Below are positions 1-64,000 of a stretch of DNA of 64,000 nt, in pieces. The notes under the pieces were generated by a model, which saw nothing but the letters and a program-made list of their open reading frames with translations, searched no databases and was not told the origin of the DNA. Positions within the stretch are counted from its first letter, which is position 1. Every line of letters begins with the position of its first letter. The stretch covers positions 27,300-91,299 of the forward strand of contig CAZIVR010000002.1 in the NCBI GenBank assembly GCA_964542745.1. Reading direction: 5' to 3'. Source of the DNA: an uncultured bacterium (lineage in GTDB: Bacteria; Eisenbacteria; RBG-16-71-46). The position numbers and the translations under genes are program-made.

Positions 1-32
1 AGTGCCCGTTCTGCGGGGCGTGGCGGCCCGGG

Positions 33-767
33 ATGTTCGGGGCGGCGCCCAGGCTGCAGCGCCTGTTCGGGGGCGGGCTCGACCTGATCGCCCCGCTGGT
101 GTCGGTGTGCGTGGTGCTCTACGTGGCCGCGCTGCTCCTCGACCTCTCGGCGCTGACCCGGAGCTTCGGGATCTTCAACTTCCTTTCGCCCGGGACGCGC
201 GCCCTCTACCAGCTCGGCATGACCGGGGGCGTGGCGTGGCGCGAGGGCTGGTGGTGGACGGTGTTCACCGCGATCTTCCTGCACGGATCGCTGATCCACA
301 TCTTCTTCAACGTGATGTGGATCCGCGACCTCGGTCCGGCCGTCTCGCAGGCCTATGGCCCGGCACGGGCGTTCGTCATCTTCATGGTGGGCGGCGTCGC
401 GGGCTTCGTGGTGTCCAACCTCGTGGCCGGCTCGCCCACGGTCGGCGCCTCGGGCAGCATCTTCGGCCTGCTCGCGGCCATGATCGTGTTCGCCCGCCGC
501 ACCGGCTCGTCGGTCATGAAGGCGCAGCTGTGGCAGTGGGCGATCATCCTGTTCGCGATGGGCTTCCTCATGTCGAGCGTCAACAACTGGGCGCACGGCG
601 GCGGCTTCGCGGGCGGGTGGGCGGCGGCGCAGGCGATGGGGCTCGGGGGCGAGCGGCGCGAGAGCCCGGCGGTGCAGGTGCTGGCGATCGGTTTCATCCT
701 CGTGACCCTCGCGGGATTCGTGATGTCGTTCGTCAAGGTGACCAGCATCCTGATCGGGGGGCGCTAG
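33..767 (+). CDS. Rhomboid family intramembrane serine protease
   Basis: 244 aa, multiple TM segments. Rhomboid catalytic motifs are present: the GxSG serine (GASGSIFG) and a downstream His in a TM helix (AHGGGFAGG). ATG at 33. Confidence 0.75.
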   Translation: MFGAAPRLQRLFGGGLDLIAPLVSVCVVLYVAALLLDLSALTRSFGIFNFLSPGTRALYQLGMTGGVAWREGWWWTVFTAIFLHGSLIHIFFNVMWIRDLGPAVSQAYGPARAFVIFMVGGVAGFVVSNLVAGSPTVGASGSIFGLLAAMIVFARRTGSSVMKAQLWQWAIILFAMGFLMSSVNNWAHGGGFAGGWAAAQAMGLGGERRESPAVQVLAIGFILVTLAGFVMSFVKVTSILIGGR

Positions 768-769
768 GC

Positions 770-3496
770 GTGGCCGGCCGCTTCTTCGAGTCGCGTTTCC
801 GTCAGCCGCTCGGGGAGTTCGTGACGCTCGCCCCCGAGCAGCGCGCCGCCGTGGTGCGCGAGGCGATCCCCGACCTGAACGTGTTCCTCGACGACGGCCG
901 CGCGCCGGGCGAGCGCGACGCTCCCGCCCGCAGCCTCGAGCTGGCGCGTTCGCTGTTCGCGGCGCTCGAGCACCTCCCCGACGAGAGCGCGGCGGGACGC
1001 TCGGGCGCGCGGGCCGAGACGCTCGCCGCGCGCCTCGTCACCGACTCCCTGCTGCGCGCCGAGGCCGACCGCGACCAGAACGTCTACCTCGGGAAGCTCT
1101 TCACCCGCACGCTCACCCGCGCGGTGCCGGACCTGATCTTCCAGCCGGTCTCGCTCGCGGAGGCCGCCGCCACGCTGCGCTGGGCCCGCGAGCACGGCGT
1201 GCCGATCGCGGCCCGCGGCGCGGCCTCCACCGCGATGGGGGGCGCGGTCCCGAACGACGGCGGCCTCGCGCTCGACCTCTCGAGGCTCGATTCGGTGGAC
1301 GTCGAGGCCGGGAACGGCGTGGTGGTGGTGGGCGCGGGCGCGCGGCTGCGCGCGGTGCACCGCAGGCTCGCCGCGGCACGGCTCGCGCTCCCCGTCTACC
1401 CGTCGAACCTGGGCGGCACCTTCGCGGGCTGGTTCGTGACCGGCGGCATCGGCCTCAACGCGTTCGGCCGCGGCCGCGCGCTCGACGCGGTGCGCTCGGC
1501 GGACGTGCTGCTGCCGGACGGCGACCACGTGAGGTTCCACGACGACGGCCGCCTCGACGTGCCGGGGCCCGCCGAGCACCGGCGCACGCTCGACGCGGCG
1601 CAGGCCGCCGCGTGGTTCCGGGAGCGCGGCTCCGAGCCGCTCGCGCTCGCCGATCTCGCCGGGAGCGAGGGCGTGCTCGGGCTCGTCACCCATCTCACGC
1701 TGCGCGTCGAGCCGCTTCCCGACTTCGCCGCGTTCCTGCTCGAATTCGACGGGCCGCTCGCAGCCTTCGAGGCCGCGGCGTGGGTGGCGGCCGAGGCCGG
1801 CCGGCGCTTCGGCGCGCCCGCCAACCTGAAGGCGATGTCGGGCTCGCACCTCCACCACGCGCGGGAGGCGTGGCGGGACGACGACGCGCGCGACTGGCGC
1901 CGGTCCGGGGCCGAGCCCGGCGGCGCGCACCTGCCGTGGGGGAGGATCGAGCCGCCCGGACGGTTCCTGCCGGGGACCCTCGAAGCGGCCGGCGACGCAC
2001 GGCACCGCGCGGCCGCGAACGGGGACCCGCCCGGCGACGCGGGGCACGAGCCCGCGCGGCACGGGGCCGGGCGCCACGCGGAAGGCAGCGCGCTGTTCGT
2101 GGACTTCACCGACTTCGCCGCGGCCCACGCGTTCGCCGCCGCGCTCGCCGACCTGCCGGGGCGCCCGCGGCTGCTCGGCGCCGAGAGCGCGCGCTTCGCG
2201 GCCGAACGCTTCCGCCCGCAGCAGGTCAAGCGCTTCGGCCCCGGGATGCTGGCCGCCGAAATCGTGATGCCGGCCGAAGAGGTGACGCGCTTCGTGCCGC
2301 GCGCCGCGCGCCTCGCGCGCAACGCGGGCAACCAGCTCGACGCCGAGGTCTACTACCTCGCCGACGGCACCGCGCTCGCGATCGCGGGCTACCTGACCGA
2401 CCACCGCTGCCTGGACTTCGCCGTGGACCTGATGATCGCGCCCGCGCTCACCGAGCTGGCGATGCGCTCGCACCGGGGCCGCCCCTACGTGCTCGGCCGC
2501 TGGCAGTCGCCGTGGGCCGCCCGCAAGTTCGGCGCGGAGGGGCTCGCGCGGCTCGCGCGCGCGAAGCGCGGGCTCGATCCGCACGGGCGGCTCAATCCCG
2601 GCGTCCTGCTGGGATTCCGGCTGCGCGGCGCGCTCGGCGCGGTGGTGGCGGCCACCTTCGCTCCCGGGGTCGCCGTGCTGTCGCGCGTCTATTCGCTCCG
2701 CCCGTTCTCGCCGCTGGTGCGGGCGGCGCGCGCCGCCCTCGCGCCGTTCCGGGGACCGGCCTGGGGGCACGGGGAGCCGGCCGTGGCCGCCACCCCGCAG
2801 GAGGCCTCCTCGCGGGCGCTCCACTGCGTCAACTGCGGCGAGTGCAACAGCGTGTGCCCAATCTTCCACGAGTCGAAGATCCGCCTGCCGCAGATGCTCA
2901 CCCACCTCGGCGAGGCCGCGCACGCGGGCGCGGCCGTGCCCGGCACCGGCAGCGTCCTGCTCGACCTGTGCATGCGCTGCGGCAACTGCGAGGAGGCCTG
3001 CCAGGCCGGGATCCCGCACCTGCCGCTCTACGAGCGGCTGCAGCAACTCTCGGACGCGGTCCGGCCGCCCGACCGCGAGCGGCACACCGCGATCGTGGCG
3101 GCGGTGCGCGGCTCGCAGAAGTACGTGCGCGAGTTCCTCGACGTCCGCCCGGGGGGCTACGTGAAGCGGGCGCCGGCCTCGCTCCCGGGCGTGGCGCGCT
3201 ACCTCCTGCTGCGGGCCGAGAACGACGCGGGCCCGGCCTCGACCTGCATCCACTGCGGGGCGTGCGTGGCGGTGTGCCCGACCCACGCCAACCGCGAGTT
3301 CGAGGGCGGCGACCCGCGCGCGATCACGACGCTGCAGGAGCGCTGCGTGGGCTGCGGAACCTGCGTCGAGGTGTGCCCCGCGAACCTCGCCAACGGCGGG
3401 CGCACCCTGCGGGTGATGGAGGCGCCGACCGCCGACTGGGCGGCCGCGGTCGCGGAGTTCGAAAGGGGCGAAGGCGCGGGCGTTTCCGGCCGATGA
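770..3496 (+). CDS. FAD-binding (FAD-linked oxidase/GlcD-like) oxidoreductase fused to two 2x[4Fe-4S] ferredoxin domains
   Basis: The N-terminal FAD-binding PCMH-type domain shows in the frame-2 translation (AARGAASTAMGGAVP...GGTFAGWFVTGGIGLNAFG). The C-terminus carries four CxxCxxCxxxCP motifs (CVNCGECNSVCP, CMRCGNCEEACQ, CIHCGACVAVCP, CVGCGTCVEVCP). Start assigned to GTG 770, 2 nt after the rhomboid stop. The first ~255 codons of the six-frame ORF 2..3496 are the alternative frame of the rhomboid gene. Confidence 0.7.
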   Translation: MAGRFFESRFRQPLGEFVTLAPEQRAAVVREAIPDLNVFLDDGRAPGERDAPARSLELARSLFAALEHLPDESAAGRSGARAETLAARLVTDSLLRAEADRDQNVYLGKLFTRTLTRAVPDLIFQPVSLAEAAATLRWAREHGVPIAARGAASTAMGGAVPNDGGLALDLSRLDSVDVEAGNGVVVVGAGARLRAVHRRLAAARLALPVYPSNLGGTFAGWFVTGGIGLNAFGRGRALDAVRSADVLLPDGDHVRFHDDGRLDVPGPAEHRRTLDAAQAAAWFRERGSEPLALADLAGSEGVLGLVTHLTLRVEPLPDFAAFLLEFDGPLAAFEAAAWVAAEAGRRFGAPANLKAMSGSHLHHAREAWRDDDARDWRRSGAEPGGAHLPWGRIEPPGRFLPGTLEAAGDARHRAAANGDPPGDAGHEPARHGAGRHAEGSALFVDFTDFAAAHAFAAALADLPGRPRLLGAESARFAAERFRPQQVKRFGPGMLAAEIVMPAEEVTRFVPRAARLARNAGNQLDAEVYYLADGTALAIAGYLTDHRCLDFAVDLMIAPALTELAMRSHRGRPYVLGRWQSPWAARKFGAEGLARLARAKRGLDPHGRLNPGVLLGFRLRGALGAVVAATFAPGVAVLSRVYSLRPFSPLVRAARAALAPFRGPAWGHGEPAVAATPQEASSRALHCVNCGECNSVCPIFHESKIRLPQMLTHLGEAAHAGAAVPGTGSVLLDLCMRCGNCEEACQAGIPHLPLYERLQQLSDAVRPPDRERHTAIVAAVRGSQKYVREFLDVRPGGYVKRAPASLPGVARYLLLRAENDAGPASTCIHCGACVAVCPTHANREFEGGDPRAITTLQERCVGCGTCVEVCPANLANGGRTLRVMEAPTADWAAAVAEFERGEGAGVSGR

Positions 3497-3653
3497 CAGG
3501 CCCGGCTGGCGCCCTCCCGGGCGGCCTGCCACAATGGACGCCGCTCGACGCATGGAGGGGCTCTTCGCGGGGACACTCGCGGCGGGCCCGAACGTCACGC
3601 ATCGGTCCCGGTGGGTCGAAGGGCTCCCCGCGGCCGAAGACCGAAAGGATGTC

Positions 3654-5864
3654 ATGACCCACCCGACCCGCGGTTCCGCGCGCCTCGCGGCGCACGTTCG
3701 CCACCCCCGCAGCTTCGACGCCCCCCGGCTCCCGGACGGCCACCGCGCCCCGGTGAGCGCCTACTTCGGGCGCCACGTCCTCGACCTCATCAAGCTCAAG
3801 GAGCGGCTGCCGCGCGAGGCCTACCAGGCCCTGCTCGGCACCCTGCGCAGCGGCGCCCCGCTGGCCCGCGAGACCGCGGAGACCATCGCCTCGGTGGCGC
3901 GCGAGTGGGCCACGTCGCACGGCGCCACCCACTTCACGCACTGGTTCCAGCCCATGACCGGGCTCACGGCCGAGAAGCACGACAGCTTCATCGACCTGAA
4001 CGTCACGATGAGCGGCGAGCTGAAGGTGCTCGAGCGCTTCTCGGGCTCGCAGCTCACGCAGAGCGAGCCGGACGCGTCGTCGTTCCCCTCGGGCGGCGTG
4101 CGCAGCACGTTCGAGGCGCGCGGCTACACCGCGTGGGATCCCTCGTCGCCCATGTTCCTGGTCGAGAGCCTGAACGGGCGCACCCTGTGCATCCCGTCGG
4201 TGTTCGTGAGCTATCACGGCGAGAGCCTCGACCACAAGACCCCGCTGCTGCGCGCGCTCGAGGCGCTCGACGTGAACGCGCGCGCGTTCCTCAAGCTGCT
4301 CGGCGACGTGGACGTGCAGTCGGTGGGTTCGACGCTCGGCTGCGAGCAGGAGTACTTCCTGGTGGACCGCGACCACTGGGCGCAGCGCCCGGACCTGGTG
4401 ATGACCGGCCGCACCCTGCTGGGCGCGGCGTCGGCGCGCGGGCAGCAGTTCGAGGACCACTACTTCGGCTCGATCCCGGCGCGCGCGCTGGCGTTCATGG
4501 AGGAGATGGAGTTCGAGCTGCACCGCCTCGGCGTGCCGGTGAAGACGCGGCACAACGAGGTGGCGCCGATGCAGTTCGAGATGGCGCCGATCTTCGAGGA
4601 CGTGAACCTCGCCAACGACCACAACGCGCTGGCCATGGACATCATGCGCAAGGTCGCGCTGCGCCATCACTTCGTCTGCCTGCTGCACGAGAAGCCGTTC
4701 GCGGGCATCAACGGCAGCGGCAAGCACTGCAACTGGTCGCTGGTCACCGACCGCGGCGAGAACCTCTTCGACCCGGGCCGCACGCCGCACCAGAACCTGC
4801 GCTTCCTGGCGTTCGTGGCCGCGGCCCTCAAGGCCGTGCACGACCACTCGGACGCGCTGCGTTACTCCGTGGCCTCGGCGGACAACGACCTGCGGCTGGG
4901 CGCGAACGAGGCGCCGCCGGCCATCATCAGCGTGTTCCTCGGCGACCTCCTCACCCAGATCATCGAGCGCATCGCCTCGGGCGAGACCGTGAAGGACCCC
5001 GAGTCCTACGTGCTCGAGATGGGCGTGGGCCGGCTGCCTCAGCTGGCGAAGGACTACACCGACCGCAACCGCACCTCGCCGTTCGCCTTCACCGGGAACA
5101 AGTTCGAGTTCCGTGCGGTGGGCAGCAGCGCCAACACCGCCCAGCCGATGATGATGCTGATCGCGGCGATGGCCGACAGCCTGCGCCAGCTCGGCGGGCG
5201 GCTCGAGGCGCGCATCAAGGCGGGCGGCGGCCGCGACCAGGCCGTGATCGCGCTGCTGCGCGAGGTGTTCACCGAGTCCGCGGCGATCCGATTCGAGGGC
5301 AACGGCTACAGCGAGGAGTGGAAGCGGGAGGCCGCGCGGCGCGGGCTGCCGAACCTGCCCGACACCCCCGCCTCGATCGCGGCGGTCTCGGCCCCCGGCC
5401 GGATGGCGTTCCTGACCGAGCTCAAGATCTTCACCCCCCGCGAGCTCGAGAGCCGGATCAACGTCGCGGTCGAGCGCTACCTGAAGACGGTGATGCTCGA
5501 GGCCGAGACGGTGATCGAGATGCTCTCGACGCAGGTGATCCCGGCGGGCGAGGGCGCGCTGGCCCGGGCGTCCGAAGCGTCCGCGGCGGCGAAGGCCGCA
5601 GGCGTCACCTCGGCCGCGCTGGCCGGGCGTGCCGGGGCGCTGGCCCAGGCGCTGGACGCGGCGGCCGCGAGCGTGGCGCGCCTCGAACAGCTGCTGGCCG
5701 ATGGCGAAGGCCTGCACGACGAACGCAAGGAGGCCGAGCATCTCGCGTCGCGGGTGCGTCCCGCGCTGGGCGAGGCCCGCGAGGCCGCGGACCGGCTCGA
5801 GCACCTGGTGGACGACTCGGCGTGGGAGCTGCCCAAGTACCGAGAGATGCTGTTCGCGCGCTGA
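3654..5864 (+). CDS. glnN: Glutamine synthetase type III
   Basis: 736 aa from ATG 3654, with AAAGGA 5 nt upstream. GSIII-type length and the NGSGKHCNWSL signature both fit. The larger ORF from 3534 has no Shine-Dalgarno sequence (SD) and an extra 40 aa. Confidence 0.8.
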   Translation: MTHPTRGSARLAAHVRHPRSFDAPRLPDGHRAPVSAYFGRHVLDLIKLKERLPREAYQALLGTLRSGAPLARETAETIASVAREWATSHGATHFTHWFQPMTGLTAEKHDSFIDLNVTMSGELKVLERFSGSQLTQSEPDASSFPSGGVRSTFEARGYTAWDPSSPMFLVESLNGRTLCIPSVFVSYHGESLDHKTPLLRALEALDVNARAFLKLLGDVDVQSVGSTLGCEQEYFLVDRDHWAQRPDLVMTGRTLLGAASARGQQFEDHYFGSIPARALAFMEEMEFELHRLGVPVKTRHNEVAPMQFEMAPIFEDVNLANDHNALAMDIMRKVALRHHFVCLLHEKPFAGINGSGKHCNWSLVTDRGENLFDPGRTPHQNLRFLAFVAAALKAVHDHSDALRYSVASADNDLRLGANEAPPAIISVFLGDLLTQIIERIASGETVKDPESYVLEMGVGRLPQLAKDYTDRNRTSPFAFTGNKFEFRAVGSSANTAQPMMMLIAAMADSLRQLGGRLEARIKAGGGRDQAVIALLREVFTESAAIRFEGNGYSEEWKREAARRGLPNLPDTPASIAAVSAPGRMAFLTELKIFTPRELESRINVAVERYLKTVMLEAETVIEMLSTQVIPAGEGALARASEASAAAKAAGVTSAALAGRAGALAQALDAAAASVARLEQLLADGEGLHDERKEAEHLASRVRPALGEAREAADRLEHLVDDSAWELPKYREMLFAR

Positions 5865-5877
5865 CGGAGAACGAGCC

Positions 5878-8800
5878 ATGACCCCCGACGCGGATCGGCA
5901 GGCAGGCGCCCCGGAGCGGGCGCCCCTGCCGCCCGCGAACGGGATCCCGGACGCGGCGCGGGAGTGGGAGGACCTGCTCGCCCTCGTCGTGGATCCCGAG
6001 AGCCCGCGCGTCGCCGGCCGGGCGCGCAAGCGGCGGCTGCTCTCGCACCTGCTGCGGCGCGCGGGGCTCGACGAAGCGGACTTCTGGAAGCTGCACCGCG
6101 GCCAGCGCGGCCGGCTGTTCCTGTCGCGCTACTCGCGGGTGTCCCGCGAGATCCCGCGGCTCGAGATCACGTCGTTCGATCTCGACAAGCTCCTCAAGGA
6201 GCGCTACCGGCAGGAGCCGCTCACGCTGGGAGCGGCGTGGCACCACGGCTTCTGGCGCTCGTACTTCTCGCACGCGGCGATCACGCACCCCGCCAACGAC
6301 GGGCTGCGCGAGGAGTTCTCGACCGCGTGGGACATCGTGCGCAAGCACCCGGCGGTGCTGTTCCGCACCGGGTCGGGCCGGGAGCGCGAGACGCTGCGCG
6401 GGATCCGCCTCGACCTGCCGATGATCGTCGGCCCGCTGCCGCACCCGGGCGACGGCCGGATCGAACGCGCCTACCTCGACGCGATCGCCGACCCCGGGCC
6501 CGGCGAGGGCCTCCACACCGGAACCCTGCTGGTGATGGACGCGATCCGCTACCTCGAGCGCCTCGAGGCGTTCGCGGGGCGCGAGGCGGACCTCCTGCTC
6601 CGGATTCCCGCCGACCTCCAGCCGTGGCTGGACGGCGAGGGCGAGCGGTTCGACGCGCTGCGCGAGGCGCTCCGGCGCGCGCGCATCGTGGAGCTGGAGT
6701 GGAGCGACGACCTCCCGGGCGCGGTGGCGCGCGTGCGCGAGGTGAACCCCGCGCTCCTGGTCTCGGTCTACCTGCGCTACGGCGGCGGGGACGAGGGGCC
6801 GAACGGCGCGCCGCCTCCGCCCGACGAGGCGCTCTCGCCCGCCGCGGGGCGGCTCGCCGGCCCCGGGTTCTGGGCCGCGGTCGAGGCCGCGGCGCGGCAG
6901 GACGGGGTGGCGGCCCTGCACGTCCACGCCGGCCCCGAGAAGTCGTACCGGCTGGTCCCGAAGCTCGACGCGTTCCTCAAGGCCCGCCTGGTGCGCGCGC
7001 GCGTGCAGCTCGTCTCGGCGGGGGGCGACTCCGACACGCAGGCCTCGGCGGCGACGGTCTACGAATCGGTGTTGCTCGGCGCCAACGGCGGCTCGATGTC
7101 GCACGTCGCGGGAATCGCGCTGTGCCCGGAGCTGATCGACGCGTACCACGGGGCCGACGCGGGCGCGGCGCTCGCCACGCTCGCCGAGCGCACGCCGGAG
7201 GAGCTGCGCGACCTCGCGGCCAACACGCTCACCTGCTGGCAGCACTCGATCCTCGACTTCCTGTCGTGCATGGGGATCGACGACATCCAGAAGACCTCCG
7301 GGAACACCATGGCGATCACGATGACCGCCGAGTGGGTCCGGGAGTGCGACCGGCTGGCCACGCCCGAGTTCGGGCGCCTGAACGCCGGGCTCAACGCGGC
7401 CCGGATCGCGGCCGAGCCTCCGCCCGCGGCGGTGCGGGAGCGCTTCAAGGTGTCGAGCCTGCTGCGCGAGGTCGAGCCGGGCCTGCCGCGGGTGCACGCG
7501 GCCCGCGTGCTCGACCACGGCAACGCCAACTACCACCTCGAGAACTCCAACCGGAACCTGAGCGCCGACTTCCTCGACGTGATCTACCGGATGTCGGCGG
7601 GGGAGATGCCGCGCGCGGAGGACTTCTTCATCGAGAGCGACATGGGCCCGCTCTCGCTCGACCGCGTGGGGCTGCGGCTCTCGCGGGAATCTCTGGAGTG
7701 GTCGCTCGAGCGGTTCCGCCGCGATCCCGGGCTCCTCGACTACGTGTCGCTGGCGGTGCCGCGCGGCTTCCTGCGCCCGGGCGCCGCGCCCCCGCTCTGC
7801 GAGGTGCGGCTCCTTGCCGCCCTCGACGAGGACAGCGACGGGGAGCAGGTGGTCGAGCCCGCGCCGCTGGTCCGATTCGCCTCGGACGCCGAGGGCGGCT
7901 TCGACCTCGCGCTCGCCGCCGATCCCGCGCTCGAGGCGGCGGTGGCGGGCGATGCCCCGCTGTGGCTGGTCACGGTGGACGCCGAGGGCCGCGAGGCGCG
8001 CACCGCGCTCGCCGCGCACGGCCACGGCGGGCACGGGCTCTCGATCGCGCGCGCCTCCCGGGACGGCGCCGTGGTGCTGCGGCGCGAGCCGCGCGGCGGC
8101 TACCGGCTCTCGGGGTTCGGGTTCCGCGAGCCGATCTGGCACGGGCCGGTGAACCACTCGAGCATCTCGCTGGGTGCCGCGAGCGAGGACTTCCTCACCG
8201 CGCGCGTCGAGGGCAACCGCGGCCTCTCGATGACCTCGTCGGGCGAGGGCGGCCCGATCCGGCTCGCGAGCGACGACGACATGAAGTGGGAGAGCCTGCA
8301 GGCCGCGAGCGGGCACTTCGGCATCCACGCGGCCGACCTGCGCCGGGTGCGCGACGTGGAGATCAAGATCAACCAGGGCGCCAAGCCCGGGAAGGGCGGA
8401 AGGCTCTCGGGCGCGAAAGTCACGCCGACCGTGAGCCGCGCGCGCAATATCCCGGTGGGCACCGACGCGCTCTCGCCCGATCCCAAGCACGACATCTACT
8501 CGATCGAGGACATGCCGGCCGAGGTCTGGCTCTGGCTCCTCTACCACAACCACTGCGGCATCAAGATCACCGGCTCCAACTACACGCGCTACGTCGCCGC
8601 CGGCATGTGGTCCAACTTCGTGGTGGACTACCTGCTGGTGGACGCGGGGCTCGGGGGCTCCGGCAACTACCACGCCGACTCGTCGCACGTGGGCTGGCCC
8701 GACATCTTCCGCACCATCCTGCACACGCACCACGCGCTGGTGTCCGAGAAGGTGGACCTCGAGAAGACCGGCGAGCTCAAGCCGATCCGCGACCTGAACG

Positions 8801-11800
8801 GCGCCCCGTTCGGGGCGAAGGGCGGGACCCGGCTGTTCGCCTCGGGCGGCATCCGGGGCGAGGTGGACATGCTCAAGGTGCTGATCGCCGGGGCCGACGC
8901 GCTCATGGAGGCCAGCATCGGCAAGGCGGTGGCATTCGGCTGCAACCAGTGCGGCAACTGCCACCTCGACTGCCCGCGGGGCGGCATCACCACCAAGGCC
9001 GAGCTCACCATGCAGAACGACCGCGCCCTGATGCGGCGGCGCTTCCGCAACTGGACCGCGCTCAACATGGTGAAGCTCGCGATCCTGGTGGACGCGCTGA
9101 ACCGCGAGTCCGGCGCGCTCGCCGCCGACGGCGCGGTGGCGGACGCGGGGGCGCTGCTTTCCGACATCCGCGCGCTGCGCGGGCGAACCGACCTGCTGGC
9201 GATGCCGGACCACGGCGCGTCCGAGCGGCCCGCGAGGCCCGAAGCCGACCACGACTCGTGCCGCGTGGGCTCGCTCGCCGTCTCGGAGCCGGTCACCGTG
9301 GACGCGATCTGGGAGTCGGCGCGGCTCTCCTACAACGGCGGCAACAACCGCGGCGGCGGCATCGACTTCGCCGGGTTCGCCCCGGCCCCGCTGCGCGAGC
9401 GGACCTGCCTGATCTTCAACACCATCGGCCCCGACCGCGCGGACACGATGCGCGAGATGCTCGGCCACCTCGCGGGCTGCCGCTTCTTCGACGCCGCGGG
9501 CCGCGAGCGCACCGCGCAGGAGGTGCGCGAGGGGCTCGCCGCGTACCGCGTGCCCGTGCGGGAGCGGTACGCGCACGAGACCGGGTGGCGCGACGCGGAC
9601 CTGCGCGAGAACCCCGGCGACTTCTACATGTTCTTCGTCGGGCTCGCGCCGTCGGTGCTGCGGCGCTACGGCCGCGCGCTGGTCGCGAGCCCGCACTGGC
9701 TCCAGCGCCGCACCCAGTACGGCGACCTGTCCGAGGACTCGCTGCACGCCGCGCTCGACGCGGCGGCGGCCGCGGAGGAAGCGGCGGGCGCGGAGCGGCC
9801 CGCCGGCGCCGCGGACGACGCGGGAGCGGCGCCCGGGAGCGCCGCGGGCGGCCCCGCGCCTCGCGAACGGCTCGAGGCGTTCGTCGCCGACGTGCGCGAG
9901 GAATACTTCTCGGCGCTCGCCCACCTGGTCGACACCCGCTACTACCGCACCCACCTTCCGCCGCCCGGGCCCGGCGGCGCGCCCGCGCCGGAAGGAAAGT
10001 ACGCGGCCAAGCGGCGCGGCTTCGTGGTCTCGATGGGCGAGGACCTCGGCGCGATCAAGATGTCGGGCTGGACCCACACCATCCCCGAGTACTTCGACTT
10101 CGAGCGCTTCTGGGCGGGCTACCCCGGCGCGGGGCCGGAAGGCGTGGAGGTCCGCGTGAAGGGCGCGACGCGGCGCACCACCGCGCTGCACGCCCACGCC
10201 TGGGGCATGCACCACCGTTACCCGACCAACTCGCCGGCGATCGACGCCGAGGGGCGCGGCAACCCGGCCGGGGCGCATCCCTTCAAGGCCTACAACGTGC
10301 TGCTCATGCACAACGGCGAGCAGGTCGGGGTGGACTCGACCTCGCCGTTCCTCAACGAGTTCGGGTACGTGCACGCCGATCCCTCGATGGGCGAGGGGCA
10401 CGCGCTCTACCACGGCGACTCGATCTACGAGCGCAAGGCCCTCACCGACACCGAGTACGCCGCCTACCTCGTGGACTTCACGCGCCGCGTGCTCGGGCTC
10501 TCGACCGAGGAGGCCTCGCAGGTGATCTCGCCGATCACCGGGCTGGATCTCGCCGCCATGGACGACGCGCGCCGCGAGCTGCTCACGCTGCTCATGACCA
10601 ACTACGTGCAGCTCACGCCCACCGGGCCCTACAAGTTCACGATCGTCGAGTCGCGGCGCGGCCCGGCGGGCCGCGTGATCGGCTTCCGCGAGAACATGGA
10701 CATCAAGTTCCTCCGCCCCCACGAGATCCTCGTGAGCCGCGACGCCTCGGCGGGGGGCGTGACCGCGGTCGCGAACGGGAGCGAGGCCAAGATCGCCGAC
10801 TCGATGCTGCGCGTGCTCCACCGCCAGGGAGTGCTCGGCGACGCGGCCGCCGACCTGCGCTTCAGCATGCGGCCGGGCGGCAACCCGGGGCGCCGCGACT
10901 TCGGCGGCGTGTTCGAGGCCTTCACGAGCCCCGGGAGCGGGGCGATCGAGCTGCGGAACCGCTTCGGCGAGGACGTTCCGGTGGACCGCGCCGGCGCCAA
11001 GGTGGATCTCGCCCGGCCGCTCGCGGACGCGGTGGCGGGCGCGAGCCCGGAGTGGGCGAGGCTCGTGTCGGAGCGGCTCGAGCAGCTCGGGCGCCTGCTC
11101 GACGGCGCGGGCGGCATGAGCGCGGGCCGGCTGTTCGGCCCCGACGACCTGCTGCCGGCGCCCGCCTCGGAGCTGGTGGAAGCCGCGCTCGAGCGCGCGC
11201 TGGAGCTGTCCTTCGACGACCTCCGGCTGCTCGCCGAATCCGCGCTGCCGGCTTTCGCCGCGGCGGGCGACGCGCGGCGCGCGGCGGCGATCCGCGTGCT
11301 CACGGAGCTGCGCAAGCGCTTCGCCTTCGCGGACCTCGGCGGCAAGTCGCTGTCGAGCGTCGAGTACCTGGTGGACGGCGGGCGCGACGCCGCGGGCGCC
11401 CCGGAGGGCGGGCTCGCGCGCCTCTTCGACGCGGTGCCGCCGCTCTTCGAGGTGCTGCGGCGGCCGCCGGGGGGCACCCGCTACGCGCGCCTCACGCTCG
11501 GCACGCGCGACGACCTCTCGCCGCCCGGGAACGCCGCGCGCGACGTGCTGGTCGTGGACTTCGCCGGCTTCGAGAGCGAGTCGTTCGGCCTCGACTCCGC
11601 CTCGCGCATCGTGAGCCGCGCGGTGCGGCTCGGCTGGCGGAACCTGGTGGGTTACGGGTTCGTCGGCGGCCCGCGCTACGTGGGGACCAACCTCGGCGAC
11701 GCGCGCGGCGTGGCCGCGCCGGGCGTGGTGATCGAGCTCTACGGCCGGGAGTTCGGCGACTTCATCGGCGCCCTCCTCGAGGGCGCGAGCATCGCCGTCT

Positions 11801-12471
11801 ACGGCCAGGGCCAGAGCCACCTCGGGATGAAGGCCGACTCCGGGGACCTGTTCGTGCTGCAGGACATGCTCAACACCGGGATGTACGCCGCCCACGGCGG
11901 CACCGTGAGCGTGTGGGACTCGGGCTCGCGCTTCGCCGCGGCCGGCCAGAACAAGGTGACGCTCGCCGACGGCAAGACCCCCGCGCAGGGGTTCCGGTCG
12001 CTCCACTGGGGATCGCCCAACGAGTACGCGTTCGAGTACCTGATGTCGGGCGGCGACAATTCGCTGCACGTCGTGATGGGACTCCGGAAGCCCGACGCGC
12101 GCGGCGAGCTGGCGCTGCGCCCCAAGCCCTACGCCGGCAAGTTCTTCATGTCGGGTGCGGCGGCCGGCCGCGTGTTCGTGTTCGACCCGGGCGTGAAGCT
12201 CGATCCCGCCCAGTACCACGGCAACGTCCCGTCGCGGATCACTCCCGCCGAGTGGGAACGGGAGCTGGCCCCGTTCCTCGCGCGCGACGCCCGGCGGCGG
12301 GGGCTGCCGCTGCGCGTCGAGGGCGAGTTCGTGACGCTCCGGCTCGAGGGCGATTGGAAGCGCTGGCGCTACGACGAGGCGTTCGTGAAGCTGATCCCGC
12401 TCAAGGTCGCGAAGGCCGCCCAGCAGCAGGGCGTGGTGGCCCCCCAGCTCGCGCAGATCGTCGGCGAGTAG
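5878..12471 (+). CDS. Giant glutamate synthase-like protein (FMN-binding GltS domain + internal class-II amidotransferase-like domain + C-terminal GXGXG beta-helix domain; ~700 aa N-terminal region unassigned)
   Basis: 2198 aa from ATG 5878, GGAGA 7 nt upstream, 13 bp after the glnN stop. The FMN domain shows the GOGAT signatures QGAKPGKGGRLSGAKV, SPDPKHDIYSIEDMP, DAGLGGSG, ASGGIRGEVDMLKVLIAGADA and GCNQCGNCHLDCPRGGITT. The GATase-2-like block reads HHRYPTNSPAIDAEGRGNPAGAHPF...LMHNGEQ...TDTEYAAYLV. The GXGXG domain reads VGYGFVGGPRYVGTNLGD...AVYGQGQSHLGMKADSGDLFV...AAHGGTVSVWDSGSRFAAAGQN. Confidence 0.75.
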   Translation: MTPDADRQAGAPERAPLPPANGIPDAAREWEDLLALVVDPESPRVAGRARKRRLLSHLLRRAGLDEADFWKLHRGQRGRLFLSRYSRVSREIPRLEITSFDLDKLLKERYRQEPLTLGAAWHHGFWRSYFSHAAITHPANDGLREEFSTAWDIVRKHPAVLFRTGSGRERETLRGIRLDLPMIVGPLPHPGDGRIERAYLDAIADPGPGEGLHTGTLLVMDAIRYLERLEAFAGREADLLLRIPADLQPWLDGEGERFDALREALRRARIVELEWSDDLPGAVARVREVNPALLVSVYLRYGGGDEGPNGAPPPPDEALSPAAGRLAGPGFWAAVEAAARQDGVAALHVHAGPEKSYRLVPKLDAFLKARLVRARVQLVSAGGDSDTQASAATVYESVLLGANGGSMSHVAGIALCPELIDAYHGADAGAALATLAERTPEELRDLAANTLTCWQHSILDFLSCMGIDDIQKTSGNTMAITMTAEWVRECDRLATPEFGRLNAGLNAARIAAEPPPAAVRERFKVSSLLREVEPGLPRVHAARVLDHGNANYHLENSNRNLSADFLDVIYRMSAGEMPRAEDFFIESDMGPLSLDRVGLRLSRESLEWSLERFRRDPGLLDYVSLAVPRGFLRPGAAPPLCEVRLLAALDEDSDGEQVVEPAPLVRFASDAEGGFDLALAADPALEAAVAGDAPLWLVTVDAEGREARTALAAHGHGGHGLSIARASRDGAVVLRREPRGGYRLSGFGFREPIWHGPVNHSSISLGAASEDFLTARVEGNRGLSMTSSGEGGPIRLASDDDMKWESLQAASGHFGIHAADLRRVRDVEIKINQGAKPGKGGRLSGAKVTPTVSRARNIPVGTDALSPDPKHDIYSIEDMPAEVWLWLLYHNHCGIKITGSNYTRYVAAGMWSNFVVDYLLVDAGLGGSGNYHADSSHVGWPDIFRTILHTHHALVSEKVDLEKTGELKPIRDLNGAPFGAKGGTRLFASGGIRGEVDMLKVLIAGADALMEASIGKAVAFGCNQCGNCHLDCPRGGITTKAELTMQNDRALMRRRFRNWTALNMVKLAILVDALNRESGALAADGAVADAGALLSDIRALRGRTDLLAMPDHGASERPARPEADHDSCRVGSLAVSEPVTVDAIWESARLSYNGGNNRGGGIDFAGFAPAPLRERTCLIFNTIGPDRADTMREMLGHLAGCRFFDAAGRERTAQEVREGLAAYRVPVRERYAHETGWRDADLRENPGDFYMFFVGLAPSVLRRYGRALVASPHWLQRRTQYGDLSEDSLHAALDAAAAAEEAAGAERPAGAADDAGAAPGSAAGGPAPRERLEAFVADVREEYFSALAHLVDTRYYRTHLPPPGPGGAPAPEGKYAAKRRGFVVSMGEDLGAIKMSGWTHTIPEYFDFERFWAGYPGAGPEGVEVRVKGATRRTTALHAHAWGMHHRYPTNSPAIDAEGRGNPAGAHPFKAYNVLLMHNGEQVGVDSTSPFLNEFGYVHADPSMGEGHALYHGDSIYERKALTDTEYAAYLVDFTRRVLGLSTEEASQVISPITGLDLAAMDDARRELLTLLMTNYVQLTPTGPYKFTIVESRRGPAGRVIGFRENMDIKFLRPHEILVSRDASAGGVTAVANGSEAKIADSMLRVLHRQGVLGDAAADLRFSMRPGGNPGRRDFGGVFEAFTSPGSGAIELRNRFGEDVPVDRAGAKVDLARPLADAVAGASPEWARLVSERLEQLGRLLDGAGGMSAGRLFGPDDLLPAPASELVEAALERALELSFDDLRLLAESALPAFAAAGDARRAAAIRVLTELRKRFAFADLGGKSLSSVEYLVDGGRDAAGAPEGGLARLFDAVPPLFEVLRRPPGGTRYARLTLGTRDDLSPPGNAARDVLVVDFAGFESESFGLDSASRIVSRAVRLGWRNLVGYGFVGGPRYVGTNLGDARGVAAPGVVIELYGREFGDFIGALLEGASIAVYGQGQSHLGMKADSGDLFVLQDMLNTGMYAAHGGTVSVWDSGSRFAAAGQNKVTLADGKTPAQGFRSLHWGSPNEYAFEYLMSGGDNSLHVVMGLRKPDARGELALRPKPYAGKFFMSGAAAGRVFVFDPGVKLDPAQYHGNVPSRITPAEWERELAPFLARDARRRGLPLRVEGEFVTLRLEGDWKRWRYDEAFVKLIPLKVAKAAQQQGVVAPQLAQIVGE

Positions 12472-12552
12472 GCGCCTCGCGGCGACGCGCGGAGCCTGTT
12501 AGCTTTGCCCGCGCCGCACGATGACGGACCCATCCGCCCCGAGGAGTCTTCG

Positions 12553-13848
12553 ATGACCGTTCCCGCGTCCTCCGCCGCACCCGCGGTGACCGACCACTCG
12601 CTCTCGCGCCTCGCGCGCGGCATGGTGGGATCCGAGGTGCTCCGCATCGCCGCCGAGGTGCGCGCCGCGATCGCCGCCGGAAAGCCGATCTGCAACCTCA
12701 CGGTCGGCGACTTCGACCCGAAGGAATTCCCGCTGCCCGCGCCGCTGGTCGCCGGGATCAAGCGCGCGCTCGACGCCGGACACTCGAACTACCCGCCCTC
12801 GAACGGCATCCCCGAGCTGCGGAAGAGCGTGGTCGAGTTCTACCGCCGCGAGCTCGGCCTCGATTTCGGCGTGGATTCGGTGGTGGTGGCGGGCGGGGCG
12901 CGGCCACTCATCTACGCGACCTACCGCACGCTGGTGGACCCGGGGGAGCACGCCGTGTTCCCGGTGCCCTCGTGGAACAACAACCACTACGCGTACCTGA
13001 CCGGCGCGCGCGCGGTGGCGCTCGAGGTCAGGCGCGAGCACGGCTTCCACCCCACGCCCGAGCAGGTCGCGGCGCAGCTCCCGACCGCCCGCCTCGTCGC
13101 GCTCTGCTCGCCGAGCAACCCCACCGGCACCGCGATCGGGTCCGCCGCCCTCGCGGAGATCTGCCGGGCGATCGTGGCCGAAAACGAGAAGCGTGCCGCG
13201 AAGGGCGAACGGCCCGTGTTCCTGATGTACGACCAGGTCTACTGGGCCACCGCCTTCGGCGAGGCGAAGCCGGCGATGCCGACCGCGCTGGTGCCGGAGG
13301 TCGCCCCCTACACCGTGCTCATCGACGCGATCTCCAAGTCGCTCGCCGCGACCGGCCTGCGGGTGGGCTGGGCGGTCGCCCACCCGGCGGTGATGAGCCG
13401 CATGTCGGACTTCCTCGGCCACGTCGGCGCGTGGGCGCCCAAGCCGGAGCAGGTCGCGACCGCCGAGTTCCTCGCGGACGCCGCCGCGTTCGCCGAGCAC
13501 CGCGCCTCGATGGAGCGCCGCCTGCGCGAGCGGCTCGAGGCGCTGGCGGCCGGTTTCCGGCGCCTCCGCGAGCGCGGCGTCGCGGTCGAGGCCACCGAGC
13601 CCGAGGGCACGCTCTACCTGTCGGCCCGCTTCCCCCTCGGCGTCACGGCGCGTGGCCGGGAGCTTCGCACCAACGAGGACGTGCGGCGGCTGCTGCTCGA
13701 GGAGGCCGGGCTCGCGGTGGTGCCGTTCCAGGCGTTCGCGCTTCCCGACGAGGGCGGCTGGATGCGGCTCTCGGTGGGCGCGGTGTCCCTGCGCGCGATC
13801 GAGGACGGCATGGCGCGGCTCGGGCAGGTGATGGAGGGGGCGAGGTAG
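12553..13848 (+). CDS. Class I/II PLP-dependent aminotransferase (aspartate aminotransferase-like)
   Basis: PLP-lysine motif SKSLAATGLRVGW plus NPTGT. ATG 12553 with GAGGAG 6 nt upstream. Confidence 0.8.
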   Translation: MTVPASSAAPAVTDHSLSRLARGMVGSEVLRIAAEVRAAIAAGKPICNLTVGDFDPKEFPLPAPLVAGIKRALDAGHSNYPPSNGIPELRKSVVEFYRRELGLDFGVDSVVVAGGARPLIYATYRTLVDPGEHAVFPVPSWNNNHYAYLTGARAVALEVRREHGFHPTPEQVAAQLPTARLVALCSPSNPTGTAIGSAALAEICRAIVAENEKRAAKGERPVFLMYDQVYWATAFGEAKPAMPTALVPEVAPYTVLIDAISKSLAATGLRVGWAVAHPAVMSRMSDFLGHVGAWAPKPEQVATAEFLADAAAFAEHRASMERRLRERLEALAAGFRRLRERGVAVEATEPEGTLYLSARFPLGVTARGRELRTNEDVRRLLLEEAGLAVVPFQAFALPDEGGWMRLSVGAVSLRAIEDGMARLGQVMEGAR

Positions 13849-13869
13849 GCGCACCGGGAGGGGCCGTTC

Positions 13870-14361
13870 GTGAGCCGATTCACCGTGACCGCGTGGGTGC
13901 TGGGCGGGCTCTTCGGCCTCGCCGCCGGGATCGGCGGCTTCACGTTCATGTACGCCGAGGGCGCCTCCTACCTCGGGCACGACTCGGCCGCGTGCGCCAA
14001 CTGCCACGTCATGCGTGAGAACTACGACGGCTGGCTCAAGTCGAGCCACCGGGCGGTGGCGGAGTGCAACGACTGCCACACCCCGCACGAGCCGGTCCAG
14101 AAGTACGTCACCAAGGCGATCAACGGATTCAACCACTCGACCGCATTCACCACCGGGCGCTTTCACGAGCCGATCCGGATCAAGCGATGGAACCGCGAGA
14201 TCGTCGAGCGCGCCTGCCGCCACTGTCACGGGGACATCGTCGAGGCGATGGTTTCGGGCGAGGGCCCCCACGGGGGCGCCGGCGCCGAAGTTTCCTGCGT
14301 CCGCTGCCACGGGTCGGTGGGGCACTCCGATCCGGGCTTCGCGGCCCAACCGGGGAGGTAG
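13870..14361 (+). CDS. nrfH: Cytochrome c nitrite reductase small subunit NrfH (NapC/NirT tetrahaem quinol dehydrogenase)
   Basis: 163 aa with an N-terminal TM helix and four CxxCH motifs (CANCH, CNDCH, CRHCH, CVRCH). GTG 13870 follows GGGAGGGG. Confidence 0.8.
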   Translation: MSRFTVTAWVLGGLFGLAAGIGGFTFMYAEGASYLGHDSAACANCHVMRENYDGWLKSSHRAVAECNDCHTPHEPVQKYVTKAINGFNHSTAFTTGRFHEPIRIKRWNREIVERACRHCHGDIVEAMVSGEGPHGGAGAEVSCVRCHGSVGHSDPGFAAQPGR

Positions 14362-14363
14362 GC

Positions 14364-15779
<1,416 letters not shown>

Positions 15780-17141
15780 CGGGAACGCCCCCTTCCCCGG
15801 GCGGGGCGCCGTGCACGGGAAGGGTGAGGACGAAGCGCGCCCCACCCAGCGCCGAGGGAAGCGAAGTCACGTCCCCGCCGTGGGCGCGGGCGACCCGGCG
15901 CAGGATCGGCAGCCCGAGCCCGAAGCCCGCGGCTCCGGAGCGGGCGCCGGCGCCGCGGAAGAACGGGTCGAAGACGCGCTCCCGCTCGGAGTCGGGGATT
16001 CCGGGTCCCGCGTCGTCCACCGCGAGGGTGGCGGATCCCGCCGCGGCGCTCACCTCGACCGCCACGCGGTCGCCGGTCCGCGAGAACTTGAACGCGTTGT
16101 CGAGGAGGTTGCGCGCGGCGGCGGCCAGGAGCGCGGTGTTGCCTTCGACCAGCACTTCGTCCGGGGCCGCGAGCCGCGCGTCCGACTCGCGCCCGGGGTG
16201 ACGGGCGCACGCCTCCGCGAGCGCTTCGCGCGCGAGGTCCGCGAGGTTCAGGACCTCGAATCCGGTCGCCTCGGCGGCCCCCGCCTCGCCCGAGCGGTGC
16301 AGGAGCAGCACGGCGTCCACCAGTTCCCTCATCGCCGCCACCTGCCCCGCCGCACGTTCGAGTCCCGCGGCGCCGCGGGAGTCCCTCGCGGCGGCCTCCC
16401 GCAGCAGGTCCAGCTCGCCCCCGAGCACGGTGAGCGGAGTGCGCAGCTCGTGGGAGGCGTCCGCGGTCAGGCGGCGCTCGGCGCTCAGGGCGTCGTCGAG
16501 CCGCTCGAGCAGGCGGTCGAACGCCACCGCGAGGCGGTCCAGCTCGTCGAGCCCGGAGCGGGCGCCGAGGGACCGGGGATGGCGGTCCGCGGACAGGCTC
16601 CCCGCGCGGTCCGCCATCTCGGAGAGCGGCCGCAGCGACCTCGCCACGAGCCAGCGGCCGAACAGCAGGCTGAAGGCGAGGATGGGAAGGCCCGCGATCA
16701 GGAGCGATCGCGCGAGCGCCGAGAGATGGCTCCGCTCCGCCCCGCCGCCTCCCGCCACGGCGACGCGAACGCCGTGCGGGCCCGAGGCCGTGGCGACGAT
16801 CGTCCCGTCCCCGGCGGGCCGGCCGGGGTCCGTACGCGAGGGGCCGCTCGGGGCGAGCGACGAGGCGAGCACCCGCCCCGTCGAATCCCGCACCTCGACC
16901 CTCAGGCCGACGTCGAGCCCGTCCTCCACCATGCTGCGGGCCGCGGCCTCGGGATCCGGCTCGTCCACGAGCTCCTGCGCGTAACCGTCGGCGAGGCGGG
17001 CGGCGGTTCGGGAGACGAACGCGTGGCGCTCGGCCCGCATCACGCCCGCGGTGATCGCCATCGCCAGCACGGCGAACAGGGCGATCGCCGCCAGCGTCGC
17101 GACCTGCTGCAGGAGGGTCAGGCGGGCGAGCAGGGAGCGCA

Positions 17142-17810
17142 TCAGTCGCCCAGTTCCAGCAGGAAGCCCTCGCCGCGCAGCGTGCGGAGCCGCGGGCCGC
17201 CGGCGCCCAGCTTGCGGCGGAGCCGCGAGACGATCACGTCGAGGCTCTCGGAGGCCCCGGGCCCGGGATGCGGCCACGCCGACTCGAGGATGTCGCGGCG
17301 GGCGACCGCTTCCCCCGGGCGATCCGCGAGCAGCCGCAGCACCGCCCACTCGCGCGCCGTCAACGTGATCTCGGCGCCGGCCCGGGTCATGCGGCGCGCC
17401 GCGAAGTCGAGCGAGACGTCCCCCGAGCGCAGCGGGGCCGCCGCCGCCGGGCGTCCGCGCCGGCCGAGGGCCCGAACGCGGGCCCGCAGCTCGGCGATCG
17501 CGAAGGGCTTCCGGAGGTAGTCGTCGCCGCCGGCGTCGAGGCCGGCGATCCGGTCCTCCACCTCCCCGCGCGCGGTGAGGAACAGGATCGGCAGGGGCAC
17601 GCCGCGGCCGCGCAGCTCGCGGCAGAACTCGACACCGCTGCCGTCGGGGAGCATCACGTCCACGATCGCCACCTCGAGGTTTCCCGACTCGACGGCCCGC
17701 AGCGCGTCGCCGAGGTTCGCGACGGCGGTGACTTCGTGGCCGGCCTCCTCGAGCGTGCGGCACAGGAGGTCGCGCGTCTCCAGGCTGTCCTCGACGACCA
17801 GGACTCGCAT
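17142..17810 (-). CDS. OmpR-family DNA-binding response regulator
   Basis: Receiver domain (VVEDSLETRDLL...IVDVMLPDGSG...LFLTARGEVEDRIAGLDAGGDDYLRKPF) plus a winged-helix output domain. Confidence 0.85.
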   Translation of the reverse strand: MRVLVVEDSLETRDLLCRTLEEAGHEVTAVANLGDALRAVESGNLEVAIVDVMLPDGSGVEFCRELRGRGVPLPILFLTARGEVEDRIAGLDAGGDDYLRKPFAIAELRARVRALGRRGRPAAAAPLRSGDVSLDFAARRMTRAGAEITLTAREWAVLRLLADRPGEAVARRDILESAWPHPGPGASESLDVIVSRLRRKLGAGGPRLRTLRGEGFLLELGD

Positions 17811-18001
17811 GCCCCGAGAGTAGGCGCCACCGCCGCCCGTGCCAACGGCGGGAGAGGGCCCGCCTGAACGGTTCGTAAACGGTTGCGCCGCGGCGCGGGC
17901 CCCGGCGGCGCATGGTTTCCGAACCGGGCCGCGAGTCCGAGGTAGAAGGAGGCACGCGCGCCGGCCGTCGTGGCCGGAGCGCCAACCGAGGGAGGACGCC
18001 G

Positions 18002-18709
18002 ATGAAGCGCTGGAGCGCGGGTGCGGTGCTGGGAATCGCGGCGCTGGCCGCGGGCGTGGGGGGAGCGTTCGCGAAGGACAAGGCCGCGGCCTACGCGCCG
18101 CGCATCGACCCCGCGGACTTCCGGGCGACCGTGGACCATCCCTACTTCCCGCTGGTGCCCGGCACCCGCTACCTGTACCGCGAGACCGAGGGCAGCCGGG
18201 TGAGCGAGAACGAGGTCACCGTGCTCGCCGAAACGCGGGTCGTGCTCGGCGTGACCTGCACCGTGGTGCACGACGTGGTGCGGACCGGCGGGCGGGTCAA
18301 GGAGGACACGCGCGACTGGTACGCGCAGGACCGGCAGGGCAACGTCTGGTACTTCGGCGAGGACACCCGGGAGTTCCATCCGCGCGGACGCGTGAGCACG
18401 CAGGGTTCGTGGGAGGCGGGTGTTTCGGGCGGCCAGCCGGGCATCCTCATGAAGGCGCTGCCGGCGCCCGGGGAGCCCTATCGGCAGGAGTACCGCCGCG
18501 GCGTCGCCGAGGACATGGGACAGGTCGTCGCGACGGGCGAGACGGTGGCCGTGCCGGCGGGGACCTACTCGGACTGCGTCAAGACCCGGGACTGGTCGCT
18601 GCTCGAGGCCGGTCACGAATTCAAGTGGTACGCCCGGGGGGTGGGACTCGTCCGCACCGAGTCCGCCTCGAAGGAGGTCGCGGTGCTCGTGTCGGTCACG
18701 CGTCCGTGA
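18002..18709 (+). CDS. Hypothetical secreted protein
   Basis: Signal peptide MKRWSAGAVLGIAALAAGVGGAFA after GGGAGGA. No recognised motifs. Confidence 0.5.
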   Translation: MKRWSAGAVLGIAALAAGVGGAFAKDKAAAYAPRIDPADFRATVDHPYFPLVPGTRYLYRETEGSRVSENEVTVLAETRVVLGVTCTVVHDVVRTGGRVKEDTRDWYAQDRQGNVWYFGEDTREFHPRGRVSTQGSWEAGVSGGQPGILMKALPAPGEPYRQEYRRGVAEDMGQVVATGETVAVPAGTYSDCVKTRDWSLLEAGHEFKWYARGVGLVRTESASKEVAVLVSVTRP

Positions 18710-19539
18710 CGGAGGGCCGCGGGTCGTGGCGGGCGGCGCCCCCGGCGCTCGCCTGCATGGTGTGCGCCGCGGGGCTGCTCGCGGCCGCGTTCCCGGCCTC
18801 GGCCCGCATCCTCAAGACCCGGAACGTCGGCGGGATGTCCGGACCGCTTTCGTTCACCGTGGGGAGCGGGGTCGAGTTCGAGACCGACGGCGAGGAATCG
18901 GAGTTCGGGTTTCCGTTCCTCGGCGAGTACGGATTCACCGAGGCGGTCCACCTGGCCGTCGAACCGAGCTTCGTCGTGATCCGGAAGAAACGCGGCGGCA
19001 CGTCGGGGGGCGCGGGGGACCTCGAGACGACGCTCACCTGGGAGCTTCCCACCGAGCGGCGCCACCGGCCCGCCGTCGCGCTGGAGGGCGTGGTCAAGTG
19101 GCCGACCGCGCGGCGCGGCGAGCTCGGGACCGGCGAGCGGGACCTCGCGCTCGGGGTGATCGTCAGCAAGGAGCTCGTGTCGTTCGACGCCGAGGCCAAC
19201 GCGGTCTACACGTTCATCGGCGATCCGCCCGGGGTCCGGCTCCAGAACGTGCTGGAACTCTCGCTCGCGGCGGAGATTCACCTCCGTCCCTCGCTCGACC
19301 TGCTCGCCGCGGTGGTCACGGCGTCGGGATCGGGGGGCCGGCGCGGCTCGCCGGGATCGCTCGGGAGCTACGGCAACGTCGGCGGTCCCGAGCAGGGCGA
19401 GCGCGAGACCGAAGCCACGCTCGGGCTCGCGCGCAAGTTCAACGAGTTCCTGAAGCTCGAGCTCGGCGCCGTCCTCAAGTCGGGACCGGCGGTGCAGACG
19501 GTGTTCGCGTGGGAGTGGGACTTCGGCGGGGGCCAGTAG
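18706..19539 (+). CDS. Hypothetical secreted / outer-membrane-associated protein
   Basis: Continuous ORF. The GTG at 18706 overlaps the upstream stop (GTGA) and yields signal peptide ...RAAPPALACMVCAAGLLAAAFPASA. The alternative start is ATG 18757. Confidence 0.45.
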   Translation: MTEGRGSWRAAPPALACMVCAAGLLAAAFPASARILKTRNVGGMSGPLSFTVGSGVEFETDGEESEFGFPFLGEYGFTEAVHLAVEPSFVVIRKKRGGTSGGAGDLETTLTWELPTERRHRPAVALEGVVKWPTARRGELGTGERDLALGVIVSKELVSFDAEANAVYTFIGDPPGVRLQNVLELSLAAEIHLRPSLDLLAAVVTASGSGGRRGSPGSLGSYGNVGGPEQGERETEATLGLARKFNEFLKLELGAVLKSGPAVQTVFAWEWDFGGGQ

Positions 19540-19557
19540 CGGCCGCCGCGGGCGCGG

Positions 19558-20868
19558 CTAGGTTCCCGCGACCGTGAGGTTCTCGAACCGCACCGCCTCG
19601 GGGCCCGAGTAGTTCCCGAGGAACACGGTCTCGCGGGACCAGCGCGCGGTGCCGAGCGCGGCGAACACGTTGCCGCTCACGGTGCCGCCCTTGACCGGGC
19701 GGCGCTCGCCCTTCTCGTACAGGGTGCCGACGCGCACCTCGCTGCCGAAGTTGCCGCGCGCCTGGTCCGGCGTGAGCCACGAGAAGCTGCGCACGTAGAG
19801 CACCGGTCCGTCGCCCGCGGTGAGCTCGGCGAGCGGCGTGCGTCCGGCCGGCAGCTCCCAGTTCGAGAACGCGCCGGTCGCCTCGATCTTGAGGTAGTCC
19901 GCCTGCTGCTTGCCGGCCCAGGGATGGGCGAACACGCCGTCCTTCACGATCTCGACGCGCCGGCCGGCCACGCCCGAGCCGTCGAAGGCGTAGCTGGCGA
20001 GCCCGAACGGCAGGGTGGCGTTGGACGCCACGTGGAGCGGCTCGCCGCCCTTCGACTCGATCGGGAGCGGCTTGCCGATCTCGAAGCGCGAGGACTTCTG
20101 GTGGAGCGCGTCCCCCGAGGAGTGCTGCTGGATCGGGGCGAGGAAGGCCGCCACTTCCTCCGCGTCGATCACCACCGGGTACCGGCCGGAAGGAGGCGGC
20201 GTGGCGCGCGTCAGGTCGCGCGCCTCCTCGGCGGCGCGCGCCACGATCCGGGGCACGTCGAGATCCGAGGCGCGGCGGCGTTCCTCCCACGAGTAGCGCT
20301 CGGAGGGACGCCCGCCGTCCGCGAGCAGCAGGGTGAGGAGCGACACGCGGGTGGCGCGCCACTCTCCCGAGAAGCCCGCCGAGTTTTCGAGCGAGAGGGT
20401 CTCCTCACCGGTGAACAGCTCCATCGAGGAGGGCCGCACCCCGGCGTGGGCCACGGCCTCGGCGCGCCACGCGGCCGCGATCGCCCGGGCGGTGTCGCGC
20501 GCGCGGCCGGCGGCCAGCGCGGGATCGAAGGCCGCGACCGCGGGCACGGGGCCCGCCGCGGGGAGCGTCCACGGCGCGTCGCCGCCGAGACCGGCCATGA
20601 AGACCGCGGCCTCGACCCGCTCGGCGACGCCGGCCCCGTCGCCGGGCGAGAGCGTCACCGTGGCGCGGCCCAGCCGATCGCCGTTGGCCACGAACACGGT
20701 GGCCTCGATCGTCTCGCCGGCCGTGCGCCGCTCGGTCTCGGTCTCGGTGCGCACGAGGTAGGTCTGGAAGCCCTCGCGGCGCACGCGCTGGATCTGCCAG
20801 GCTCGCACCCGCGTGTCGCGTTCGAGCGCCGCGCGCAGGGCGGCGGCGGGGGAGGCGGGCGCGCTCAC
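19558..20868 (-). CDS. TldD/PmbA family metalloprotease-like protein (PmbA/TldE-type partner)
   Basis: 436 aa with a C-terminal PmbA_TldD fold (conserved GDG...LHQKSSRF...GxVxDG-type blocks). The GTG start overlaps the tldD stop (GTGA), with GAGG 5 nt upstream. Confidence 0.65.
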   Translation of the reverse strand: MSAPASPAAALRAALERDTRVRAWQIQRVRREGFQTYLVRTETETERRTAGETIEATVFVANGDRLGRATVTLSPGDGAGVAERVEAAVFMAGLGGDAPWTLPAAGPVPAVAAFDPALAAGRARDTARAIAAAWRAEAVAHAGVRPSSMELFTGEETLSLENSAGFSGEWRATRVSLLTLLLADGGRPSERYSWEERRRASDLDVPRIVARAAEEARDLTRATPPPSGRYPVVIDAEEVAAFLAPIQQHSSGDALHQKSSRFEIGKPLPIESKGGEPLHVASNATLPFGLASYAFDGSGVAGRRVEIVKDGVFAHPWAGKQQADYLKIEATGAFSNWELPAGRTPLAELTAGDGPVLYVRSFSWLTPDQARGNFGSEVRVGTLYEKGERRPVKGGTVSGNVFAALGTARWSRETVFLGNYSGPEAVRFENLTVAGT

Positions 20869-22376
20869 GAGCACCTCGCGCGAGTGCGGAGGTGGGGCCC
20901 GCCGCTCGTCACCGGCACGAACTCCTTGTGGCCCTTGCCGCAGGTGCCGGGCTCCAGCTCGAAGTCGTTCGCGATCTTCGTGATGTTGGAGAGGATCTCC
21001 GGCACGTAGCCGGTCACGGTGACCGGGGAGAAGATCCGCCCGGTGGGCTTGCCCTTCCGGTACTCGCGGGCGACGTTGGCCGTGAACTGGATGCCCCAGC
21101 CCTGCGGGTCCTCGATGCCGTTGCGGAATCCCTCGAGCACCATGCCGTCCTCGAGGTCCGCGAGCAGCTCGGCGGGCTCGCTCGTGCCGCGCGCGAAGAA
21201 CGTGTTGGACATGCGCGCGTACACCTTGCGGTCCCACGCCTGCGCCCGGCCGTTCGGGGTGCGCGGCGTGCCGAGCACGGTGGCCGACATGAGATCGGTG
21301 AGGGGCCGCACGAACACTCCGTCCTCGATGATGGTGGTGGGCGCGGCCAGCACCCCCTCGTCGTCGAAGGGGTACGAGCCGCGCGCGCCCGCGATCGAGG
21401 GATCGTCGAGCAGCGTGACGATCTTCGAGGCCACCGGCTTGCCGAGGAACTCGCGGGCCTTGGCCCGGTCCTTCACGAACTGGTCCATCTCGACGCCGTG
21501 CCCGAAGCTCTCGTGCGCGAGCAGACCCGACACCGGGGGCGAGAGCACCACGTCGTACTCCCCGGCGGGCATGGGCTCGGCCCCGAACGACTCCGCGAAC
21601 TCCCGGCGCATGCGCTCGACCTGCGCGTCGGTGAGCGCGGCGAGTTCGAGCCCGCCCTGGCCGGTGCGCCGCGCGAAGCCGAACCCCGGCTTGCCCTGGT
21701 CGAAGCCGAACAGCAGGACGTTGTGCGACACCATGGTGCGCTGGCTCGCGAGCCGGCGCGTCGGATCCACGAACAGGCGCCGCACGTCCACGACCTCGGT
21801 GCTGACCCGCACGCTCCGCACCCGCGGGTCGTCGAGGTTCACGCGGTCGAATTCCGCGTCCACCGCCGCCACGCGCTCGGCGAGCGGGACCGCCGCGGGG
21901 TCGCGCTGCCCGCGCTCGCTCCAGCTCCGGACCAGCGGCGGCAGCGGCGCGATGCGGTGGAGCGCCTTGCCGGCGGGCACGTCGCGGAGCAGGCCGCGCG
22001 CGGCCTCGCGGAGCGCGTCGCGGGAGGTGCCGCCCACACCCGCCTCGTGGAACACGGCGCCGTCGAACACGCGCAGGGTCACGCCGCGCGAGGGGAAGCC
22101 CGCCTCGCTGACGCGCTTCCCGTTCCGGTCGCGGCTGATGCTCACGCCGGCGCTGGACATGAAGAGCGCCGAGGCGTAGGGGAATTTCCGGCGGAGGTCG
22201 GCCACGATGGCGGCCAGATCGTCGCCGAGCGTTCCGGGGAAGCCGTCGCCGGCGGGCGGCGCGGCACGGCCTTCGCGAGCGAAGAGGATCTGCTCGGCGA
22301 GGGACCCCGCGACCAGCACGCCGGCGAGCGACGCGCCGCCGCGCAGCAGGAATTGGCGACGATCGAGCGGAACCAT
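20865..22376 (-). CDS. tldD: TldD family metalloprotease with twin-arginine (Tat) signal peptide
   Basis: HESFGHGVE (HExxxH) motif. The N-terminus MVPLDRRQFLLRGGASLAGVLVAGSLA carries an RRxFL Tat motif. Confidence 0.7.
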   Translation of the reverse strand: MVPLDRRQFLLRGGASLAGVLVAGSLAEQILFAREGRAAPPAGDGFPGTLGDDLAAIVADLRRKFPYASALFMSSAGVSISRDRNGKRVSEAGFPSRGVTLRVFDGAVFHEAGVGGTSRDALREAARGLLRDVPAGKALHRIAPLPPLVRSWSERGQRDPAAVPLAERVAAVDAEFDRVNLDDPRVRSVRVSTEVVDVRRLFVDPTRRLASQRTMVSHNVLLFGFDQGKPGFGFARRTGQGGLELAALTDAQVERMRREFAESFGAEPMPAGEYDVVLSPPVSGLLAHESFGHGVEMDQFVKDRAKAREFLGKPVASKIVTLLDDPSIAGARGSYPFDDEGVLAAPTTIIEDGVFVRPLTDLMSATVLGTPRTPNGRAQAWDRKVYARMSNTFFARGTSEPAELLADLEDGMVLEGFRNGIEDPQGWGIQFTANVAREYRKGKPTGRIFSPVTVTGYVPEILSNITKIANDFELEPGTCGKGHKEFVPVTSGGPHLRTRARCS

Positions 22377-22656
22377 GGGGGCGCACGGTACGCGGCCGGA
22401 CCCCCGGGTCTCAACCCCTCCGGACCTGCGTGCCGTGGCGCGGGACGAGCGCGGGGGAGGGCGCCGCGGGAATCGGGCCCGATCCCCCGGGGGGCCTGGG
22501 CCGTGCGGATACCGCTTTCCGCGCCGGGCGATCCCGCGTAGACTCTTCGCCGTTCTTCCCGCCCGCATCCACGGTGCCGGCCCCAGCGGGCCGGCGCTCG
22601 AATTCAATGACCGGCCCTCCGCCGCGGGGCTGCTTCCGGAAAGGCACGTCCCCGTC

Positions 22657-24843
22657 GTGCGCCAGCCTCTCGCGCTGCTCCTCGCGTCGTTCCTCGGCCT
22701 CTCCGGCTTCGCCGGCGCCGCCCGCGCCGACCTCATCCTCTCCGAGCTCTGCGACCCGCAGAACAACTACCAGACCGACCGGTTCATCGAGATCTTCAAC
22801 TCGGGGCCGGGCTCCGTGAACCTCACCGGCTGGTCGGTGATCGCGGTCGCCAACAACGTCGAGGTGACGACGTGGAACCTGTCCGGGACGATCGCCGCCG
22901 GGCAGGCGCTGGTGTGCGGGAACAACTCCACCGTGACCGGGTTCACCGTGAACTTCCAGAACGCCCAGTGGGGCAGCTCGGGCTACTTCAACTGGAACGG
23001 GAAGATCGGCGACGGGGCGCGCCTCAAGAACGGCGCGACGCTGGTGGACCAGGTGGTGGCGCCCGGCGACCTGTTCGAGAACAAGACCCTGGTGCGCAAT
23101 TCCAACATCAGCGTGCCGACCACGGTCTACAACGCGTCCGAGTGGACCGCGACCGCGAAGATCCTCGCCACCGACGCCACGCCCGGCTCGCACAACGGTT
23201 CGCTTCCGCCGGCGGCGGGCCCGGTGATCGCGAACATCTCGACCTTCCCGGCGAGCCCCGCGGCGGGCAACCCGGTCACCGTGAGCGCGACGGTCGTGGA
23301 CACCGCCGGCCCGGTCTCCTCGGTGACCCTCGACTGGGGCTTCTCGTCGGGCTCGCTGGGCAACGCGATCAACATGTCGCTGATTTCGGACAGCACCTAC
23401 ACGGCCGACTCCGCGATCCCCGGCCAGTCCGCCGGGGTCTCGGTCTACTACCGGATCTCAGCGACCGGTCCCGCCCAGACCAGCCAGTCCAACGTGCGCA
23501 GCTACACGATCCCGGGGACGAGCGGGGCCCCGACGATCCTGGCGGTGGGGCAATTGAGCGACTCGACGCTGCTCGTCAGCTTCAGCGAACCGGTGCAGGA
23601 GGCGAGCGCGGAGGTGGCGTCGAACTACACGGTGGGCGCGCTGGTCGCGGTGAACGCGGTGTGGGACCCGGCGCGCACCGCCGAGGTGACGATCACGGTG
23701 CGGAACATCCCGCCCGGCTCGCGCACCCTGACCGTCACGGGCGTGCAGGACCTCGACGGCAACCCGACCTCGGGCGCGACCAAGGGCTTCACCTACGTGG
23801 ACGTGACCATTCCGGCCGGCTACTACGCGAGCACCACCGGCCTCCGGGGTTCGGCGCTGCGCGTCGCGCTCCACAACCTGATGAAGAACCACACGGTGCA
23901 GAGCTACTCGTACGCGCTGACCGCCTTCGCCACCACCGACCTCCAGCCCAACGGCAAGATCTGGGACATGTATTCCGACGTGCCCGGCGGCACGCCGCCC
24001 TACACGTACAACTGGGGCGACACCGGGCAGGGAGCGACCGAGGGGCTCGGCTACAACCGCGAGCACACCTGGCCGCAGTCGTGGTTCAACAGCAGTTCAC
24101 CGATGGTCTCGGACCTCTGGAACCTGTTCCCGAGCGACGCCAAGGTGAACGGGTACCGCGGCAACTACCCTTACGGCGACGTGGGCACGGCGACCATCAC
24201 GTCGCTGAACGGCAGCAAGGTCGGCCCGAACATCAGCCCCGGCTACACCGGCACCGTGTTCGAGCCGATCGACGCGTACAAGGGCGACCTCGCGCGCTTC
24301 CACCTCTACATGTCCACCCGCTACTTCGGGCAGGACGCCGGCTGGCCCGGCAGCGCGTCCACGAACGGAGCCGAGTTCGAGCCGTGGGCGCTCACGCTCT
24401 ACCGGCAGTGGCACGCCGCCGACCCGGTGAGCTGGAAGGAGCGCCTGCGCAACGGCGCGATCTACACGATGCAGAACAACCGGAACCCGTTCGTGGACCA
24501 CCCGGAGTTCCTCGAGATGATCTGGGACTCGACCGCGGTAACCGGGGTCGGGAGCCCGCTCGCGGGCGCGCTCCAGCTCCGCAATTCGCCGAACCCGTTC
24601 GCGGGACGCACCGCGATCGGCTTCGACCTGCCCCGGGCCGAGCGCGTCGCGGTGGACATCTTCGACGTCACCGGGCGCCGGGTGCGCGCGCTGGCCGCGG
24701 GCCTCCGGCTCGAGCCCGGCACCCACGTGCTCGAGTGGGACGGTCGCGACGCCGACGGACGCTCGCTCGACCCGGGCCTCTACTTCTGCCGTCTCCACGC
24801 GGGGAACGCGAGCGAGACGAAACGGATGGTGCTCGCGCGCTAG
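22657..24843 (+). CDS. Secreted nuclease: lamin-tail domain + endonuclease I family domain + C-terminal sorting-type (T9SS/FlgD-Ig-like) domain
   Basis: Signal peptide MRQPLALLLASFLGLSGFAGAARA from GTG 22657. Lamin-tail domain (LTD) block LILSELCDPQNNYQTDRFIEIFNSG...NLTGWSV. Endonuclease-I blocks NREHTWPQSWF and NRNPFVDHPEF. The C-terminus LRNSPNPFAGRTAIGFDLPRAERVAVDIFDVTGRRV...GLYFCRL resembles Por_Secre_tail / FlgD Ig-like domains. Confidence 0.65.
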   Translation: MRQPLALLLASFLGLSGFAGAARADLILSELCDPQNNYQTDRFIEIFNSGPGSVNLTGWSVIAVANNVEVTTWNLSGTIAAGQALVCGNNSTVTGFTVNFQNAQWGSSGYFNWNGKIGDGARLKNGATLVDQVVAPGDLFENKTLVRNSNISVPTTVYNASEWTATAKILATDATPGSHNGSLPPAAGPVIANISTFPASPAAGNPVTVSATVVDTAGPVSSVTLDWGFSSGSLGNAINMSLISDSTYTADSAIPGQSAGVSVYYRISATGPAQTSQSNVRSYTIPGTSGAPTILAVGQLSDSTLLVSFSEPVQEASAEVASNYTVGALVAVNAVWDPARTAEVTITVRNIPPGSRTLTVTGVQDLDGNPTSGATKGFTYVDVTIPAGYYASTTGLRGSALRVALHNLMKNHTVQSYSYALTAFATTDLQPNGKIWDMYSDVPGGTPPYTYNWGDTGQGATEGLGYNREHTWPQSWFNSSSPMVSDLWNLFPSDAKVNGYRGNYPYGDVGTATITSLNGSKVGPNISPGYTGTVFEPIDAYKGDLARFHLYMSTRYFGQDAGWPGSASTNGAEFEPWALTLYRQWHAADPVSWKERLRNGAIYTMQNNRNPFVDHPEFLEMIWDSTAVTGVGSPLAGALQLRNSPNPFAGRTAIGFDLPRAERVAVDIFDVTGRRVRALAAGLRLEPGTHVLEWDGRDADGRSLDPGLYFCRLHAGNASETKRMVLAR

Positions 24844-24903
24844 GACGGCCGCGGCTTGTGGCGCAGGGAGCTTTCCACGATTCGTCCCCGGGAGTGCCTT
24901 CGC

Positions 24904-25620
24904 ATGAAACTCCAGGTCGCCTGCCGCCTCGCCCTCCTCGGCCTCGCGCTCGGCGGGCTCACCCTCCACGCCCCGCCCGCCCGCGCGGGAGCGATGTCCT
25001 CGCTCGCCACGTGCACCGGCGCGCAGGAGGTCACCTTCTCGTGGGACTGGTACGAGTTCGAGTCCTACGTCACCAACCGGCCCGAATGGGTGGGCTACGA
25101 CGTGATGCGGCGCTCCGTCACCCAATGCACTCCCTACCAGCGGCTCAACGCGCAGCCGATTGCCCGCACCGTGGGCCTTTCGCACTCGCGCCAGTTCGTG
25201 GACGCGACGGTGCAGGTGGGCCAGACCTACGAGTACCGGGCGATCCCCGTGGACGCCAACCGCGTCGCCGTGGTCATGAGCTTCCCGGATTGCGAGCCGC
25301 CGTGCGTCAAACCGGCGTGGGCGAGCTGCCCCGCGGCCTCGGCCCCGCTCACGATCGGCAGGCTCGAGGACTGGGGCTGGGCGCTCCACGTGTCGCCGTG
25401 CCCCGGGTCCTGCTACTTCGGTTTCTATTTCGACGGCCCGGTGGCCAGCGACCTCCGGGCGCAGGGCCGGGTCGGGACCGACGTCAGCCTTTACGGCACG
25501 GGCTGGTGCTGCGGACTGGAAGGCGCCGCGATGGACGCGGTCGCGTGGCAGCCCGCCAACTGCTCGATCACCCCCGCCCGCCGCTCCTCCTGGGGTGAGT
25601 TGAAGGTCCTCTACCGTTGA
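24904..25620 (+). CDS. Hypothetical secreted Cys-rich protein ending in [10 protein letters not shown]
   Basis: Signal peptide [23 protein letters not shown] and many Cys residues. The C-terminal tag is shared with the CDS at 42036-42827. Confidence 0.5.
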
Positions 25621-25655
25621 ACCCCGAGGCGGCCGGCGCGGGGGGGAGCGGGCGG

Positions 25656-26711
25656 TTGGAGCTGGGGCTCTACTCCTTCGCCGAAGTCGCCCTTGCGGGC
25701 CCGGGACGCGCCGCGGGAGATCCCGGGCAGCGACTGCGCGATCTCGTCGAGGAGATCGAGCTGGCCGACCGGGTCGGACTCGACGTGTTCGGCGTGGGCG
25801 AGCACCATCGCGCCGACTACGCGGTCTCGGCGCCCGGCGTGGTGCTCGCGGCCGCGGCGGCGCGCACGAAGCGCATCCGGCTCACCAGCGCGGTCAACGT
25901 GATCAGCTCCGACGACCCCGTGCGCGTCTTCCAGGAATTCGCCACCCTCGACCAGCTTTCGGGCGGGCGCGCCGAGATCATGGCGGGGCGCGGATCGTTC
26001 ATCGAGTCCTTCCCGCTGTTCGGCTACGACCTCGACGACTACGAGGAGCTGTTCGCCGAGAAGCTCGGCCTGCTGCTCGAGCTGCGCAAGGGCGGCCGGA
26101 TCACCTGGTCGGGGAAGCATCGCGCGGCGATCCCGGGGCTGGCCGTCCACCCGCGCCCGGCGCAGGACCCGATCCCGGTGTGGATCGCGGTGGGAGGGAC
26201 GCCGCAGTCGGCGGTGCGCGCCGCCACGCTCGGGCTGCCGATGGCGCTCGCCATCATCGGCGGCGAGCCCGCGCGCTTCGTGCCGCTGGTCGAGCGCTAC
26301 CGCGACGCCGCCCGCGCGGCGGGGCGCGACCCCGCGGCGCTCGCGGTCGGCATCAACTCGCACGGCTGGATCGCCGCGGACGACGACGCCGCGGTGCGCG
26401 AGGCGTGGCCCCCCTACGCGGAGGTGATGACCCGCATCGGTCGCGAGCGCGGCTGGCCCCCGGCGAGCCGCGAACGCTTCGAGGCCGAGCGCGGCCCCGG
26501 CGGGGCGCTGCTGGTCGGGAGTCCCGAGCGGGTGGCCGGGAAGATCCTCCACGAGCACGCGCTGTTCGGCATGCAGCGGTTCCTGCTCCAGCTCACCGTC
26601 GGCCCCATGCCGCACGAGCGAGTGCTCGAAGCGATCGAGCTCTACGGCACGAAGGTGGCGCCGCTCGTCCGGCGGGAGCTGGCGGCGCGGGCCGGGGCCG
26701 CGGCGGGCTGA
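25656..26711 (+). CDS. LLM-class (luciferase-like) flavin-dependent oxidoreductase
   Basis: The LELGLYSF...VGEHH...SAVNVIS...[13 protein letters not shown] pattern is typical of F420/FMN LLM enzymes. TTG 25656 has GGGGGAG 6 nt upstream. The alternative start is TTG 25617, which overlaps the previous stop. Confidence 0.65.
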
Positions 26712-26735
26712 GCCCCGCCGCCCGGGCGGCGCGCC

Positions 26736-28382
26736 TCAGCCGTGAACGCCGGCGGCCTCGCTGCCGGTGCGCTCGACGAACTCCACGTACGACCCGCCGT
26801 ATTCCAGCGGGCGCTTCGCGGGGACGCCGTTGCCGTCGCCGGGACGCAGCTCGAGCACTCGGTTGCTCAGGCCCCGCAGGAACGTCCGGTCGTGGCTCAC
26901 GAACAGCATGGTGCCCTCGAAGTCCCGGAGGGATTCGACGAGCATTTCCTTGGTCTCGAGGTCGAGGTGGTTGGTGGGCTCGTCGAGCACCAGGAAGTTG
27001 GGCGGATCGAACAGCATGCGCGCGAGCACCAGCCGCGACTTCTCGCCGCCGGAGAGCACGCGGATCGGCTTGTCCACGTCGGGGCCGGAGAACTGGAAGG
27101 CTCCGAGCAGGTTCTTGAGCACGCCCTGCCCCGCCTGCGGAAAGTCCTTCTGGACCTGCTCGAACACCGAGAGCGCGGGGTCGAGCAGGTCGAGCGCCTG
27201 CTGCGAGAAGTACCCGAGCTTGAGCGACGCCCCGAGCCGCACCGTGCCGGCGTCGGGCGCCAGCACGCCCACGACCAGGCGCAGCAGCGTGGTCTTGCCC
27301 GCGCCGTTCCGCCCCATCACGCACCAGCGCTCGCCGCGGCGGATGTTGAAGTCGAACCCGTCGAGGATCACGCGCTCGCCGTACGCCTTGCGCAGCCCGC
27401 GCACCTCGACCACGTCCTCGCCCGAGCGCGGGGGCGAAGGAAAACGGAACTCGACCACCCGCCGGCGGCGCGGGAGCTCCACCTTCTCGATCTTCTCCAG
27501 CTTCTTCACCCGGCTCTGCACCTGCGCGGCCTTCGCGGCGTGGGCCTTGAAGCGCTCGATGAAGCGCTGCTCCTTGGCGAGCATCGCCTGCTGGCGCGCG
27601 TGCGCGGCCTCGCGGTTGGCGTTGGCGATGGCGCGTTCGCGCACGTAGAAGTCGTAGTTGCCGGTGTAGGTGGTGAACTCGCCGCCGTCGATCTCGACGA
27701 TGCGGTCCACGACGCGGTTCATGAAGTCCTTGTCGTGGCAGGTCATCAGCACCGCGCCCGGGTAGTCCTTGATGAAGCGCTCGAGCCACAGGATGGACTC
27801 GATGTCGAGGTGGTTGGTGGGCTCGTCCATGAGCAGCACGTCGGGGCGCCCGAGCAGGATGCGGGCGAGGCCCACGCGCATCTTCCAGCCGCCCGAGAGC
27901 GCCCCGGCGTCGCCCCCGACCTGGGCGTCCTCGAAGCCCAGCCCGTGCAGGATCTCGCGGGCGCGGGCCTCGAGGTCGTAGCCGCCGCCCCGTTCGTACT
28001 CCTCCTGCACGTGGCCGAAGCGCTCGAGGATCCGGTCCATGTCGGCGGCGCGCTCGGGGTCGGCCATGGCCGCCTCGAGGTCCTTCAGCTCGTGGTGCAG
28101 GTCGCCGAGCGCGCCGCTGCTGGCGATGGTCTCGTCGAGCACCGTGCGGCCGGCCATCTCGCCGATGTCCTGCCGGTAGTAGCCGATCCGGATCCGCCTG
28201 GGGACCGTGACCTCGCCCTCGTCCGGGCTCTCCTCGCCGACGATCATGCGGAAGGCCGTGGTCTTGCCGGCGCCGTTGGGCCCGACCAGCCCGGCTTTTT
28301 CGCCCGGATTCAGCTGGAACGAGGCCTCGACGAACAGCACCTGTCGGCCGTACTGCTTGGAGACGCCGGTGAACGCGATCAT
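26736..28382 (-). CDS. ABC-F family ATPase (tandem ABC domains, no TMD; translation-factor type)
   Basis: Two Walker A sites (GPNGAGKTT, GRNGAGKTT), two ABC signatures (LSGGWKMR, LSGGEKSR), and an inter-domain linker. Confidence 0.85.
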   Translation of the reverse strand: MIAFTGVSKQYGRQVLFVEASFQLNPGEKAGLVGPNGAGKTTAFRMIVGEESPDEGEVTVPRRIRIGYYRQDIGEMAGRTVLDETIASSGALGDLHHELKDLEAAMADPERAADMDRILERFGHVQEEYERGGGYDLEARAREILHGLGFEDAQVGGDAGALSGGWKMRVGLARILLGRPDVLLMDEPTNHLDIESILWLERFIKDYPGAVLMTCHDKDFMNRVVDRIVEIDGGEFTTYTGNYDFYVRERAIANANREAAHARQQAMLAKEQRFIERFKAHAAKAAQVQSRVKKLEKIEKVELPRRRRVVEFRFPSPPRSGEDVVEVRGLRKAYGERVILDGFDFNIRRGERWCVMGRNGAGKTTLLRLVVGVLAPDAGTVRLGASLKLGYFSQQALDLLDPALSVFEQVQKDFPQAGQGVLKNLLGAFQFSGPDVDKPIRVLSGGEKSRLVLARMLFDPPNFLVLDEPTNHLDLETKEMLVESLRDFEGTMLFVSHDRTFLRGLSNRVLELRPGDGNGVPAKRPLEYGGSYVEFVERTGSEAAGVHG

Positions 28383-28479
28383 GGGCCGGCGATCCTAGCA
28401 GGTGGGCGAGGGAGCGCGCCGGAATCGGCCGCGCCCGCCGGACGCGGCGCCCGGCCCCGAGTTCTGACATGATGCGCGG

Positions 28480-31400
28480 ATGACCTCGACGCCCTCCCCC
28501 GATGGAATCGCCGGGCCGTTCCTCTCCGACGTCCGCACGGAATCGCGCCGGCTGCCGTCTACCATCCGCGACCGCGGCCGGGCGTACCTGCGCGAGGGAC
28601 GCGTCGGCCCGCTCGAGATCCGGCCCGACCGGGTGAGCGCGGCCGTTCGCGGCACCCGCACCTACCGCACCTCGTGGACGTGGGACGGTCAGATCGCCAC
28701 CCCGCGCTGCACCTGCCCCGCCGGCCCGTGGTGCAAGCACGCCTTCGCCCTGGCGGCCGCGATGGAGGACAGCGCGAACGACCGGGCGGCCGTGGCACGC
28801 CCGCCGCGCGAGCGCTCGCCCTGGAATCCGCCGCCGGGCGAGGGCGCCGACGCGGCGGTGGCGAGCGATCTCGCCGAGTGGGCGCGCCGTCGCAACGAGC
28901 CCCACGACCGGTCGCTCCGCGTGGTCGCGGGCGTGGACGACGGCTTCGACGGGGATCCCGCGGTGTGGATCGAGGTGCGCCTCACCGGGCCGCACCTGCG
29001 CGACGCGCCGCGCAGCCGCCGCCACCTCCAGAGCCTCGCCTCCGAGCTGGCCATGAACCGCGCGATCCTCGCGCCGCCGCACGCCCGCCTCCTCCTGCTC
29101 CTGTCGCGGCTGCTGCCCGAGTCCCGCGGGTTCGACGAGACGCGCATCGCGCTCGGGGCGGGCGCCCTGAACCGGCTGCTCGACAGCTTTTCCGGGTCGC
29201 CGCTCGTGACGTGGGACGAGGCGGCGGAGGACGCGCCGCGCGGCGGGGTCACCCCGGGAGCGCGGCTCCGGCTCGGGGACGTCCCCGTGGACCTGGTGCC
29301 GGTCTCGGCCGGCGAGGGCCCGGCGCCGCGGCTCACGCTCGCCGCGCGCTGGCCGGACGGCGCGACCGCGACGCTCGACGAGTTCGTGTTCCTCGGCTCG
29401 GAGGACGAACTGAACCCGAGCCTGGTGCTCCATCACGGCGCCTTCTGGCGGGTCGCCGAGGCGCCGCCCGCGCACGTGGTCCGCCGCATGGTCGCGGGCG
29501 GGGGGCTCGACATGCCGAAGAGCGGGCGCGAGCGGTTCGTGCGGGCGCTCGCCGAGGGATTTTCGGACGTGAGCGGCGCGCTCGGTTCCCACATGATCGT
29601 CCATCGCGCGCGGCCGCTGGTCACGCTCGAGCTGGGCCTGGACGACTGGCTCCACGTGCGGCTCTTCGCGCACACCGCCGGGGCGGACTGGGTGCCGGGC
29701 GCACCGGCCGGCCCCGGCGTGGCCTTCGAGCTCGACGCGCAGGGCGAGTGGATCCGCATTCCGGATCCGGGTCCCGCGCTCGAGCTGCGCGAGGAACTCA
29801 CGGAGCTGGCGGCCGCTTCCGGAGCGGACGCGGCCCCGCCCGGCGCGGATCCCGGGCCGGCGCCGGGCCCCGCGGGGGATCCCGCCGATCCGGCGGGCGC
29901 GGAGACCGGCGCGGAGGATCCGGGGGACGTCGCGCCGGAGGCGCGCGACGTGTGGGTGGAGGTGCCCGACCCGGAGCCGCTCGAGCCGGTGCGGGAGTGG
30001 CTCGCGTCGCTGCCCTTCGCCCACGGCGGCGCGCGCCTCGCGAAGCGCAAGGCCCGCGATCCCCAGCTCGCCGAGCGCGGCGCGTGGATCTTCCTCGGGC
30101 CGAACAAGGTGAACGAGGTCGCCACCGCCTGGGCGCGGCGGCCGGGCGGCGTGCGCTACCTGGGCAACGCGCTGGCGCGTGGCCTGCTCGCCGGGCCCCG
30201 GCTGGTGCGCACGCGCGTCTCGGTCACCTCGAGCGGCGTGGACTTCTTCACGATCTCGGCCGAGTGGCGGGCGGAAGGCATGTCGCTGACCGAAGCCGAC
30301 CTCGCCCGGCTGAGGGGGAGTCGCAGCCGGTTCGTGAAGCTGAGCGGCGGCTGGGTGGGACGCGACGTGGTGGACTCGCTCGACGCCGAGGCGGGCCTGC
30401 TCGCCGACCTCGGCATCGCCGTGGGGGAGGGCGAGCAGCGGGTGACACTGGCGCAGCTCGCGCAGGCGCGCCCCGAGAGCCTCGACGCCCTCGACGGGAT
30501 GGGAGCCGATCCCGCCACGCTCGGCGAGGTGCGGCGCCTGCGCGAGGCGGTGCGCTCCTTCAAGGGCCTGCCGCGCGTTCCGGTTCCGGCCCGGCTCAAG
30601 GCGAAGCTGCGCCCCTACCAGCGCGAGGGGCTCGACTTCCTCGCCTTCGTCACCGGGCTCGGACTGGGCGCGGTGCTGGCCGACGACATGGGCCTCGGCA
30701 AGACGGTGCAGGCGCTGGCCTGGATCGAGTGGCTGCGCGAGCGCGACCCCGACGGCGGCCCCGTGCTGGTGGTGTGCCCGGCCTCGGTGGTCCACAACTG
30801 GCAGCGCGAGTCCGAGCGGTTCACGCCGCACCTCCGGGTGCTGGAGCTGGCGAGCGGCGAGGAGCGCCACACCCTGCGCCGGGAGGTGCCGGAGCACGAC
30901 CTGGTGGTCACCAACTACGCGCTGTTCCGCCGGGACATCGAGCACTGGCGGAAGATCCCGCTGCGCGCCGCGATCCTCGACGAGGCCCAGAACGTGAAGA
31001 ACCCGAAGGCCGCGGTGAGCCGCGCCGCGCTCGAACTGGACGCGCGGCACCGGCTCGCGCTCACCGGCACGCCCATCGAGAACCGCGCCCTCGACCTGTG
31101 GAGCATCATGAACTTCGTGAACCCGGGCTACCTCGGGCGCCGTTCCGACTTCGTGGCGCGCTACGACCACCCGGAGGCGCCGCCGTTCGCGCGCCGGCTG
31201 CTCGCCGCGCGCCTGCGGCCGGTGCTCGTGCGCCGGCTCAAGGAGCAGGTGGCGCGCGACCTGCCGGACCGGATCGAGGAGCGCCTCGAGTGCGACCTCA
31301 CGTCCGGCCAGCGCAAGCTCTACCTGGCGGAGCTGATGCGCGGGCGCGAGTCGCTGGAGCGGCTGAAGCGCGCGCCGGGCGGGCTGGAGCGCGGGCGCAT

Positions 31401-31983
31401 CGAGGTGCTCGCGCTGCTCACGCGGCTCCGGCAGGTGTGCTGCCACCCCGCGCTCGTCGGGGGCCGCGAGGACCTGGGCTCGGGGAAATTCGACGCGCTT
31501 TTCGAGCTGCTCGAGCCGATCCTCGCCGAGGGCCGCAAGGTCCTGCTCTTCTCGCAGTTCGTCGAGTGCCTGAAGCTGATCGAGTCGGCGATGCGCCAGC
31601 GCGGCATCCGCCACCACGTGCTGACCGGCGCCACCACCCGCCGCGAGCGGGTGGTGGGGGCGTTCGAGACCGATCCCGAGCCGTGCGTGTTCCTGATCTC
31701 GCTGAAGGCGGGCGGCACCGGCCTCAACCTCACCGCCGCGCAGTACGTGATCCTGTTCGACCCGTGGTGGAACCCGGCGGTCGAGGCGCAGGCCATCGAC
31801 CGCACCCACCGCATCGGGCAGACCCGCACCGTGATCGCGTACCGGCTGATGGCCGCCGGCACGGTGGAGGAGAAGATCTGGGAGCTGCAGCGGCGCAAGC
31901 AGCGCCTCGTGAAAGAAGTGCTCGGCGAGGACGGCTTCGCGCGCACGCTCAAGCCCGAGGACCTCGACTACCTGCTCGGCTAG
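28480..31983 (+). CDS. SWIM zinc-finger + SNF2-family helicase (RapA/YwqA-like)
   Basis: N-terminal SWIM motif CTCPAGPWCKH. SNF2 ATPase motifs LRPYQREGLDFL, DDMGLGKTVQAL, DEAQNVKN. Helicase C domain GGTGLNLTAAQYVILFDPWWNPAVEAQAIDRTHRIGQ. Confidence 0.8.
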   Translation: MTSTPSPDGIAGPFLSDVRTESRRLPSTIRDRGRAYLREGRVGPLEIRPDRVSAAVRGTRTYRTSWTWDGQIATPRCTCPAGPWCKHAFALAAAMEDSANDRAAVARPPRERSPWNPPPGEGADAAVASDLAEWARRRNEPHDRSLRVVAGVDDGFDGDPAVWIEVRLTGPHLRDAPRSRRHLQSLASELAMNRAILAPPHARLLLLLSRLLPESRGFDETRIALGAGALNRLLDSFSGSPLVTWDEAAEDAPRGGVTPGARLRLGDVPVDLVPVSAGEGPAPRLTLAARWPDGATATLDEFVFLGSEDELNPSLVLHHGAFWRVAEAPPAHVVRRMVAGGGLDMPKSGRERFVRALAEGFSDVSGALGSHMIVHRARPLVTLELGLDDWLHVRLFAHTAGADWVPGAPAGPGVAFELDAQGEWIRIPDPGPALELREELTELAAASGADAAPPGADPGPAPGPAGDPADPAGAETGAEDPGDVAPEARDVWVEVPDPEPLEPVREWLASLPFAHGGARLAKRKARDPQLAERGAWIFLGPNKVNEVATAWARRPGGVRYLGNALARGLLAGPRLVRTRVSVTSSGVDFFTISAEWRAEGMSLTEADLARLRGSRSRFVKLSGGWVGRDVVDSLDAEAGLLADLGIAVGEGEQRVTLAQLAQARPESLDALDGMGADPATLGEVRRLREAVRSFKGLPRVPVPARLKAKLRPYQREGLDFLAFVTGLGLGAVLADDMGLGKTVQALAWIEWLRERDPDGGPVLVVCPASVVHNWQRESERFTPHLRVLELASGEERHTLRREVPEHDLVVTNYALFRRDIEHWRKIPLRAAILDEAQNVKNPKAAVSRAALELDARHRLALTGTPIENRALDLWSIMNFVNPGYLGRRSDFVARYDHPEAPPFARRLLAARLRPVLVRRLKEQVARDLPDRIEERLECDLTSGQRKLYLAELMRGRESLERLKRAPGGLERGRIEVLALLTRLRQVCCHPALVGGREDLGSGKFDALFELLEPILAEGRKVLLFSQFVECLKLIESAMRQRGIRHHVLTGATTRRERVVGAFETDPEPCVFLISLKAGGTGLNLTAAQYVILFDPWWNPAVEAQAIDRTHRIGQTRTVIAYRLMAAGTVEEKIWELQRRKQRLVKEVLGEDGFARTLKPEDLDYLLG

Positions 31984-32043
31984 CGTGCGTGCGGGAGCCG
32001 GCCGCGCGCGGGGAGCCGCCGCGCGACGCCCCGCGGCCCGGCC

Positions 32044-32730
32044 TCAGGGCAGGGTGAGCGACCCGGTCGTCGAGCGGGCGAGCGCGTCGGGCCCGCGCGT
32101 GGCGGTGACCTGCCACAGCACGCGGCCCCCGGGCGGGAGGCCGGCGGGCAGGGCGCCGCGCCGCAGGTCGAGGCGGGTTGCGGTCAGTCCCTCGACGCGG
32201 GCGATCTCGACGAGGTCGGGCGAGGAGAACACGACGGTGTACGCGTCGGCCTCGGGCGCGGCGGACCACTCGAGGCGCAGCGTCCCGTCCGGGAGCGCGA
32301 GCGCGCGGGTCCCGGCCACGGCCCCGGCCGCCACCGAGTCGGCGCCGCGCAGCACCGGTTCGCCGGCCCGGCGCGGGGCGAGCCCCATCCACAGCCCGCC
32401 CGCCACCACCGCGAGCGCGGCCGCCCCCCACGCGAGCCGCGCGGGTGGGGCCAGCAGCGCCCGCCAGAATCCGCCGCCGGTCCGCGTGGCGGCGGGGGCC
32501 CGCGTCGTCCCGGGCTCCCCGGACAGCCCCAGCTCGCGATCGAGCGCCGCGCCGAGCCGCGCCTCCGCCTCCGGCACGCGCGCCCCGGCGGACGCCCCGG
32601 CGGCCATGAACTCGAGGTAGGCGCGGAGCCGCGCCCGCGTCGGGGTGTCGAGCGCCGCGAGACGCGGGTCGTCCGGCGGCAGGCCGGCCAGCTCGGCCAG
32701 GTCCTGCGGTTCCCGGGGGGGCCGGTTCAT
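32044..32730 (-). CDS. Anti-sigma factor (single-pass membrane, zf-HC2-less type)
   Basis: The ATG overlaps the stop of the ECF sigma gene (ATGA), with GGGAGGAAGG immediately upstream. A central TM helix is present (LAWGAAALAVVAGGLWMGL). Confidence 0.6.
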   Translation of the reverse strand: MNRPPREPQDLAELAGLPPDDPRLAALDTPTRARLRAYLEFMAAGASAGARVPEAEARLGAALDRELGLSGEPGTTRAPAATRTGGGFWRALLAPPARLAWGAAALAVVAGGLWMGLAPRRAGEPVLRGADSVAAGAVAGTRALALPDGTLRLEWSAAPEADAYTVVFSSPDLVEIARVEGLTATRLDLRRGALPAGLPPGGRVLWQVTATRGPDALARSTTGSLTLP

Positions 32731-33314
32731 CCTTCCTCCCTGGCGCGGCGCGCGAGGGCCGCGCGCAGCTTTTCCCGAGCGCTCTGGAGCACGCTCCGGG
32801 CGCCCGAGGCGTGGGTGAGCCCGAGCAGGCGCGTGATGTCCCCGACCGGAAGCCGCTCGAAGCAGCGCAGCCAGATCGCTTCGGCCTCGAGCGGACTCAG
32901 CGACTCCTTCACCAGCGCCTCCATGGCCTCCTCCTCCTCGCGAGCCAGCAGCAGCGCGGGCGGGTCCTCGTGCTGGATCAGCAGCTCGATCGGATCGGCC
33001 CGCGGGTCCCGCCGCAGGCTCTTCGGCCTGAGCGCGGTGAGGCACTCGTTCCGCACGATCGAGAACAGCCACGACGAAAAACGGCTCTTGCCCTCGAATC
33101 CGGGCAGCGATCTCCACGCCTTGAGCAGCGAATCCTGCGCCAGGTCGAGCGCCCGCTCGTGATCCCCCACCATGCGGTAGCACCACGCGTAGGCGCGGGC
33201 CCGGTAGCGACCGAGCAGTGTCCCCGCCGCCCGCCGTCCGGCGGGCTCTCCGGGCGCCGAGCGGAACGCGCGCAGGAGGTCCTCGTCCTCCGGTTCCTCG
33301 CGCGAAGTGTTCAT
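32727..33314 (-). CDS. ECF-type RNA polymerase sigma-70 factor
   Basis: 195 aa with a sigma-70 region 2 (LDLAQDSLLKAWRSL...FSSWLFSIVRNECL) and a region 4 HTH (LPVGDITRLLGLTHASGARSVLQSAREKLRAAL). The ATG overlaps the stop of the upstream CHAT gene. Confidence 0.85.
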   Translation of the reverse strand: MNTSREEPEDEDLLRAFRSAPGEPAGRRAAGTLLGRYRARAYAWCYRMVGDHERALDLAQDSLLKAWRSLPGFEGKSRFSSWLFSIVRNECLTALRPKSLRRDPRADPIELLIQHEDPPALLLAREEEEAMEALVKESLSPLEAEAIWLRCFERLPVGDITRLLGLTHASGARSVLQSAREKLRAALARRAREEG

Positions 33315-36031
33315 CGGTTCAGACGATCCTCGGGGCCCGGCGTCAGGCGCCGCCCGACCGGAACCCGGACGCCGCCTTCCCCGGACGCCGCAAACGCGGC
33401 CCAGTTCCGGACCTGCGCGGTTTCGCGGCGGGCCCGCAGGCGGCCCTGCGCCTCGCCCACCGCCCCGGCGACCGTCGCCCCGCGCGCGAGCGCGGCGTAG
33501 AACTCGGCCATGAACCGCTCGGCGACGCGGTCCTCGACCGGCCACAGCGTGGCCACGACGCTCGAGGTGCCGGAGCAGAGGAACGCCCCGGCGAGCCCGA
33601 GGGCGCCCTCTCCGGAGAGGGTCGTGGCGCCGGCCGACTGGCAGCCCGACAGCACCGCGAGCCGGGCGCGCAGCTTCATCCCCGCGATCCGCGAGGCGCG
33701 CAGGTAGGCGCCGTCGCCCGCGCCGCGCCCGAGCAGGAAGCCCGAGCGCCACGGGCTGCCGGACACGGCCTCGGCGTGCGCCGCGAAGTGGAGCACGCCC
33801 CAGCGCGGCAGGTCGGCGATCAGCTCGGCCACGTCGAGCTCGCCGCCGTTGGCGCGCACCTCGGCCCCGAACCCGTCGCGGAGCGCGCGCAGCTCGCGTC
33901 CGACGCCGGGAAGCTCGCGGCCGCGCGCGTCGGTGGTGCGGCCCAGCGCGAGCAGCCCGCGCGGGCCGCCCGGGGCGCGCGCCGCGGCGCGCAGCGCGGC
34001 GAGCAGCGTGGCCGACGGCACGGTCGAGACCTCGCGCGACTCGCCGAGCGGCGCGGTTTCGCCCGGCGGGGCCAGCGCCGCGAGCGGCCACAGCGCGACC
34101 GGCCCGCCGCCCGAGAGGATCACGGCGCGGCTCGGGCGGATCGCGGCCGCGGCCGGCCCGAGCAGCTCCGCCGCGAGGCGGCCGAGCCCGGCGGCCACCA
34201 CGTCGTCCGCGGCGCCCGCGAGGGCGGCCTCCCTCCAGGCCGCGTGCAACCGCTCGAGCCGCGGGGCCGCCGGGAGCAGGCGCGCGCCGATGCCGCCGCG
34301 GGAAACCAGGAAGAGGAACGTGGTGTCGTCGGTCGCCACCACGTCCAGCAGCAGCTCGCCCTCCCTCAGCACCCCGCGGCGCAGCGAGTCGGCGGTGACC
34401 CGCCCGCGCATGCCGGCGCCGGCCAGGCCCCGGCCGGCGAGCCGCTCCTCGAGCGTGCGGGCCTGGAACGTCTGGAGCGCGTCGAACGCTTCGCGCGCGC
34501 GCCGGGCGGACGTTCCGCCGCGGCCCGGGTCGAGCAGCGCGAGCCCGTACTCCGCGAACAGCGAGGAGAGGCTCGCGCCCATCCGCTCCCGCCATTCGAA
34601 GTCGGATACCCCGCCGCGCCAGCGCTCCCACTGGCGGACCGCGCGCCCCAGCACCGCAACCGCGCTGTCCGGCGCCCCCAGCGCGCGGTGGCAGCGCGCC
34701 AGCTCGAGGGCGGCCTCGAGCGCGAACGGCGACGCCTCGCGCGCGGCGCGGGCGCCGCGCTCCGCCGCGCGCGCCTCGGGCAGGGCTTCCCGCGCCCGGC
34801 CCTGGGCGCGGCGGGCGGCGCTTCGTTCGACGCGCGCGGCGTGCAGGTCGTCGCGCGACAGCTTCGCGCGCGCGCCCGGGGCGAGCAGCGAATCCATGAG
34901 CCGCTCGGACTCGGCGGCGCGGCCGGTCTCGCGGAGCAGCGCGGCCAGGTCGAGGGCCGAACCCTCCCGGATCAGGGCGTCGTCCACGGCCGCGGCGCGC
35001 AGCGCCCGGTAGATCCGCTCGGCCTCGGCCGAGCGGCCGAGCCGGCGCTGGAGCAACGCCTGCTCGCCCAGCACGGCCAGGAGCACGCCGGGATTGCCCT
35101 CCCGCTCGGCGTCGGTCCGCAGCCGCTCGAGCAGCGCGCGCGCCTCGTCGAGGCGGCCGATCGAGCGCAGCGCGTGGGCCCGGTTCACGCGCGCGCTGAT
35201 CGCGCTCGCCCGGTTCTCGGCGCTGTCGAAGGCCGCCGCCGCGTACTCCCAGTAACGGTCGGCGAGCGAGGCGTCCCCGCCCAGGAACTCGAGGTTGCCG
35301 AGATCGTTGAGCGTCGCCGCCTCGGTCCACCGGTCCCTGCGGATCCGCGCCTCGTCGAGCAGCACCAGGAACGTGTCGCGCGCCTCGTCGTGGCGGCCGA
35401 CGCGGTTCTCCACCTCGGCCAGCAGGAAACGCGTGTGCCGGCTCTCGAAGCGGTCGCGGGGCAGCAGCCGGACCGCCTCCCCGAGGTGGCGGCGCGCGTC
35501 GGCGTAGCGGCCGTCCTCCTTCGCGATGAAACCGAGCCCGCGGTGGGCGAACCCGAGGATCCCGGGCAGGCCCGCGGCGCGGGCGAGCGGCACCACGCGC
35601 TCGTACTCGCGCCGCGTCTCCGCGAGCCGGCCCATCACGTTGGCGCCGTGCGCCCGGGCCGCGAGGACGCGGGCCAGCCCCGCGCTGTCGCGGAGGGCGA
35701 GCGCGAGCGTCCACGCCGTGTCGAGATCCGGCTTCGCTTCGTCGATCCGGTAGAAGTTGGCGAGCTTGCGGCCGCGCCACAGGTGCACGGCGGTCCGCAG
35801 CGTGCGGTCGCGGGAGGCCCGCGCCGAGCGGATCAGCGAGTCGCAGTAGTCGGAGGCCCCCTCGCGAGACCGGTTCCAGACCGAGTCGGCGGCCGGCGTG
35901 ATCTCCGCGAGGCGGCGCTCGACCGGCCAGTGCCGGGAGCGGTCGGGAAGCGGGCCCGTGGCGAGCGCCGCGGGCGCGCCGAGCAACGCGCAACCGACGA
36001 GGAGCGTGAGGGATGACGGGAGTCGGCGCAT
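33311..36031 (-). CDS. TPR-repeat + CHAT-domain (caspase-like) protein with signal peptide
   Basis: Signal peptide MRRLPSSLTLLVGCALLGAPAALA. Long TPR-like helical repeats. The C-terminal CHAT domain carries a His/Cys dyad context (LHFAAHAE...LAVLSGCQSAG). Confidence 0.7.
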   Translation of the reverse strand: MRRLPSSLTLLVGCALLGAPAALATGPLPDRSRHWPVERRLAEITPAADSVWNRSREGASDYCDSLIRSARASRDRTLRTAVHLWRGRKLANFYRIDEAKPDLDTAWTLALALRDSAGLARVLAARAHGANVMGRLAETRREYERVVPLARAAGLPGILGFAHRGLGFIAKEDGRYADARRHLGEAVRLLPRDRFESRHTRFLLAEVENRVGRHDEARDTFLVLLDEARIRRDRWTEAATLNDLGNLEFLGGDASLADRYWEYAAAAFDSAENRASAISARVNRAHALRSIGRLDEARALLERLRTDAEREGNPGVLLAVLGEQALLQRRLGRSAEAERIYRALRAAAVDDALIREGSALDLAALLRETGRAAESERLMDSLLAPGARAKLSRDDLHAARVERSAARRAQGRAREALPEARAAERGARAAREASPFALEAALELARCHRALGAPDSAVAVLGRAVRQWERWRGGVSDFEWRERMGASLSSLFAEYGLALLDPGRGGTSARRAREAFDALQTFQARTLEERLAGRGLAGAGMRGRVTADSLRRGVLREGELLLDVVATDDTTFLFLVSRGGIGARLLPAAPRLERLHAAWREAALAGAADDVVAAGLGRLAAELLGPAAAAIRPSRAVILSGGGPVALWPLAALAPPGETAPLGESREVSTVPSATLLAALRAAARAPGGPRGLLALGRTTDARGRELPGVGRELRALRDGFGAEVRANGGELDVAELIADLPRWGVLHFAAHAEAVSGSPWRSGFLLGRGAGDGAYLRASRIAGMKLRARLAVLSGCQSAGATTLSGEGALGLAGAFLCSGTSSVVATLWPVEDRVAERFMAEFYAALARGATVAGAVGEAQGRLRARRETAQVRNWAAFAASGEGGVRVPVGRRLTPGPEDRLNR

Positions 36032-36288
36032 GGCGAGGGCGCGGCCCTTCGGGCGCCGGCACGGCGATCGGCGGGTCCGCGGGGCGAGGGTAGCACGGGG
36101 TGGGTGGACGTGGCCCAAATCCCGCCGGGCCCGCGCCGTGGATCACCGCTCCGGCCGGGTTCGAGCGGCGCGGCGACCACCGGACTCCGGTCGCGGCTGA
36201 TTTCCGGAGACCCAGGTCGTCACAGGGGCACGGCCAGACGGGCGAGGGCCGCCGCCCGTCCGAGGCCGACCCCAGGTGGAGGTCGCTC

Positions 36289-38271
36289 ATGAGCCCATTC
36301 GGCAGCATTCCGCCGCGCGCCGCGCGGCGGTGGCTGGTCGCCGCGGCGATCGCCGCGGCCGCGCTCGGGCTCGCCTCGTGCGGCGGGAAGTCGAGCCCGG
36401 CCGCCCCCGACGCGGGCCCGGGACCGGGCCCGGGACCGGGCCCCGGCGGCGGATCGTCGCCCGGGGACAGCGCGCGCTGGGCGGTGATCGACGGGGCCTC
36501 GAGCCTCTATCACTCGCTGCGCGGCGACCCGACGCGCGACGCGGCGACGCTCGCCTACCTCACGGCCCAGCCCAACGTGGAGGCCGCCGGGGTCTCGGAC
36601 TCGCTCGACAACCTGTGGGCGCGCTTCGACGACGAGCGCCTGCTGCTCCTGATCGACAACCGGCTGCCCGCCGTGCCCGTGCCGCCCTCGCCGGCGCGCG
36701 AGGGGCAGCGGCGGCTCGCCGAGCGCCTCGCCATGCCGCCGCCGCTCGGGAGCGAGCTTCCGGTCTCCGACAAGGCGCGGCTGATGAACTCGCTCGAGCC
36801 GAGCTGGCACTCGTCGGTGGGGCCGATCGGGACCATGCTCGGCACTTCGGGCTACGCCGTCTCGACGCCGGCTTCGGGGCTCGCCGAGCTCGCCGCGGTG
36901 CAGGGGGACGGGGTCTTCTACTGGGCGTCGCACGCGGGCGAGGGCAACGACCGGCAGGGAAACGGCGTGTTCGGCATCTGGACGCAGTCGCTGTGCGACT
37001 CGGTGCGCGACCGGGTGAGCCCGGTGTCCGGGCACTGGGGCGCGAAGGAGATCTGCTACGCCTGCACCGGCGTCTACCAGCCGGACGGCAGCGTCCGGAA
37101 CGAGTGCCACTACGCGATCACCCCCGAGTTCATCCGCAACAAGATGAGCTTTTCGGCCAACAGCCTCGTCTACATCGACGCCTGCACCTCGGCCAAGCAG
37201 GAGGTGCGCGACGCGTTCTTCGCCCGGGGCGCGGGCCTCTACTGCGGCTGGGACGTGCTCACGTCCGGGAGTTCGTGGATCGTCGGGGAGACGCTCTTCG
37301 ACCTTCTCTGCGGCGCCGACCACGTGGTGCCGCAGACGCCGCGCCAGCGGCCGTTCCTGTTCGACTGGGTGCGCGAGTGGATGGTGAGCCAGCAGAAGAA
37401 CCGGGACCCGGGGGGCACGGCCCGCCTCTACATGAACCGCAACCCCACGAACCCGACCTTCGGACTGCTGCGGCCCACGATCTTCCGGCTGTTCGTCCAC
37501 AACGCCCCCTCCGACCCCCAGGACTACCTGGAGATCGAGGGCGACTTCGGGCTCGATCCCGGGGCGGCGAACCGCGCGGTCACGATCGGAGGCGTGGCGC
37601 TCACCGGCGTGGTGTGGGGCGAGCACCTGATCACCGTGCCCCTGCCGCTCACCGGCGCCTCGTCCCACGGCGACGTGACCGTGAGCGTGCGCGGGCACCT
37701 GAGCAACGTCGCGCAGCTCACCCGCTGGGTGGTGCCGTTCGTCTACCGCCGTTACGGACCCGGCTCGCTCCAGCAGGAGATCCACGCGAACTACGTGGTG
37801 CGCGGCGACGCCAGCAACTACCGCAACATTCCCTACGCCATCCCCAACGGCTTCCCGCACGCCGTGGTCTCCAGCAAGGCCAGCGGGGGGTCGTTCCTGA
37901 TGAGCGGCATCTACCGGCCCGACCCGGACCACTACATCAAGTGGCTGGGTTCCGGAACGCTCGGCGCGCCGACGACGATCCCGCAGGCCACGCAGCCGGG
38001 GCACGTGCTCGGCGCGGGAAACCTCAACCCCGGCGCGCGCACCATCGCCTCGTTCCAGCCGCAGGCCTACGCGACCTACACCATCGAGACCGAGTCGAGC
38101 AGCTCCACGGCGACCGCGTCGATCTCGCCGTTCACCACGGTCACGCTCACGTTCGGCACGAACTACGTGATCCGGGCGGACAGCACGAGCGTTTCCCTCT
38201 CGGACGGCAGCGCCACGCTGCGCTGGGGGCCGGCCACCCCGGCCGCGCCGTTCAACGACGGCGGGCGCTAG
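36289..38271 (+). CDS. Hypothetical lipoprotein
   Basis: Lipobox LGLASC in MSPFGSIPPRAARRWLVAAAIAAAALGLASCGG, followed by a GPGPGPGPGPGG linker. GGAGG 7 nt upstream of ATG 36289. Confidence 0.55.
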   Translation: MSPFGSIPPRAARRWLVAAAIAAAALGLASCGGKSSPAAPDAGPGPGPGPGPGGGSSPGDSARWAVIDGASSLYHSLRGDPTRDAATLAYLTAQPNVEAAGVSDSLDNLWARFDDERLLLLIDNRLPAVPVPPSPAREGQRRLAERLAMPPPLGSELPVSDKARLMNSLEPSWHSSVGPIGTMLGTSGYAVSTPASGLAELAAVQGDGVFYWASHAGEGNDRQGNGVFGIWTQSLCDSVRDRVSPVSGHWGAKEICYACTGVYQPDGSVRNECHYAITPEFIRNKMSFSANSLVYIDACTSAKQEVRDAFFARGAGLYCGWDVLTSGSSWIVGETLFDLLCGADHVVPQTPRQRPFLFDWVREWMVSQQKNRDPGGTARLYMNRNPTNPTFGLLRPTIFRLFVHNAPSDPQDYLEIEGDFGLDPGAANRAVTIGGVALTGVVWGEHLITVPLPLTGASSHGDVTVSVRGHLSNVAQLTRWVVPFVYRRYGPGSLQQEIHANYVVRGDASNYRNIPYAIPNGFPHAVVSSKASGGSFLMSGIYRPDPDHYIKWLGSGTLGAPTTIPQATQPGHVLGAGNLNPGARTIASFQPQAYATYTIETESSSSTATASISPFTTVTLTFGTNYVIRADSTSVSLSDGSATLRWGPATPAAPFNDGGR

Positions 38272-38277
38272 GGGGCG

Positions 38278-40383
<2,106 letters not shown>

Positions 40384-40385
40384 CG

Positions 40386-41603
40386 TCAGCCCGCGAAGAG
40401 CTGGAGGTCGGTGCCGAAGCGGTCGGCGATCTCGATGCAGCGGTCGAGTTCGGCGTGCCGCACGATCACCATGCCGTCCGAGATCAGCGTCTGCATCGGG
40501 TCGCGGCGCGGGGCGCCCACCGGCAGCAGGTCCACCACGCACACGTGGGGGCCGTACTCGGCCATCAGCCGGCCGAGCCCCTCGATGCGCTGGATGCGCC
40601 CCTCGCCCTGCGCGCGCTTGAAGACGGAGGCGCAGTTGTACTTCCGCGTCACCGGTTCGTGCAGCCGTCCGCGCAGGGCGGCCTCGGCCCAGCCGCGGAA
40701 CAGGTCGGTGTCGCTCGCGAAGTTCATGATGTCCACGGTGTAGGCGCCGGGCGGGCGCGCGGCGATCTCGCCGAACACCGCCTCGCCATCGGCCTTGCGG
40801 TGCCATTCCATGTGCGTGAACCCGGTGCGGAAGTTCATGGCCTCGAGCACGGCGAGGCCGAGCTTCTTCCCGTTCTCGAGGTACGGCACGTCGGGGTCCT
40901 TGAGCGCGACGGTCTGCGGGCTCACCCACAGCAGCGTGCGCGACACCAGCGGGCGCGGCCGGTAGGCGCAGATGTTGTAGAACAGGACCTTGCCGTCGGC
41001 GCACACCGTGTCGAACGTGAACTCCTCGCCCTCGATGAACTCCTCGACGCTCACGTGGGGCACGTGGCGCGTCAGTTCGAGCACGCGCTTCAGCTCGGCC
41101 GCGTCGTTCACCCGGTGGGTGTCGGCCGAGCCCGCCCCGGCGATGGGCTTGAGGATCGCGGGGTAGCCGATGCGCTCGATCGCGGCCTCGACCTCGGCCA
41201 CGGTGTGGGCCCGCGCGTGGCGCGGCACGCGGATCCCCGCGCCGTCGAGGACCTGCTTCATGGTCTCCTTGTCGCGGAACGGCACGGTCTCGGCGACGGT
41301 CATGCCCGGGAGCCCGAGTTGCTCGCGCACGCGCGCCGCCAGCACCATGAGCGGCTCCCAGAGGCACTCGACCTGGTGGATGCGCACGCGGTTCGCGAGG
41401 TCCCGGACCTGCGCGAGCACCGCGTCCTCGTTCGCGAAGCCGCCGCACTGCACGTACATCGCGAGATTTCGCCGCGCGACCTCGGGGAGCGCCGACTCGT
41501 GCTGGTCCCCGAGCCCGATCACGCGCGCGCCGGCCTCGGCGAGGCCGCGGGTGAACTTGGGGCTCTCGGGGGGATATCCGGGGGAGAGGTAGAGGACGTT
41601 CAT
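40386..41603 (-). CDS. ATP-grasp domain ligase (paralog 1 of 3)
   Basis: 405 aa. The N-terminus MNVLYLSPGYPPESPKF is shared with paralogs 2 and 3. An ATP-grasp core is present (GYPAILKPIAGAGSADTHRV...EEFIEGEEFTFD). Confidence 0.7.
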   Translation of the reverse strand: MNVLYLSPGYPPESPKFTRGLAEAGARVIGLGDQHESALPEVARRNLAMYVQCGGFANEDAVLAQVRDLANRVRIHQVECLWEPLMVLAARVREQLGLPGMTVAETVPFRDKETMKQVLDGAGIRVPRHARAHTVAEVEAAIERIGYPAILKPIAGAGSADTHRVNDAAELKRVLELTRHVPHVSVEEFIEGEEFTFDTVCADGKVLFYNICAYRPRPLVSRTLLWVSPQTVALKDPDVPYLENGKKLGLAVLEAMNFRTGFTHMEWHRKADGEAVFGEIAARPPGAYTVDIMNFASDTDLFRGWAEAALRGRLHEPVTRKYNCASVFKRAQGEGRIQRIEGLGRLMAEYGPHVCVVDLLPVGAPRRDPMQTLISDGMVIVRHAELDRCIEIADRFGTDLQLFAG

Positions 41604-42035
41604 CGGTGTTCGCAATGTCGCACGGGCCGCCCCGCGGCCACAAACCGCCGCCTCGCGCCGCCGCAACGGCCTGACGCCGAGTCCCTTGCACGATTCCCGA
41701 TTCCGTCGTTGACAGCGGCGTGCCGGGGGCGCAGGTTGCGGACGGCGAGAGGCGGCGTGCGCAGGGCCCCGAAACCGCCGCGCGCGCCGCTTCGCCACGG
41801 GGGAACTGTGCCGCCGCCCCACGAGCCACGGAACGTCCATCCGCGGGCTCGGTCGCTGCCCCGACGTCCAGCCGCGGGTTCCGATCGTCGCCGGGCCGCT
41901 CCGTGCCCGGTTCCTCCGCCCGCCCGCGCGCCCCCGGATCCCGCGTCCCGCCTCGCGCCCCGCGCGAACCGTCAGGGACGACCCCTCGGAAGATGGATCT
42001 CGCGCCGCAACCTTTCCGAGACTCGGAGGTGAGTC

Positions 42036-42827
42036 ATGAAGCGTTGGACGACCCCGCTGCTGTTCCTGTCACTGCTCGCGGCCGCGCTGCTCGCGCCCAC
42101 CGGCGCCCTGTCGCAGCACGCCCCGCCCGGCATCAACCCCACGCACTACTGGACGTACAAGCTGCTGGATCCGGTCCAGGGGCCGCGTCCGGTGTTCGCG
42201 GCCGATCAGTTCTGGCCCAACGGGCTCTCGATCTCGGTGGACCGGCTCGACCGGCTGGTGAACTGGGTCCACAAGAACAATTCCCCGGTGATCCCGGACA
42301 CGCTCCTCCACTACACGTGGTGGAACATCACGCAGAAGATTCCCACGCCGAGGGCCGTGCGGGTCAACAACCAGTTCGGCGGCTACGACGTGAACGTCCA
42401 GAACCTCGAGTTCATGCTGGTCCCGGCCTGGAAGAACCAGCCCCAGCCGGTCTTCCCGAACGCCAACCACTACCTGTGCTACCGCGCGTTCGGGTTCCCG
42501 CCGCCGCCGTTCGTGGTGAATCTCCTGGACGAGTGGCGTAACGACGTCCAGCAGCCGTTCGAGATGGAATACCTCTGCAACCCCTGCCTGAAGCAGCACG
42601 CCGGGCGGACGTATCCGATCGTGGACGACAAGACGCACTTCGCGCTGTTCCGGATCGCGCCCGCATCGGACCCCTTCTACCCGTTCGTGATGGACCAGTT
42701 CTTCGCCGGCAACGTGCTCGTGCGGCAGTCGCCCTACGAGTACCTGCTGGTGCCGTCGGAGAAGCTGGAGCCGCCGACCGGGACGCGCCCGGGCAGCTGG
42801 GGACGGATCAAGACGCTGTACCGCTGA
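42036..42827 (+). CDS. Hypothetical secreted protein ending in SWGRIKTLYR
   Basis: Signal peptide MKRWTTPLLFLSLLAAALLAPTGALS. GGAGGTGA 4 nt upstream. The C-terminal tag matches the CDS at 24904-25620. Confidence 0.55.
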   Translation: MKRWTTPLLFLSLLAAALLAPTGALSQHAPPGINPTHYWTYKLLDPVQGPRPVFAADQFWPNGLSISVDRLDRLVNWVHKNNSPVIPDTLLHYTWWNITQKIPTPRAVRVNNQFGGYDVNVQNLEFMLVPAWKNQPQPVFPNANHYLCYRAFGFPPPPFVVNLLDEWRNDVQQPFEMEYLCNPCLKQHAGRTYPIVDDKTHFALFRIAPASDPFYPFVMDQFFAGNVLVRQSPYEYLLVPSEKLEPPTGTRPGSWGRIKTLYR

Positions 42828-42841
42828 TCGCCCGAAGCGAC

Positions 42842-42872
42842 GCGCCGGCCGTCCCCTCGCGGGGCGGCCGGC
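42842..42872. terminator. GC-rich inverted repeat between convergent genes (putative bidirectional terminator hairpin)
   Basis: cgcgccggccgtcccc-tcgc-ggggcggccggcg is a near-perfect stem of ~13 bp. No U-tract follows. Confidence 0.3.
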
Positions 42873-42879
42873 GTTCGCG

Positions 42880-44100
42880 TCAGCCCAGCTCGACGCGGAT
42901 GCTGGACACGATCTTCGAGAGCGCGCGCTCCACCACCGCGGTGTCGGGGTGGCGCACCACCACGTAGCCGTCGCCCTCGTACGTGCCGGTCGGGGGCTGC
43001 CCCTCGCGCGGGAGCTTGACCTCGACGGTGATCGGCCCCAGTTCGGGCGCCACCTTCTCGATGCCGAAGATCCCGCGCACTCGGCCGCTGCCCTGCCCGC
43101 GCAGGAAGGCGATCCCCACCGCCCAGCGCCGCGGCGGCGGGTCGAATTCGCCGAACACCATGAGCCGGGCCCACGCGTGGTAGAGGTTCACGTCGTGGGC
43201 GTAGGAGATGAGCGTGGTGAACTGCGCGCCGGGCGGGCGCGCGGCCACCTCGGAGATGGCGATCGAACCGTCGCGGCGGCGGAACCATTCCATGTGGGAG
43301 AGCCCGGTCTCCATCCCGAGCGCCGCGAGCGCGCGGAAGCCGGCGTCGCGGATCGGGTCGAACTCGGGGCCGCCGATCTCGCGGGGCAGCAGCACGCACC
43401 ACTGGATCCACGGGTTCTCCAGCACCTCGAGCGGCGTGGGGAAGTAGCGGCTGATCGAGTGCCACACCGGGCGCCCGCCGATGCACACGCTGTCGAAGGA
43501 GTGCTCGTCGCCCCGCACGAACTCCTCGAGCAGCGCGGGTCGCTCCGGAGACGGAGGCACGGCCCGCAGCACCTCCTCGAGCCTCCCCGCGTCGTCCACC
43601 CGGAAGGTGTTGCGCGCCCCGGCGCCCGCCGGGGGCTTCACCACCAGCGGAAACCCGCACTCCGCCGCGAAGGCGCGCGCCTCGTCCGGGGAGCCGGCGA
43701 GCCGGTGGCGGGCGCACGGCAGCCCGGCCGCCGCCAGCACCGTCTTCATGCGCGACTTGTCGCGGAAGTTGTGGGCGGCCTCGACGCTCATGCCGGGCAC
43801 CGCGAGGGCGGCGCGCGCCTCGGCGAGCGGCACCTGCAGCTCCTCGAGCGTGCCGACCATGCGGTCCGGGGGGCCGATCCGCTCGGCCAGGCCCTTCGCG
43901 GCCCACACCAGCTGCCCGGGGTCGAGGCAGTCGGTCACGCGCCAGTGGGCGGCGAGCCGCGCGCGGAGGCCGTCGGGCAGCTTCTCGGCGGGATCGCTGC
44001 TCACCAGCGCGAAGCGCACGCCGGGGAGCCGGGCGGCTCCCTCGACGAAGCGCAGCGTGGTCTCGAGGAAGTAGGGCGCGACGAAGATGACGTTGGGCAT
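42880..44100 (-). CDS. ATP-grasp domain ligase (paralog 2 of 3)
   Basis: 406 aa from ATG 44100. N-terminus MPNVIFVAPYFLETTLRF. ATP-grasp core GFPLVVKPPAGAGARNTFRV...EEFVRGDEHSFD. Confidence 0.7.
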   Translation of the reverse strand: MPNVIFVAPYFLETTLRFVEGAARLPGVRFALVSSDPAEKLPDGLRARLAAHWRVTDCLDPGQLVWAAKGLAERIGPPDRMVGTLEELQVPLAEARAALAVPGMSVEAAHNFRDKSRMKTVLAAAGLPCARHRLAGSPDEARAFAAECGFPLVVKPPAGAGARNTFRVDDAGRLEEVLRAVPPSPERPALLEEFVRGDEHSFDSVCIGGRPVWHSISRYFPTPLEVLENPWIQWCVLLPREIGGPEFDPIRDAGFRALAALGMETGLSHMEWFRRRDGSIAISEVAARPPGAQFTTLISYAHDVNLYHAWARLMVFGEFDPPPRRWAVGIAFLRGQGSGRVRGIFGIEKVAPELGPITVEVKLPREGQPPTGTYEGDGYVVVRHPDTAVVERALSKIVSSIRVELG

Positions 44101-44207
44101 GAAGGTCCGGTAGTCTATCCACCCTTTCCGCGGCATGGCAATGCCGCGAGCTCCCGCGCGCACCCGCCGCGGCGCGCACCGCTCCCACCCCCACCGCGAC
44201 CCCGCCC

Positions 44208-45689
44208 ATGACCGGCCCGAATCCACTGCGCATCGCCTTCGTCACGTCGGAACTGGCGCCCTTCGCCAAGACCGGCGGACTCGCCGACGTGTCGGCGGCG
44301 CTGCCGCGCGAGCTGCACCGGCTCGGCCACGACGTGCGCGTGTTCCTGCCCCTCTACCCGCGGGTGCGCGACGCCGCGACCGACCTGCGGGCCGAGGAGG
44401 GGCTGCGCGACCTCCCGATGTCGCTCGGGCCCGCCCACTACCGTTACGGCATCTCCTCGGCGACGCTGCCGGGCTCCGACCTGCGCGTGTTCCTCGTGGA
44501 GTGCCCGGAGTTGTTCGGCCGCCCCTCGATCTACACCAACGACGCGGACGAGCCGCTGCGCTTCCTGCTGCTCCAGCGCGCCGCCATCGAGACCTGCCAG
44601 CGCATGGGCTGGGGCCCGGACGTGTTCCACGCCAACGACTGGCAGGCCGCGCTGGTGCCGCTGCTGCTCCGGACCCGCTACGGCTGGGACCGGCTGTTCG
44701 CCGGGTCGCGCACGCTGCTCAGCATCCACAACCTCGGCTACCAGGGCACGTTCGCCGCCGACCTGCTCCAGTACCTCGACCTCGGCGGCTCGGCGGGGCT
44801 GCTGCACCAGGAAGACCTGCGCGACGGGCGCATCGGGTTCCTCAAGCACGGCATCCTGTACGCCGACCTGCTGGGCACCGTGAGTCCCACGTACGCGGGC
44901 GAGATCCAGACCGAGGCGTACGGATTCGGGCTGCACGACCTGCTGCGCTCGCGCGCCGCGAACCTGGTCGGCATCCTGAACGGCGTGGACTACGCCGAGT
45001 GGTCGCCGCACAACGACCGCTTCCTGCCCCAGCGCTACTCGGAGCGGAGCCTCTACCGCAAGGAGAAGAACAAGGTCGCGCTGCACGAGACGCTCGGGCT
45101 CGAGTACGACCGCGAGGCCCCGACCGCCGGCATCGTGTCGCGGCTCTCCCACCAGAAGGGCTTCGACCTGCTGTTCGACGTGGCGCCGGCGATCCTCGAG
45201 GGCTCCGGCCTGAGGCTCGCCGTGCTCGGCAGCGGCGAGCCGCGCTACGAGGAGTTCTTCACCGGGCTGCAGCGCCGCTTCCCCGGGCGCGTGTGCTTCT
45301 GGCGCGGCTTCAACGAGGAACTGGCCCACCGCATCGAGGGCGGCTGCGACTGCTTCCTGATGCCGTCGCGCTACGAGCCGTGCGGGCTCAACCAGATGTA
45401 CTCGCTGCGCTACGGCACGGCCCCGATCGTGCGCCGCACCGGCGGGCTCGCCGACACCGTGAGCCAGTGGAACCCGGCCACCGGCGAGGGCACGGGCTTC
45501 CTGTTCGACCACTTCACCGCGGAGGGGCTGCGCTGGGCCCTGTCGTTCGCGATCGAGAGCTGGCGCGACCGGAAGGGCTGGCAGACCCTGATAAAGAACG
45601 GCATGAGCATGGACTTCTCGTGGGAGCACCAGGCGCGCGAGTACGTCGCGGCGTACGGACGGCTCGTCGGACGGGAGGTGACGGCGTGA
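44208..45689 (+). CDS. glgA: Glycogen synthase (ADP-glucose type, GT5)
   Basis: N-terminal VTSELAPFAKTGGLADV motif and a 493-aa GT-B architecture. Confidence 0.85.
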   Translation: MTGPNPLRIAFVTSELAPFAKTGGLADVSAALPRELHRLGHDVRVFLPLYPRVRDAATDLRAEEGLRDLPMSLGPAHYRYGISSATLPGSDLRVFLVECPELFGRPSIYTNDADEPLRFLLLQRAAIETCQRMGWGPDVFHANDWQAALVPLLLRTRYGWDRLFAGSRTLLSIHNLGYQGTFAADLLQYLDLGGSAGLLHQEDLRDGRIGFLKHGILYADLLGTVSPTYAGEIQTEAYGFGLHDLLRSRAANLVGILNGVDYAEWSPHNDRFLPQRYSERSLYRKEKNKVALHETLGLEYDREAPTAGIVSRLSHQKGFDLLFDVAPAILEGSGLRLAVLGSGEPRYEEFFTGLQRRFPGRVCFWRGFNEELAHRIEGGCDCFLMPSRYEPCGLNQMYSLRYGTAPIVRRTGGLADTVSQWNPATGEGTGFLFDHFTAEGLRWALSFAIESWRDRKGWQTLIKNGMSMDFSWEHQAREYVAAYGRLVGREVTA

Positions 45690-46909
45690 ACGTGATCCTG
45701 ATCGAACCCTGCTTCCCGGCCAACCAGCGCGAGTTCGCGCGCGCGCTCCACGCCGCCGGGGCGACCGTGATCGGCATCGGCGAACGGCCGAAGGAGTCGC
45801 TCGACGACGACCTGCGCCGGTGGCTCTCCCACTACGAGCCGATCCGGTCGGTGGTGGACGAGGACGCGCTGATGTCCGCCGTGAAGTGGGTGCAGTCGAA
45901 GGTGTGGGTGGACCGGCTCGAGGCCACCGTCGAGGCGCACATCATGGCCGCGGCCCGCGTCCGCGAAGCCTGCGGCATCCCCGGCACCTCGACCCGGACC
46001 GCGTGGCTGTGCCGGGACAAGCCCTCCATGAAGGAGGCGCTGCGCGAGGGGGGGATTCCCTGCGCCCAGTCCACCGGCGCCGCCAGCGCCGACGACGTGC
46101 GCGCGTTCGCGAAGCGGGTCGGCTACCCGGTGATCCTCAAGCCCCGCGACGCCGCGGGGGCCACGGGCACCCACCGTGCCGCCAACGACGACGAGCTGGA
46201 GCGCGCGATCGCCGCGACCCGCGCGGACCGTGGCGCTTCGGTCGCGGTCGAGGAGTTCATCGAGGGGCACGAGGGCTTCTACGACACGATCGCGATCGAC
46301 GGCCGCGTCGCGGTGGACTTCGCCACCCACTACTACCCGAACGTGCTCGAGGCGATGCGCACGCGCTGGATCTCGCCGCAGTTCATCACCACCAACCGCC
46401 TCGACCGCGAACCGAGCTACCGCGAGGTCAAGGAGATGGGGGCGAAAGTTCTGCCTCTCCTCGGCATCGGGACCTCGGCCACCCACATGGAGTGGTTCTT
46501 CGGGCCCAAGGGCCTCAAGTTCTCGGAGATCGGCTGCCGTCCGCCCGGCGTGCGCGCGTGGGACCTCTACGGCGCGGCCAACGAGATGGACCTCTACCAC
46601 GAGTGGGCCAACGCGATCGTGCACGGCCGGGTGATGCGCCCGCCGTCGCGGCGCTACTCGGCGGGCATCGTCGCGCTGCGGCCCGACCGCGACGGGCACA
46701 TCGCCGGCTACGAGGGCGTGGACGCGGTACGCGCCCGCTACGGCGAGTGGATCCTCGACATGCACCTGCCGCCGCCCGGGACGCCCACCCAGGGCGTCGA
46801 GGCCGGCTACATGGCGAACGCCTGGCTGCGCATGCGCCACCCCGACTACGACCAGCTGCGCGGCATGCTCGACTTCGTGGGCGAGACCCTCAAGGTGCGC
46901 GCCACGTGA
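45686..46909 (+). CDS. ATP-grasp domain ligase (paralog 3 of 3)
   Basis: The GTG overlaps the glgA stop (GTGA), with GGGAGGTG 5 nt upstream. N-terminus VNVILIEPCFPANQREF. Core GYPVILKPRDAAGATGTHRA...EEFIEGHEGFYD. Confidence 0.7.
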   Translation: MNVILIEPCFPANQREFARALHAAGATVIGIGERPKESLDDDLRRWLSHYEPIRSVVDEDALMSAVKWVQSKVWVDRLEATVEAHIMAAARVREACGIPGTSTRTAWLCRDKPSMKEALREGGIPCAQSTGAASADDVRAFAKRVGYPVILKPRDAAGATGTHRAANDDELERAIAATRADRGASVAVEEFIEGHEGFYDTIAIDGRVAVDFATHYYPNVLEAMRTRWISPQFITTNRLDREPSYREVKEMGAKVLPLLGIGTSATHMEWFFGPKGLKFSEIGCRPPGVRAWDLYGAANEMDLYHEWANAIVHGRVMRPPSRRYSAGIVALRPDRDGHIAGYEGVDAVRARYGEWILDMHLPPPGTPTQGVEAGYMANAWLRMRHPDYDQLRGMLDFVGETLKVRAT

Positions 46910-47847
46910 GGGCGCCCGCGCGCGTCGTCGCGCTGCTCGGGCCCCAGCGGTTCGAGCCGACGCTGCGGCGGGTCATGGACTCGCTGGGCATGCAGGGCCG
47001 GATCGCCGCCATCACCGCGGGCTGGCAGGAGCGCGAGCGCGAGGACCAGGAGCTGCGCGACCACCTCGACGACCGCACCGTGAACCTCGAGCTGTACGCG
47101 CGCGCCGAGCGGGTCGCGGCGCAGGACCCGGAGCTGGCCGCCGCCCACCGCGAACGCCAGGAGCGCCTGAAGCGCCTGCAGCGCCTCTACCGCGTGCGCC
47201 TCGAACACGGGATGGCGGCGTGCGCCGCGCTCGCCCGCGAGGCCGCGGAGGACGCGGACGCGGGCGCCGAGCTGGAGGCCGCGCTCGCGTCGGTGCGCGC
47301 CCTCGACGAGGCGCACCTCGCGCGGATCCGCGAGATCCACGCGGCCTTCGAGGAGCGCTGGCGGCCGAACGAGCGCGACGCGGTGCGGCGCGAGCGCGCG
47401 GAGCTGGCGGCGCTCATGGACGAAAGCGCCGCCGTGGCGATCGCGGGCGGGCACGTGGCGGTGCTCCTCAACCGGCTCCGCCAGTTCGGGATCGCGGGGC
47501 TGCTCGGGGGGCGGGCGGTGTTCGCCTGGTCGGCGGGCGCGATGGCGATCTCGGAGCGCGTGGTGCTGTTCCACGACCTGCCGATGCACGGCGCCGGCTG
47601 GCCCGAGGTGCTCGACGAGGGGCTCGGCGTGGTGAAGGGCGTCGTGCCGCTGCCGCACGCGCACCGCCGGCTCAAGCTCGACGACGCGGCGCGCGTCTCG
47701 CTCATGGCGCGGCGCTTCGCGCCCGCGCTGTGCGCCGCCCTCGACGACGGCGCCTCGCTGGTGGTGCGTCCGGACGGCTGGAGCGCGGGGGAGGGCACCC
47801 GCCGGCTCACGCCCGAAGGCGCGGTGCGCCCGCTGGAGGCCGCGTGA
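46906..47847 (+). CDS. S51 family peptidase (peptidase E / cyanophycinase-like) with ~100-aa helical insertion
   Basis: The GTG overlaps the upstream stop (GTGA). Blocks align to PepE: IAGGHVAVLLNRLRQFG (GGGNTF region), FAWSAGAMAI (GWSAGA Ser nucleophile), VVPLPHAHRR (catalytic His). The insertion is a charged helical segment, RERQERLKRLQRLYRVRLEH...EERWRPNERDAVRRERAELAAL. Confidence 0.55.
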   Translation: MRAPARVVALLGPQRFEPTLRRVMDSLGMQGRIAAITAGWQEREREDQELRDHLDDRTVNLELYARAERVAAQDPELAAAHRERQERLKRLQRLYRVRLEHGMAACAALAREAAEDADAGAELEAALASVRALDEAHLARIREIHAAFEERWRPNERDAVRRERAELAALMDESAAVAIAGGHVAVLLNRLRQFGIAGLLGGRAVFAWSAGAMAISERVVLFHDLPMHGAGWPEVLDEGLGVVKGVVPLPHAHRRLKLDDAARVSLMARRFAPALCAALDDGASLVVRPDGWSAGEGTRRLTPEGAVRPLEAA

Positions 47848-47893
47848 GCGGAGCGTCGGCGCGCGCGGCCCTCGCGGCCGCCCGGGGGGAATC

Positions 47894-49057
47894 GTGAGCT
47901 TCGCACCCGCGCAGGCCGGGCCCCCGCCCGCGCTCCAGAGGCTGTTCTCCGGCGGGCCGGCCACGCGCGAACGCGTGGACCGCTTCCTCGGCGAGCACCG
48001 CTTCCCGCTCGTCGAGGGGACGCGCTGCACCTTCGTGTGGCGCGGCGAGGCCGACGGCGTGGCGCTCAAGCACTGGATCTTCGGGCTGCCGCAGATGCAG
48101 AACTTCCGCCGCGTCGAGGGCGCCGACCTCTGGTGGCTCGCGGTGGACCTGCCGCGCGGGTCGCGCATGGAGTACAAGCTCGAGGTGGTGTCCCGGGGCG
48201 AGGCGCGCTGGATCGAGGACCCGCTCAACCCGATGCGGGCGCGCGATCCGTTCGGCGCCAACTCGGTGGTCGCGGGCGAGGGCTACGCGGTGCCCGAGTG
48301 GGTGGAACCGAATCCGGAGACCCGCCCGGGCGCGCTCGAGGAGCTGCGCTTCCCGAGCCGGGCGCTGGGCCGCGACGCGCGCGTCACGCTCTACCTGCCG
48401 GCGCGCTTCCGGCGTTCGCGGCGCTACCCGCTGCTGGTCGTGCACGACGGCCGCGACTTCCTCGAGTACGCGGCCCTCAAGACCGTGCTCGACAACCTGA
48501 TCCACCGGCTCGAGGTGCCCGAGATGATCGTGGCGCTCTCGGACCCGGCGGACCGGCTGGTCGAGTACGCCAACCACCCGGGGCACGCCCGCTTCCTCGC
48601 CGAGGAACTGGTCCCGGCGCTCGCCGGCCGCCTGCCGCTGGTGGAGGAGCGGTGGGCGCGCGGCCTGATGGGCGCGAGCTTCGGCGCGGTCGCCGCCTTC
48701 TCGACGGCGGCGCGCTACCCGGACTTCTTCGGGCGGCTCCTGCTCCAGTCCGGATCGTTCGCCTTCACCGACATCGGCCAGGGGATGCGCGGGCCGGTGT
48801 TCGAGCCCGTGGTGGAGTTTGTCAACGCCTTCCGCGCCGAACCCCGGCGCGTCGCCGACCGGGTCTTCGTGAGCTGCGGCCAGTACGAGTCGCTCATCTA
48901 CGAGAACCGCTCGCTGGTGCCGGTGCTGCAATCGGCGGGCATGACCGTGCGCTACGTGGAGTCGCGCGACGGACACAACTGGGAGAACTGGCGCGACCGG
49001 CTGCGGGACGGGCTCACGTGGGCATACCCGGGACCCATGTGGATGGTGTATGAATAG
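47894..49057 (+). CDS. Putative esterase (PF00756-like alpha/beta hydrolase) with N-terminal E-set/CBM48-like domain
   Basis: GxSxG nucleophile (GASFGA). The N-terminal beta-sandwich-like block reads FVWRGEADGVALKHW...EYKLEVV. GTG 47894 follows GGGGGGA. Confidence 0.6.
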   Translation: MSFAPAQAGPPPALQRLFSGGPATRERVDRFLGEHRFPLVEGTRCTFVWRGEADGVALKHWIFGLPQMQNFRRVEGADLWWLAVDLPRGSRMEYKLEVVSRGEARWIEDPLNPMRARDPFGANSVVAGEGYAVPEWVEPNPETRPGALEELRFPSRALGRDARVTLYLPARFRRSRRYPLLVVHDGRDFLEYAALKTVLDNLIHRLEVPEMIVALSDPADRLVEYANHPGHARFLAEELVPALAGRLPLVEERWARGLMGASFGAVAAFSTAARYPDFFGRLLLQSGSFAFTDIGQGMRGPVFEPVVEFVNAFRAEPRRVADRVFVSCGQYESLIYENRSLVPVLQSAGMTVRYVESRDGHNWENWRDRLRDGLTWAYPGPMWMVYE

Positions 49058-49165
49058 CGGCTCGAATCCCGGTTGCGGGGCCCTCCCGGCCGGGTGCCGC
49101 TGAAGCTCCAACCTTTCCGCCGCGGGTCCGCACGGCCCCGGCGTGACGATTTCGCGAGGGAATCC

Positions 49166-50626
49166 ATGACGACCGTCACCCGCCGCATCGGCCTGTCGCT
49201 GGGCGCCGACCTGTGCTGGCCGATCTGTTACGAGGAGATGCTGCGCCGGCTCGACCTGCGCGTTCCGGTCGGGGGCGAGGAGGTGCGCTTCGAGGTGGAG
49301 CGCGTCACCATCGAGCCCTACGACCTGCGCCAGCCGTGCCGCTACGACGTGGTGCTGGACCGGCTCACCCACTGGTACGGGATGAGCCGCGAGTGGATCA
49401 AGAAGGCCGCGATCATGGACGGCGTCTACGTGTTCAACAACCCGTGGGCCATCCAGTCCATGGAGAAGCACTCGTCCTACTGCGCGATGATGCGGCTCGG
49501 CATGCCGGTGCCCGACACCTGGATGGTCCCGGCCAAGGCCTACGAGCCCAAGCCCGACCTCGAGGTGACGCTGCGCCGCTACGCGCGCCTGTTCGACCTC
49601 GGCGAGGTGGGGGCGAAGGTCGGCTACCCGCTCTACATGAAGCCCTACGACGGCGGCGGGTGGCAGGGCGTGAGCCGCATCGAGGACGAGGAGCGGCTGC
49701 GCGCCTCCTACGACCAGAGCGGCACCCACCTCATGCACCTGCAGCGCTCGATCGAGCCGTGGGACCGCTTCGTGCGGTGCGTCGCGCTCGGGCCGCAGGC
49801 CCGGGTCGTGCGCTACGACCCCGCCCAGCCGCTCCACGACCGCTACACCATGGACCGCGGCTTCGTGAGCGACGACGAACGCTCGCTGCTCGAGGACATG
49901 ACGCTCACCATCAACGCGTTCTTCGGCTGGGACTTCAACTCGTGCGAGGCCCTGCATCGCGACGGCGTGTGGCACCCGATCGACTTCGCCAACGCCTGCC
50001 CCGACTCGCAGGTCACGTCGCTCCACTACCACTTCCCGTGGCTGGTGATGGCGAACCTGCGCTGGTCGCTGTTCTGCGCCGCGACCAAGCGGCCGATGCG
50101 CCTCAACCAGGACTGGGCCCCGTTCGTCGCGGTGGCGGACACCGACCTGCCCTACCGCGAAAAGCTGCGCCGCTGGGCCGCGATCGCGCACGAGCGCTTC
50201 GAGACCGCGCGGTTCACCGAGTTCTGCGCCACGCACCTGCCGCACCTCGAGGAGGTGACGCGCGAGTTCTTCGCCACCGAGACCGCGAAGGACGCGGTGC
50301 GCCAGAAGGTCGCGGCGCTCTACCCGGCGCACGAGGTGGAGAGCTTCACCGAGCTGTTCTGGGCACGCATCCAGGACTGGCGGGAGCACGCGCCGCCCGA
50401 GCCGGTGGCGGTCCCGCCGCCCGCGGCCGCGGCGAAGCCGCCGGCGCGGGCGCCGAAGGCGCGCGCCGCCGCGACCCGGAGCGCGGCCCGGAAGCCCGCG
50501 AAGCCCGCCGCCGACACCGACGCGGCGGTGGGCGAGAGCGTGTCCAAGGCCGCGGCCCGGGCCGCGCGGACGCTGGCGCACGCCGCCGAGGGCGCGAAGG
50601 GCGCGCGCGGAGGCAAGCGCGCGTGA
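49166..50626 (+). CDS. ATP-grasp-like (RimK/GshB-like) protein with C-terminal Lys/Ala/Pro-rich tail
   Basis: GYPLYMKPYDGGGWQGVSRIEDEERL resembles the RimK/glutathione-synthetase ATP-grasp core. The C-terminal ~70 aa read PPPAAAAKPPARAPKARAAATRSAARKPAKPAADTDAA...GAKGARGGKRA. ATG 49166 with GAGGGA 4 nt upstream. Confidence 0.5.
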   Translation: MTTVTRRIGLSLGADLCWPICYEEMLRRLDLRVPVGGEEVRFEVERVTIEPYDLRQPCRYDVVLDRLTHWYGMSREWIKKAAIMDGVYVFNNPWAIQSMEKHSSYCAMMRLGMPVPDTWMVPAKAYEPKPDLEVTLRRYARLFDLGEVGAKVGYPLYMKPYDGGGWQGVSRIEDEERLRASYDQSGTHLMHLQRSIEPWDRFVRCVALGPQARVVRYDPAQPLHDRYTMDRGFVSDDERSLLEDMTLTINAFFGWDFNSCEALHRDGVWHPIDFANACPDSQVTSLHYHFPWLVMANLRWSLFCAATKRPMRLNQDWAPFVAVADTDLPYREKLRRWAAIAHERFETARFTEFCATHLPHLEEVTREFFATETAKDAVRQKVAALYPAHEVESFTELFWARIQDWREHAPPEPVAVPPPAAAAKPPARAPKARAAATRSAARKPAKPAADTDAAVGESVSKAAARAARTLAHAAEGAKGARGGKRA

Positions 50627-51354
50627 AGCTCACCGACCGCTGGTACTCGAACCGGCTGCAGCGGGAGGTGAGCATCGCCCGCTGGGGGGACTTCGGCACC
50701 CCGGTGCTGATCTTTCCGACCGCCGGGGGCGACTGCGAGGAGATCGAGCGATTCCACGTGGTGGACGCGGTCGGCGACCTGATCGCGGACGGGCGCATCA
50801 AGGTGTACTCGTGCGACAGCGTGGCCGGCCGCGCGTGGCTCGAGCAGGAGGGCTCGGTGCGGCACCGCGCGCACGTCCAGAACCAGTTCCACCAGTTCGT
50901 CTATCACGAGCTGGTGCCCGGCATCCGCAACGACTGCCGCAGCGCCGACATCGGCATCATCGCCGCGGGCTCCTCGATCGGGGCGTTCAACGCGCTCGCG
51001 GCGCTGTGCCGCTTCCCCGACGTCTTCACCCACGCGCTGTGCCTGAGCGGGACCTACGACCTCAAGCGCTTCCTCAACGGCTCGATGCCCGAGGACTTCT
51101 ACTATTCCTCGCCGCTCCACTTCCTGCCCGGGCTCGAGGGTCCGGCGCTCGACGCGATCCGCCGCCGGTTCGTGCTGTTCGCCTCGGGCCAGGGGCGCGC
51201 CGAGGACATCGGCGAGTCGTGGCGCGCCGCCGACGTGCTGGGCAAGAAGGGCATTCCGAACCGGGTGGACGCGTGGGGCGCCGAGTGGCACCACGACTGG
51301 CCCACCTGGCGGCGCATGCTTCCGCAGTACCTCGGCGAGCTGACCGCGACCTAG
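50623..51354 (+). CDS. Esterase family alpha/beta hydrolase (PF00756-like), short form
   Basis: The GTG overlaps the upstream stop (GTGA), with GGAGG 9 nt upstream. Nucleophile elbow AAGSSIGAF. 243 aa. Confidence 0.55.
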   Translation: MKLTDRWYSNRLQREVSIARWGDFGTPVLIFPTAGGDCEEIERFHVVDAVGDLIADGRIKVYSCDSVAGRAWLEQEGSVRHRAHVQNQFHQFVYHELVPGIRNDCRSADIGIIAAGSSIGAFNALAALCRFPDVFTHALCLSGTYDLKRFLNGSMPEDFYYSSPLHFLPGLEGPALDAIRRRFVLFASGQGRAEDIGESWRAADVLGKKGIPNRVDAWGAEWHHDWPTWRRMLPQYLGELTAT

Positions 51355-51397
51355 GGGCCGGCGCGCTCCGGGCGCGCCCGCCTGCACGGAAACTCCC

Positions 51398-53305
51398 ATG
51401 GGCACCCAGCAGATCACCGAATTCGAGGGCGAGCAGCGGCGGCGCTTCACGCGCGCGCTGCTCGCCGACCTGCGCGCGCTCGAGCGGATGATCGCCGAAG
51501 GCGCGATCGAGGAGGGCGTCCAGCGCATCGGCGCCGAGCAGGAGATGTTCCTGATCGACCGCACCTGGCACCCGGTGCGTGGCGTGCTCCAGGCGCTCGA
51601 GCGGCTCCAGGATCCGCACTTCACCACCGAGCTGGGCCAGTTCCAGCTCGAGATGAACCTCGACCCGCATCCGTTCACCGGCGACTGCCTCGGCCGCACC
51701 GAGCGCCAGATGGTGGCGCTGCTCGCCAAGGCGCACCGGGCCCTCAACGAGGACGGCCGCACCATGGTGCTGGCCGGCATCCTGCCCACGCTCCGCAAGT
51801 CGGACCTCGGGCTCGACAGCATGGTGCCGCTGCCGCGCTACCGGGCGCTCAACGACGCCATGACCCGCATGCGCGGCGGCGACTACGAGTTCTTCATCAA
51901 GGGCATGGACGAGCTGCGCGTGCGCCACGACTCGGTGATGCTCGAGGCCTGCAACTCCAGCTTCCAGGTGCACCTGCAGGTCGGGGCGAAGCGCTTCGCC
52001 GCGCTCTACAACCTGGCGCAGGCGCTGGCGGGGCCGACGCTCGCCGCCGCGACGAACTCGCCGCTGCTGTTCGGCCGCAGGCTGTGGGCCGAGACGCGCA
52101 TCGCCCTGTTCCAGCAGGCGGTGGACACCCGCCGCAGCGTGCCCGACCGCGTCAGCGCGCCGCGCGTGACGTTCGGGGACCGCTGGGTGCGCGCCTCGGT
52201 GATGGAGCTGTTCAAGGACAACGTGACGCGGTTCCGGACGCTGGTGGGCACCGACCTCGACGAGGATCCGTTCGAGGTGCTGCGGCGGGGGGGCCTGCCC
52301 GAGCTGAAGGCGCTGCGCCTCCACAACGGCACGGTGTACCGGTGGAACCGGGCGTGCTACGGCATCCTCGGGGGCAAGCCGCACCTGCGGATCGAGAACC
52401 GGGTGCTGCCCTCGGGGCCGACGGTGGTGGACGAGGTCGCCAACGCCGCGTTCTGGCTCGGGCTGATGAGCGAGCTCGGCGCCACCGTCGAGGACGTGAC
52501 CAAGCTCATGGACTTCGAGCAGGCCCACATGAACTTCGTCTCGGCGGCGCGGCTCGGCCTCAACGCGACGCTCACCTGGTTCGAGGGCGAGGAGATCCCG
52601 GCGCCGCTGCTGATCCTCGAGAAGCTGCTGCCGCTCGCCGCGGCCGGGCTCGACCGGGTCGGCATCGTTCACGCCGACCGCGACCGTTACCTCGGGGTGA
52701 TCGAGAAGCGCGTACGCAGCGGGCGCACCGGCTCGCGCTGGATGGTGCAGTCGCTCGCGGCGATGCGCGACCACGGCACGCAGGCCGAGCGCCTCAACGC
52801 CCTGACCGCCGCGATCGTGGCGCGGCAGACCGAGAACCGCCCGGTGCACGACTGGGAGCTGGCGAACCTGCGCGAGGCGGGCGGCTGGCGCCACAACTAC
52901 CTGCGCATCGAGCAGTACATGAGCACCGACCTCTACACCGTGCACGCCGACGACCCGGTCGAGCTCGCCGCGAACCTGATGGAGTGGCACCGCATCCGCC
53001 ACGTCCCCGTCGAGGACCACGAGCACCGGCTGATCGGCCTGGTGAACTACCGCGGAATCCTCCGGCTCCTCGCGCAGGGCGGACTCGGGAGGGAGGGCGA
53101 ACCGATCCCGGTCTCCGAGATCATGAAGCGGGATCCGATCGTGGTGGCGCCCGGACTGTCCACGACCCGCGCCATCGAGCTGATGCGGCGCTACGGCATC
53201 GGCTGCCTCCCGGTGGTGGACGACGGGCGGCTGGTGGGGATCGTGACCGAGAACGACTTCATGGAGATCGCCGGTCAGCTGCTCGAGGAGAAGCTGGGCG
53301 AGTGA
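51398..53305 (+). CDS. Glutamate-cysteine ligase family 2 (GCS2/YbdK-like carboxylate-amine ligase) fused to tandem CBS domains
   Basis: The N-terminal ~480 aa have the GCS2 carboxylate-amine ligase pattern (IGAEQEMFLID...ENRVLPSGPT...). The C-terminus has two CBS motifs (HRIRHVPVEDHEHRLIGLVN and GIGCLPVVDDGRLVGIVTENDF). Confidence 0.6.
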   Translation: MGTQQITEFEGEQRRRFTRALLADLRALERMIAEGAIEEGVQRIGAEQEMFLIDRTWHPVRGVLQALERLQDPHFTTELGQFQLEMNLDPHPFTGDCLGRTERQMVALLAKAHRALNEDGRTMVLAGILPTLRKSDLGLDSMVPLPRYRALNDAMTRMRGGDYEFFIKGMDELRVRHDSVMLEACNSSFQVHLQVGAKRFAALYNLAQALAGPTLAAATNSPLLFGRRLWAETRIALFQQAVDTRRSVPDRVSAPRVTFGDRWVRASVMELFKDNVTRFRTLVGTDLDEDPFEVLRRGGLPELKALRLHNGTVYRWNRACYGILGGKPHLRIENRVLPSGPTVVDEVANAAFWLGLMSELGATVEDVTKLMDFEQAHMNFVSAARLGLNATLTWFEGEEIPAPLLILEKLLPLAAAGLDRVGIVHADRDRYLGVIEKRVRSGRTGSRWMVQSLAAMRDHGTQAERLNALTAAIVARQTENRPVHDWELANLREAGGWRHNYLRIEQYMSTDLYTVHADDPVELAANLMEWHRIRHVPVEDHEHRLIGLVNYRGILRLLAQGGLGREGEPIPVSEIMKRDPIVVAPGLSTTRAIELMRRYGIGCLPVVDDGRLVGIVTENDFMEIAGQLLEEKLGE

Positions 53306-53360
53306 GGCGCGCGGCGGCGGTTCCGGGGAGCCGGCCCACGGCAAGCGGGAGCGCGCGCGG

Positions 53361-54374
53361 GTGAACGCGCGCGAGGGCGCGACCGGCGCCGAGCCCGGCC
53401 TCGAGGCGGCGCCCCCCCGGGTGGTGGCGCGCCTGCGCGGCGGGGCGGCGGGCCCGACCCTGATCGTGATCGGGGGCCTGCACGGCAACGAGCCCGCGGG
53501 CCTCGAGGGCGCCGGCCGCGCGCTCGAGGCGCTGGCGCGGGCCGGCGGGCTCGCGCGCGGCGACCTGTGGGTGCTGTCGGGGAACCGCCGGGCGCTCGCC
53601 CGCGGCACGCGGTTCGTGCAGCGCGACCTCAACCGCCAGTGGAGCGCCGGGCGCCTCGCCGAGCTGCGCGCGGCGGCCGCGAACCCCGCGGTGGTGCTCG
53701 GCCCCGAGGACCGCGAGCAGCTCGAGCTGGGCGAGGCGCTCGACGCCGCGCTCGCCGGCGCGCGCGGGCGCGTGTTCGTGGTGGACCTCCACACCACCTC
53801 GGCCGAGGGCATCCCGTTCGTGCTGATCGGGGACCACCTCCGGCACCGCGGCTTCGCGCTCGGCTTCCCGCTGCCGCTGCTGCTCGGCCTGTTCGGCCAG
53901 CTCGGCGGAACGCTCACCGAATACCTGAGCGAGCGGCGCTGCGTGACGCTCGCGGTCGAGGGCGGCCAGCACGCGAGCCCGCGCGCGGTCGCGAACCACG
54001 AGGCGGTGGTGTCGGTGGCGCTGGCGGCGGCCGGGCTGGTGCCGGAGGCGGCGCTCCCGGCGATCGTCCCGTCCCGCGACCGGCTCGCCGCGACCTGGCC
54101 GAACCTGCCGCGGGCGCTGCGCGTCCACCACCGCCACGCCATCACCGCGGAGGACCGCTTCGTCATGGAGCCGGGCTTCGCGAACGTGCAGCGCGTGCGC
54201 TCGGGCACGCTGCTCGCGCGCGACGCGCGGGGCGAGATCCGCGCGCGCGGCGACGCGGTGCTGGTGATGCCGCTCTACCAGAAGATGGGCGACGACGGAT
54301 TCTTCCTCGGCCGCGAGATCCCCTCGCTCGTGTTCCGGCTCGGGGCCTGGCTGGGGAGCCTGTGGCGGGGCTGA
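53361..54374 (+). CDS. Succinylglutamate desuccinylase/aspartoacylase (AstE/AspA) family zinc hydrolase
   Basis: IVIGGLHGNEPAG metal-binding motif, plus the DLNRQW and DLHTT blocks typical of the AstE_AspA family. Confidence 0.65.
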   Translation: MNAREGATGAEPGLEAAPPRVVARLRGGAAGPTLIVIGGLHGNEPAGLEGAGRALEALARAGGLARGDLWVLSGNRRALARGTRFVQRDLNRQWSAGRLAELRAAAANPAVVLGPEDREQLELGEALDAALAGARGRVFVVDLHTTSAEGIPFVLIGDHLRHRGFALGFPLPLLLGLFGQLGGTLTEYLSERRCVTLAVEGGQHASPRAVANHEAVVSVALAAAGLVPEAALPAIVPSRDRLAATWPNLPRALRVHHRHAITAEDRFVMEPGFANVQRVRSGTLLARDARGEIRARGDAVLVMPLYQKMGDDGFFLGREIPSLVFRLGAWLGSLWRG

Positions 54375-54435
54375 GGCGGGGCGCCGGCGGCGTGCGGGCG
54401 CGCGCGGCGGCCGCGCCGTCCCGTCGCCCGCGCCG

Positions 54436-55653
54436 CTAGACGGTCACCCTCAGCTCGCGCAGCCCGCGCAGCACGAACGTGGGCTTCCAGCGCGGTTCTT
54501 CCGCGAGCCGGAGCGCGGGCGCCCGCCGCAGCAGCGCCTCGAAGGCGAGCCGCAGCTCGAGCCGTGCCAGCGGGGCGCCGAGGCAGAAGTGGATCCCCGC
54601 GCCGAACGACAGGTGCGGGTTGGGGTGCCGCGCGAGATCGAGCCGGTCGGGCTCCGCGAACGCCGCCGGGTCGCGGTTCGCCGATGCGAACAGCAGCCCG
54701 AGCTCGGCGCCGCGCGGGAGCCGCACCCCGCACACCTCCGCGTCCTCCAGCACCCAGCGCTCGAACAGCGGGAGCGGCGTGTCGAAGCGCAGCAGCTCCT
54801 CGACGGCGCGCGGCACGCGCGCGGGATCGGCGCGCAGCCAGGCCAGCGCCCCGGGGTGCCGGAACAGCGCGAGCCACCCGTTCCCCGCGCCGTTCACGCT
54901 CGCCTCGTGGCCCGCGTTGAGCAGCAGCACGCAGGTGCCGATCACCTCGTCCTCGGTGAGCCGGTCGCCCGCCTCGGCGACCCGCGCCAGCGCGCTGATC
55001 AGGTCGTCGCCGGGCCTCGCGCGGCGCTCGCGCAGCAGGCCGCGCAGGTAGCCCGCGAACTCGGCGCTCGCCCGCACCGCGCGCCGCGCCGACGCCTCCG
55101 GGGCGTCCAGCTCGTACATCAGGCACATGTCGGCGCTCCACGGCCGCAGCGCCGCGCGGTCGGCCTCGGGCACGCCGAGCAGCTCGGCGATCACCGCGAC
55201 CGGGAGCGGCTCGGCGAAGTCGGCGAGCAGGTCGAACGTGCCCTTCTCGACGGCGCGATCCAGCAGCGACTCGACGATCGCCTCGATGCGGGGCTTCAGC
55301 GCCTCGACCGTCGCGGGCGTGAAGGCGCGCGACACCAGCGCGCGGAGCCGCGTGTGGTCGGGCGGCTCGCGGTCGAGCATGCCGTTCCGCACCACGTCCC
55401 AGAACGGCGCCTGCCAGCCGGGCTCGGGCTCGCGGCCCATCTCGGCGGGGCTCGCGAGGTGGCGGTAGGTGCGCCCGAAGCGGCGGTCGCGGAGGATCGC
55501 GTTCACGTCGGCGTGCCGCGTCACGAGCCACAGCCGGGTGGGCTCGTGGAAGTGGATCGGCCCCGCCGCGCGCAGCGCGGCGAGCGCGGGGTAGGGATCG
55601 GCGACGAACTCGGGGGACGAGGGCACGAAGCCCGCCAGCGCCGCGGAGGACAT
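54436..55653 (-). CDS. Cytochrome P450
   Basis: Haem-binding loop FGAGIHFCLGAPLA, an EELLRF (ExxR) motif, and an I-helix AGHEAS. Start assigned to ATG 55653 (MSSAALAGF). Confidence 0.8.
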   Translation of the reverse strand: MSSAALAGFVPSSPEFVADPYPALAALRAAGPIHFHEPTRLWLVTRHADVNAILRDRRFGRTYRHLASPAEMGREPEPGWQAPFWDVVRNGMLDREPPDHTRLRALVSRAFTPATVEALKPRIEAIVESLLDRAVEKGTFDLLADFAEPLPVAVIAELLGVPEADRAALRPWSADMCLMYELDAPEASARRAVRASAEFAGYLRGLLRERRARPGDDLISALARVAEAGDRLTEDEVIGTCVLLLNAGHEASVNGAGNGWLALFRHPGALAWLRADPARVPRAVEELLRFDTPLPLFERWVLEDAEVCGVRLPRGAELGLLFASANRDPAAFAEPDRLDLARHPNPHLSFGAGIHFCLGAPLARLELRLAFEALLRRAPALRLAEEPRWKPTFVLRGLRELRVTV

Positions 55654-55787
55654 GGCGGCACGGTAGCAGCGGCTCCGGGCGCGGTCACGGAGCGGCGCGG
55701 AGCTCGCGGCGCGCACGGCCGCCGCCCGCCGCCCGGCCGCGCGCCCGCCCGGTCACGCGGCGGCCCCGCGCCCCGTATCCCGTCCGC

Positions 55788-56870
55788 ATGCGACTCCTCC
55801 CGCGATTCCTCGTGGCCCTCGCCATGACCGCGCCGTTCCCCTCGGGCGCGGCGCCGGCCGCCCCCGCGGCCCGCGAGCTGGGCTGGGTGCGCTGGGGAGA
55901 CGATCTCGACGCGGCGCTCGCGCGCTCGCGCGCGTCGGGCCGCCCGGTGCTGATCCTGTTCCAGGAGATCCCCGGGTGCGCGACCTGCGTGGGATTCGGC
56001 GAGGGGCCGCTCTCGAACCCGCTGCTCATCGAGGCCATCGAGTCCGAGTTCGAGCCGGTGGCGGTCCGCAACAACCGGCCCGGGCGCGACGCCGCGATCC
56101 TCGCGCGCTTCGGCGAGCCCGCGTGGAACAACCCGGTGATGCGCGTCGTGGACGCGGCGGGCCGCGACGTGGTGCCGCGCCGCGACGGACTGTGGACCTC
56201 GCACCAGGTGGCCGCGCGCCTCGCGGAGGCGCTGGAGGCCGCCGGCCGGCCGGTCCCGGGCTACCTGCGCTGGGCGCTCGAGGAGACCGACCTCGCGCGG
56301 CACGAGCGCGCCACGTTCGCGATGCACTGCTTCTGGGAGGGCGAGGCGCGGTTCGGCGCGCTCGACGGCGTGGTCGCCACGCGCGCCGGGTTCCTCGACG
56401 GCCGGGAGGTCGTGGAGGTGACCTGGCACCGCGACCGGCTCGATTACGCGACGCTGCTCGAGCGCGCCGAGGAGATGCGCTGCGCGGCCCGCGTGGTCGC
56501 GCACACCGGCGACCAGTTCCGGCGCGCGCGGGCCCGCGTCGGCGAGCGCGCGGCGCGGGCCGACGCTCCCGCGACCTCCGCCCCCCCGGCCGACCGCACC
56601 CGCCACCTGAACGGCACCCGGTGGGCGGCGCTCCCGCTCACCCCGATGCAGGCGACGCGGGTGAACGCGGCGCTGGCGCGCGGGGAGGACCCCGAACGCT
56701 GGCTCTCGCCCGGCCAGCGCGCGCTGGCGGCACGGCTCGCGGCGCGGCTCGCGGCGAACCCGCAGGCGCTCGCGGGTTTCGCCCGCCCCGAGGATCCCGG
56801 CGAGCTCGGCGCCTACCGCTGGCGACTGGCGGCGGCGCTCGGCGCCGGAGGCCCGAACCCGGGGAGATGA
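55788..56870 (+). CDS. msrA: Thioredoxin-like domain fused to peptide methionine sulfoxide reductase MsrA
   Basis: Signal peptide. The Trx-like block has a Cys pair (PVLILFQEIPGCATCVGF). The MsrA active site is FAMHCFWEGEARFGALDGVVATRAGF. Confidence 0.65.
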   Translation: MRLLPRFLVALAMTAPFPSGAAPAAPAARELGWVRWGDDLDAALARSRASGRPVLILFQEIPGCATCVGFGEGPLSNPLLIEAIESEFEPVAVRNNRPGRDAAILARFGEPAWNNPVMRVVDAAGRDVVPRRDGLWTSHQVAARLAEALEAAGRPVPGYLRWALEETDLARHERATFAMHCFWEGEARFGALDGVVATRAGFLDGREVVEVTWHRDRLDYATLLERAEEMRCAARVVAHTGDQFRRARARVGERAARADAPATSAPPADRTRHLNGTRWAALPLTPMQATRVNAALARGEDPERWLSPGQRALAARLAARLAANPQALAGFARPEDPGELGAYRWRLAAALGAGGPNPGR

Positions 56871-56934
56871 CCGGCGGCGGATCCGCCCCCGGGGCGGCGC
56901 CCGCGCCCGGCGTGCCATCGGCTATCCTGCGCCG

Positions 56935-57660
56935 ATGCCCACGCCCTTCGATCACGCGCTCGCCGTGGTGCTCGCGCTGCTCTTCCCGATCCGCTCCCGC
57001 CTGGTGCTGCACGGCAAGCTCGCGCGCGCGAACCCCGACGAGCTGCCGGCCGCCCGGCTCGGCGCGTACCGGGGCGCGATGGTCACCCAGTGGTTCCTGA
57101 CCGCCGCGCTCGCGGCGCTGTGGCTCGCGACCGGGCGCCCGTGGCGGGAGCTGGGCGTGGTGCCGGTGCTCTCGGGCGGGCTGATCGGCATCCTCGTCGG
57201 GGTCGCGATCGTGGCGGTGGTGCTCGCGCGCGCCGGGCGGGCCGGTCCCGACGGGAAGGCCGCCGCGTCCCTGCGCCGCCAGACCGCGAAGCTGGAGCGC
57301 ATGATGCCGCGCAGCCGCGCCGACCTGCGCGCCTTCTACGCGCTGTCGGTCACCGCCGGGATCTGCGAGGAGCTGCTCTACCGCGGCTTCATGATCCACT
57401 ACCTGCTCGGCCTCGGGCTTCCGCTGATTCCCGCCGCGGTCGCCTCGTCGCTGGTCTTCGGCTTCGGCCACCTCTACCAGGGTCTCCGCGGCATGGTGAC
57501 CACCGCGGCGGTGGGGGGCTTCCTCGCCGCCGTCTACCTGCTGAGCGGCTCGCTGCTTCCCGGCATGCTGATCCACGCGCTCATGGACCTCTACTCGGGC
57601 CGCCTGCTGTACCTCGCGTACTCGCGGCCGGAGGCCCCGGCGGCGGAGGTCTCCGCCTGA
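56935..57660 (+). CDS. CPBP family intramembrane glutamic endopeptidase (CAAX protease-like)
   Basis: EELLYRGF, FGFGH and HALMD motifs, with multiple TM helices. Confidence 0.8.
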   Translation: MPTPFDHALAVVLALLFPIRSRLVLHGKLARANPDELPAARLGAYRGAMVTQWFLTAALAALWLATGRPWRELGVVPVLSGGLIGILVGVAIVAVVLARAGRAGPDGKAAASLRRQTAKLERMMPRSRADLRAFYALSVTAGICEELLYRGFMIHYLLGLGLPLIPAAVASSLVFGFGHLYQGLRGMVTTAAVGGFLAAVYLLSGSLLPGMLIHALMDLYSGRLLYLAYSRPEAPAAEVSA

Positions 57661-58781
57661 TCCGGCGCTTCGACGTCGCGATCGCGGGACTCGGCGCGAT
57701 GGGCAGCGCCGCGGCCTACCACCTCGCGCGGCGCGGGGTCGAGGTGGTCGGCTTCGACCGCTTCCAGCCGCCCCACGCGATGGGCTCCTCGCACGGCGAG
57801 ACCCGCATCATCCGCGTCGCCTACTTCGAGGATCCGCGCTACGTGCCGTTCGTGAGCCGCGCGTGGGACCTGTGGCTGGACCTCGAGATGGAGTGCGAGC
57901 GCCCGCTGCTGCGCCAGACCGGCGGCCTGATGATCGGCCCGCCCGGGGGGCCGGTGGTGGCGGGAGCGCTGTCGAGCGCGCTCGCGCACGGCCTGCCGCA
58001 CGAGCGGCTCGACGCCGCCACGCTCATGCGCCGCTACCCGGCCCACCGCGTGGAGCCGGGCGACGAGGCGATCTGGGAGCCGCAGGCCGGATACCTGGAT
58101 CCCGAGGCGTGCGTGGACGCGCACGTGCGCGCCGCGCGGATCGCCGGCGCCGAGCTGCACGGCGACGAGCCGGTGCTCGACTGGCGGCCCGACGGCGAGG
58201 GCGTGCGGGTGCGGACCGCGAAGGGCGAATGTGCCGCCGGCCGGCTGATCGTCGCCGCCGGGGCGTGGCTGCCGCGCCTGCTGCCCGACCTCGCGGACCG
58301 CTTCTCGGTGGCCCGCCAGCCGCTGTTCTGGTTCGAGCCCCGGTCCAACGCGCCGCTGTTCGACCCCGGGCGCTTTCCGATCTTCATCCGCGAGCACCTG
58401 CCCGGCCGCTACGTCTACGGCTTCCCGATGATCGGGGGCCGCGTGAAGTTCGCGATCCACATGGAGGGCGAGCCCGCCGACCCGGACACGGTGCGGCGCA
58501 CCGCGGGCGACGACGAGGTCGAGAAGCTGCGCGCCATCCTCGACCGCTGCCTGCCGGACGCCGCGGGCCGCTGCGTGGACCGCGCGGTGTGCCTGTACAC
58601 CAACACCGCCGACGAGCACTTCCGGCTCGGTCCCCACCCCGGGCACCCGCAGGTGATCGTGGCGAGCTGCTGCTCGGGCCACGGCTTCAAGTTCGCGAGT
58701 GCGGCCGGCGAGGTGCTCGCGGACCTGGCGACGGGGGAGGAGCCGAAGGTGGATCTCGGGCTCTTCGCGCTCGCGCCCTGA
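57657..58781 (+). CDS. Monomeric sarcosine oxidase / N-methyltryptophan oxidase family FAD enzyme (MSOX/MTOX)
   Basis: N-terminal Rossmann motif DVAIAGLGAMGS and a covalent-flavin Cys region VASCCSGHGFKF. No ATG, GTG or TTG lies in-frame upstream of the Rossmann motif. CTG 57657 overlaps the CPBP stop (CTGA) and has GGAGG 7 nt upstream. Confidence 0.65.
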   Translation: MIRRFDVAIAGLGAMGSAAAYHLARRGVEVVGFDRFQPPHAMGSSHGETRIIRVAYFEDPRYVPFVSRAWDLWLDLEMECERPLLRQTGGLMIGPPGGPVVAGALSSALAHGLPHERLDAATLMRRYPAHRVEPGDEAIWEPQAGYLDPEACVDAHVRAARIAGAELHGDEPVLDWRPDGEGVRVRTAKGECAAGRLIVAAGAWLPRLLPDLADRFSVARQPLFWFEPRSNAPLFDPGRFPIFIREHLPGRYVYGFPMIGGRVKFAIHMEGEPADPDTVRRTAGDDEVEKLRAILDRCLPDAAGRCVDRAVCLYTNTADEHFRLGPHPGHPQVIVASCCSGHGFKFASAAGEVLADLATGEEPKVDLGLFALAP

Positions 58782-58821
58782 CGCCGCGCGGCCGCCGGAG
58801 CCGCGCGGCGCCCGCGCCCCC

Positions 58822-60189
58822 TCACACCCGCACGTCCCCCCGCTCCACCTTCGCGTGCTCGCGCGCGAGCAGCGCCACCACCGCCAGCCACACCGCGACC
58901 AGCGCCAGGTTCACGCGGGCGAAGCCCTTCGCGTCGAGGGCGAGCTGGGTGCCGAGGAACACAAGCGCGCTCGACAGCAGGTCGCCCCCGCGCACGAACA
59001 GCGAGTCGATCGCCGCCTTGGCCTTGTACTTGGCCTCGCGCGAGGTGGGCAGGAACAGGGCGTGGCGCACCGTGTTCTGCAGCGAGTAGTCGGTGCCGTT
59101 CTCGGCGATCTTGGCGATCCGCACCAACCCGAGCAGCGGGAGGGTGGCGAGCACGCCGTAGCCGCCGAGCGCGATCACGGGCAGGAAGAAGAGCGCCACG
59201 CGCACCCCGAACCACTTCATGATCCGCGAGACGAGGAAGAGCTGCACCAGCGCGCTCACCACGTTCACCCACGCGAAGAAGTCGGCGTAGAAGCCGCCGA
59301 TGAAGCGCCGGGTCCACTCGCCGGCGTCGCCGGCGCCCGCGGCCCCCGCGGCGACCAGCCGATCGGCCTCGGCGGTGACGGTCTTGCCGAGGATGTACTC
59401 GCCGTTGGTGTTCACGAAGTTGAGCACCAGCATCAGGGCGGCGATCAGCGCGAGGTAGCGGCTCGAGAACACCAGCCGGAATCCGCCGGTCGCGGCGAGC
59501 GGCGCCCCGGCCTCGGCTTCGCTCCCGGCCGCCGCCGCGCGCGCGCCCGAGCCGCGCCGGTTCACGGCCCGCGTCAGGCCCAGGCACAGCAGCAGCAGCA
59601 CCGCGGCGATGGGCATCATCGGGTAGACGCCCACCGCGGCGATCAGCGGCTTGGCGGCCCACGAGCCGACGATGGCGCCGGTCGTGGAGCCGAAGGCCAC
59701 GATCGCGAACAGCCGCTTGCCCTGCTCCGGCGAGTAGACGTCGTTCGCGAAGGACCAGAACTGGGCGATGATCATGAGGTTGAAGATCCCGACCCACAGG
59801 AAGAACGCGACGCCGAGCAGCGGCACCTTCGCCTGTGCCAGCAGGTAGAAGAGGACGAGGTGCGACGCGAAGAACAGGGTCACGCCGGAGATGAGCCGGA
59901 TGCGGTTCACGCGGCTCGCGAACGCGCCGTAGGCGGGCACCAGCAGCAGCAGCAGCAGGGCCTGCCCGGCGGCCGCGTAGCTCTTCACCTCGGCGCCGCC
60001 CCCGACGAGGATGAGCGGCTCGCGCACGGTCTTGAGCAGGTAGTAGGCGCACAGCAGCAGGAAGACGTTGAGCATGAGCAGCAGCGCGGTGACGCCCTCG
60101 CCCGCGCGCACGTCGGCGAAGGGGCGGAGCGCGCGGTCGAGCGCCGACACGGGGGCGGGCGCCCGGGGGGCGCCGGAACGGTCGTTCAT
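58822..60189 (-). CDS. NTT/TLC-family nucleotide (ATP/ADP-type) transporter
   Basis: 455 aa with ~12 TM helices. The N-terminal RPFADVRAGEGVTALLLMLNVFLLLCAYYLLKTVREPL is characteristic of TLC ATP/ADP translocases. Confidence 0.6.
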   Translation of the reverse strand: MNDRSGAPRAPAPVSALDRALRPFADVRAGEGVTALLLMLNVFLLLCAYYLLKTVREPLILVGGGAEVKSYAAAGQALLLLLLVPAYGAFASRVNRIRLISGVTLFFASHLVLFYLLAQAKVPLLGVAFFLWVGIFNLMIIAQFWSFANDVYSPEQGKRLFAIVAFGSTTGAIVGSWAAKPLIAAVGVYPMMPIAAVLLLLCLGLTRAVNRRGSGARAAAAGSEAEAGAPLAATGGFRLVFSSRYLALIAALMLVLNFVNTNGEYILGKTVTAEADRLVAAGAAGAGDAGEWTRRFIGGFYADFFAWVNVVSALVQLFLVSRIMKWFGVRVALFFLPVIALGGYGVLATLPLLGLVRIAKIAENGTDYSLQNTVRHALFLPTSREAKYKAKAAIDSLFVRGGDLLSSALVFLGTQLALDAKGFARVNLALVAVWLAVVALLAREHAKVERGDVRV

Positions 60190-60217
60190 GCGGCCGGCTC
60201 CTCTCGGTGGAAGGGGA

Positions 60218-61504
60218 TCACGGGGCGCCCGGGCCGGCGCCGGCTCCCGGCGCGCGCGCGAGGTCGAGCGAATCGAAGACCACGGCGTCCCCGCCGATCG
60301 TGACGCGCGCGGCGGCGAGCGGGAGCGCGTCGCCGCCCGCGCCGCGGGCGGGGATCGCGAGGCGCAGGAAGTGGTAGTCGGAGCGGAAGGCGGCCGAGGC
60401 CGGATCCACGCGGGCTCCGCCGGGAAGGGGCCCGGCCCACGCGCGCTCGCGTGCGCCGCGGCTCACGACGTAGAGCGGCGACCCGCCGCCGCCGGTGGTG
60501 ACGTGCCAGAAGCCGCGCCCTCCGGGGCCCGCGACCCACAGGCGCTGGTAGAGGTGCTCGTGGCCCGCGAACACGGCGTGCACGCCCCGCTCGAGGCACA
60601 GGGCGAGCAGCCGCCGGCGGTTCTCCGCCGCCTCGCCCTCGCCCTCGCGGCTCCAGTCGGTCTCGTAGTGCCCGGCGCCCACCAGCGGGTGGTGCAGGAC
60701 GACGAAGCGGAAGCGCGCGGGGCGCGCCAGCACCGAATCGGCCCACGCCAGCTGGGCGAGGGACTCGGCGCGGCGCGCGCCTCCCTCGATCCGCGCGTGC
60801 GGATCGGCCAGCACGTTGGAGTCGAGGAACACCCAGGTCGCGCCCGTCGCCGGGTCCTCGAGGACGCCCCAGGCGCGCCCGGGCTGGAGCGCGGGCATCG
60901 CGACCGCCTCCCAGCCCGCGCGGCCGCGCGCGTCGTGGAGCCGCTCGTGGTTGCCGGGCGCGGCCACGTAGGGGGCGCGCTCGCGGAGCGCGCGGCTGCG
61001 GCGCGCGAAGTCCTCCCACAGGCGGCCGCGCCGCCCGTCGGTCACCACGTCGCCGGTCGAGACCACGAGATCGGCGCGCGGCTCGCGCTCGAGCGCGCGC
61101 AGCACGCGGCCCTCGCCGCCGCCCGTCGGCCGCCCGGTGAAGAGCGTGACGAGGTCGCGCGGGCCGTTGAGGGCCGGAACCGCCAGCTCCGCCACCGCGA
61201 GCGGCAGGGCGACGAGGCCGCGCAGCACGCTCACGGGGGGCTCGCGGAAGGCGCGCCGCAGCGCGTGGTACTCCCAGCGCTGGGACTCCATGCGGAAGCC
61301 CGGCCGGTTGTCCCCGTAGATCAGCACCACGCGGCCCTCCGCCGCGTCCCCGGCCAGCGCGCCGATCCGCAGCCGCTCCCCGTCGCGGCTCCCCGGGGCG
61401 AGCGCGTTCGACGCCGCGGTGCCGGGGACGCCCGGCGCCGGGGCGGGCCCCGCGTAGCGGGCCAGCGGCGCGCAGCCGCAGGCGAGCAGGGACGCCGCGA
61501 CCAT
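60218..61504 (-). CDS. Metallophosphoesterase (calcineurin-like) lipoprotein
   Basis: Lipobox LLACGC, plus GDNRP, GNHE and GHEH metal-binding motifs. 28 nt upstream of the NTT gene on the same strand. Confidence 0.7.
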   Translation of the reverse strand: MVAASLLACGCAPLARYAGPAPAPGVPGTAASNALAPGSRDGERLRIGALAGDAAEGRVVLIYGDNRPGFRMESQRWEYHALRRAFREPPVSVLRGLVALPLAVAELAVPALNGPRDLVTLFTGRPTGGGEGRVLRALEREPRADLVVSTGDVVTDGRRGRLWEDFARRSRALRERAPYVAAPGNHERLHDARGRAGWEAVAMPALQPGRAWGVLEDPATGATWVFLDSNVLADPHARIEGGARRAESLAQLAWADSVLARPARFRFVVLHHPLVGAGHYETDWSREGEGEAAENRRRLLALCLERGVHAVFAGHEHLYQRLWVAGPGGRGFWHVTTGGGGSPLYVVSRGARERAWAGPLPGGARVDPASAAFRSDYHFLRLAIPARGAGGDALPLAAARVTIGGDAVVFDSLDLARAPGAGAGPGAP

Positions 61505-61518
61505 CGCCGCGCGCGCCT

Positions 61519-62844
61519 TCAACGGGCCGCCGCCGCGCCCGCGCCGGGCCCGAGCCAGCGGGCCACGATCCGGTCGCGCCGGCGGATCAGCGTCTCCGCG
61601 AGGTAATCGGCCGCGCGGGGATCGCTGAGCCTGCCGCGCGCCACCGCGGCGCGGATGTGCGCGTCGGTGATGCCGGAGAGGATGCGGGCGCCCCAGCGCA
61701 CGTCGCGCTCGGTGCGCTCGTCGAACGCCGGGTTCGGGTAGTCGGGCCGCCAGCTCACCGGGTCGAAGGCCTCGGCCTCGATGAAGCCGATGCTCGGGAA
61801 GTGCGGATCCTCCACGCCCTCCCAGGCGAAGCGCCTGAGCCCGAGCGTCGCGAGCGACGCGCCGATCACGCCGAAGTCCACGAAGTACTCGCCGCCGGTC
61901 GGGTAGGAGCGCGCGGCGAGCGCGCCGGAGCCGAGGCAGGAGCCGAAATCGATGAGGTGGTGCCGCACGAACGACCGGCCGCCCGCGGTGATCCACACGT
62001 CGAGCGAGTTGGGCCCGCGCACGTCGGCGTGGTTGGTCCACGCCGCGATCGTCCACAGCCCGCGCAGTTCGCGGCGAAGCTCGTGGGGGATCAGGTCCTC
62101 GGGATCGTCGCGCCGCCGCCCGCGGTACTCGAACGGGCCGAGCGGCCGGCCCGCGAGGAGGCGGCTCGCCGCGGCCCGGATCGTGCCGTCGGGGCGGCGC
62201 GGCAGCTTCGCGAGCAGGCCGTCGAGGAACGCCTGCGACATGGGGCGCTTCGTGCCGCGCTCGTCCACCACCGTGGCGTCGGGGGCGATGCGCAGGTCCT
62301 CGGGGCGGAAGAACTCGACGGTGTTGTCGGGCACGTTGTAGCCGCACGCCCAGTAGAGCACGCACGAGATGGCGTCGGCCGAGGTGGCCATCTCCTGGAA
62401 GGCCGGCGGGTCGAACTTGATGATGAAGCGGTCGCCGTGGGCGTCGCGGATGAAGAAGCCGGGGGTGACGCCCTGGGTCTTGGCGCGCGTCACGGTCCAC
62501 GGTCCGGGCGCGGGGCCGGTGCCCGGACCGGGCCCGGCGAGCATCTGCTCGACCGTGACCTCGCGGAAGCCCGCGCGCGGCTGCCACCACGTGCTCGGCA
62601 GGCGCACCTGGTCCTGCTCGTCCACGTTGGCGGCCTCCTTCGGCCGCCGGGCGATCTTGCGCAGCACGTGCACGGGATCCAGCTGGCGCGCGATCGGCCG
62701 CACCAGGCTGTGCTCGAGGTTGTCGTAGTAGTAGGAGATCTCGGTCTCCCGCGGCGGCGCCGGTTCCGCCGCGCCCGCCGGGACGCCCGCGCCGGCCGCC
62801 AGCGCGACCAGCATCGCCGCCGCCCATCCCCGCGGCGCGCTCAC
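61519..62844 (-). CDS. Hypothetical secreted protein
   Basis: The GTG start overlaps the upstream stop (GTGA) and gives signal peptide ...SAPRGWAAAMLVALAAGAGVPAGAAEP. The alternative start is ATG 62814. No recognised motifs. Confidence 0.45.
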   Translation of the reverse strand: MSAPRGWAAAMLVALAAGAGVPAGAAEPAPPRETEISYYYDNLEHSLVRPIARQLDPVHVLRKIARRPKEAANVDEQDQVRLPSTWWQPRAGFREVTVEQMLAGPGPGTGPAPGPWTVTRAKTQGVTPGFFIRDAHGDRFIIKFDPPAFQEMATSADAISCVLYWACGYNVPDNTVEFFRPEDLRIAPDATVVDERGTKRPMSQAFLDGLLAKLPRRPDGTIRAAASRLLAGRPLGPFEYRGRRRDDPEDLIPHELRRELRGLWTIAAWTNHADVRGPNSLDVWITAGGRSFVRHHLIDFGSCLGSGALAARSYPTGGEYFVDFGVIGASLATLGLRRFAWEGVEDPHFPSIGFIEAEAFDPVSWRPDYPNPAFDERTERDVRWGARILSGITDAHIRAAVARGRLSDPRAADYLAETLIRRRDRIVARWLGPGAGAAAAR

Positions 62845-64000
62845 GGCTCGGCCCCGATCGAGAAGACGAAGCGCCAGTCCTCGGGCCCGGCGTCGAGGCC
62901 CACGCTCGCCACCACCGACTCGCGGGTGCGGCCGCGGAGCGCGAAGCCCGCCGAGTGGCGCAGGCGGTTCGCCCGCGCGTCGTGCTGCAGGTCCGGGAAC
63001 ACGCCGCCGGCGTCGGCGTGGACGTCCATCTCGAAGTGCTGGGCGAGCGGGAACACGTAGCTCGCGCGCAGGTTCATCGCGTCGAGATCGTGGAAGCGCT
63101 GCGGCTCGTAGCCCGCGAGGCCGTTGGAGCCCCCGAGGCGGGCGTAGTCGCTCGGCAGGAACCGCTCGCTCCCGGAGCACGGTTCGTTGTCGGTGGCCGC
63201 GAACGAGAGCCGGAGCGTGCGCGGGTCGCGCCAGAACGAGACGCCGGCCTCGGCCAGCAGCTGGTAGCGGGTGAACTGGGCCCCGGCGCGCGACGGGCTC
63301 TCCACCAGCGGCCGGTCGAAGCGCTCCGCCGCGAAGCTCGCGCGCCAGCCGCGCGACCAGTGCGGGCGGCCGGCGCGGTGGTCCACCGCGAGCCGGGCGC
63401 CGTAGGTGAGGTGCTCGACGTCGCGGTCGAGGGTCGGCGCCGCGAGCGCCGGGAACACGTCCGCCATCGCCGGCTCGTCCGAGCGGTGGCCGCGGGTGGT
63501 GCGGCTCCAGCGCGGGCCGGCCCACAACGCGCAGCTCTCGCGCGGTCCGCCCGGGCCGCCTTCCGCGCTCCGGAGGTCGAGGCGCGCCAGCACGCGATCC
63601 TGCCGGAGCCCGTAGCGGCTCTCGCCGGCGTCGCGGGCGTTCTCCCCGAGGCCGAAGAAGCGGTCGGAGGGGCGCCGGTCCACGCGGACCTCGAGGCCCG
63701 CCACGCCCGCCGCGAGCCGGGCGCGGACGCGCGTGTAACCCCGCGTGCTGGCGTCGAAGAAGGCCTCGAGCCGCGCGGGCCCGAGCGCGGGGGCGAGGCC
63801 CACGCTCGCGCCGGTGCCGGTGCGGTCCCCGAGCGACGCCGGTCCGACCAGCACCGGCAGGCGCAGGCCGCGGAAGAGGTACGTGATCTTCTGCACGTGG
63901 AATCCCTGCTCGGCGGCGAGCAGGGTGCGGCGCGTGCCCTGGCCGAGCGCCGCGAGCGGGAGCGAGGCGAGCCGGCCCGGGAAGCGGACCACCGCCTCCC
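62841..64000 (-). CDS. Putative outer-membrane beta-barrel protein, C-terminal part (N-terminus beyond window end)
   Basis: The ORF runs to the window edge. It shows alternating hydrophobic beta-strand-like periodicity and a Gly/aromatic-rich C-terminal region. Confidence 0.35.
   Translation of the reverse strand, partial: EAVVRFPGRLASLPLAALGQGTRRTLLAAEQGFHVQKITYLFRGLRLPVLVGPASLGDRTGTGASVGLAPALGPARLEAFFDASTRGYTRVRARLAAGVAGLEVRVDRRPSDRFFGLGENARDAGESRYGLRQDRVLARLDLRSAEGGPGGPRESCALWAGPRWSRTTRGHRSDEPAMADVFPALAAPTLDRDVEHLTYGARLAVDHRAGRPHWSRGWRASFAAERFDRPLVESPSRAGAQFTRYQLLAEAGVSFWRDPRTLRLSFAATDNEPCSGSERFLPSDYARLGGSNGLAGYEPQRFHDLDAMNLRASYVFPLAQHFEMDVHADAGGVFPDLQHDARANRLRHSAGFALRGRTRESVVASVGLDAGPEDWRFVFSIGAEP

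Follow-up and report, generated by a model that had tools for sequence, protein, structure and literature searches.

The 64-kb window analyzed here, i.e., the whole stretch of 64,000 nucleotides from an uncultured bacterium, encodes a giant GltB-like protein of 2197 aa and 237 kDa (positions 5878..12471, + strand), in which three modules specified by separate genes in related bacteria were found to be fused. The giant protein is a real relative of glutamate synthase (GOGAT) and is known solely in uncultured bacteria: an identical protein is present in NCBI (P0001), and a homologue search returned a family of at least 144 clusters with full-length identities of 56–81%, whose members belong to the Eisenbacteria, Thermoleophilia, Planctomycetota and Latescibacterota and are all derived from metagenome-assembled genomes. 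The existence of a family of proteins exceeding 2000 aa, which the initial annotation of this DNA had posed as a question, is thereby established. That annotation had also reported an ORF of 2198 aa; the ORF exists, although its length amounts to 2197 codons plus a stop codon. A literature search did not retrieve a description of the family. The motif-conservation counts given below refer to an alignment of 109 of its members.

Domain order and fusion origin

From its N- to its C-terminus, the giant protein is composed of a degenerate FMN-type barrel, a GltB FMN/Fe-S domain, an Ala/Pro/Glu-rich linker, an Ntn amidotransferase domain, a helical linker and a GXGXG domain. Its FMN/Fe-S synthase, class-II amidotransferase and GXGXG modules are shared with GltB/GltD (Azospirillum 1EA0/2VDC/6S6S and E. 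coli GltBD), yet it differs from GltB in that the amidotransferase follows the FMN domain, Glu_syn_central was not detected, and a degenerate second FMN-type barrel is located at the N-terminus. The order FMN–GATase–GXGXG, as opposed to the canonical GATase–central–FMN–GXGXG, had been proposed in the initial annotation and is borne out, as is the internal position of the amidotransferase-like domain, which starts at Cys1128. The N-terminal ~700 aa, previously considered to contain no assignable motif, do in fact include at aa ~122-476 (6241..7305, + strand) a degenerate FMN-oxidoreductase-type (beta/alpha) barrel, which is paralogous to the GltB FMN domain but lacks its Fe-S cysteines.

The FMN domain was the sole domain recognised when the giant protein itself was searched against Pfam; neither the GATase nor the C-terminal GXGXG domain was detected directly in Pfam and NCBIfam searches, and comparisons of family-only profiles with single E. 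coli sequences were not significant. The homology of these two domains was therefore traced through intermediates, namely split relatives in which the modules are separate proteins. The C-terminal region (aa ~1882-2143; 11521..12306, + strand) matches split proteins with BLASTP E values of 7e-17 and 8e-28, and the matching region of these proteins corresponds to Pfam GXGXG (E 5e-14) and to the GltB beta-helix and FwdC in the PDB, in agreement with the GXGXG beta-helix domain first suggested at this position. Direct alignment of the region to 1ea0 1275-1349 was weak.

Among these split sets is a bacterial operon (L080) with genes for a barrel/Fer4 protein (621 aa), an FMN protein (346 aa) and a GATase_6+GXGXG protein (898 aa), which follow one another as the modules do in the giant protein and are each homologous to the corresponding module (BLASTP, Pfam). 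The operon also includes an FAD/Fe-S gene, so that four separate genes are arranged as in the giant locus, which identifies the giant gene as a gene fusion and substantiates the earlier proposal that split GOGAT modules had been joined in another order. At a further locus (L079), a 507-aa Fer4+FMN protein is paired with an 878-aa GATase_6+GXGXG protein, and the archaeal GltB1/GltB2/GltB3-type genes presumably belong with these split sets as well. The giant protein differs from them in being a single chain, in the internal position of its Cys, where the split amidotransferase protein has its own N-terminus and a ~40-aa leader, and in the loss of the cluster cysteines from its N-terminal barrel, whereas the first barrel protein of L080 retains Fer4. 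Two structure predictions were of poor quality, with pLDDT values of 60 and 54.

Synthase and amidotransferase sites

The FMN/Fe-S ‘synthase’ domain spans aa 757-1059 (8146..9054, + strand; Pfam Glu_synthase, E 3.5e-44) and matches GltB in the PDB (E 1.4e-23), E. coli GltB 859-1119 (hhalign probability 99.2%) and ferredoxin-dependent GOGAT (Fd-GOGAT; E 2e-15); its presence had been correctly noted, albeit at 830-1110. Within it, the motif C1022-x2-C1025-x2-C1028-x3-C1032-P (8941..8976, + strand) is present in 109/109 family members. As indicated by hhalign, C1022, C1028 and C1032 align with Cys in ‘GCKYLRICHLNNC’ of E. coli GltB, residues which we take to be the [3Fe-4S] ligands, while C1025 is an extra, fourth Cys. 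The giant family thus has four Cys (CxxCxxCxxxCP) where GltB has three ligands, and the Cys1022-1032 cluster is probably of the [4Fe-4S] type. Furthermore, SGEGG, QGAKPG and an Arg 20 residues past the Lys are invariant in the synthase site, at positions which presumably correspond to E903, Q969, K972 and R992 of Fd-GOGAT. Two invariant changes, by which GAKPGEGGQL of GltB becomes GAKPGKGGRL, could mean a different 2-oxo acid acceptor.

The synthase domain is followed by a hypervariable Ala/Pro/Glu-rich linker (aa ~1108-1124; 9199..9249, + strand), which varies in sequence and, from 19 to 99 aa, in length across the family, and conservation resumes 3-4 residues ahead of Cys1128. This Cys is invariant within the context ‘(E/D)(H/R)DS-CRV’ and aligns with the Cys of ‘EEGGCGV’ (‘GGCGV’) in the split proteins; a Cys ahead of the GATase block, as sought in the initial annotation, is accordingly present. 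The class-II (Ntn) glutamine-amidotransferase-like domain, which carries large insertions, extends from here to aa ~1700 (9259..10977, + strand); the block previously placed at ~1400-1500 is real but starts some 300 residues earlier. It matches the GATase_6-bearing split proteins (BLASTP E 2e-20), and hhalign comparisons of the enriched alignment gave 88.8% (E 2.5e-6) against E. coli GlmS, 86.9% (E 4e-6) against PurF, and 44.9% (E 2e-4, 214 columns) against GltB, with whose amidotransferase domain (163-378) it is collinear. The candidate catalytic set consists of C1128, R1158, R1447, N1479-G1480 and D1524, and every candidate motif, including HHRYPTNS, AHPF, HNGEQ and TDTEY, occurs in 108-109/109 family members. 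As in GltB, where Cys12 and Arg42 of the E. coli protein are 30 residues apart, the spacing between Cys1128 and Arg1158 is 30 residues, while R1447, N1479-G1480 and D1524 fall on the GlmS/PurF motifs HTRW/HVRY, HNG and TDTE/SDSE (hhalign), assumed here to represent the catalytic Arg, Asn-Gly and Asp.

Ntn hydrolases self-cleave, and the short leaders of GltB, PurF and the split relatives are presumably removed in this way. The fusion of three modules has placed the nucleophile Cys1128 mid-chain, and a glutamine-splitting domain in such a position probably needs the protein to cut itself in two, for which Ser1127-Cys1128 (TCG TGC; 9256..9261, + strand) is the predicted autoproteolytic site. An internal Cys is found in three separate fusion lineages, i.e., the giant family, P0182/P0198 (‘LDA-CGVVSF’) and P0236 (‘QSN-CGVAAI’; hyphens precede the Cys). 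If cleaved, the giant protein would mature like penicillin acylase, gamma-glutamyltranspeptidase and glycosylasparaginase, two-chain Ntn hydrolases in which an internal nucleophile attacks the peptide bond on its N-terminal side and both chains are kept; these enzymes, however, belong to another Ntn family and act as simple hydrolases. The invariant His-Asp-Ser before Cys1128 recalls what we take to be the His-Asp-Thr site of glycosylasparaginase, which may serve as a lead. To our knowledge, only short propeptides are removed from class-II amidotransferases; the ‘propeptide’ of a cleaved giant protein would be a catalytic module of 1127 residues.

Partner gene and proposed function

No gltD and no second gltB were found in the 64-kb window, consistent with the previously noted lack of an adjacent gltD-like subunit. 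What had been overlooked is a gene two positions upstream (770..3496, + strand; Pfam, tblastn), with an approximate GTG start at 770, which encodes an FAD/[4Fe-4S] protein of about 908 aa and was found by tblastn (51-59% identity) when the genes upstream of the giant at four homologous loci were used as queries. Its product contains a PCMH-type FAD_binding_4 domain (aa 120-256), a weak FAD-oxidase_C match and dicluster [4Fe-4S] ferredoxin domains at aa 683-748 and 824-872 (Pfam), a composition (FAD plus two dicluster domains in ~850-900 aa) that recurs across the family; the motifs ‘HxGDGNxH’ and ‘EHG’ of GlcD-type D-2-hydroxyacid dehydrogenases are absent from its sequence. This partner gene lies directly upstream of the giant gene (apart from the inserted gene described below) in 54/54 genome loci having upstream DNA, overlaps it by 4 nt in relatives, and is fused to giant-type modules in P0182, P0198 and P0248, with polypeptides of ~3000 aa in some relatives (a Rosetta-stone arrangement). 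The absence of gltD thus appears to be compensated by a universally linked partner, which we propose to be the electron-input subunit.

Between the two genes lies a type III glutamine synthetase gene (GSIII; GlnN type, 776 aa; 3534..5864, + strand) with Pfam GSIII_N (E 7e-68), Gln-synt_C and Gln-synt_C-ter, and the giant gene is followed by a class I/II, aspartate-aminotransferase-like gene (12505..13848, + strand; Pfam, NCBIfam, synteny). The co-directional order partner, GSIII, giant, aminotransferase, NrfH, NrfA suggests a route from nitrite to amino acids. Neither GSIII nor the aminotransferase nor NrfAH is conserved as a neighbour across the family; among the loci compared, the GSIII insertion occurs only here and in four other Eisenbacteria (L017, L026, L031, L051), and at these five loci it constitutes a link to glutamine metabolism.

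Taken as a whole, the sequence features lead us to favor, with confidence a little above even, a GOGAT-type enzyme that is self-cleaved at Ser1127-Cys1128 and receives electrons from the FAD/Fe-S partner. Cleavage would yield a ~122-kDa chain (barrel plus FMN/Fe-S) and a ~115-kDa chain (glutaminase plus beta-helix) that remain associated; the freed Cys1128 would hydrolyse glutamine, the ammonia would be channelled towards the FMN site to react with 2-oxoglutarate, and reduction of the resulting imine would give glutamate. The partner, in place of GltD/NAD(P)H or free ferredoxin, would supply the reducing equivalents, along a path from FAD via up to four [4Fe-4S] clusters and the Cys1022-1032 cluster to FMN. 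At this locus, the cluster as a whole would convert nitrite to ammonium, glutamine, glutamate and other amino acids. In GltB/GltD, an Fe-S chain likewise feeds FMN (PMC8097209), a general logic that the giant protein shares, although an FAD(PCMH)/4x[4Fe-4S] protein takes the place of GltD. Like Fd-GOGAT (Synechocystis 1LLW/1OFD), the giant protein combines FMN and one Fe-S cluster in a single large chain and has no GltD; Fd-GOGAT, however, has the canonical order, an N-terminal Cys1 and free ferredoxin as electron donor, whereas the giant protein is coupled, and sometimes fused, to a flavo-Fe-S protein.

The same machinery may instead perform non-GOGAT chemistry, with another amide donor or 2-oxo acid acceptor, or support a redox-neutral cycle, with oxidation of a substrate by the partner and use of the product or electrons at the FMN site; jointly, these variants are given an appreciable but distinctly minor chance. 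A precedent is the N-methylglutamate synthase MgsABC of Methylobacterium extorquens, a split GltB-like set composed of GltB1 (class-II GATase), GltB3 (GXGXG) and GltB2 (FMN) homologues, which is not a GOGAT and is encoded beside a glutamine-synthetase-like gene (PMC6237917). The invariant Lys and Arg at the positions of GltB Glu and Gln point in the same direction, as do the VAO/PCMH substrate-dehydrogenase class of the partner (of which it is an atypical member), as opposed to the pyridine-nucleotide reductase class, and the fact that no NCBIfam model reaches its cut-off (75.5 bits for the GltB equivalog, cut-off 1047). Against this, the Lys, Arg, Glu and Gln presumed to form the 2-oxoglutarate/imine site are all invariant, and all glutaminase-type residues are kept. 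MgsABC, moreover, has small subunits of about 300, 225 and 442 aa, a different gene order (A-B-C) and no FAD/Fe-S redox partner (PMC6237917), and its ligase is of the ~430-aa gmaS type, whereas the synthetase inserted in the operon at five loci is of the GlnN type with GSIII_N.

Less probable still, and in our view unlikely, is that the giant protein stays uncleaved, its amidotransferase-like domain being silent and structural or regulatory, and uses free ammonia, e.g., from NrfA, as an ammonia-dependent glutamate synthase. As long as it is uncleaved, an internal Cys lacks a free alpha-amino group (general Ntn mechanism), Pfam does not recognise the domain, and NrfAH is encoded downstream in the window, but NrfAH is not a conserved neighbour, and the invariance of Cys1128 and the other glutaminase-type residues across phyla would not be expected of a dead domain. 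Leaders of ~40 aa also precede the Cys in the split relatives, and processing therefore appears to be normal for this clade.

Authenticity of the giant ORF

The 74% G+C DNA of the window contains many long spurious ORFs, e.g., one of 2204 aa antisense to the giant gene, yet a mis-assembly, frameshift or chance ORF has a negligible probability and is refuted by a GC3 of 0.97 in the giant frame together with the occurrence, on independent contigs and across several phyla, of more than 100 full-length orthologues. The synteny of the locus is also conserved, and a ribosome binding site (GGAG) precedes the ATG of the giant ORF by 9 nt.

Coding frame and distribution of the giant protein

The G+C content of the window is approximately 74%, as a result of which long ORFs are open in several frames. 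The GltB-like ORF at 5878..12471 (+) exhibits a third-position G+C of 0.97, its ATG is preceded by GGAG at 9 nt, and its 2197-aa product, one residue shorter than the 2198 aa of the initial annotation, is identical to a protein on record (P0001); on these three grounds this frame is the true coding frame. A 2204-aa antisense ORF is located opposite the gene at 5605-12219 (-), and several antisense ORFs are ‘conserved’ between loci merely as shadows of the real gene, which constitutes an annotation trap at 74% G+C.

The question of whether a family of proteins exceeding 2000 aa exists, as raised in the initial annotation, can be answered affirmatively: the database search returned at least 144 clusters of relatives, nearly all of 2100-2300 aa, which are 56-81% identical to the query, cover 98-100% of its length and are recorded, where named at all, as ‘glutamate synthase-related protein’. 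Conservation is strong over the entire chain, the first 750 residues included. When one genome per species was scanned, 114 matches were confirmed, of which 69 loci were retained, all from metagenome-assembled genomes and none from a cultured organism. Most of these belong to Candidatus Eisenbacteria, while Thermoleophilia and other Actinomycetota, Planctomycetota, Latescibacterota and Krumholzibacteriia are also represented. No curated NCBIfam model names the family, and no published description of it was found in full-text literature searches; what is new about it is that GOGAT-type machinery is combined with a permuted, fused domain layout, with an Ntn nucleophile inside the chain and with a new partner proposed to feed in electrons.

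Module order and the internal amidotransferase domain

When applied to the whole protein, Pfam identifies a single domain, i.e., the FMN domain Glu_synthase (PF01645; aa 757-1059, E 3.5e-44). The protein scores 75.5 bits against the NCBIfam GltB equivalog (PRK11750), for which the cut-off is 1047, while the family profile matches GltB structures with an E-value of 1.4e-23 and hhalign aligns aa 759-1038 to residues 859-1119 of E. coli GltB with 99.2% probability. Judged by these sequence comparisons, the protein is related to GltB, yet is no canonical GltB. In the hhalign alignment, C1022, C1028 and C1032 coincide with the three Cys residues of the GltB segment ‘GCKYLRICHLNNC’, which we take to be ligands of the [3Fe-4S] cluster. 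A CxxCxxCxxxCP motif of classical form results from an extra invariant Cys, C1025, and is present in 109 of 109 family members; since this fourth Cys completes the motif, the cluster at C1022-C1032 is likely to be of the [4Fe-4S] type. Synthase-type residues are likewise invariant: SGEGG, QGAKPG and an Arg located 20 residues past the Lys presumably correspond to E903, Q969, K972 and R992 (Fd-GOGAT numbering). Every member possesses GAKPGKGGRL where GltB has GAKPGEGGQL, a substitution that could have a bearing on substrate specificity.

The order of the modules differs from that of canonical GltB, which runs GATase-central-FMN-GXGXG, whereas the giant runs barrel-FMN-GATase-GXGXG. The same modules are encoded separately at L080, a homologous bacterial locus with four genes on one strand overlapping by 4 nt. 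These specify proteins of 736 aa (FAD_binding_4, FAD-oxidase_C and Fer4), 621 aa (Fer4 and a partial Glu_synthase barrel), 346 aa (a Glu_synthase FMN protein, E 1.7e-90) and 898 aa (GATase_6 and GXGXG), the last three representing the three parts of the giant in the same order. A further locus, L079, represents a two-gene form. By this collinearity the giant is a gene fusion, and the initial annotation, which likened it to a rearranged fusion of split modules, was accurate in view of L080 genes 2-4 and the other fusions described below.

The N-terminus, by contrast, had been considered devoid of assignable motifs, which is not the case: aa 122-476 match the 621-aa L080 protein (BLASTP E 3e-10; family HMM E 1.6e-14). 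The latter carries Pfam Glu_synthase (E 2.8e-15) and, in the PDB, matches the GltB FMN barrel over its second half as well as other FMN TIM barrels. The two sequences are collinear through the ‘SGG...GAD’ phosphate-binding region, while the Fe-S cysteines are absent from the copy in the giant. The segment aa 122-476 is therefore regarded as a probable, degenerate second FMN-type barrel; the duplication is deduced via the 621-aa protein and is graded as probable rather than proven because direct profile comparison (hhalign) of the N-domain with the FMN domain of the giant itself was not significant. This barrel occupies the position of the GltB central domain (PF04898), for which Pfam returned no hit in the giant. 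A poorly conserved, beta-rich segment, aa ~640-750 (window ~7795-8127), follows the N-terminal barrel and precedes the FMN domain; it is predicted with fair confidence as a small beta domain (pLDDT ~80), for which no relatives were identified.

The amidotransferase-like motifs reported in the initial annotation are real and invariant across the family; the domain, however, starts much earlier than had been proposed, at Cys1128. A search for a Cys ahead of the block revealed this invariant residue in HDS|C: an Ala/Pro/Glu-rich, hypervariable linker of 19-99 residues is directly followed by invariant ‘(E/D)(H/R)DS-C1128-RV’. The motif ‘NNR1158GGG’ lies 30 residues past Cys1128, which equals the distance between Cys12 and Arg42 of E. 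coli GltB. The glutaminase-type residues C1128, R1158, R1447, N1479-G1480 and D1524 are all invariant, correspond to the conserved class-II catalytic set in family order and align with the matching motifs of GlmS, PurF and GltB.

Profiles built from the family only did not detect the GATase domain with significance, be it by hhalign against the N- and C-domains of E. coli GltB or when the family segment was run in hmmsearch on GltB, PurF, GlmS and AsnB of E. coli, though the latter placed the motifs correctly; Pfam also returned no hits for the isolated N-domain, GATase-like and C-terminal segments. For this reason intermediates were sought among 1.84 billion representative proteins with a profile of aa 1121-1718. 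Among the 131 hits, those other than family fragments were proteins of ~880-900 aa, in which Pfam detects, at the corresponding position, GATase_6, GATase_4 or GATase_7 (class II), together with a C-terminal GXGXG domain. These relatives are collinear with the giant from Cys1128 on (amidotransferase part: BLASTP E 2e-20), and their Cys is found in ‘EEGGCGV’ behind a leader of ~40 residues. A PDB search with one of them matched plant PurF, the GlmS glutaminase domain, the GltB beta-helix and FwdC.

Significance in hhalign was reached only when these split relatives were pooled into the family alignment. Against the E. coli GlmS N-domain (88.8%, E 2.5e-6), R1447, N1479-G1480 and D1524 then fall on motifs which we assume to hold the catalytic Arg, Asn-Gly and Asp; against the PurF N-domain (86.9%, E 4e-6), R1447 and N1479-G1480 coincide with the corresponding motifs, the alignment stopping before D1524; and against the GltB N-domain (44.9%, E 2e-4), 214 columns are collinear. 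On the basis of these alignments, the region from Cys1128 onwards is a genuine class-II amidotransferase domain, divergent and insertion-rich, with all catalytic-type residues retained. As regards the alpha-beta-beta-alpha Ntn fold, the AlphaFold2 model has a pLDDT below 50 over aa 1440-1705, and Foldseek returned no significant match with it. A GXGXG domain (PF01493) was undetected by Pfam in the giant itself; at the C-terminus it is supported via the split relatives bearing PF01493, which the putative beta-helix part matches by BLASTP (E 7e-17 to 8e-28).

The flavo-Fe-S partner and proposed catalysis

The start of the giant gene is overlapped by 4 nt, at four homologous loci, by a gene directly upstream whose product of 842-896 aa carries FAD_binding_4 and several Fer4 domains. 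The window has an orthologue at ~770-3496 (+), which contains FAD_binding_4 (E 4.7e-26), a weak FAD-oxidase_C match and two dicluster ferredoxin domains. The linkage is obligate: the partner gene is located upstream on the same strand in 54 of the 54 loci that include the giant N-terminus and upstream DNA, the 15 loci outside this count all being truncated inside the giant gene. The absence of an adjacent gltD, as stated in the initial annotation, was upheld by tblastn with E. coli GltD, which also found none elsewhere in the 64-kb window, where a second gltB is equally absent; the upstream flavo-Fe-S gene, which takes the place of gltD as neighbour at the 54 loci, had been overlooked.

Several fusions join the two proteins or their modules. 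P0236 (2204 aa, truncated at its N-terminus) comprises Fer4, barrels, GATase_6 and GXGXG, with an internal Cys in ‘QSN|CGVAAI’. In P0182 (3016 aa) the partner is fused ahead of the whole set, the Cys being internal (‘LDA|CGVVSF’, near residue 1895), and the partial P0198 (2508 aa) has the same architecture (‘DA|CGVVSF’, also internal). In P0248 (3152 aa), the GATase-GXGXG module comes first, followed by the partner and the barrels; this protein starts with a hydrophobic leader, and its GATase Cys lies ~80 residues from the N-terminus, at approximately residue 81. Fused to the FMN, GATase and GXGXG modules, the FAD/Fe-S partner thus occurs in at least two different orders, which points to a module order that is free to vary as long as the Cys can be exposed. 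A FAD_binding_4/Fer4 protein is linked or fused to these modules in the giant family, L080, P0182, P0236 and P0248, and the 54/54 linkage, together with these Rosetta-stone fusions, represents strong sequence-based evidence that partner and giant work together.

The FAD domain of the partner resembles LctD, LDHD and GlcD. In all partner-type sequences, ‘YYLADGTAL’ and ‘RPY(V/G)LG(R/I)W’ (e.g., ‘RPYVLGRW’) stand in place of the GlcD motifs ‘HxGDGNxH’ and ‘EHG’, which presumably supply D-2-hydroxyacid dehydrogenases with their metal-binding His, His and Glu. Consequently, no substrate was assigned to the partner, and a possible role as a D-lactate, glycolate or D-2-hydroxyglutarate dehydrogenase supplying electrons or 2-oxoglutarate was downgraded. 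Within the VAO/PCMH flavoproteins, the partner clade seems to form an uncharacterised branch of its own.

Nitrogen enters biomass at two points, of which glutamate synthase is one, and known glutamate synthases differ mainly in electron delivery, i.e., by NADPH via GltD, by NADH in the fused eukaryotic enzyme, or by ferredoxin. The giant would perform GOGAT-type chemistry, with electrons passing from the partner FAD to its [4Fe-4S] clusters, then to the Cys1022-1032 cluster and finally to FMN. Such a route would parallel the NADPH-GOGAT chain of GltD, [4Fe-4S], [3Fe-4S] and FMN (PMC8097209).

In canonical GltB, the class-II GATase is N-terminal and Cys1 is exposed once a short propeptide has been removed, whereas the homologous Cys of the giant is residue 1128 of 2197. 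Because a class-II amidotransferase requires a free alpha-amino group on its Cys, and because the split relatives too carry a removable leader, autoproteolysis is proposed to occur at Ser1127|Cys1128, generating chains of 122 and 115 kDa. What the sequence shows at this predicted site is a variable linker followed by invariant HDS|C. Two main rivals are to be weighed against this proposal. The same machinery might employ another amide donor or 2-oxo acid, as N-methylglutamate synthase illustrates that GltB-like sets are capable of other functions (PMC6237917). That enzyme, MgsABC, consists of three small separate subunits, is encoded next to a gmaS-type ligase and has no redox partner (PMC6237917), whereas the giant is a single 2197-aa chain accompanied by a GlnN-type glutamine synthetase (GSIII) and the FAD/Fe-S partner. 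Alternatively, the giant might stay uncleaved and depend on ammonia.

Under autoproteolytic activation with electrons supplied by the partner, the family would provide glutamate synthase with electrons in a third way, through a dedicated PCMH flavoprotein with four [4Fe-4S] clusters, the donor being neither NAD(P)H via GltD nor free ferredoxin. It would also be the first known class-II amidotransferase with a complete catalytic module of 1127 residues as its ‘propeptide’, a self-cleaved two-chain enzyme like penicillin acylase or GGT. Eisenbacteria and several further uncultured lineages of soil and groundwater may have it as their principal GOGAT. This combined proposal is advanced tentatively, as a possibility rather than an expectation. 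If true, it would add a new electron-delivery module and a new maturation logic to the glutamate synthases, in a family that is widespread among abundant, uncultured soil and groundwater bacteria, in which automated annotation offers no more than ‘glutamate synthase-related protein’. The giant furthermore offers a testable case of gene fusion placing an Ntn nucleophile mid-protein and of obligatory autoproteolysis in an amidotransferase, and, with its partner, of a Rosetta-stone tie between a VAO/PCMH flavoprotein and nitrogen assimilation. For metabolic reconstruction from MAGs, an apparent absence of gltBD may not signify the absence of GOGAT.

Gene neighbourhood in the window

The GSIII gene at 3534..5864 (+) lies between partner and giant (GSIII_N E 7e-68); this link is occasional, the insertion being present in four other Eisenbacteria loci. 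Downstream of the giant and in the same direction are genes for a class I/II aminotransferase and, directly past it at 13870-15779 (+), an NrfH-like (NapC/NirT) protein and the NrfA cytochrome c552 nitrite reductase. The latter two run in the same direction as partner, GSIII and giant, which would be consistent with this organism having a gene cluster for a nitrite-to-ammonium-to-glutamate route. The aminotransferase and nrfH/nrfA genes are unconserved as neighbours elsewhere, and no further conserved neighbours beyond the partner were found across the giant loci. A promoter and terminator scan of this G+C-rich DNA gave nothing informative.

A rhomboid-family protease gene (window 3-767, +) is located just upstream of the partner, as is also the case in L011, L013, L014, L017, L023, L031, L034, L045, L047 and L061, and this adjacency in about ten Eisenbacteria loci represents lineage-level synteny. 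Elsewhere in the window, a 1171-aa SNF2-family helicase is encoded at 28468-31983 (+), its ~700 N-terminal residues having no Pfam hit, and at 33311-36142 (-) a 943-aa protein that contains TPR repeats and ends in a CHAT (caspase-like) protease domain. Finally, an 887-aa protein encoded at 22180-24843 (+) combines a lamin-tail domain, Endonuclease I and a FlgD Ig-like domain, and is probably a secreted or surface nuclease.

Follow-up and report, generated by a model that had tools for sequence, protein, structure and literature searches.

The window, a stretch of DNA of 64 kb that was analyzed as a whole, contains two open reading frames (24904-25620 and 42036-42827) that both end in SWGx[IL]KxLYR followed directly by the stop codon. 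The two genes and their products are referred to as tagged below, and the shared ending as the tail, consisting of a hinge and a core. The relevant features are:

24904-25620, + strand: tagged gene of family 1 (P0001), encoding a secreted protein of 238 aa with 11 Cys; site 1
24904-24987, + strand: predicted Sec signal peptide of P0001, 28 residues, followed by GA
25567-25587, + strand: hinge of site 1, ITPARRS, placed from the tail logo, the lineage flavors and the AF2 model
25588-25617, + strand: core of site 1, 10 residues, followed by the stop codon at 25618-25620
42036-42827, + strand: tagged gene P0044, encoding a secreted DUF7450 (PF24247) protein of 263 aa; site 2
42036-42113, + strand: predicted Sec signal peptide of P0044, MKRWTTPLLFLSLLAAALLAPTGALS, followed by QH
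42771-42794, + strand: hinge of site 2, PPTGTRPG, following the final strand of the DUF7450 fold (...EYLLVPSEK)
42795-42824, + strand: core of site 2, SWGRIKTLYR, followed by the stop codon at 42825-42827
22207-24843, + strand: upstream co-directional gene for a secreted protein with Endonuclease_1 and lamin-tail domains; likely true start GTG at 22657
33311-36118, - strand: gene for a lipoprotein with TPR and CHAT (caspase-like) domains

P0001 has 43 homologues at 33-65% identity and matched no Pfam or NCBIfam domain, while P0044 is a member of DUF7450 (70.5 bits, cutoff 27, Pfam HMM), a family for which 3556 representatives were found at E ≤ 1e-3. The original prediction had described one C-terminal tag on these two otherwise dissimilar Sec-exported proteins, and regular expression search, BLASTP and hhalign agree on the shared tag. 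Signal-peptide-like N-terminal segments could be read from the sequence of both proteins, and P0044 terminates in ...PPTGTRPGSWGRIKTLYR-stop. The predicted interval at site 1 (25585-25620) correctly covered the core and the stop codon, but it included one extra Ser codon, and the conserved unit turned out to be longer, comprising about 17 residues (25567-25617). Its hinge ITPARRS is the Eisenbacteria flavor of a P-[VT]-P-[VT]-[ER] hinge and adjoins C220, the last Cys of the P0001 fold.

The pattern WG.[ILVM]K.[ILVM][YF] occurred only twice in the six reading frames of the 64 kb, each time one residue from a stop codon, and a degenerate DNA pattern for the tag plus stop was found at 2 sites compared to an expectation of 0.00 (100 dinucleotide-preserving shuffles). 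Since the two tag DNAs exhibit synonymous differences (TCC/AGC, GGT/GGA, CTC/CTG and CGT/CGC), the tag is conserved at the protein level and a recent DNA copy is excluded. Similarity between P0001 and P0044 was confined to the last 14 residues in BLASTP and to the last 18 columns when the two family profiles were aligned with hhalign (probability 95%, E 3e-8).

Nearly all full-length homologues of both families (33-70% identity) carry the tail at the C-terminus. Within it W is invariant and the conservation of G, K, Y and R reaches 90% or more, compared to a mean column identity of 49-54% in the folds. A scan of GTDB genomes with the degenerate DNA pattern, in which CGN Arg codons were demanded, yielded at least 127 tagged ORFs in at least 120 loci, falling into at least 73 unrelated sequence clusters, which dispels the concern that only the two proteins of the window might carry the motif. 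Among the matches listed, the main sources were Eisenbacteria, Krumholzibacteriota, Latescibacterota and allied FCB-group MAGs, with taxonomic labels corresponding to MAG titles, some of which are unclassified or probably mis-binned. Tagged genes account for about 3% of the genes around the sampled loci, and the flavor of the tag tracks the lineage or genome rather than the protein family, the hinge being basic in Eisenbacteria and acidic in the other lineages.

The consensus of the tail is (C)-P[VT]P[VT][ER]-xx-[ST]WGx[IV]K[SA][LMI]YR-COOH. Several positions that were not forced by the scan are conserved in the tail logo as well, namely -17 (P), -16 (V/T), -15 (P), -14 (V/T), -13 (E/R) and -4 (S/A), and the conserved Lys at -5 is occasionally replaced by Arg (P0040, P0089). 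Across the loci (about 0.84 Mb) and the 64-kb window, all 133 tag occurrences (133/133) were located 1-2 residues from a stop codon, so that, together with its terminal position in the homologues, the motif cannot be regarded as an internal one. In distant DUF7450 relatives, 1-5 residues may trail the Tyr (YGG, YSSMK, YRSEDK), and one fused paralogue at locus L077 has an internal tag copy; a reading that requires the free carboxylate is therefore not universal.

The shared ending could in principle be a coincidence, or a structural part of the two folds that has no signal function. The shortness of the motif is the one point that speaks for this, and we see practically no chance that it is correct. 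The two sites face the above expectation of 0.00, the tail is common to the at least 73 unrelated clusters, the flanking positions left free by the scan are conserved too, and no more than about 5-6 of the 120 scan matches listed resemble chance. A structural element is likewise contradicted by the location of the tail outside both folds and by its low pLDDT. This explanation is already refuted.

The tail did not correspond to anything described before, as the original prediction had suspected. It is covered by no Pfam or NCBIfam model, a profile search returned 0 PDB matches at E ≤ 10, and no description was found in the literature, including that on Eisenbacteria, Latescibacteria, T9SS, DUF7450 and choice-of-anchor proteins. 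Comparison with known C-terminal signals revealed several partial resemblances. Bacteroidota are the main T9SS phylum, and T9SS type A CTDs resemble the tag in their C-terminal position on unrelated Sec-exported surface or extracellular proteins of the same genomes, in the passenger slot, in a hydrophobic-hydrophobic-[KR] end and in the clustering of the genes. In contrast to the roughly 17 residues of the tag, which form a hinge and a helix of 8-9 residues, however, the type A CTD is an Ig-like beta-sandwich of 60-100 aa with motifs B (PNPF), D (GxY) and E. Neither P0001 nor P0044 matched TIGR04183, PF18962 or PF13860 at E ≤ 1, while the gene at 22207-24843 did as a positive control. The same three models were absent from the best 25 of 26 families (113 tagged proteins) and from ten 42-aa tails at E ≤ 10. 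The tail as a truncated CTD was rejected, as the loci themselves encode classic type A CTDs of 82 aa that are not preceded by a PxPxE/WG motif.

PEP-CTERM, GlyGly-CTERM, MYXO-CTERM, PGF-CTERM and LPXTG signals share with the tag a short, often Pro-containing motif close to the C-terminus that recurs on many unrelated exported proteins, a restriction to lineages and dispersed genes. The CTERM signals also occupy the same "choice-of-anchor" slot, with PEP-CTERM being present on the DUF7450 protein P0205. Unlike the tag, which has only 10 residues beyond the hinge and no hydrophobic segment, exosortase, archaeosortase, rhombosortase and sortase signals are tripartite (motif, transmembrane helix and basic cluster). 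The curated NCBIfam CTERM models (PEP-CTERM, GlyGly-CTERM, MYXO-CTERM and others) did not match the tag but matched the control P0205. Dockerins are C-terminal non-catalytic modules as well, which place secreted proteins via a partner (putative in the case of the tag) and fill the slot of the tag in many DUF7450 relatives, but they are duplicated Ca-binding folds of about 60-70 aa, whereas the tag is a linear peptide of 17 aa that lacks D-x-N-x-D-G repeats; dockerin-like tails form a separate class within DUF7450.

A mechanistic analogy is offered by very short signals at the extreme C-terminus that follow a flexible linker and are read after folding, such as the PTS1 peptides, recognized by the TPR receptor PEX5, and the amphipathic anchors of PBP5 and MinD. 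These belong to other compartments and organisms and have no sequence relation to the tag, and membrane-anchor helices do not show its residue-specific conservation. Braun lipoprotein (Lpp) ends in Tyr-Arg-Lys and is joined to peptidoglycan by L,D-transpeptidases via the terminal Lys. As an exported envelope protein ending in ...Y-R(-K)-COOH it recalls the tag, in which, however, the terminal residue is Arg and the conserved Lys lies at -5. The terminal Arg and the detached helix led to the rejection of both an Lpp-like YRK signal and a PDZ ligand. The same two features, the helix being predicted, together with non-barrel passengers speak against an outer-membrane beta-signal (BAM), which is characterized by an aromatic last residue, an alternating hydrophobic strand and a beta-barrel passenger, P0001 being FN3-like and other passengers consisting of beta-helix, LTD and propeller folds.

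A signal-like N-terminus was present in 89/99 tagged proteins compared to 202/462 neighbors. Tagged proteins are small (median about 240 aa) compared to the large CTD proteins. The Pfam domains of the tagged passengers (113 tagged proteins, best 25 of 26 families) included Beta_helix, LTD, CHRD, TED, Cleaved_Adhesin, CBMs and PPC, which are typical surface or extracellular modules. Lipoproteins of the L077 array carry the tail, too. AF2 predicted two FN3-like beta-sandwiches for P0001. The model also has a helix near the N-terminus (residues 2-20), pLDDT values below 50 in the hinge (residues 223-229) and a short low-confidence helix at residues 230-237. In the P0044 model, helices were placed at residues 6-18 in the N-terminus and at residues 255-262 (pLDDT about 62). 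Both unrelated folds are thus followed by a linker and a short low-confidence helix, the tail being detached from the fold.

A TM-like stretch in the last 45 aa (15-mer, KD ≥ 1.8) was found in 1/117 tagged proteins. A short helix of this kind might nevertheless act as an anchor that needs no machinery, lying in the plane of the membrane as an amphipathic helix comparable to PBP5/6 or MinD/FtsA and tethering the protein to the periplasmic membrane face. The helix predicted by AF2, the position of W, I/V, L and Y on one face with flanking K/R, and the lack of a conserved partner gene, as fits a machinery-free signal, are consistent with such an anchor, but we consider it improbable. Amphipathicity is moderate, with a mean hydrophobic moment of the core helix of 0.54 compared to 0.40 +/- 0.18 for shuffles (22% of which reach 0.54) and a mean hydrophobicity of -0.07, and the helix spans just 8-9 residues. 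Unlike in lipid-binding helices, W-G, K and Y-R are conserved by residue and position, and the Pro-rich hinge is conserved even though it would have no role in lipid binding. Furthermore, the L077 lipoproteins are tagged although already anchored, and the flavors co-vary with the genome.

The position of the tail within its passengers could be compared directly with that of known anchors. For six tagged proteins, the alignment with the passenger portion of T9SS-CTD proteins extended as far as the tail. Among the C-termini of 147 DUF7450 representatives from the best 150 matches, about 50 carried the strict tag and about 13 variants of it, while a T9SS CTD was present in 16, a dockerin in at least 12 and PEP-CTERM in 1 (P0205, which matches TIGR02595). 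Tag and CTD were never found together (NPF...G[VI]YF regex, 0/117 tagged proteins). Sharing a slot with CTD, dockerin and PEP-CTERM suggests localization rather than proteolysis as the role of the tail. A proteolytic or quality-control tag, read by a periplasmic C-terminal protease or a PDZ/TPR protein during maturation, degradation or stress sensing, is a very improbable alternative. The near-terminal position and the Pro-rich hinge as a possible cleavage site would suit it, and the window encodes the TPR and CHAT lipoprotein at 33311-36118 (-). PDZ/Tsp-type readers, however, generally favor hydrophobic C-termini, and the tail ends in Arg; it would be difficult to explain why about 3% of genes, with passengers resembling adhesins or enzymes, should bear a degron, and no homologue of the CHAT-TPR protein was detected among the 120 loci listed. 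As it adjoins neither tagged gene either, this protein was rejected as reader or protease and serves as a speculative lead only.

A sortase or protease gene, whose co-occurrence the original prediction had proposed to check, was not co-localized with the tag in the loci listed. More generally, no conserved neighbor (sortase, protease or receptor) was detected in the 120 loci listed or around the homologues. All-vs-all clustering of about 800 ORFs from the 120 loci retrieved no recurrent neighbors other than generic ones (ABC ATPase, Ser/Thr kinases, TolB-like proteins and response regulators), and the 137 immediate neighbors matched 225 Pfam families, the commonest being TPR with 5. The gene contexts of the homologues P0106, P0022, P0024, P0016 and P0002 all differed.

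The gene upstream of P0001 (22207-24843) encodes a classic T9SS type A/FlgD_ig CTD at about 24589-24840 (TIGR04183, 25.3 bits, cutoff 23; FlgD_ig, 42 bits). Together with the tagged gene at 24904-25620 it is an example of a recurrent order, CTD gene followed by tagged gene, which was observed in 17 adjacent pairs separated by 12-270 bp. Among the matches listed, 46/120 loci encode classic type A CTD proteins. A CTD gene was the immediate neighbor of 25/117 tagged genes (co-directional in 21), and CTD genes made up 16.5% of genes at distance 1 from a tagged gene compared to 1.4% from distance 4 onwards (p = 0.003, Fisher test of distance 1 vs at least 2). Tandem duplication with an anchor swap was rejected as the source of this adjacency, as 26/27 adjacent pairs are non-homologous.

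This neighborhood raises the possibility that the tail is linked to T9SS, either as a minimal non-CTD peptide for a T9SS component (shuttle or translocon) or as a hitch-hiker peptide through which a small tagged protein docks on a CTD cargo, or on the shuttle of that cargo, for joint export or anchoring. Such a link is a narrower version of the localization signal favored here. The adjacency of non-homologous pairs, including the one in the window, and the loci with classic CTD proteins argue for it, as do the assignment of all well-labelled tag lineages to the FCB group, the small size of tagged and large size of CTD proteins, and the hydrophobic-hydrophobic-[KR]-COOH end of both. We nonetheless regard it as rather unlikely. 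The tail has neither CTD motifs B/D nor a beta-sandwich nor a match to TIGR04183, PF18962 or PF13860, while type A/B CTDs comprise about 100-235 aa (PMC12618676) and even the "short" CTDs described so far retain about 60 aa with motifs B, D and E (PMC11969387). In addition, no CTD gene adjoins about 79% of the tagged genes, nor is there one next to the homologues P0024, P0016 and P0002, and the loci listed included no convincing match from Bacteroidota with a pattern that required CGN Arg codons.

With more than 100 unrelated exported proteins capped by the tail in a slot known for sorting domains, a sorting or anchoring signal is the most likely function. The sorting or processing signal put forward in the original prediction is thus supported, as judged from sequences and models, by the many unrelated carriers, the terminal position, the location outside the folds and the slot of known anchors. 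We lean towards the view that the tail is a modular C-terminal localization signal, for sorting or docking, of Sec-exported proteins in Eisenbacteria and allied FCB candidate phyla. It is probably a new signal of this kind that lacks a TM helix, for which we infer mechanism and destination as follows. Sec would carry the precursor across the inner membrane, as suggested by the signal peptides on about 90% of the carriers. In the periplasm the passenger would then fold, in many cases with a closing Cys immediately ahead of the tail, and the tail would remain exposed on its Pro/Thr-rich hinge, in line with the AF2 models that place it outside both folds. A putative receptor acting in trans and co-evolving with the lineage may bind the core (WGx-hydrophobic-Kx-hydrophobic-YR) at or near the free C-terminus; the residue-specific conservation across unrelated passengers, the near-terminal position and the flavors that follow the genome point to this step. 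Delivery to, or retention at, the outer membrane or cell surface would run parallel to the T9SS-CTD route of the same genome, with the Pro-rich hinge as a possible point of cleavage or attachment, as suggested by the CTD/dockerin/PEP-CTERM slot and the clustering with T9SS cargo genes.

LPXTG, PEP-CTERM, GlyGly-CTERM and the T9SS CTD each revealed a secretion or anchoring pathway and are now used as predictors of surface proteomes. At somewhat less than even chances, the tail may similarly define a new sorting pathway independent of a TM helix in diderm candidate phyla of the FCB group (Eisenbacteria, Krumholzibacteriota, Latescibacterota, Zixibacteria and relatives), in which a hinge-plus-helix of 17 residues would be handled by a putative receptor or transpeptidase of its own or hitch-hike on T9SS cargo, perhaps for about 100 proteins per genome. 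If true, this would be the shortest such signal in diderms and the first with neither a membrane helix nor a folded domain. A portable targeting peptide of 17 residues might be of use in surface display, and phylogenetic profiling against the tail would provide a direct path to its machinery. The tag marks genes in several uncultured phyla, and an HMM or regular expression for the tail would relabel many of the "hypothetical" proteins encoded there as exported proteins of the surface or envelope.

Two secreted proteins encoded in the window end in the tag:

24904-25620, + strand: P0001, Cys-rich protein of 238 aa with 11 Cys, tag then stop at the C-terminus
42036-42827, + strand: P0044, DUF7450 protein of 263 aa, C-terminal end ...PPTGTRPGSWGRIKTLYR-stop

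The original prediction, that these proteins share a C-terminal tag, carry N-terminal export signals and are otherwise unrelated, was confirmed. A six-frame search of the 64-kb window (WG.[ILVM]K.[ILVM][YF]) returned only these two sites, each with a stop one residue away, and a degenerate DNA pattern covering the tag and its stop codon matched twice compared to 0.00 expected from 100 dinucleotide-preserving shuffles (window GC 73.9%). Since the DNA of the two tags differs at synonymous sites, they are kept at the protein level. Both N-termini contain signal-peptide-like segments, and the last 14 residues were the sole similarity detected by BLASTP. No Pfam or NCBIfam family matched P0001, while a Pfam search placed P0044 in DUF7450 (PF24247).

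An internal position of the motif in homologues had been named beforehand as evidence against a sorting signal. Among 43 homologues of P0001 (33-65% identity) and 129 of P0044 (120 listed, 40-71% identity), one of which carries the name Candidatus Eisenbacteria, practically all full-length members of both families terminated in [ST]WGx[ILV]Kx[ILM]YR, the remainder being fragments, two read-throughs or rare single substitutions (LYK, LYH, LVR, TWS/TWD). In the family alignments W was invariant and G, K, Y and R were at least 90% conserved, with a mean column identity of 49-54% for the folds, and profile-profile comparison of the two families aligned the last 18 columns alone (probability 95%, E 3e-8). 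The tag is therefore terminal rather than internal in these homologues. Two family-1 homologues, P0021 and P0006, extend beyond it (…LKLVYRSPPAGEPP… and …TWGELKTIYRQR), likely as frameshift, stop-loss or assembly variants; extra residues after the tag are thus possible in database entries.

AlphaFold2 models built with the family alignments (mean pLDDT 89 for P0001 and 91 for P0044) placed the end of both folds ~10-18 residues short of the C-terminus, followed by a low-confidence linker and a short helix over WG...LY (P0001 230-237, pLDDT ~49; P0044 255-262, pLDDT ~62). The P0001 fold weakly resembles two FN3-like sandwiches; no credible PDB neighbour was found for that of P0044. A tail acting as an amphipathic membrane anchor that needs no machinery is an unlikely explanation: amphipathicity of the core was only moderate (muH 0.54 vs 0.40 +/- 0.18 in shuffles) and its mean hydrophobicity was -0.07. 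Only one of 117 tagged proteins had a TM-like stretch within the last 45 residues.

Scanning one genome per GTDB species with the degenerate DNA pattern [ST]WG-x-(NTN)-K-x-(HTN)-Y-R(CGN)-stop yielded at least 120 loci. By MAG record titles, the 120 loci listed included at least 33 from Candidatus Eisenbacteria, 6-7 from Krumholzibacteri(ot)a, 5-6 from Latescibacter(i/ot)a, one from Zixibacteria, ~9 from MAGs labelled Fibrobacteraceae or Fibrobacter sp., two from a single 'Gemmatimonadota' MAG and ~50 unclassified; ~5-6 were apparent chance matches (ORFs of 12-62 aa or with an in-frame stop), and a few were 2-4-kb contigs from MAGs with unexpected labels. Because the required CGN Arg codons disfavour low-GC lineages, the absence of Bacteroidota is suggestive at most. 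The listed loci contained at least 127 ORFs with the strict tag, and the tagged genes among the gene calls, 115 in number, formed 73 sequence clusters, so the tag is not limited to two proteins; relaxed endings gave 136 tagged ORFs in 114 loci (0.84 Mb). Extrapolation from two tagged among ~45 real window genes and from the 22 tagged ORFs that exceed one per locus across 0.84 Mb, the latter inflated by tandem paralogues, suggests that ~3% of genes are tagged. The same pattern matched 10 contigs of the IMG/VR viral collection, 8 of which (L124, L126-L130, L132, L133) encode ORFs of 33-301 aa ending in a typical hinge and tag, e.g. ...VPSPVDEETWGRVKALYR.

Within the 120 listed loci (~0.84 Mb) and the window, all 133 six-frame occurrences of [ST]WG.[ILVM]K.[ILMF]Y lay 1-2 residues ahead of a stop and none was internal; chance is a negligible explanation. 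In a logo of 114 tails aligned from the C-terminus, conservation extended to positions left free by the scan pattern: P at -17 (42/114), V/T at -16 (87/114), P at -15 (61/114), V/T at -14 (77/114), E/R at -13 (68/114), T/S/A at -11 and S/A at -4 (82/114), with Cys at -18 to -20 in 56/114. The consensus unit, (C)-P[VT]P[VT][ER]-xx-[ST]WGx[IV]K[SA][LMI]YR-COOH, comprises a Pro/Thr-rich hinge and a 10-residue core, with the ending variants ...[IL]FR, LYAK, LYRR, LYKN, LYRD and VYRK. Hinges read P-T-P-[AT]-[RK] in Eisenbacteria-labelled genomes, including both window proteins; those of Krumholzibacteria, Latescibacteria and other lineages read P-V-[PS]-[VT]-E, and three mutually unrelated families of genome F1F2.bin.167 use K-G-[LI]-[YF]-R. 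The flavour therefore tracks the genome rather than the passenger, which would be expected if a trans-acting reader co-evolved with it. The tag is real, terminal, separable from the fold and independent of its passenger. In MAG F1F2.bin.167, six or seven lipoprotein paralogues encoded as an array (L077, JBJXGV010000065.1, 1649-6328; lipobox ...LGC/GCGDDD) all carry the genome-specific ending [ST]WGx[IL]K[GC][IL][FY]R; the first gene (1649-2908) consists of two fused units, so that the tag of the first unit, SSWGKIKGLFY, is now internal. This internal copy and the 1-5 residues found beyond Tyr in distant DUF7450 relatives argue against a strict 'free carboxylate' reader.

The tag is confined to exported proteins of several FCB-group candidate phyla. 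By a hydrophobicity heuristic, 89 of 99 full-length tagged proteins had an N-terminal signal-like segment compared to 202 of 462 neighbours; their median length was ~240 aa and lipoboxes were rare. The majority of 113 tagged proteins had no Pfam match. The 26 families detected, including Beta_helix (7), LTD (5), NosD, NHL, PD40, CHRD, thioester domain, Cleaved_Adhesin, Big_1, PPC, pectate lyase, CBMs and DUF4114, are by annotation typical surface or extracellular modules. None of 117 tagged proteins had a region resembling the T9SS type A C-terminal domain (CTD; TIGR04183, PF18962 or FlgD_ig), and six matched passengers of CTD proteins (E 1e-9 to 1e-42) in alignments ending 15-35 residues ahead of the tag and ~100 residues ahead of the CTD protein's end. 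A full HMM search with DUF7450 returned 3556 representatives at 50% identity (P0164-P0310 examined). Among the 147 newly returned within the best 150, the strict tag was present on ~50, variants with 1-5 extra residues on ~13, CTD ends on 16 (P0168 and P0170 exceeding the TIGR04183 cutoff), dockerin-like ends on at least 12, a PEP-CTERM end on one (TIGR02595 above cutoff) and TM-plus-basic tails on two more. DUF7450 often occurs as 2-8 tandem repeats within proteins of 500-2600 aa with dockerin-like, Cys-rich, T9SS-CTD or PEP-CTERM C-termini, the single-domain tagged form of the window being one architecture among several. CTD forms run ...EYLFVPSxK, linker, CTD; P0044 runs ...EYLLVPSEK, hinge, tag, joined at exactly the same point. 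The tag is evolutionarily interchangeable with CTD, dockerin and PEP-CTERM modules, and its swap with the CTD is the 'choice-of-anchor' pattern, by which curators of NCBIfam recognise localisation modules. With tagged and CTD forms exchanged in this way on exported proteins, a tag for proteolysis or quality control seems improbable.

The suggested check for a candidate processing gene alongside the tag turned up none among the neighbouring genes. Clustering of every ORF in the listed loci recovered only generic recurrent neighbours, Pfam analysis of 137 immediate neighbours gave 225 families (the commonest, TPR, with 5) and no conserved partner, the gene contexts of five homologues were all unlike one another, and nothing obviously relevant adjoined either tagged gene in the window, which also encodes an LLM oxidoreductase, an ABC-F protein, an SNF2 helicase, two ATP-grasp genes, glgB and glgA:

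5629-12471, + strand: 2280-aa ORF with glutamate-synthase central domain
12505-13848: class I/II aminotransferase gene, after the 2280-aa ORF
14064-15779, + strand: cytochrome c552 gene (NrfA-type pentahaem nitrite reductase)
22207-24843, + strand (likely true start GTG 22657): secreted Endonuclease_1, lamin-tail-domain and Ig-like protein with T9SS type A / FlgD_ig CTD at its end
22207-24843 then 24904-25620, + strand: CTD gene and tagged gene pair, gap 12-60 bp
33311-36118, - strand: protein with TPR repeats and a CHAT protease domain (caspase-like, clan CD), probably a lipoprotein (lipobox LLVGC)
36100-38271, + strand: 723-aa probable lipoprotein without Pfam match, divergent neighbour of the TPR and CHAT gene
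38278-41829 frame: glycogen-branching-enzyme-like ORF, on one side of the ATP-grasp/DUF7450 group
40386-41840 and 42880-44226, - strand: paralogous ATP-grasp genes on either side of the tagged DUF7450 gene
44208-45689: glycogen-synthase-like gene, on the other side of the group

The first three represent ordinary metabolism with no relation to the tag. The TPR and CHAT lipoprotein, a speculative tag reader or protease, had no homologue in the 120 listed loci. No ATP-grasp flanking arrangement was found around the DUF7450 homologue P0106; the family-1 homologue P0022 has an ATP-grasp gene nearby. The signal peptide of the window CTD gene (VRQPLALLLASFLGLSGFAGAARA|D) begins at 22657, and the 150-aa Arg/Pro-rich N-terminal extension of the ATG-started 22207 ORF is probably untranslated.

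Tagged genes were statistically linked to T9SS cargo genes. Proteins with a classic type A CTD of 82 aa were encoded in 46 of the 120 listed loci, and 25 of 117 tagged genes had a CTD gene directly next to them (21 co-directional). In 17 of 27 adjacent pairs the CTD gene came before the tagged gene, as it does in the window; 26 of the 27 pairs were non-homologous. CTD-gene frequency was 16.5% at distance 1 and 1.4% at distance >=4 (Fisher's test, distance 1 vs >=2, p = 0.003), these statistics being approximate because gene calls were crude and GC3-based. The tag co-varies with the genome and clusters with T9SS cargo genes; a T9SS-linked recognition or hitch-hiker peptide, a more specific version of a localisation signal, is a tentative possibility.

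As the original prediction supposed, the tag did not correspond to a described one: none of the models in Pfam-A or in NCBIfam (release 20) covered the tail, even for 42-aa tails at E<=10, no PDB chain matched its profile at E<=10, and a literature search found nothing on it. The tag has no transmembrane helix of the kind that exosortase, rhombosortase and sortase signals require; BAM beta-signals have an aromatic terminal residue and belong to barrel proteins, and dockerins are folded Ca-binding modules. T9SS CTDs span ~100 aa (type A) or 150-235 aa (type B; PMC12618676), and 'short' Prevotella CTDs still contain motifs B, D and E in ~60 aa and have a PT/GI cleavage consensus (PMC11969387). 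The tail misses defining features of every family considered, yet shares their distribution and position.

The comparative evidence supports interpretation as a sorting or processing signal, and we moderately favour a modular C-terminal localisation signal. Once a tagged protein had been exported by Sec and had folded, a receptor acting in trans would bind its helix-prone core close to the free C-terminus and then bring the protein to the outer membrane or surface, or hold it there. Cleavage or attachment may take place at the Pro-rich hinge, as an analogy to other sorting signals with Pro-containing motifs, the Prevotella PT/GI consensus included, would suggest. Overall, the tail appears to be a C-terminal tag for sorting or anchoring that has not been described before, unusually short and with no TM segment.
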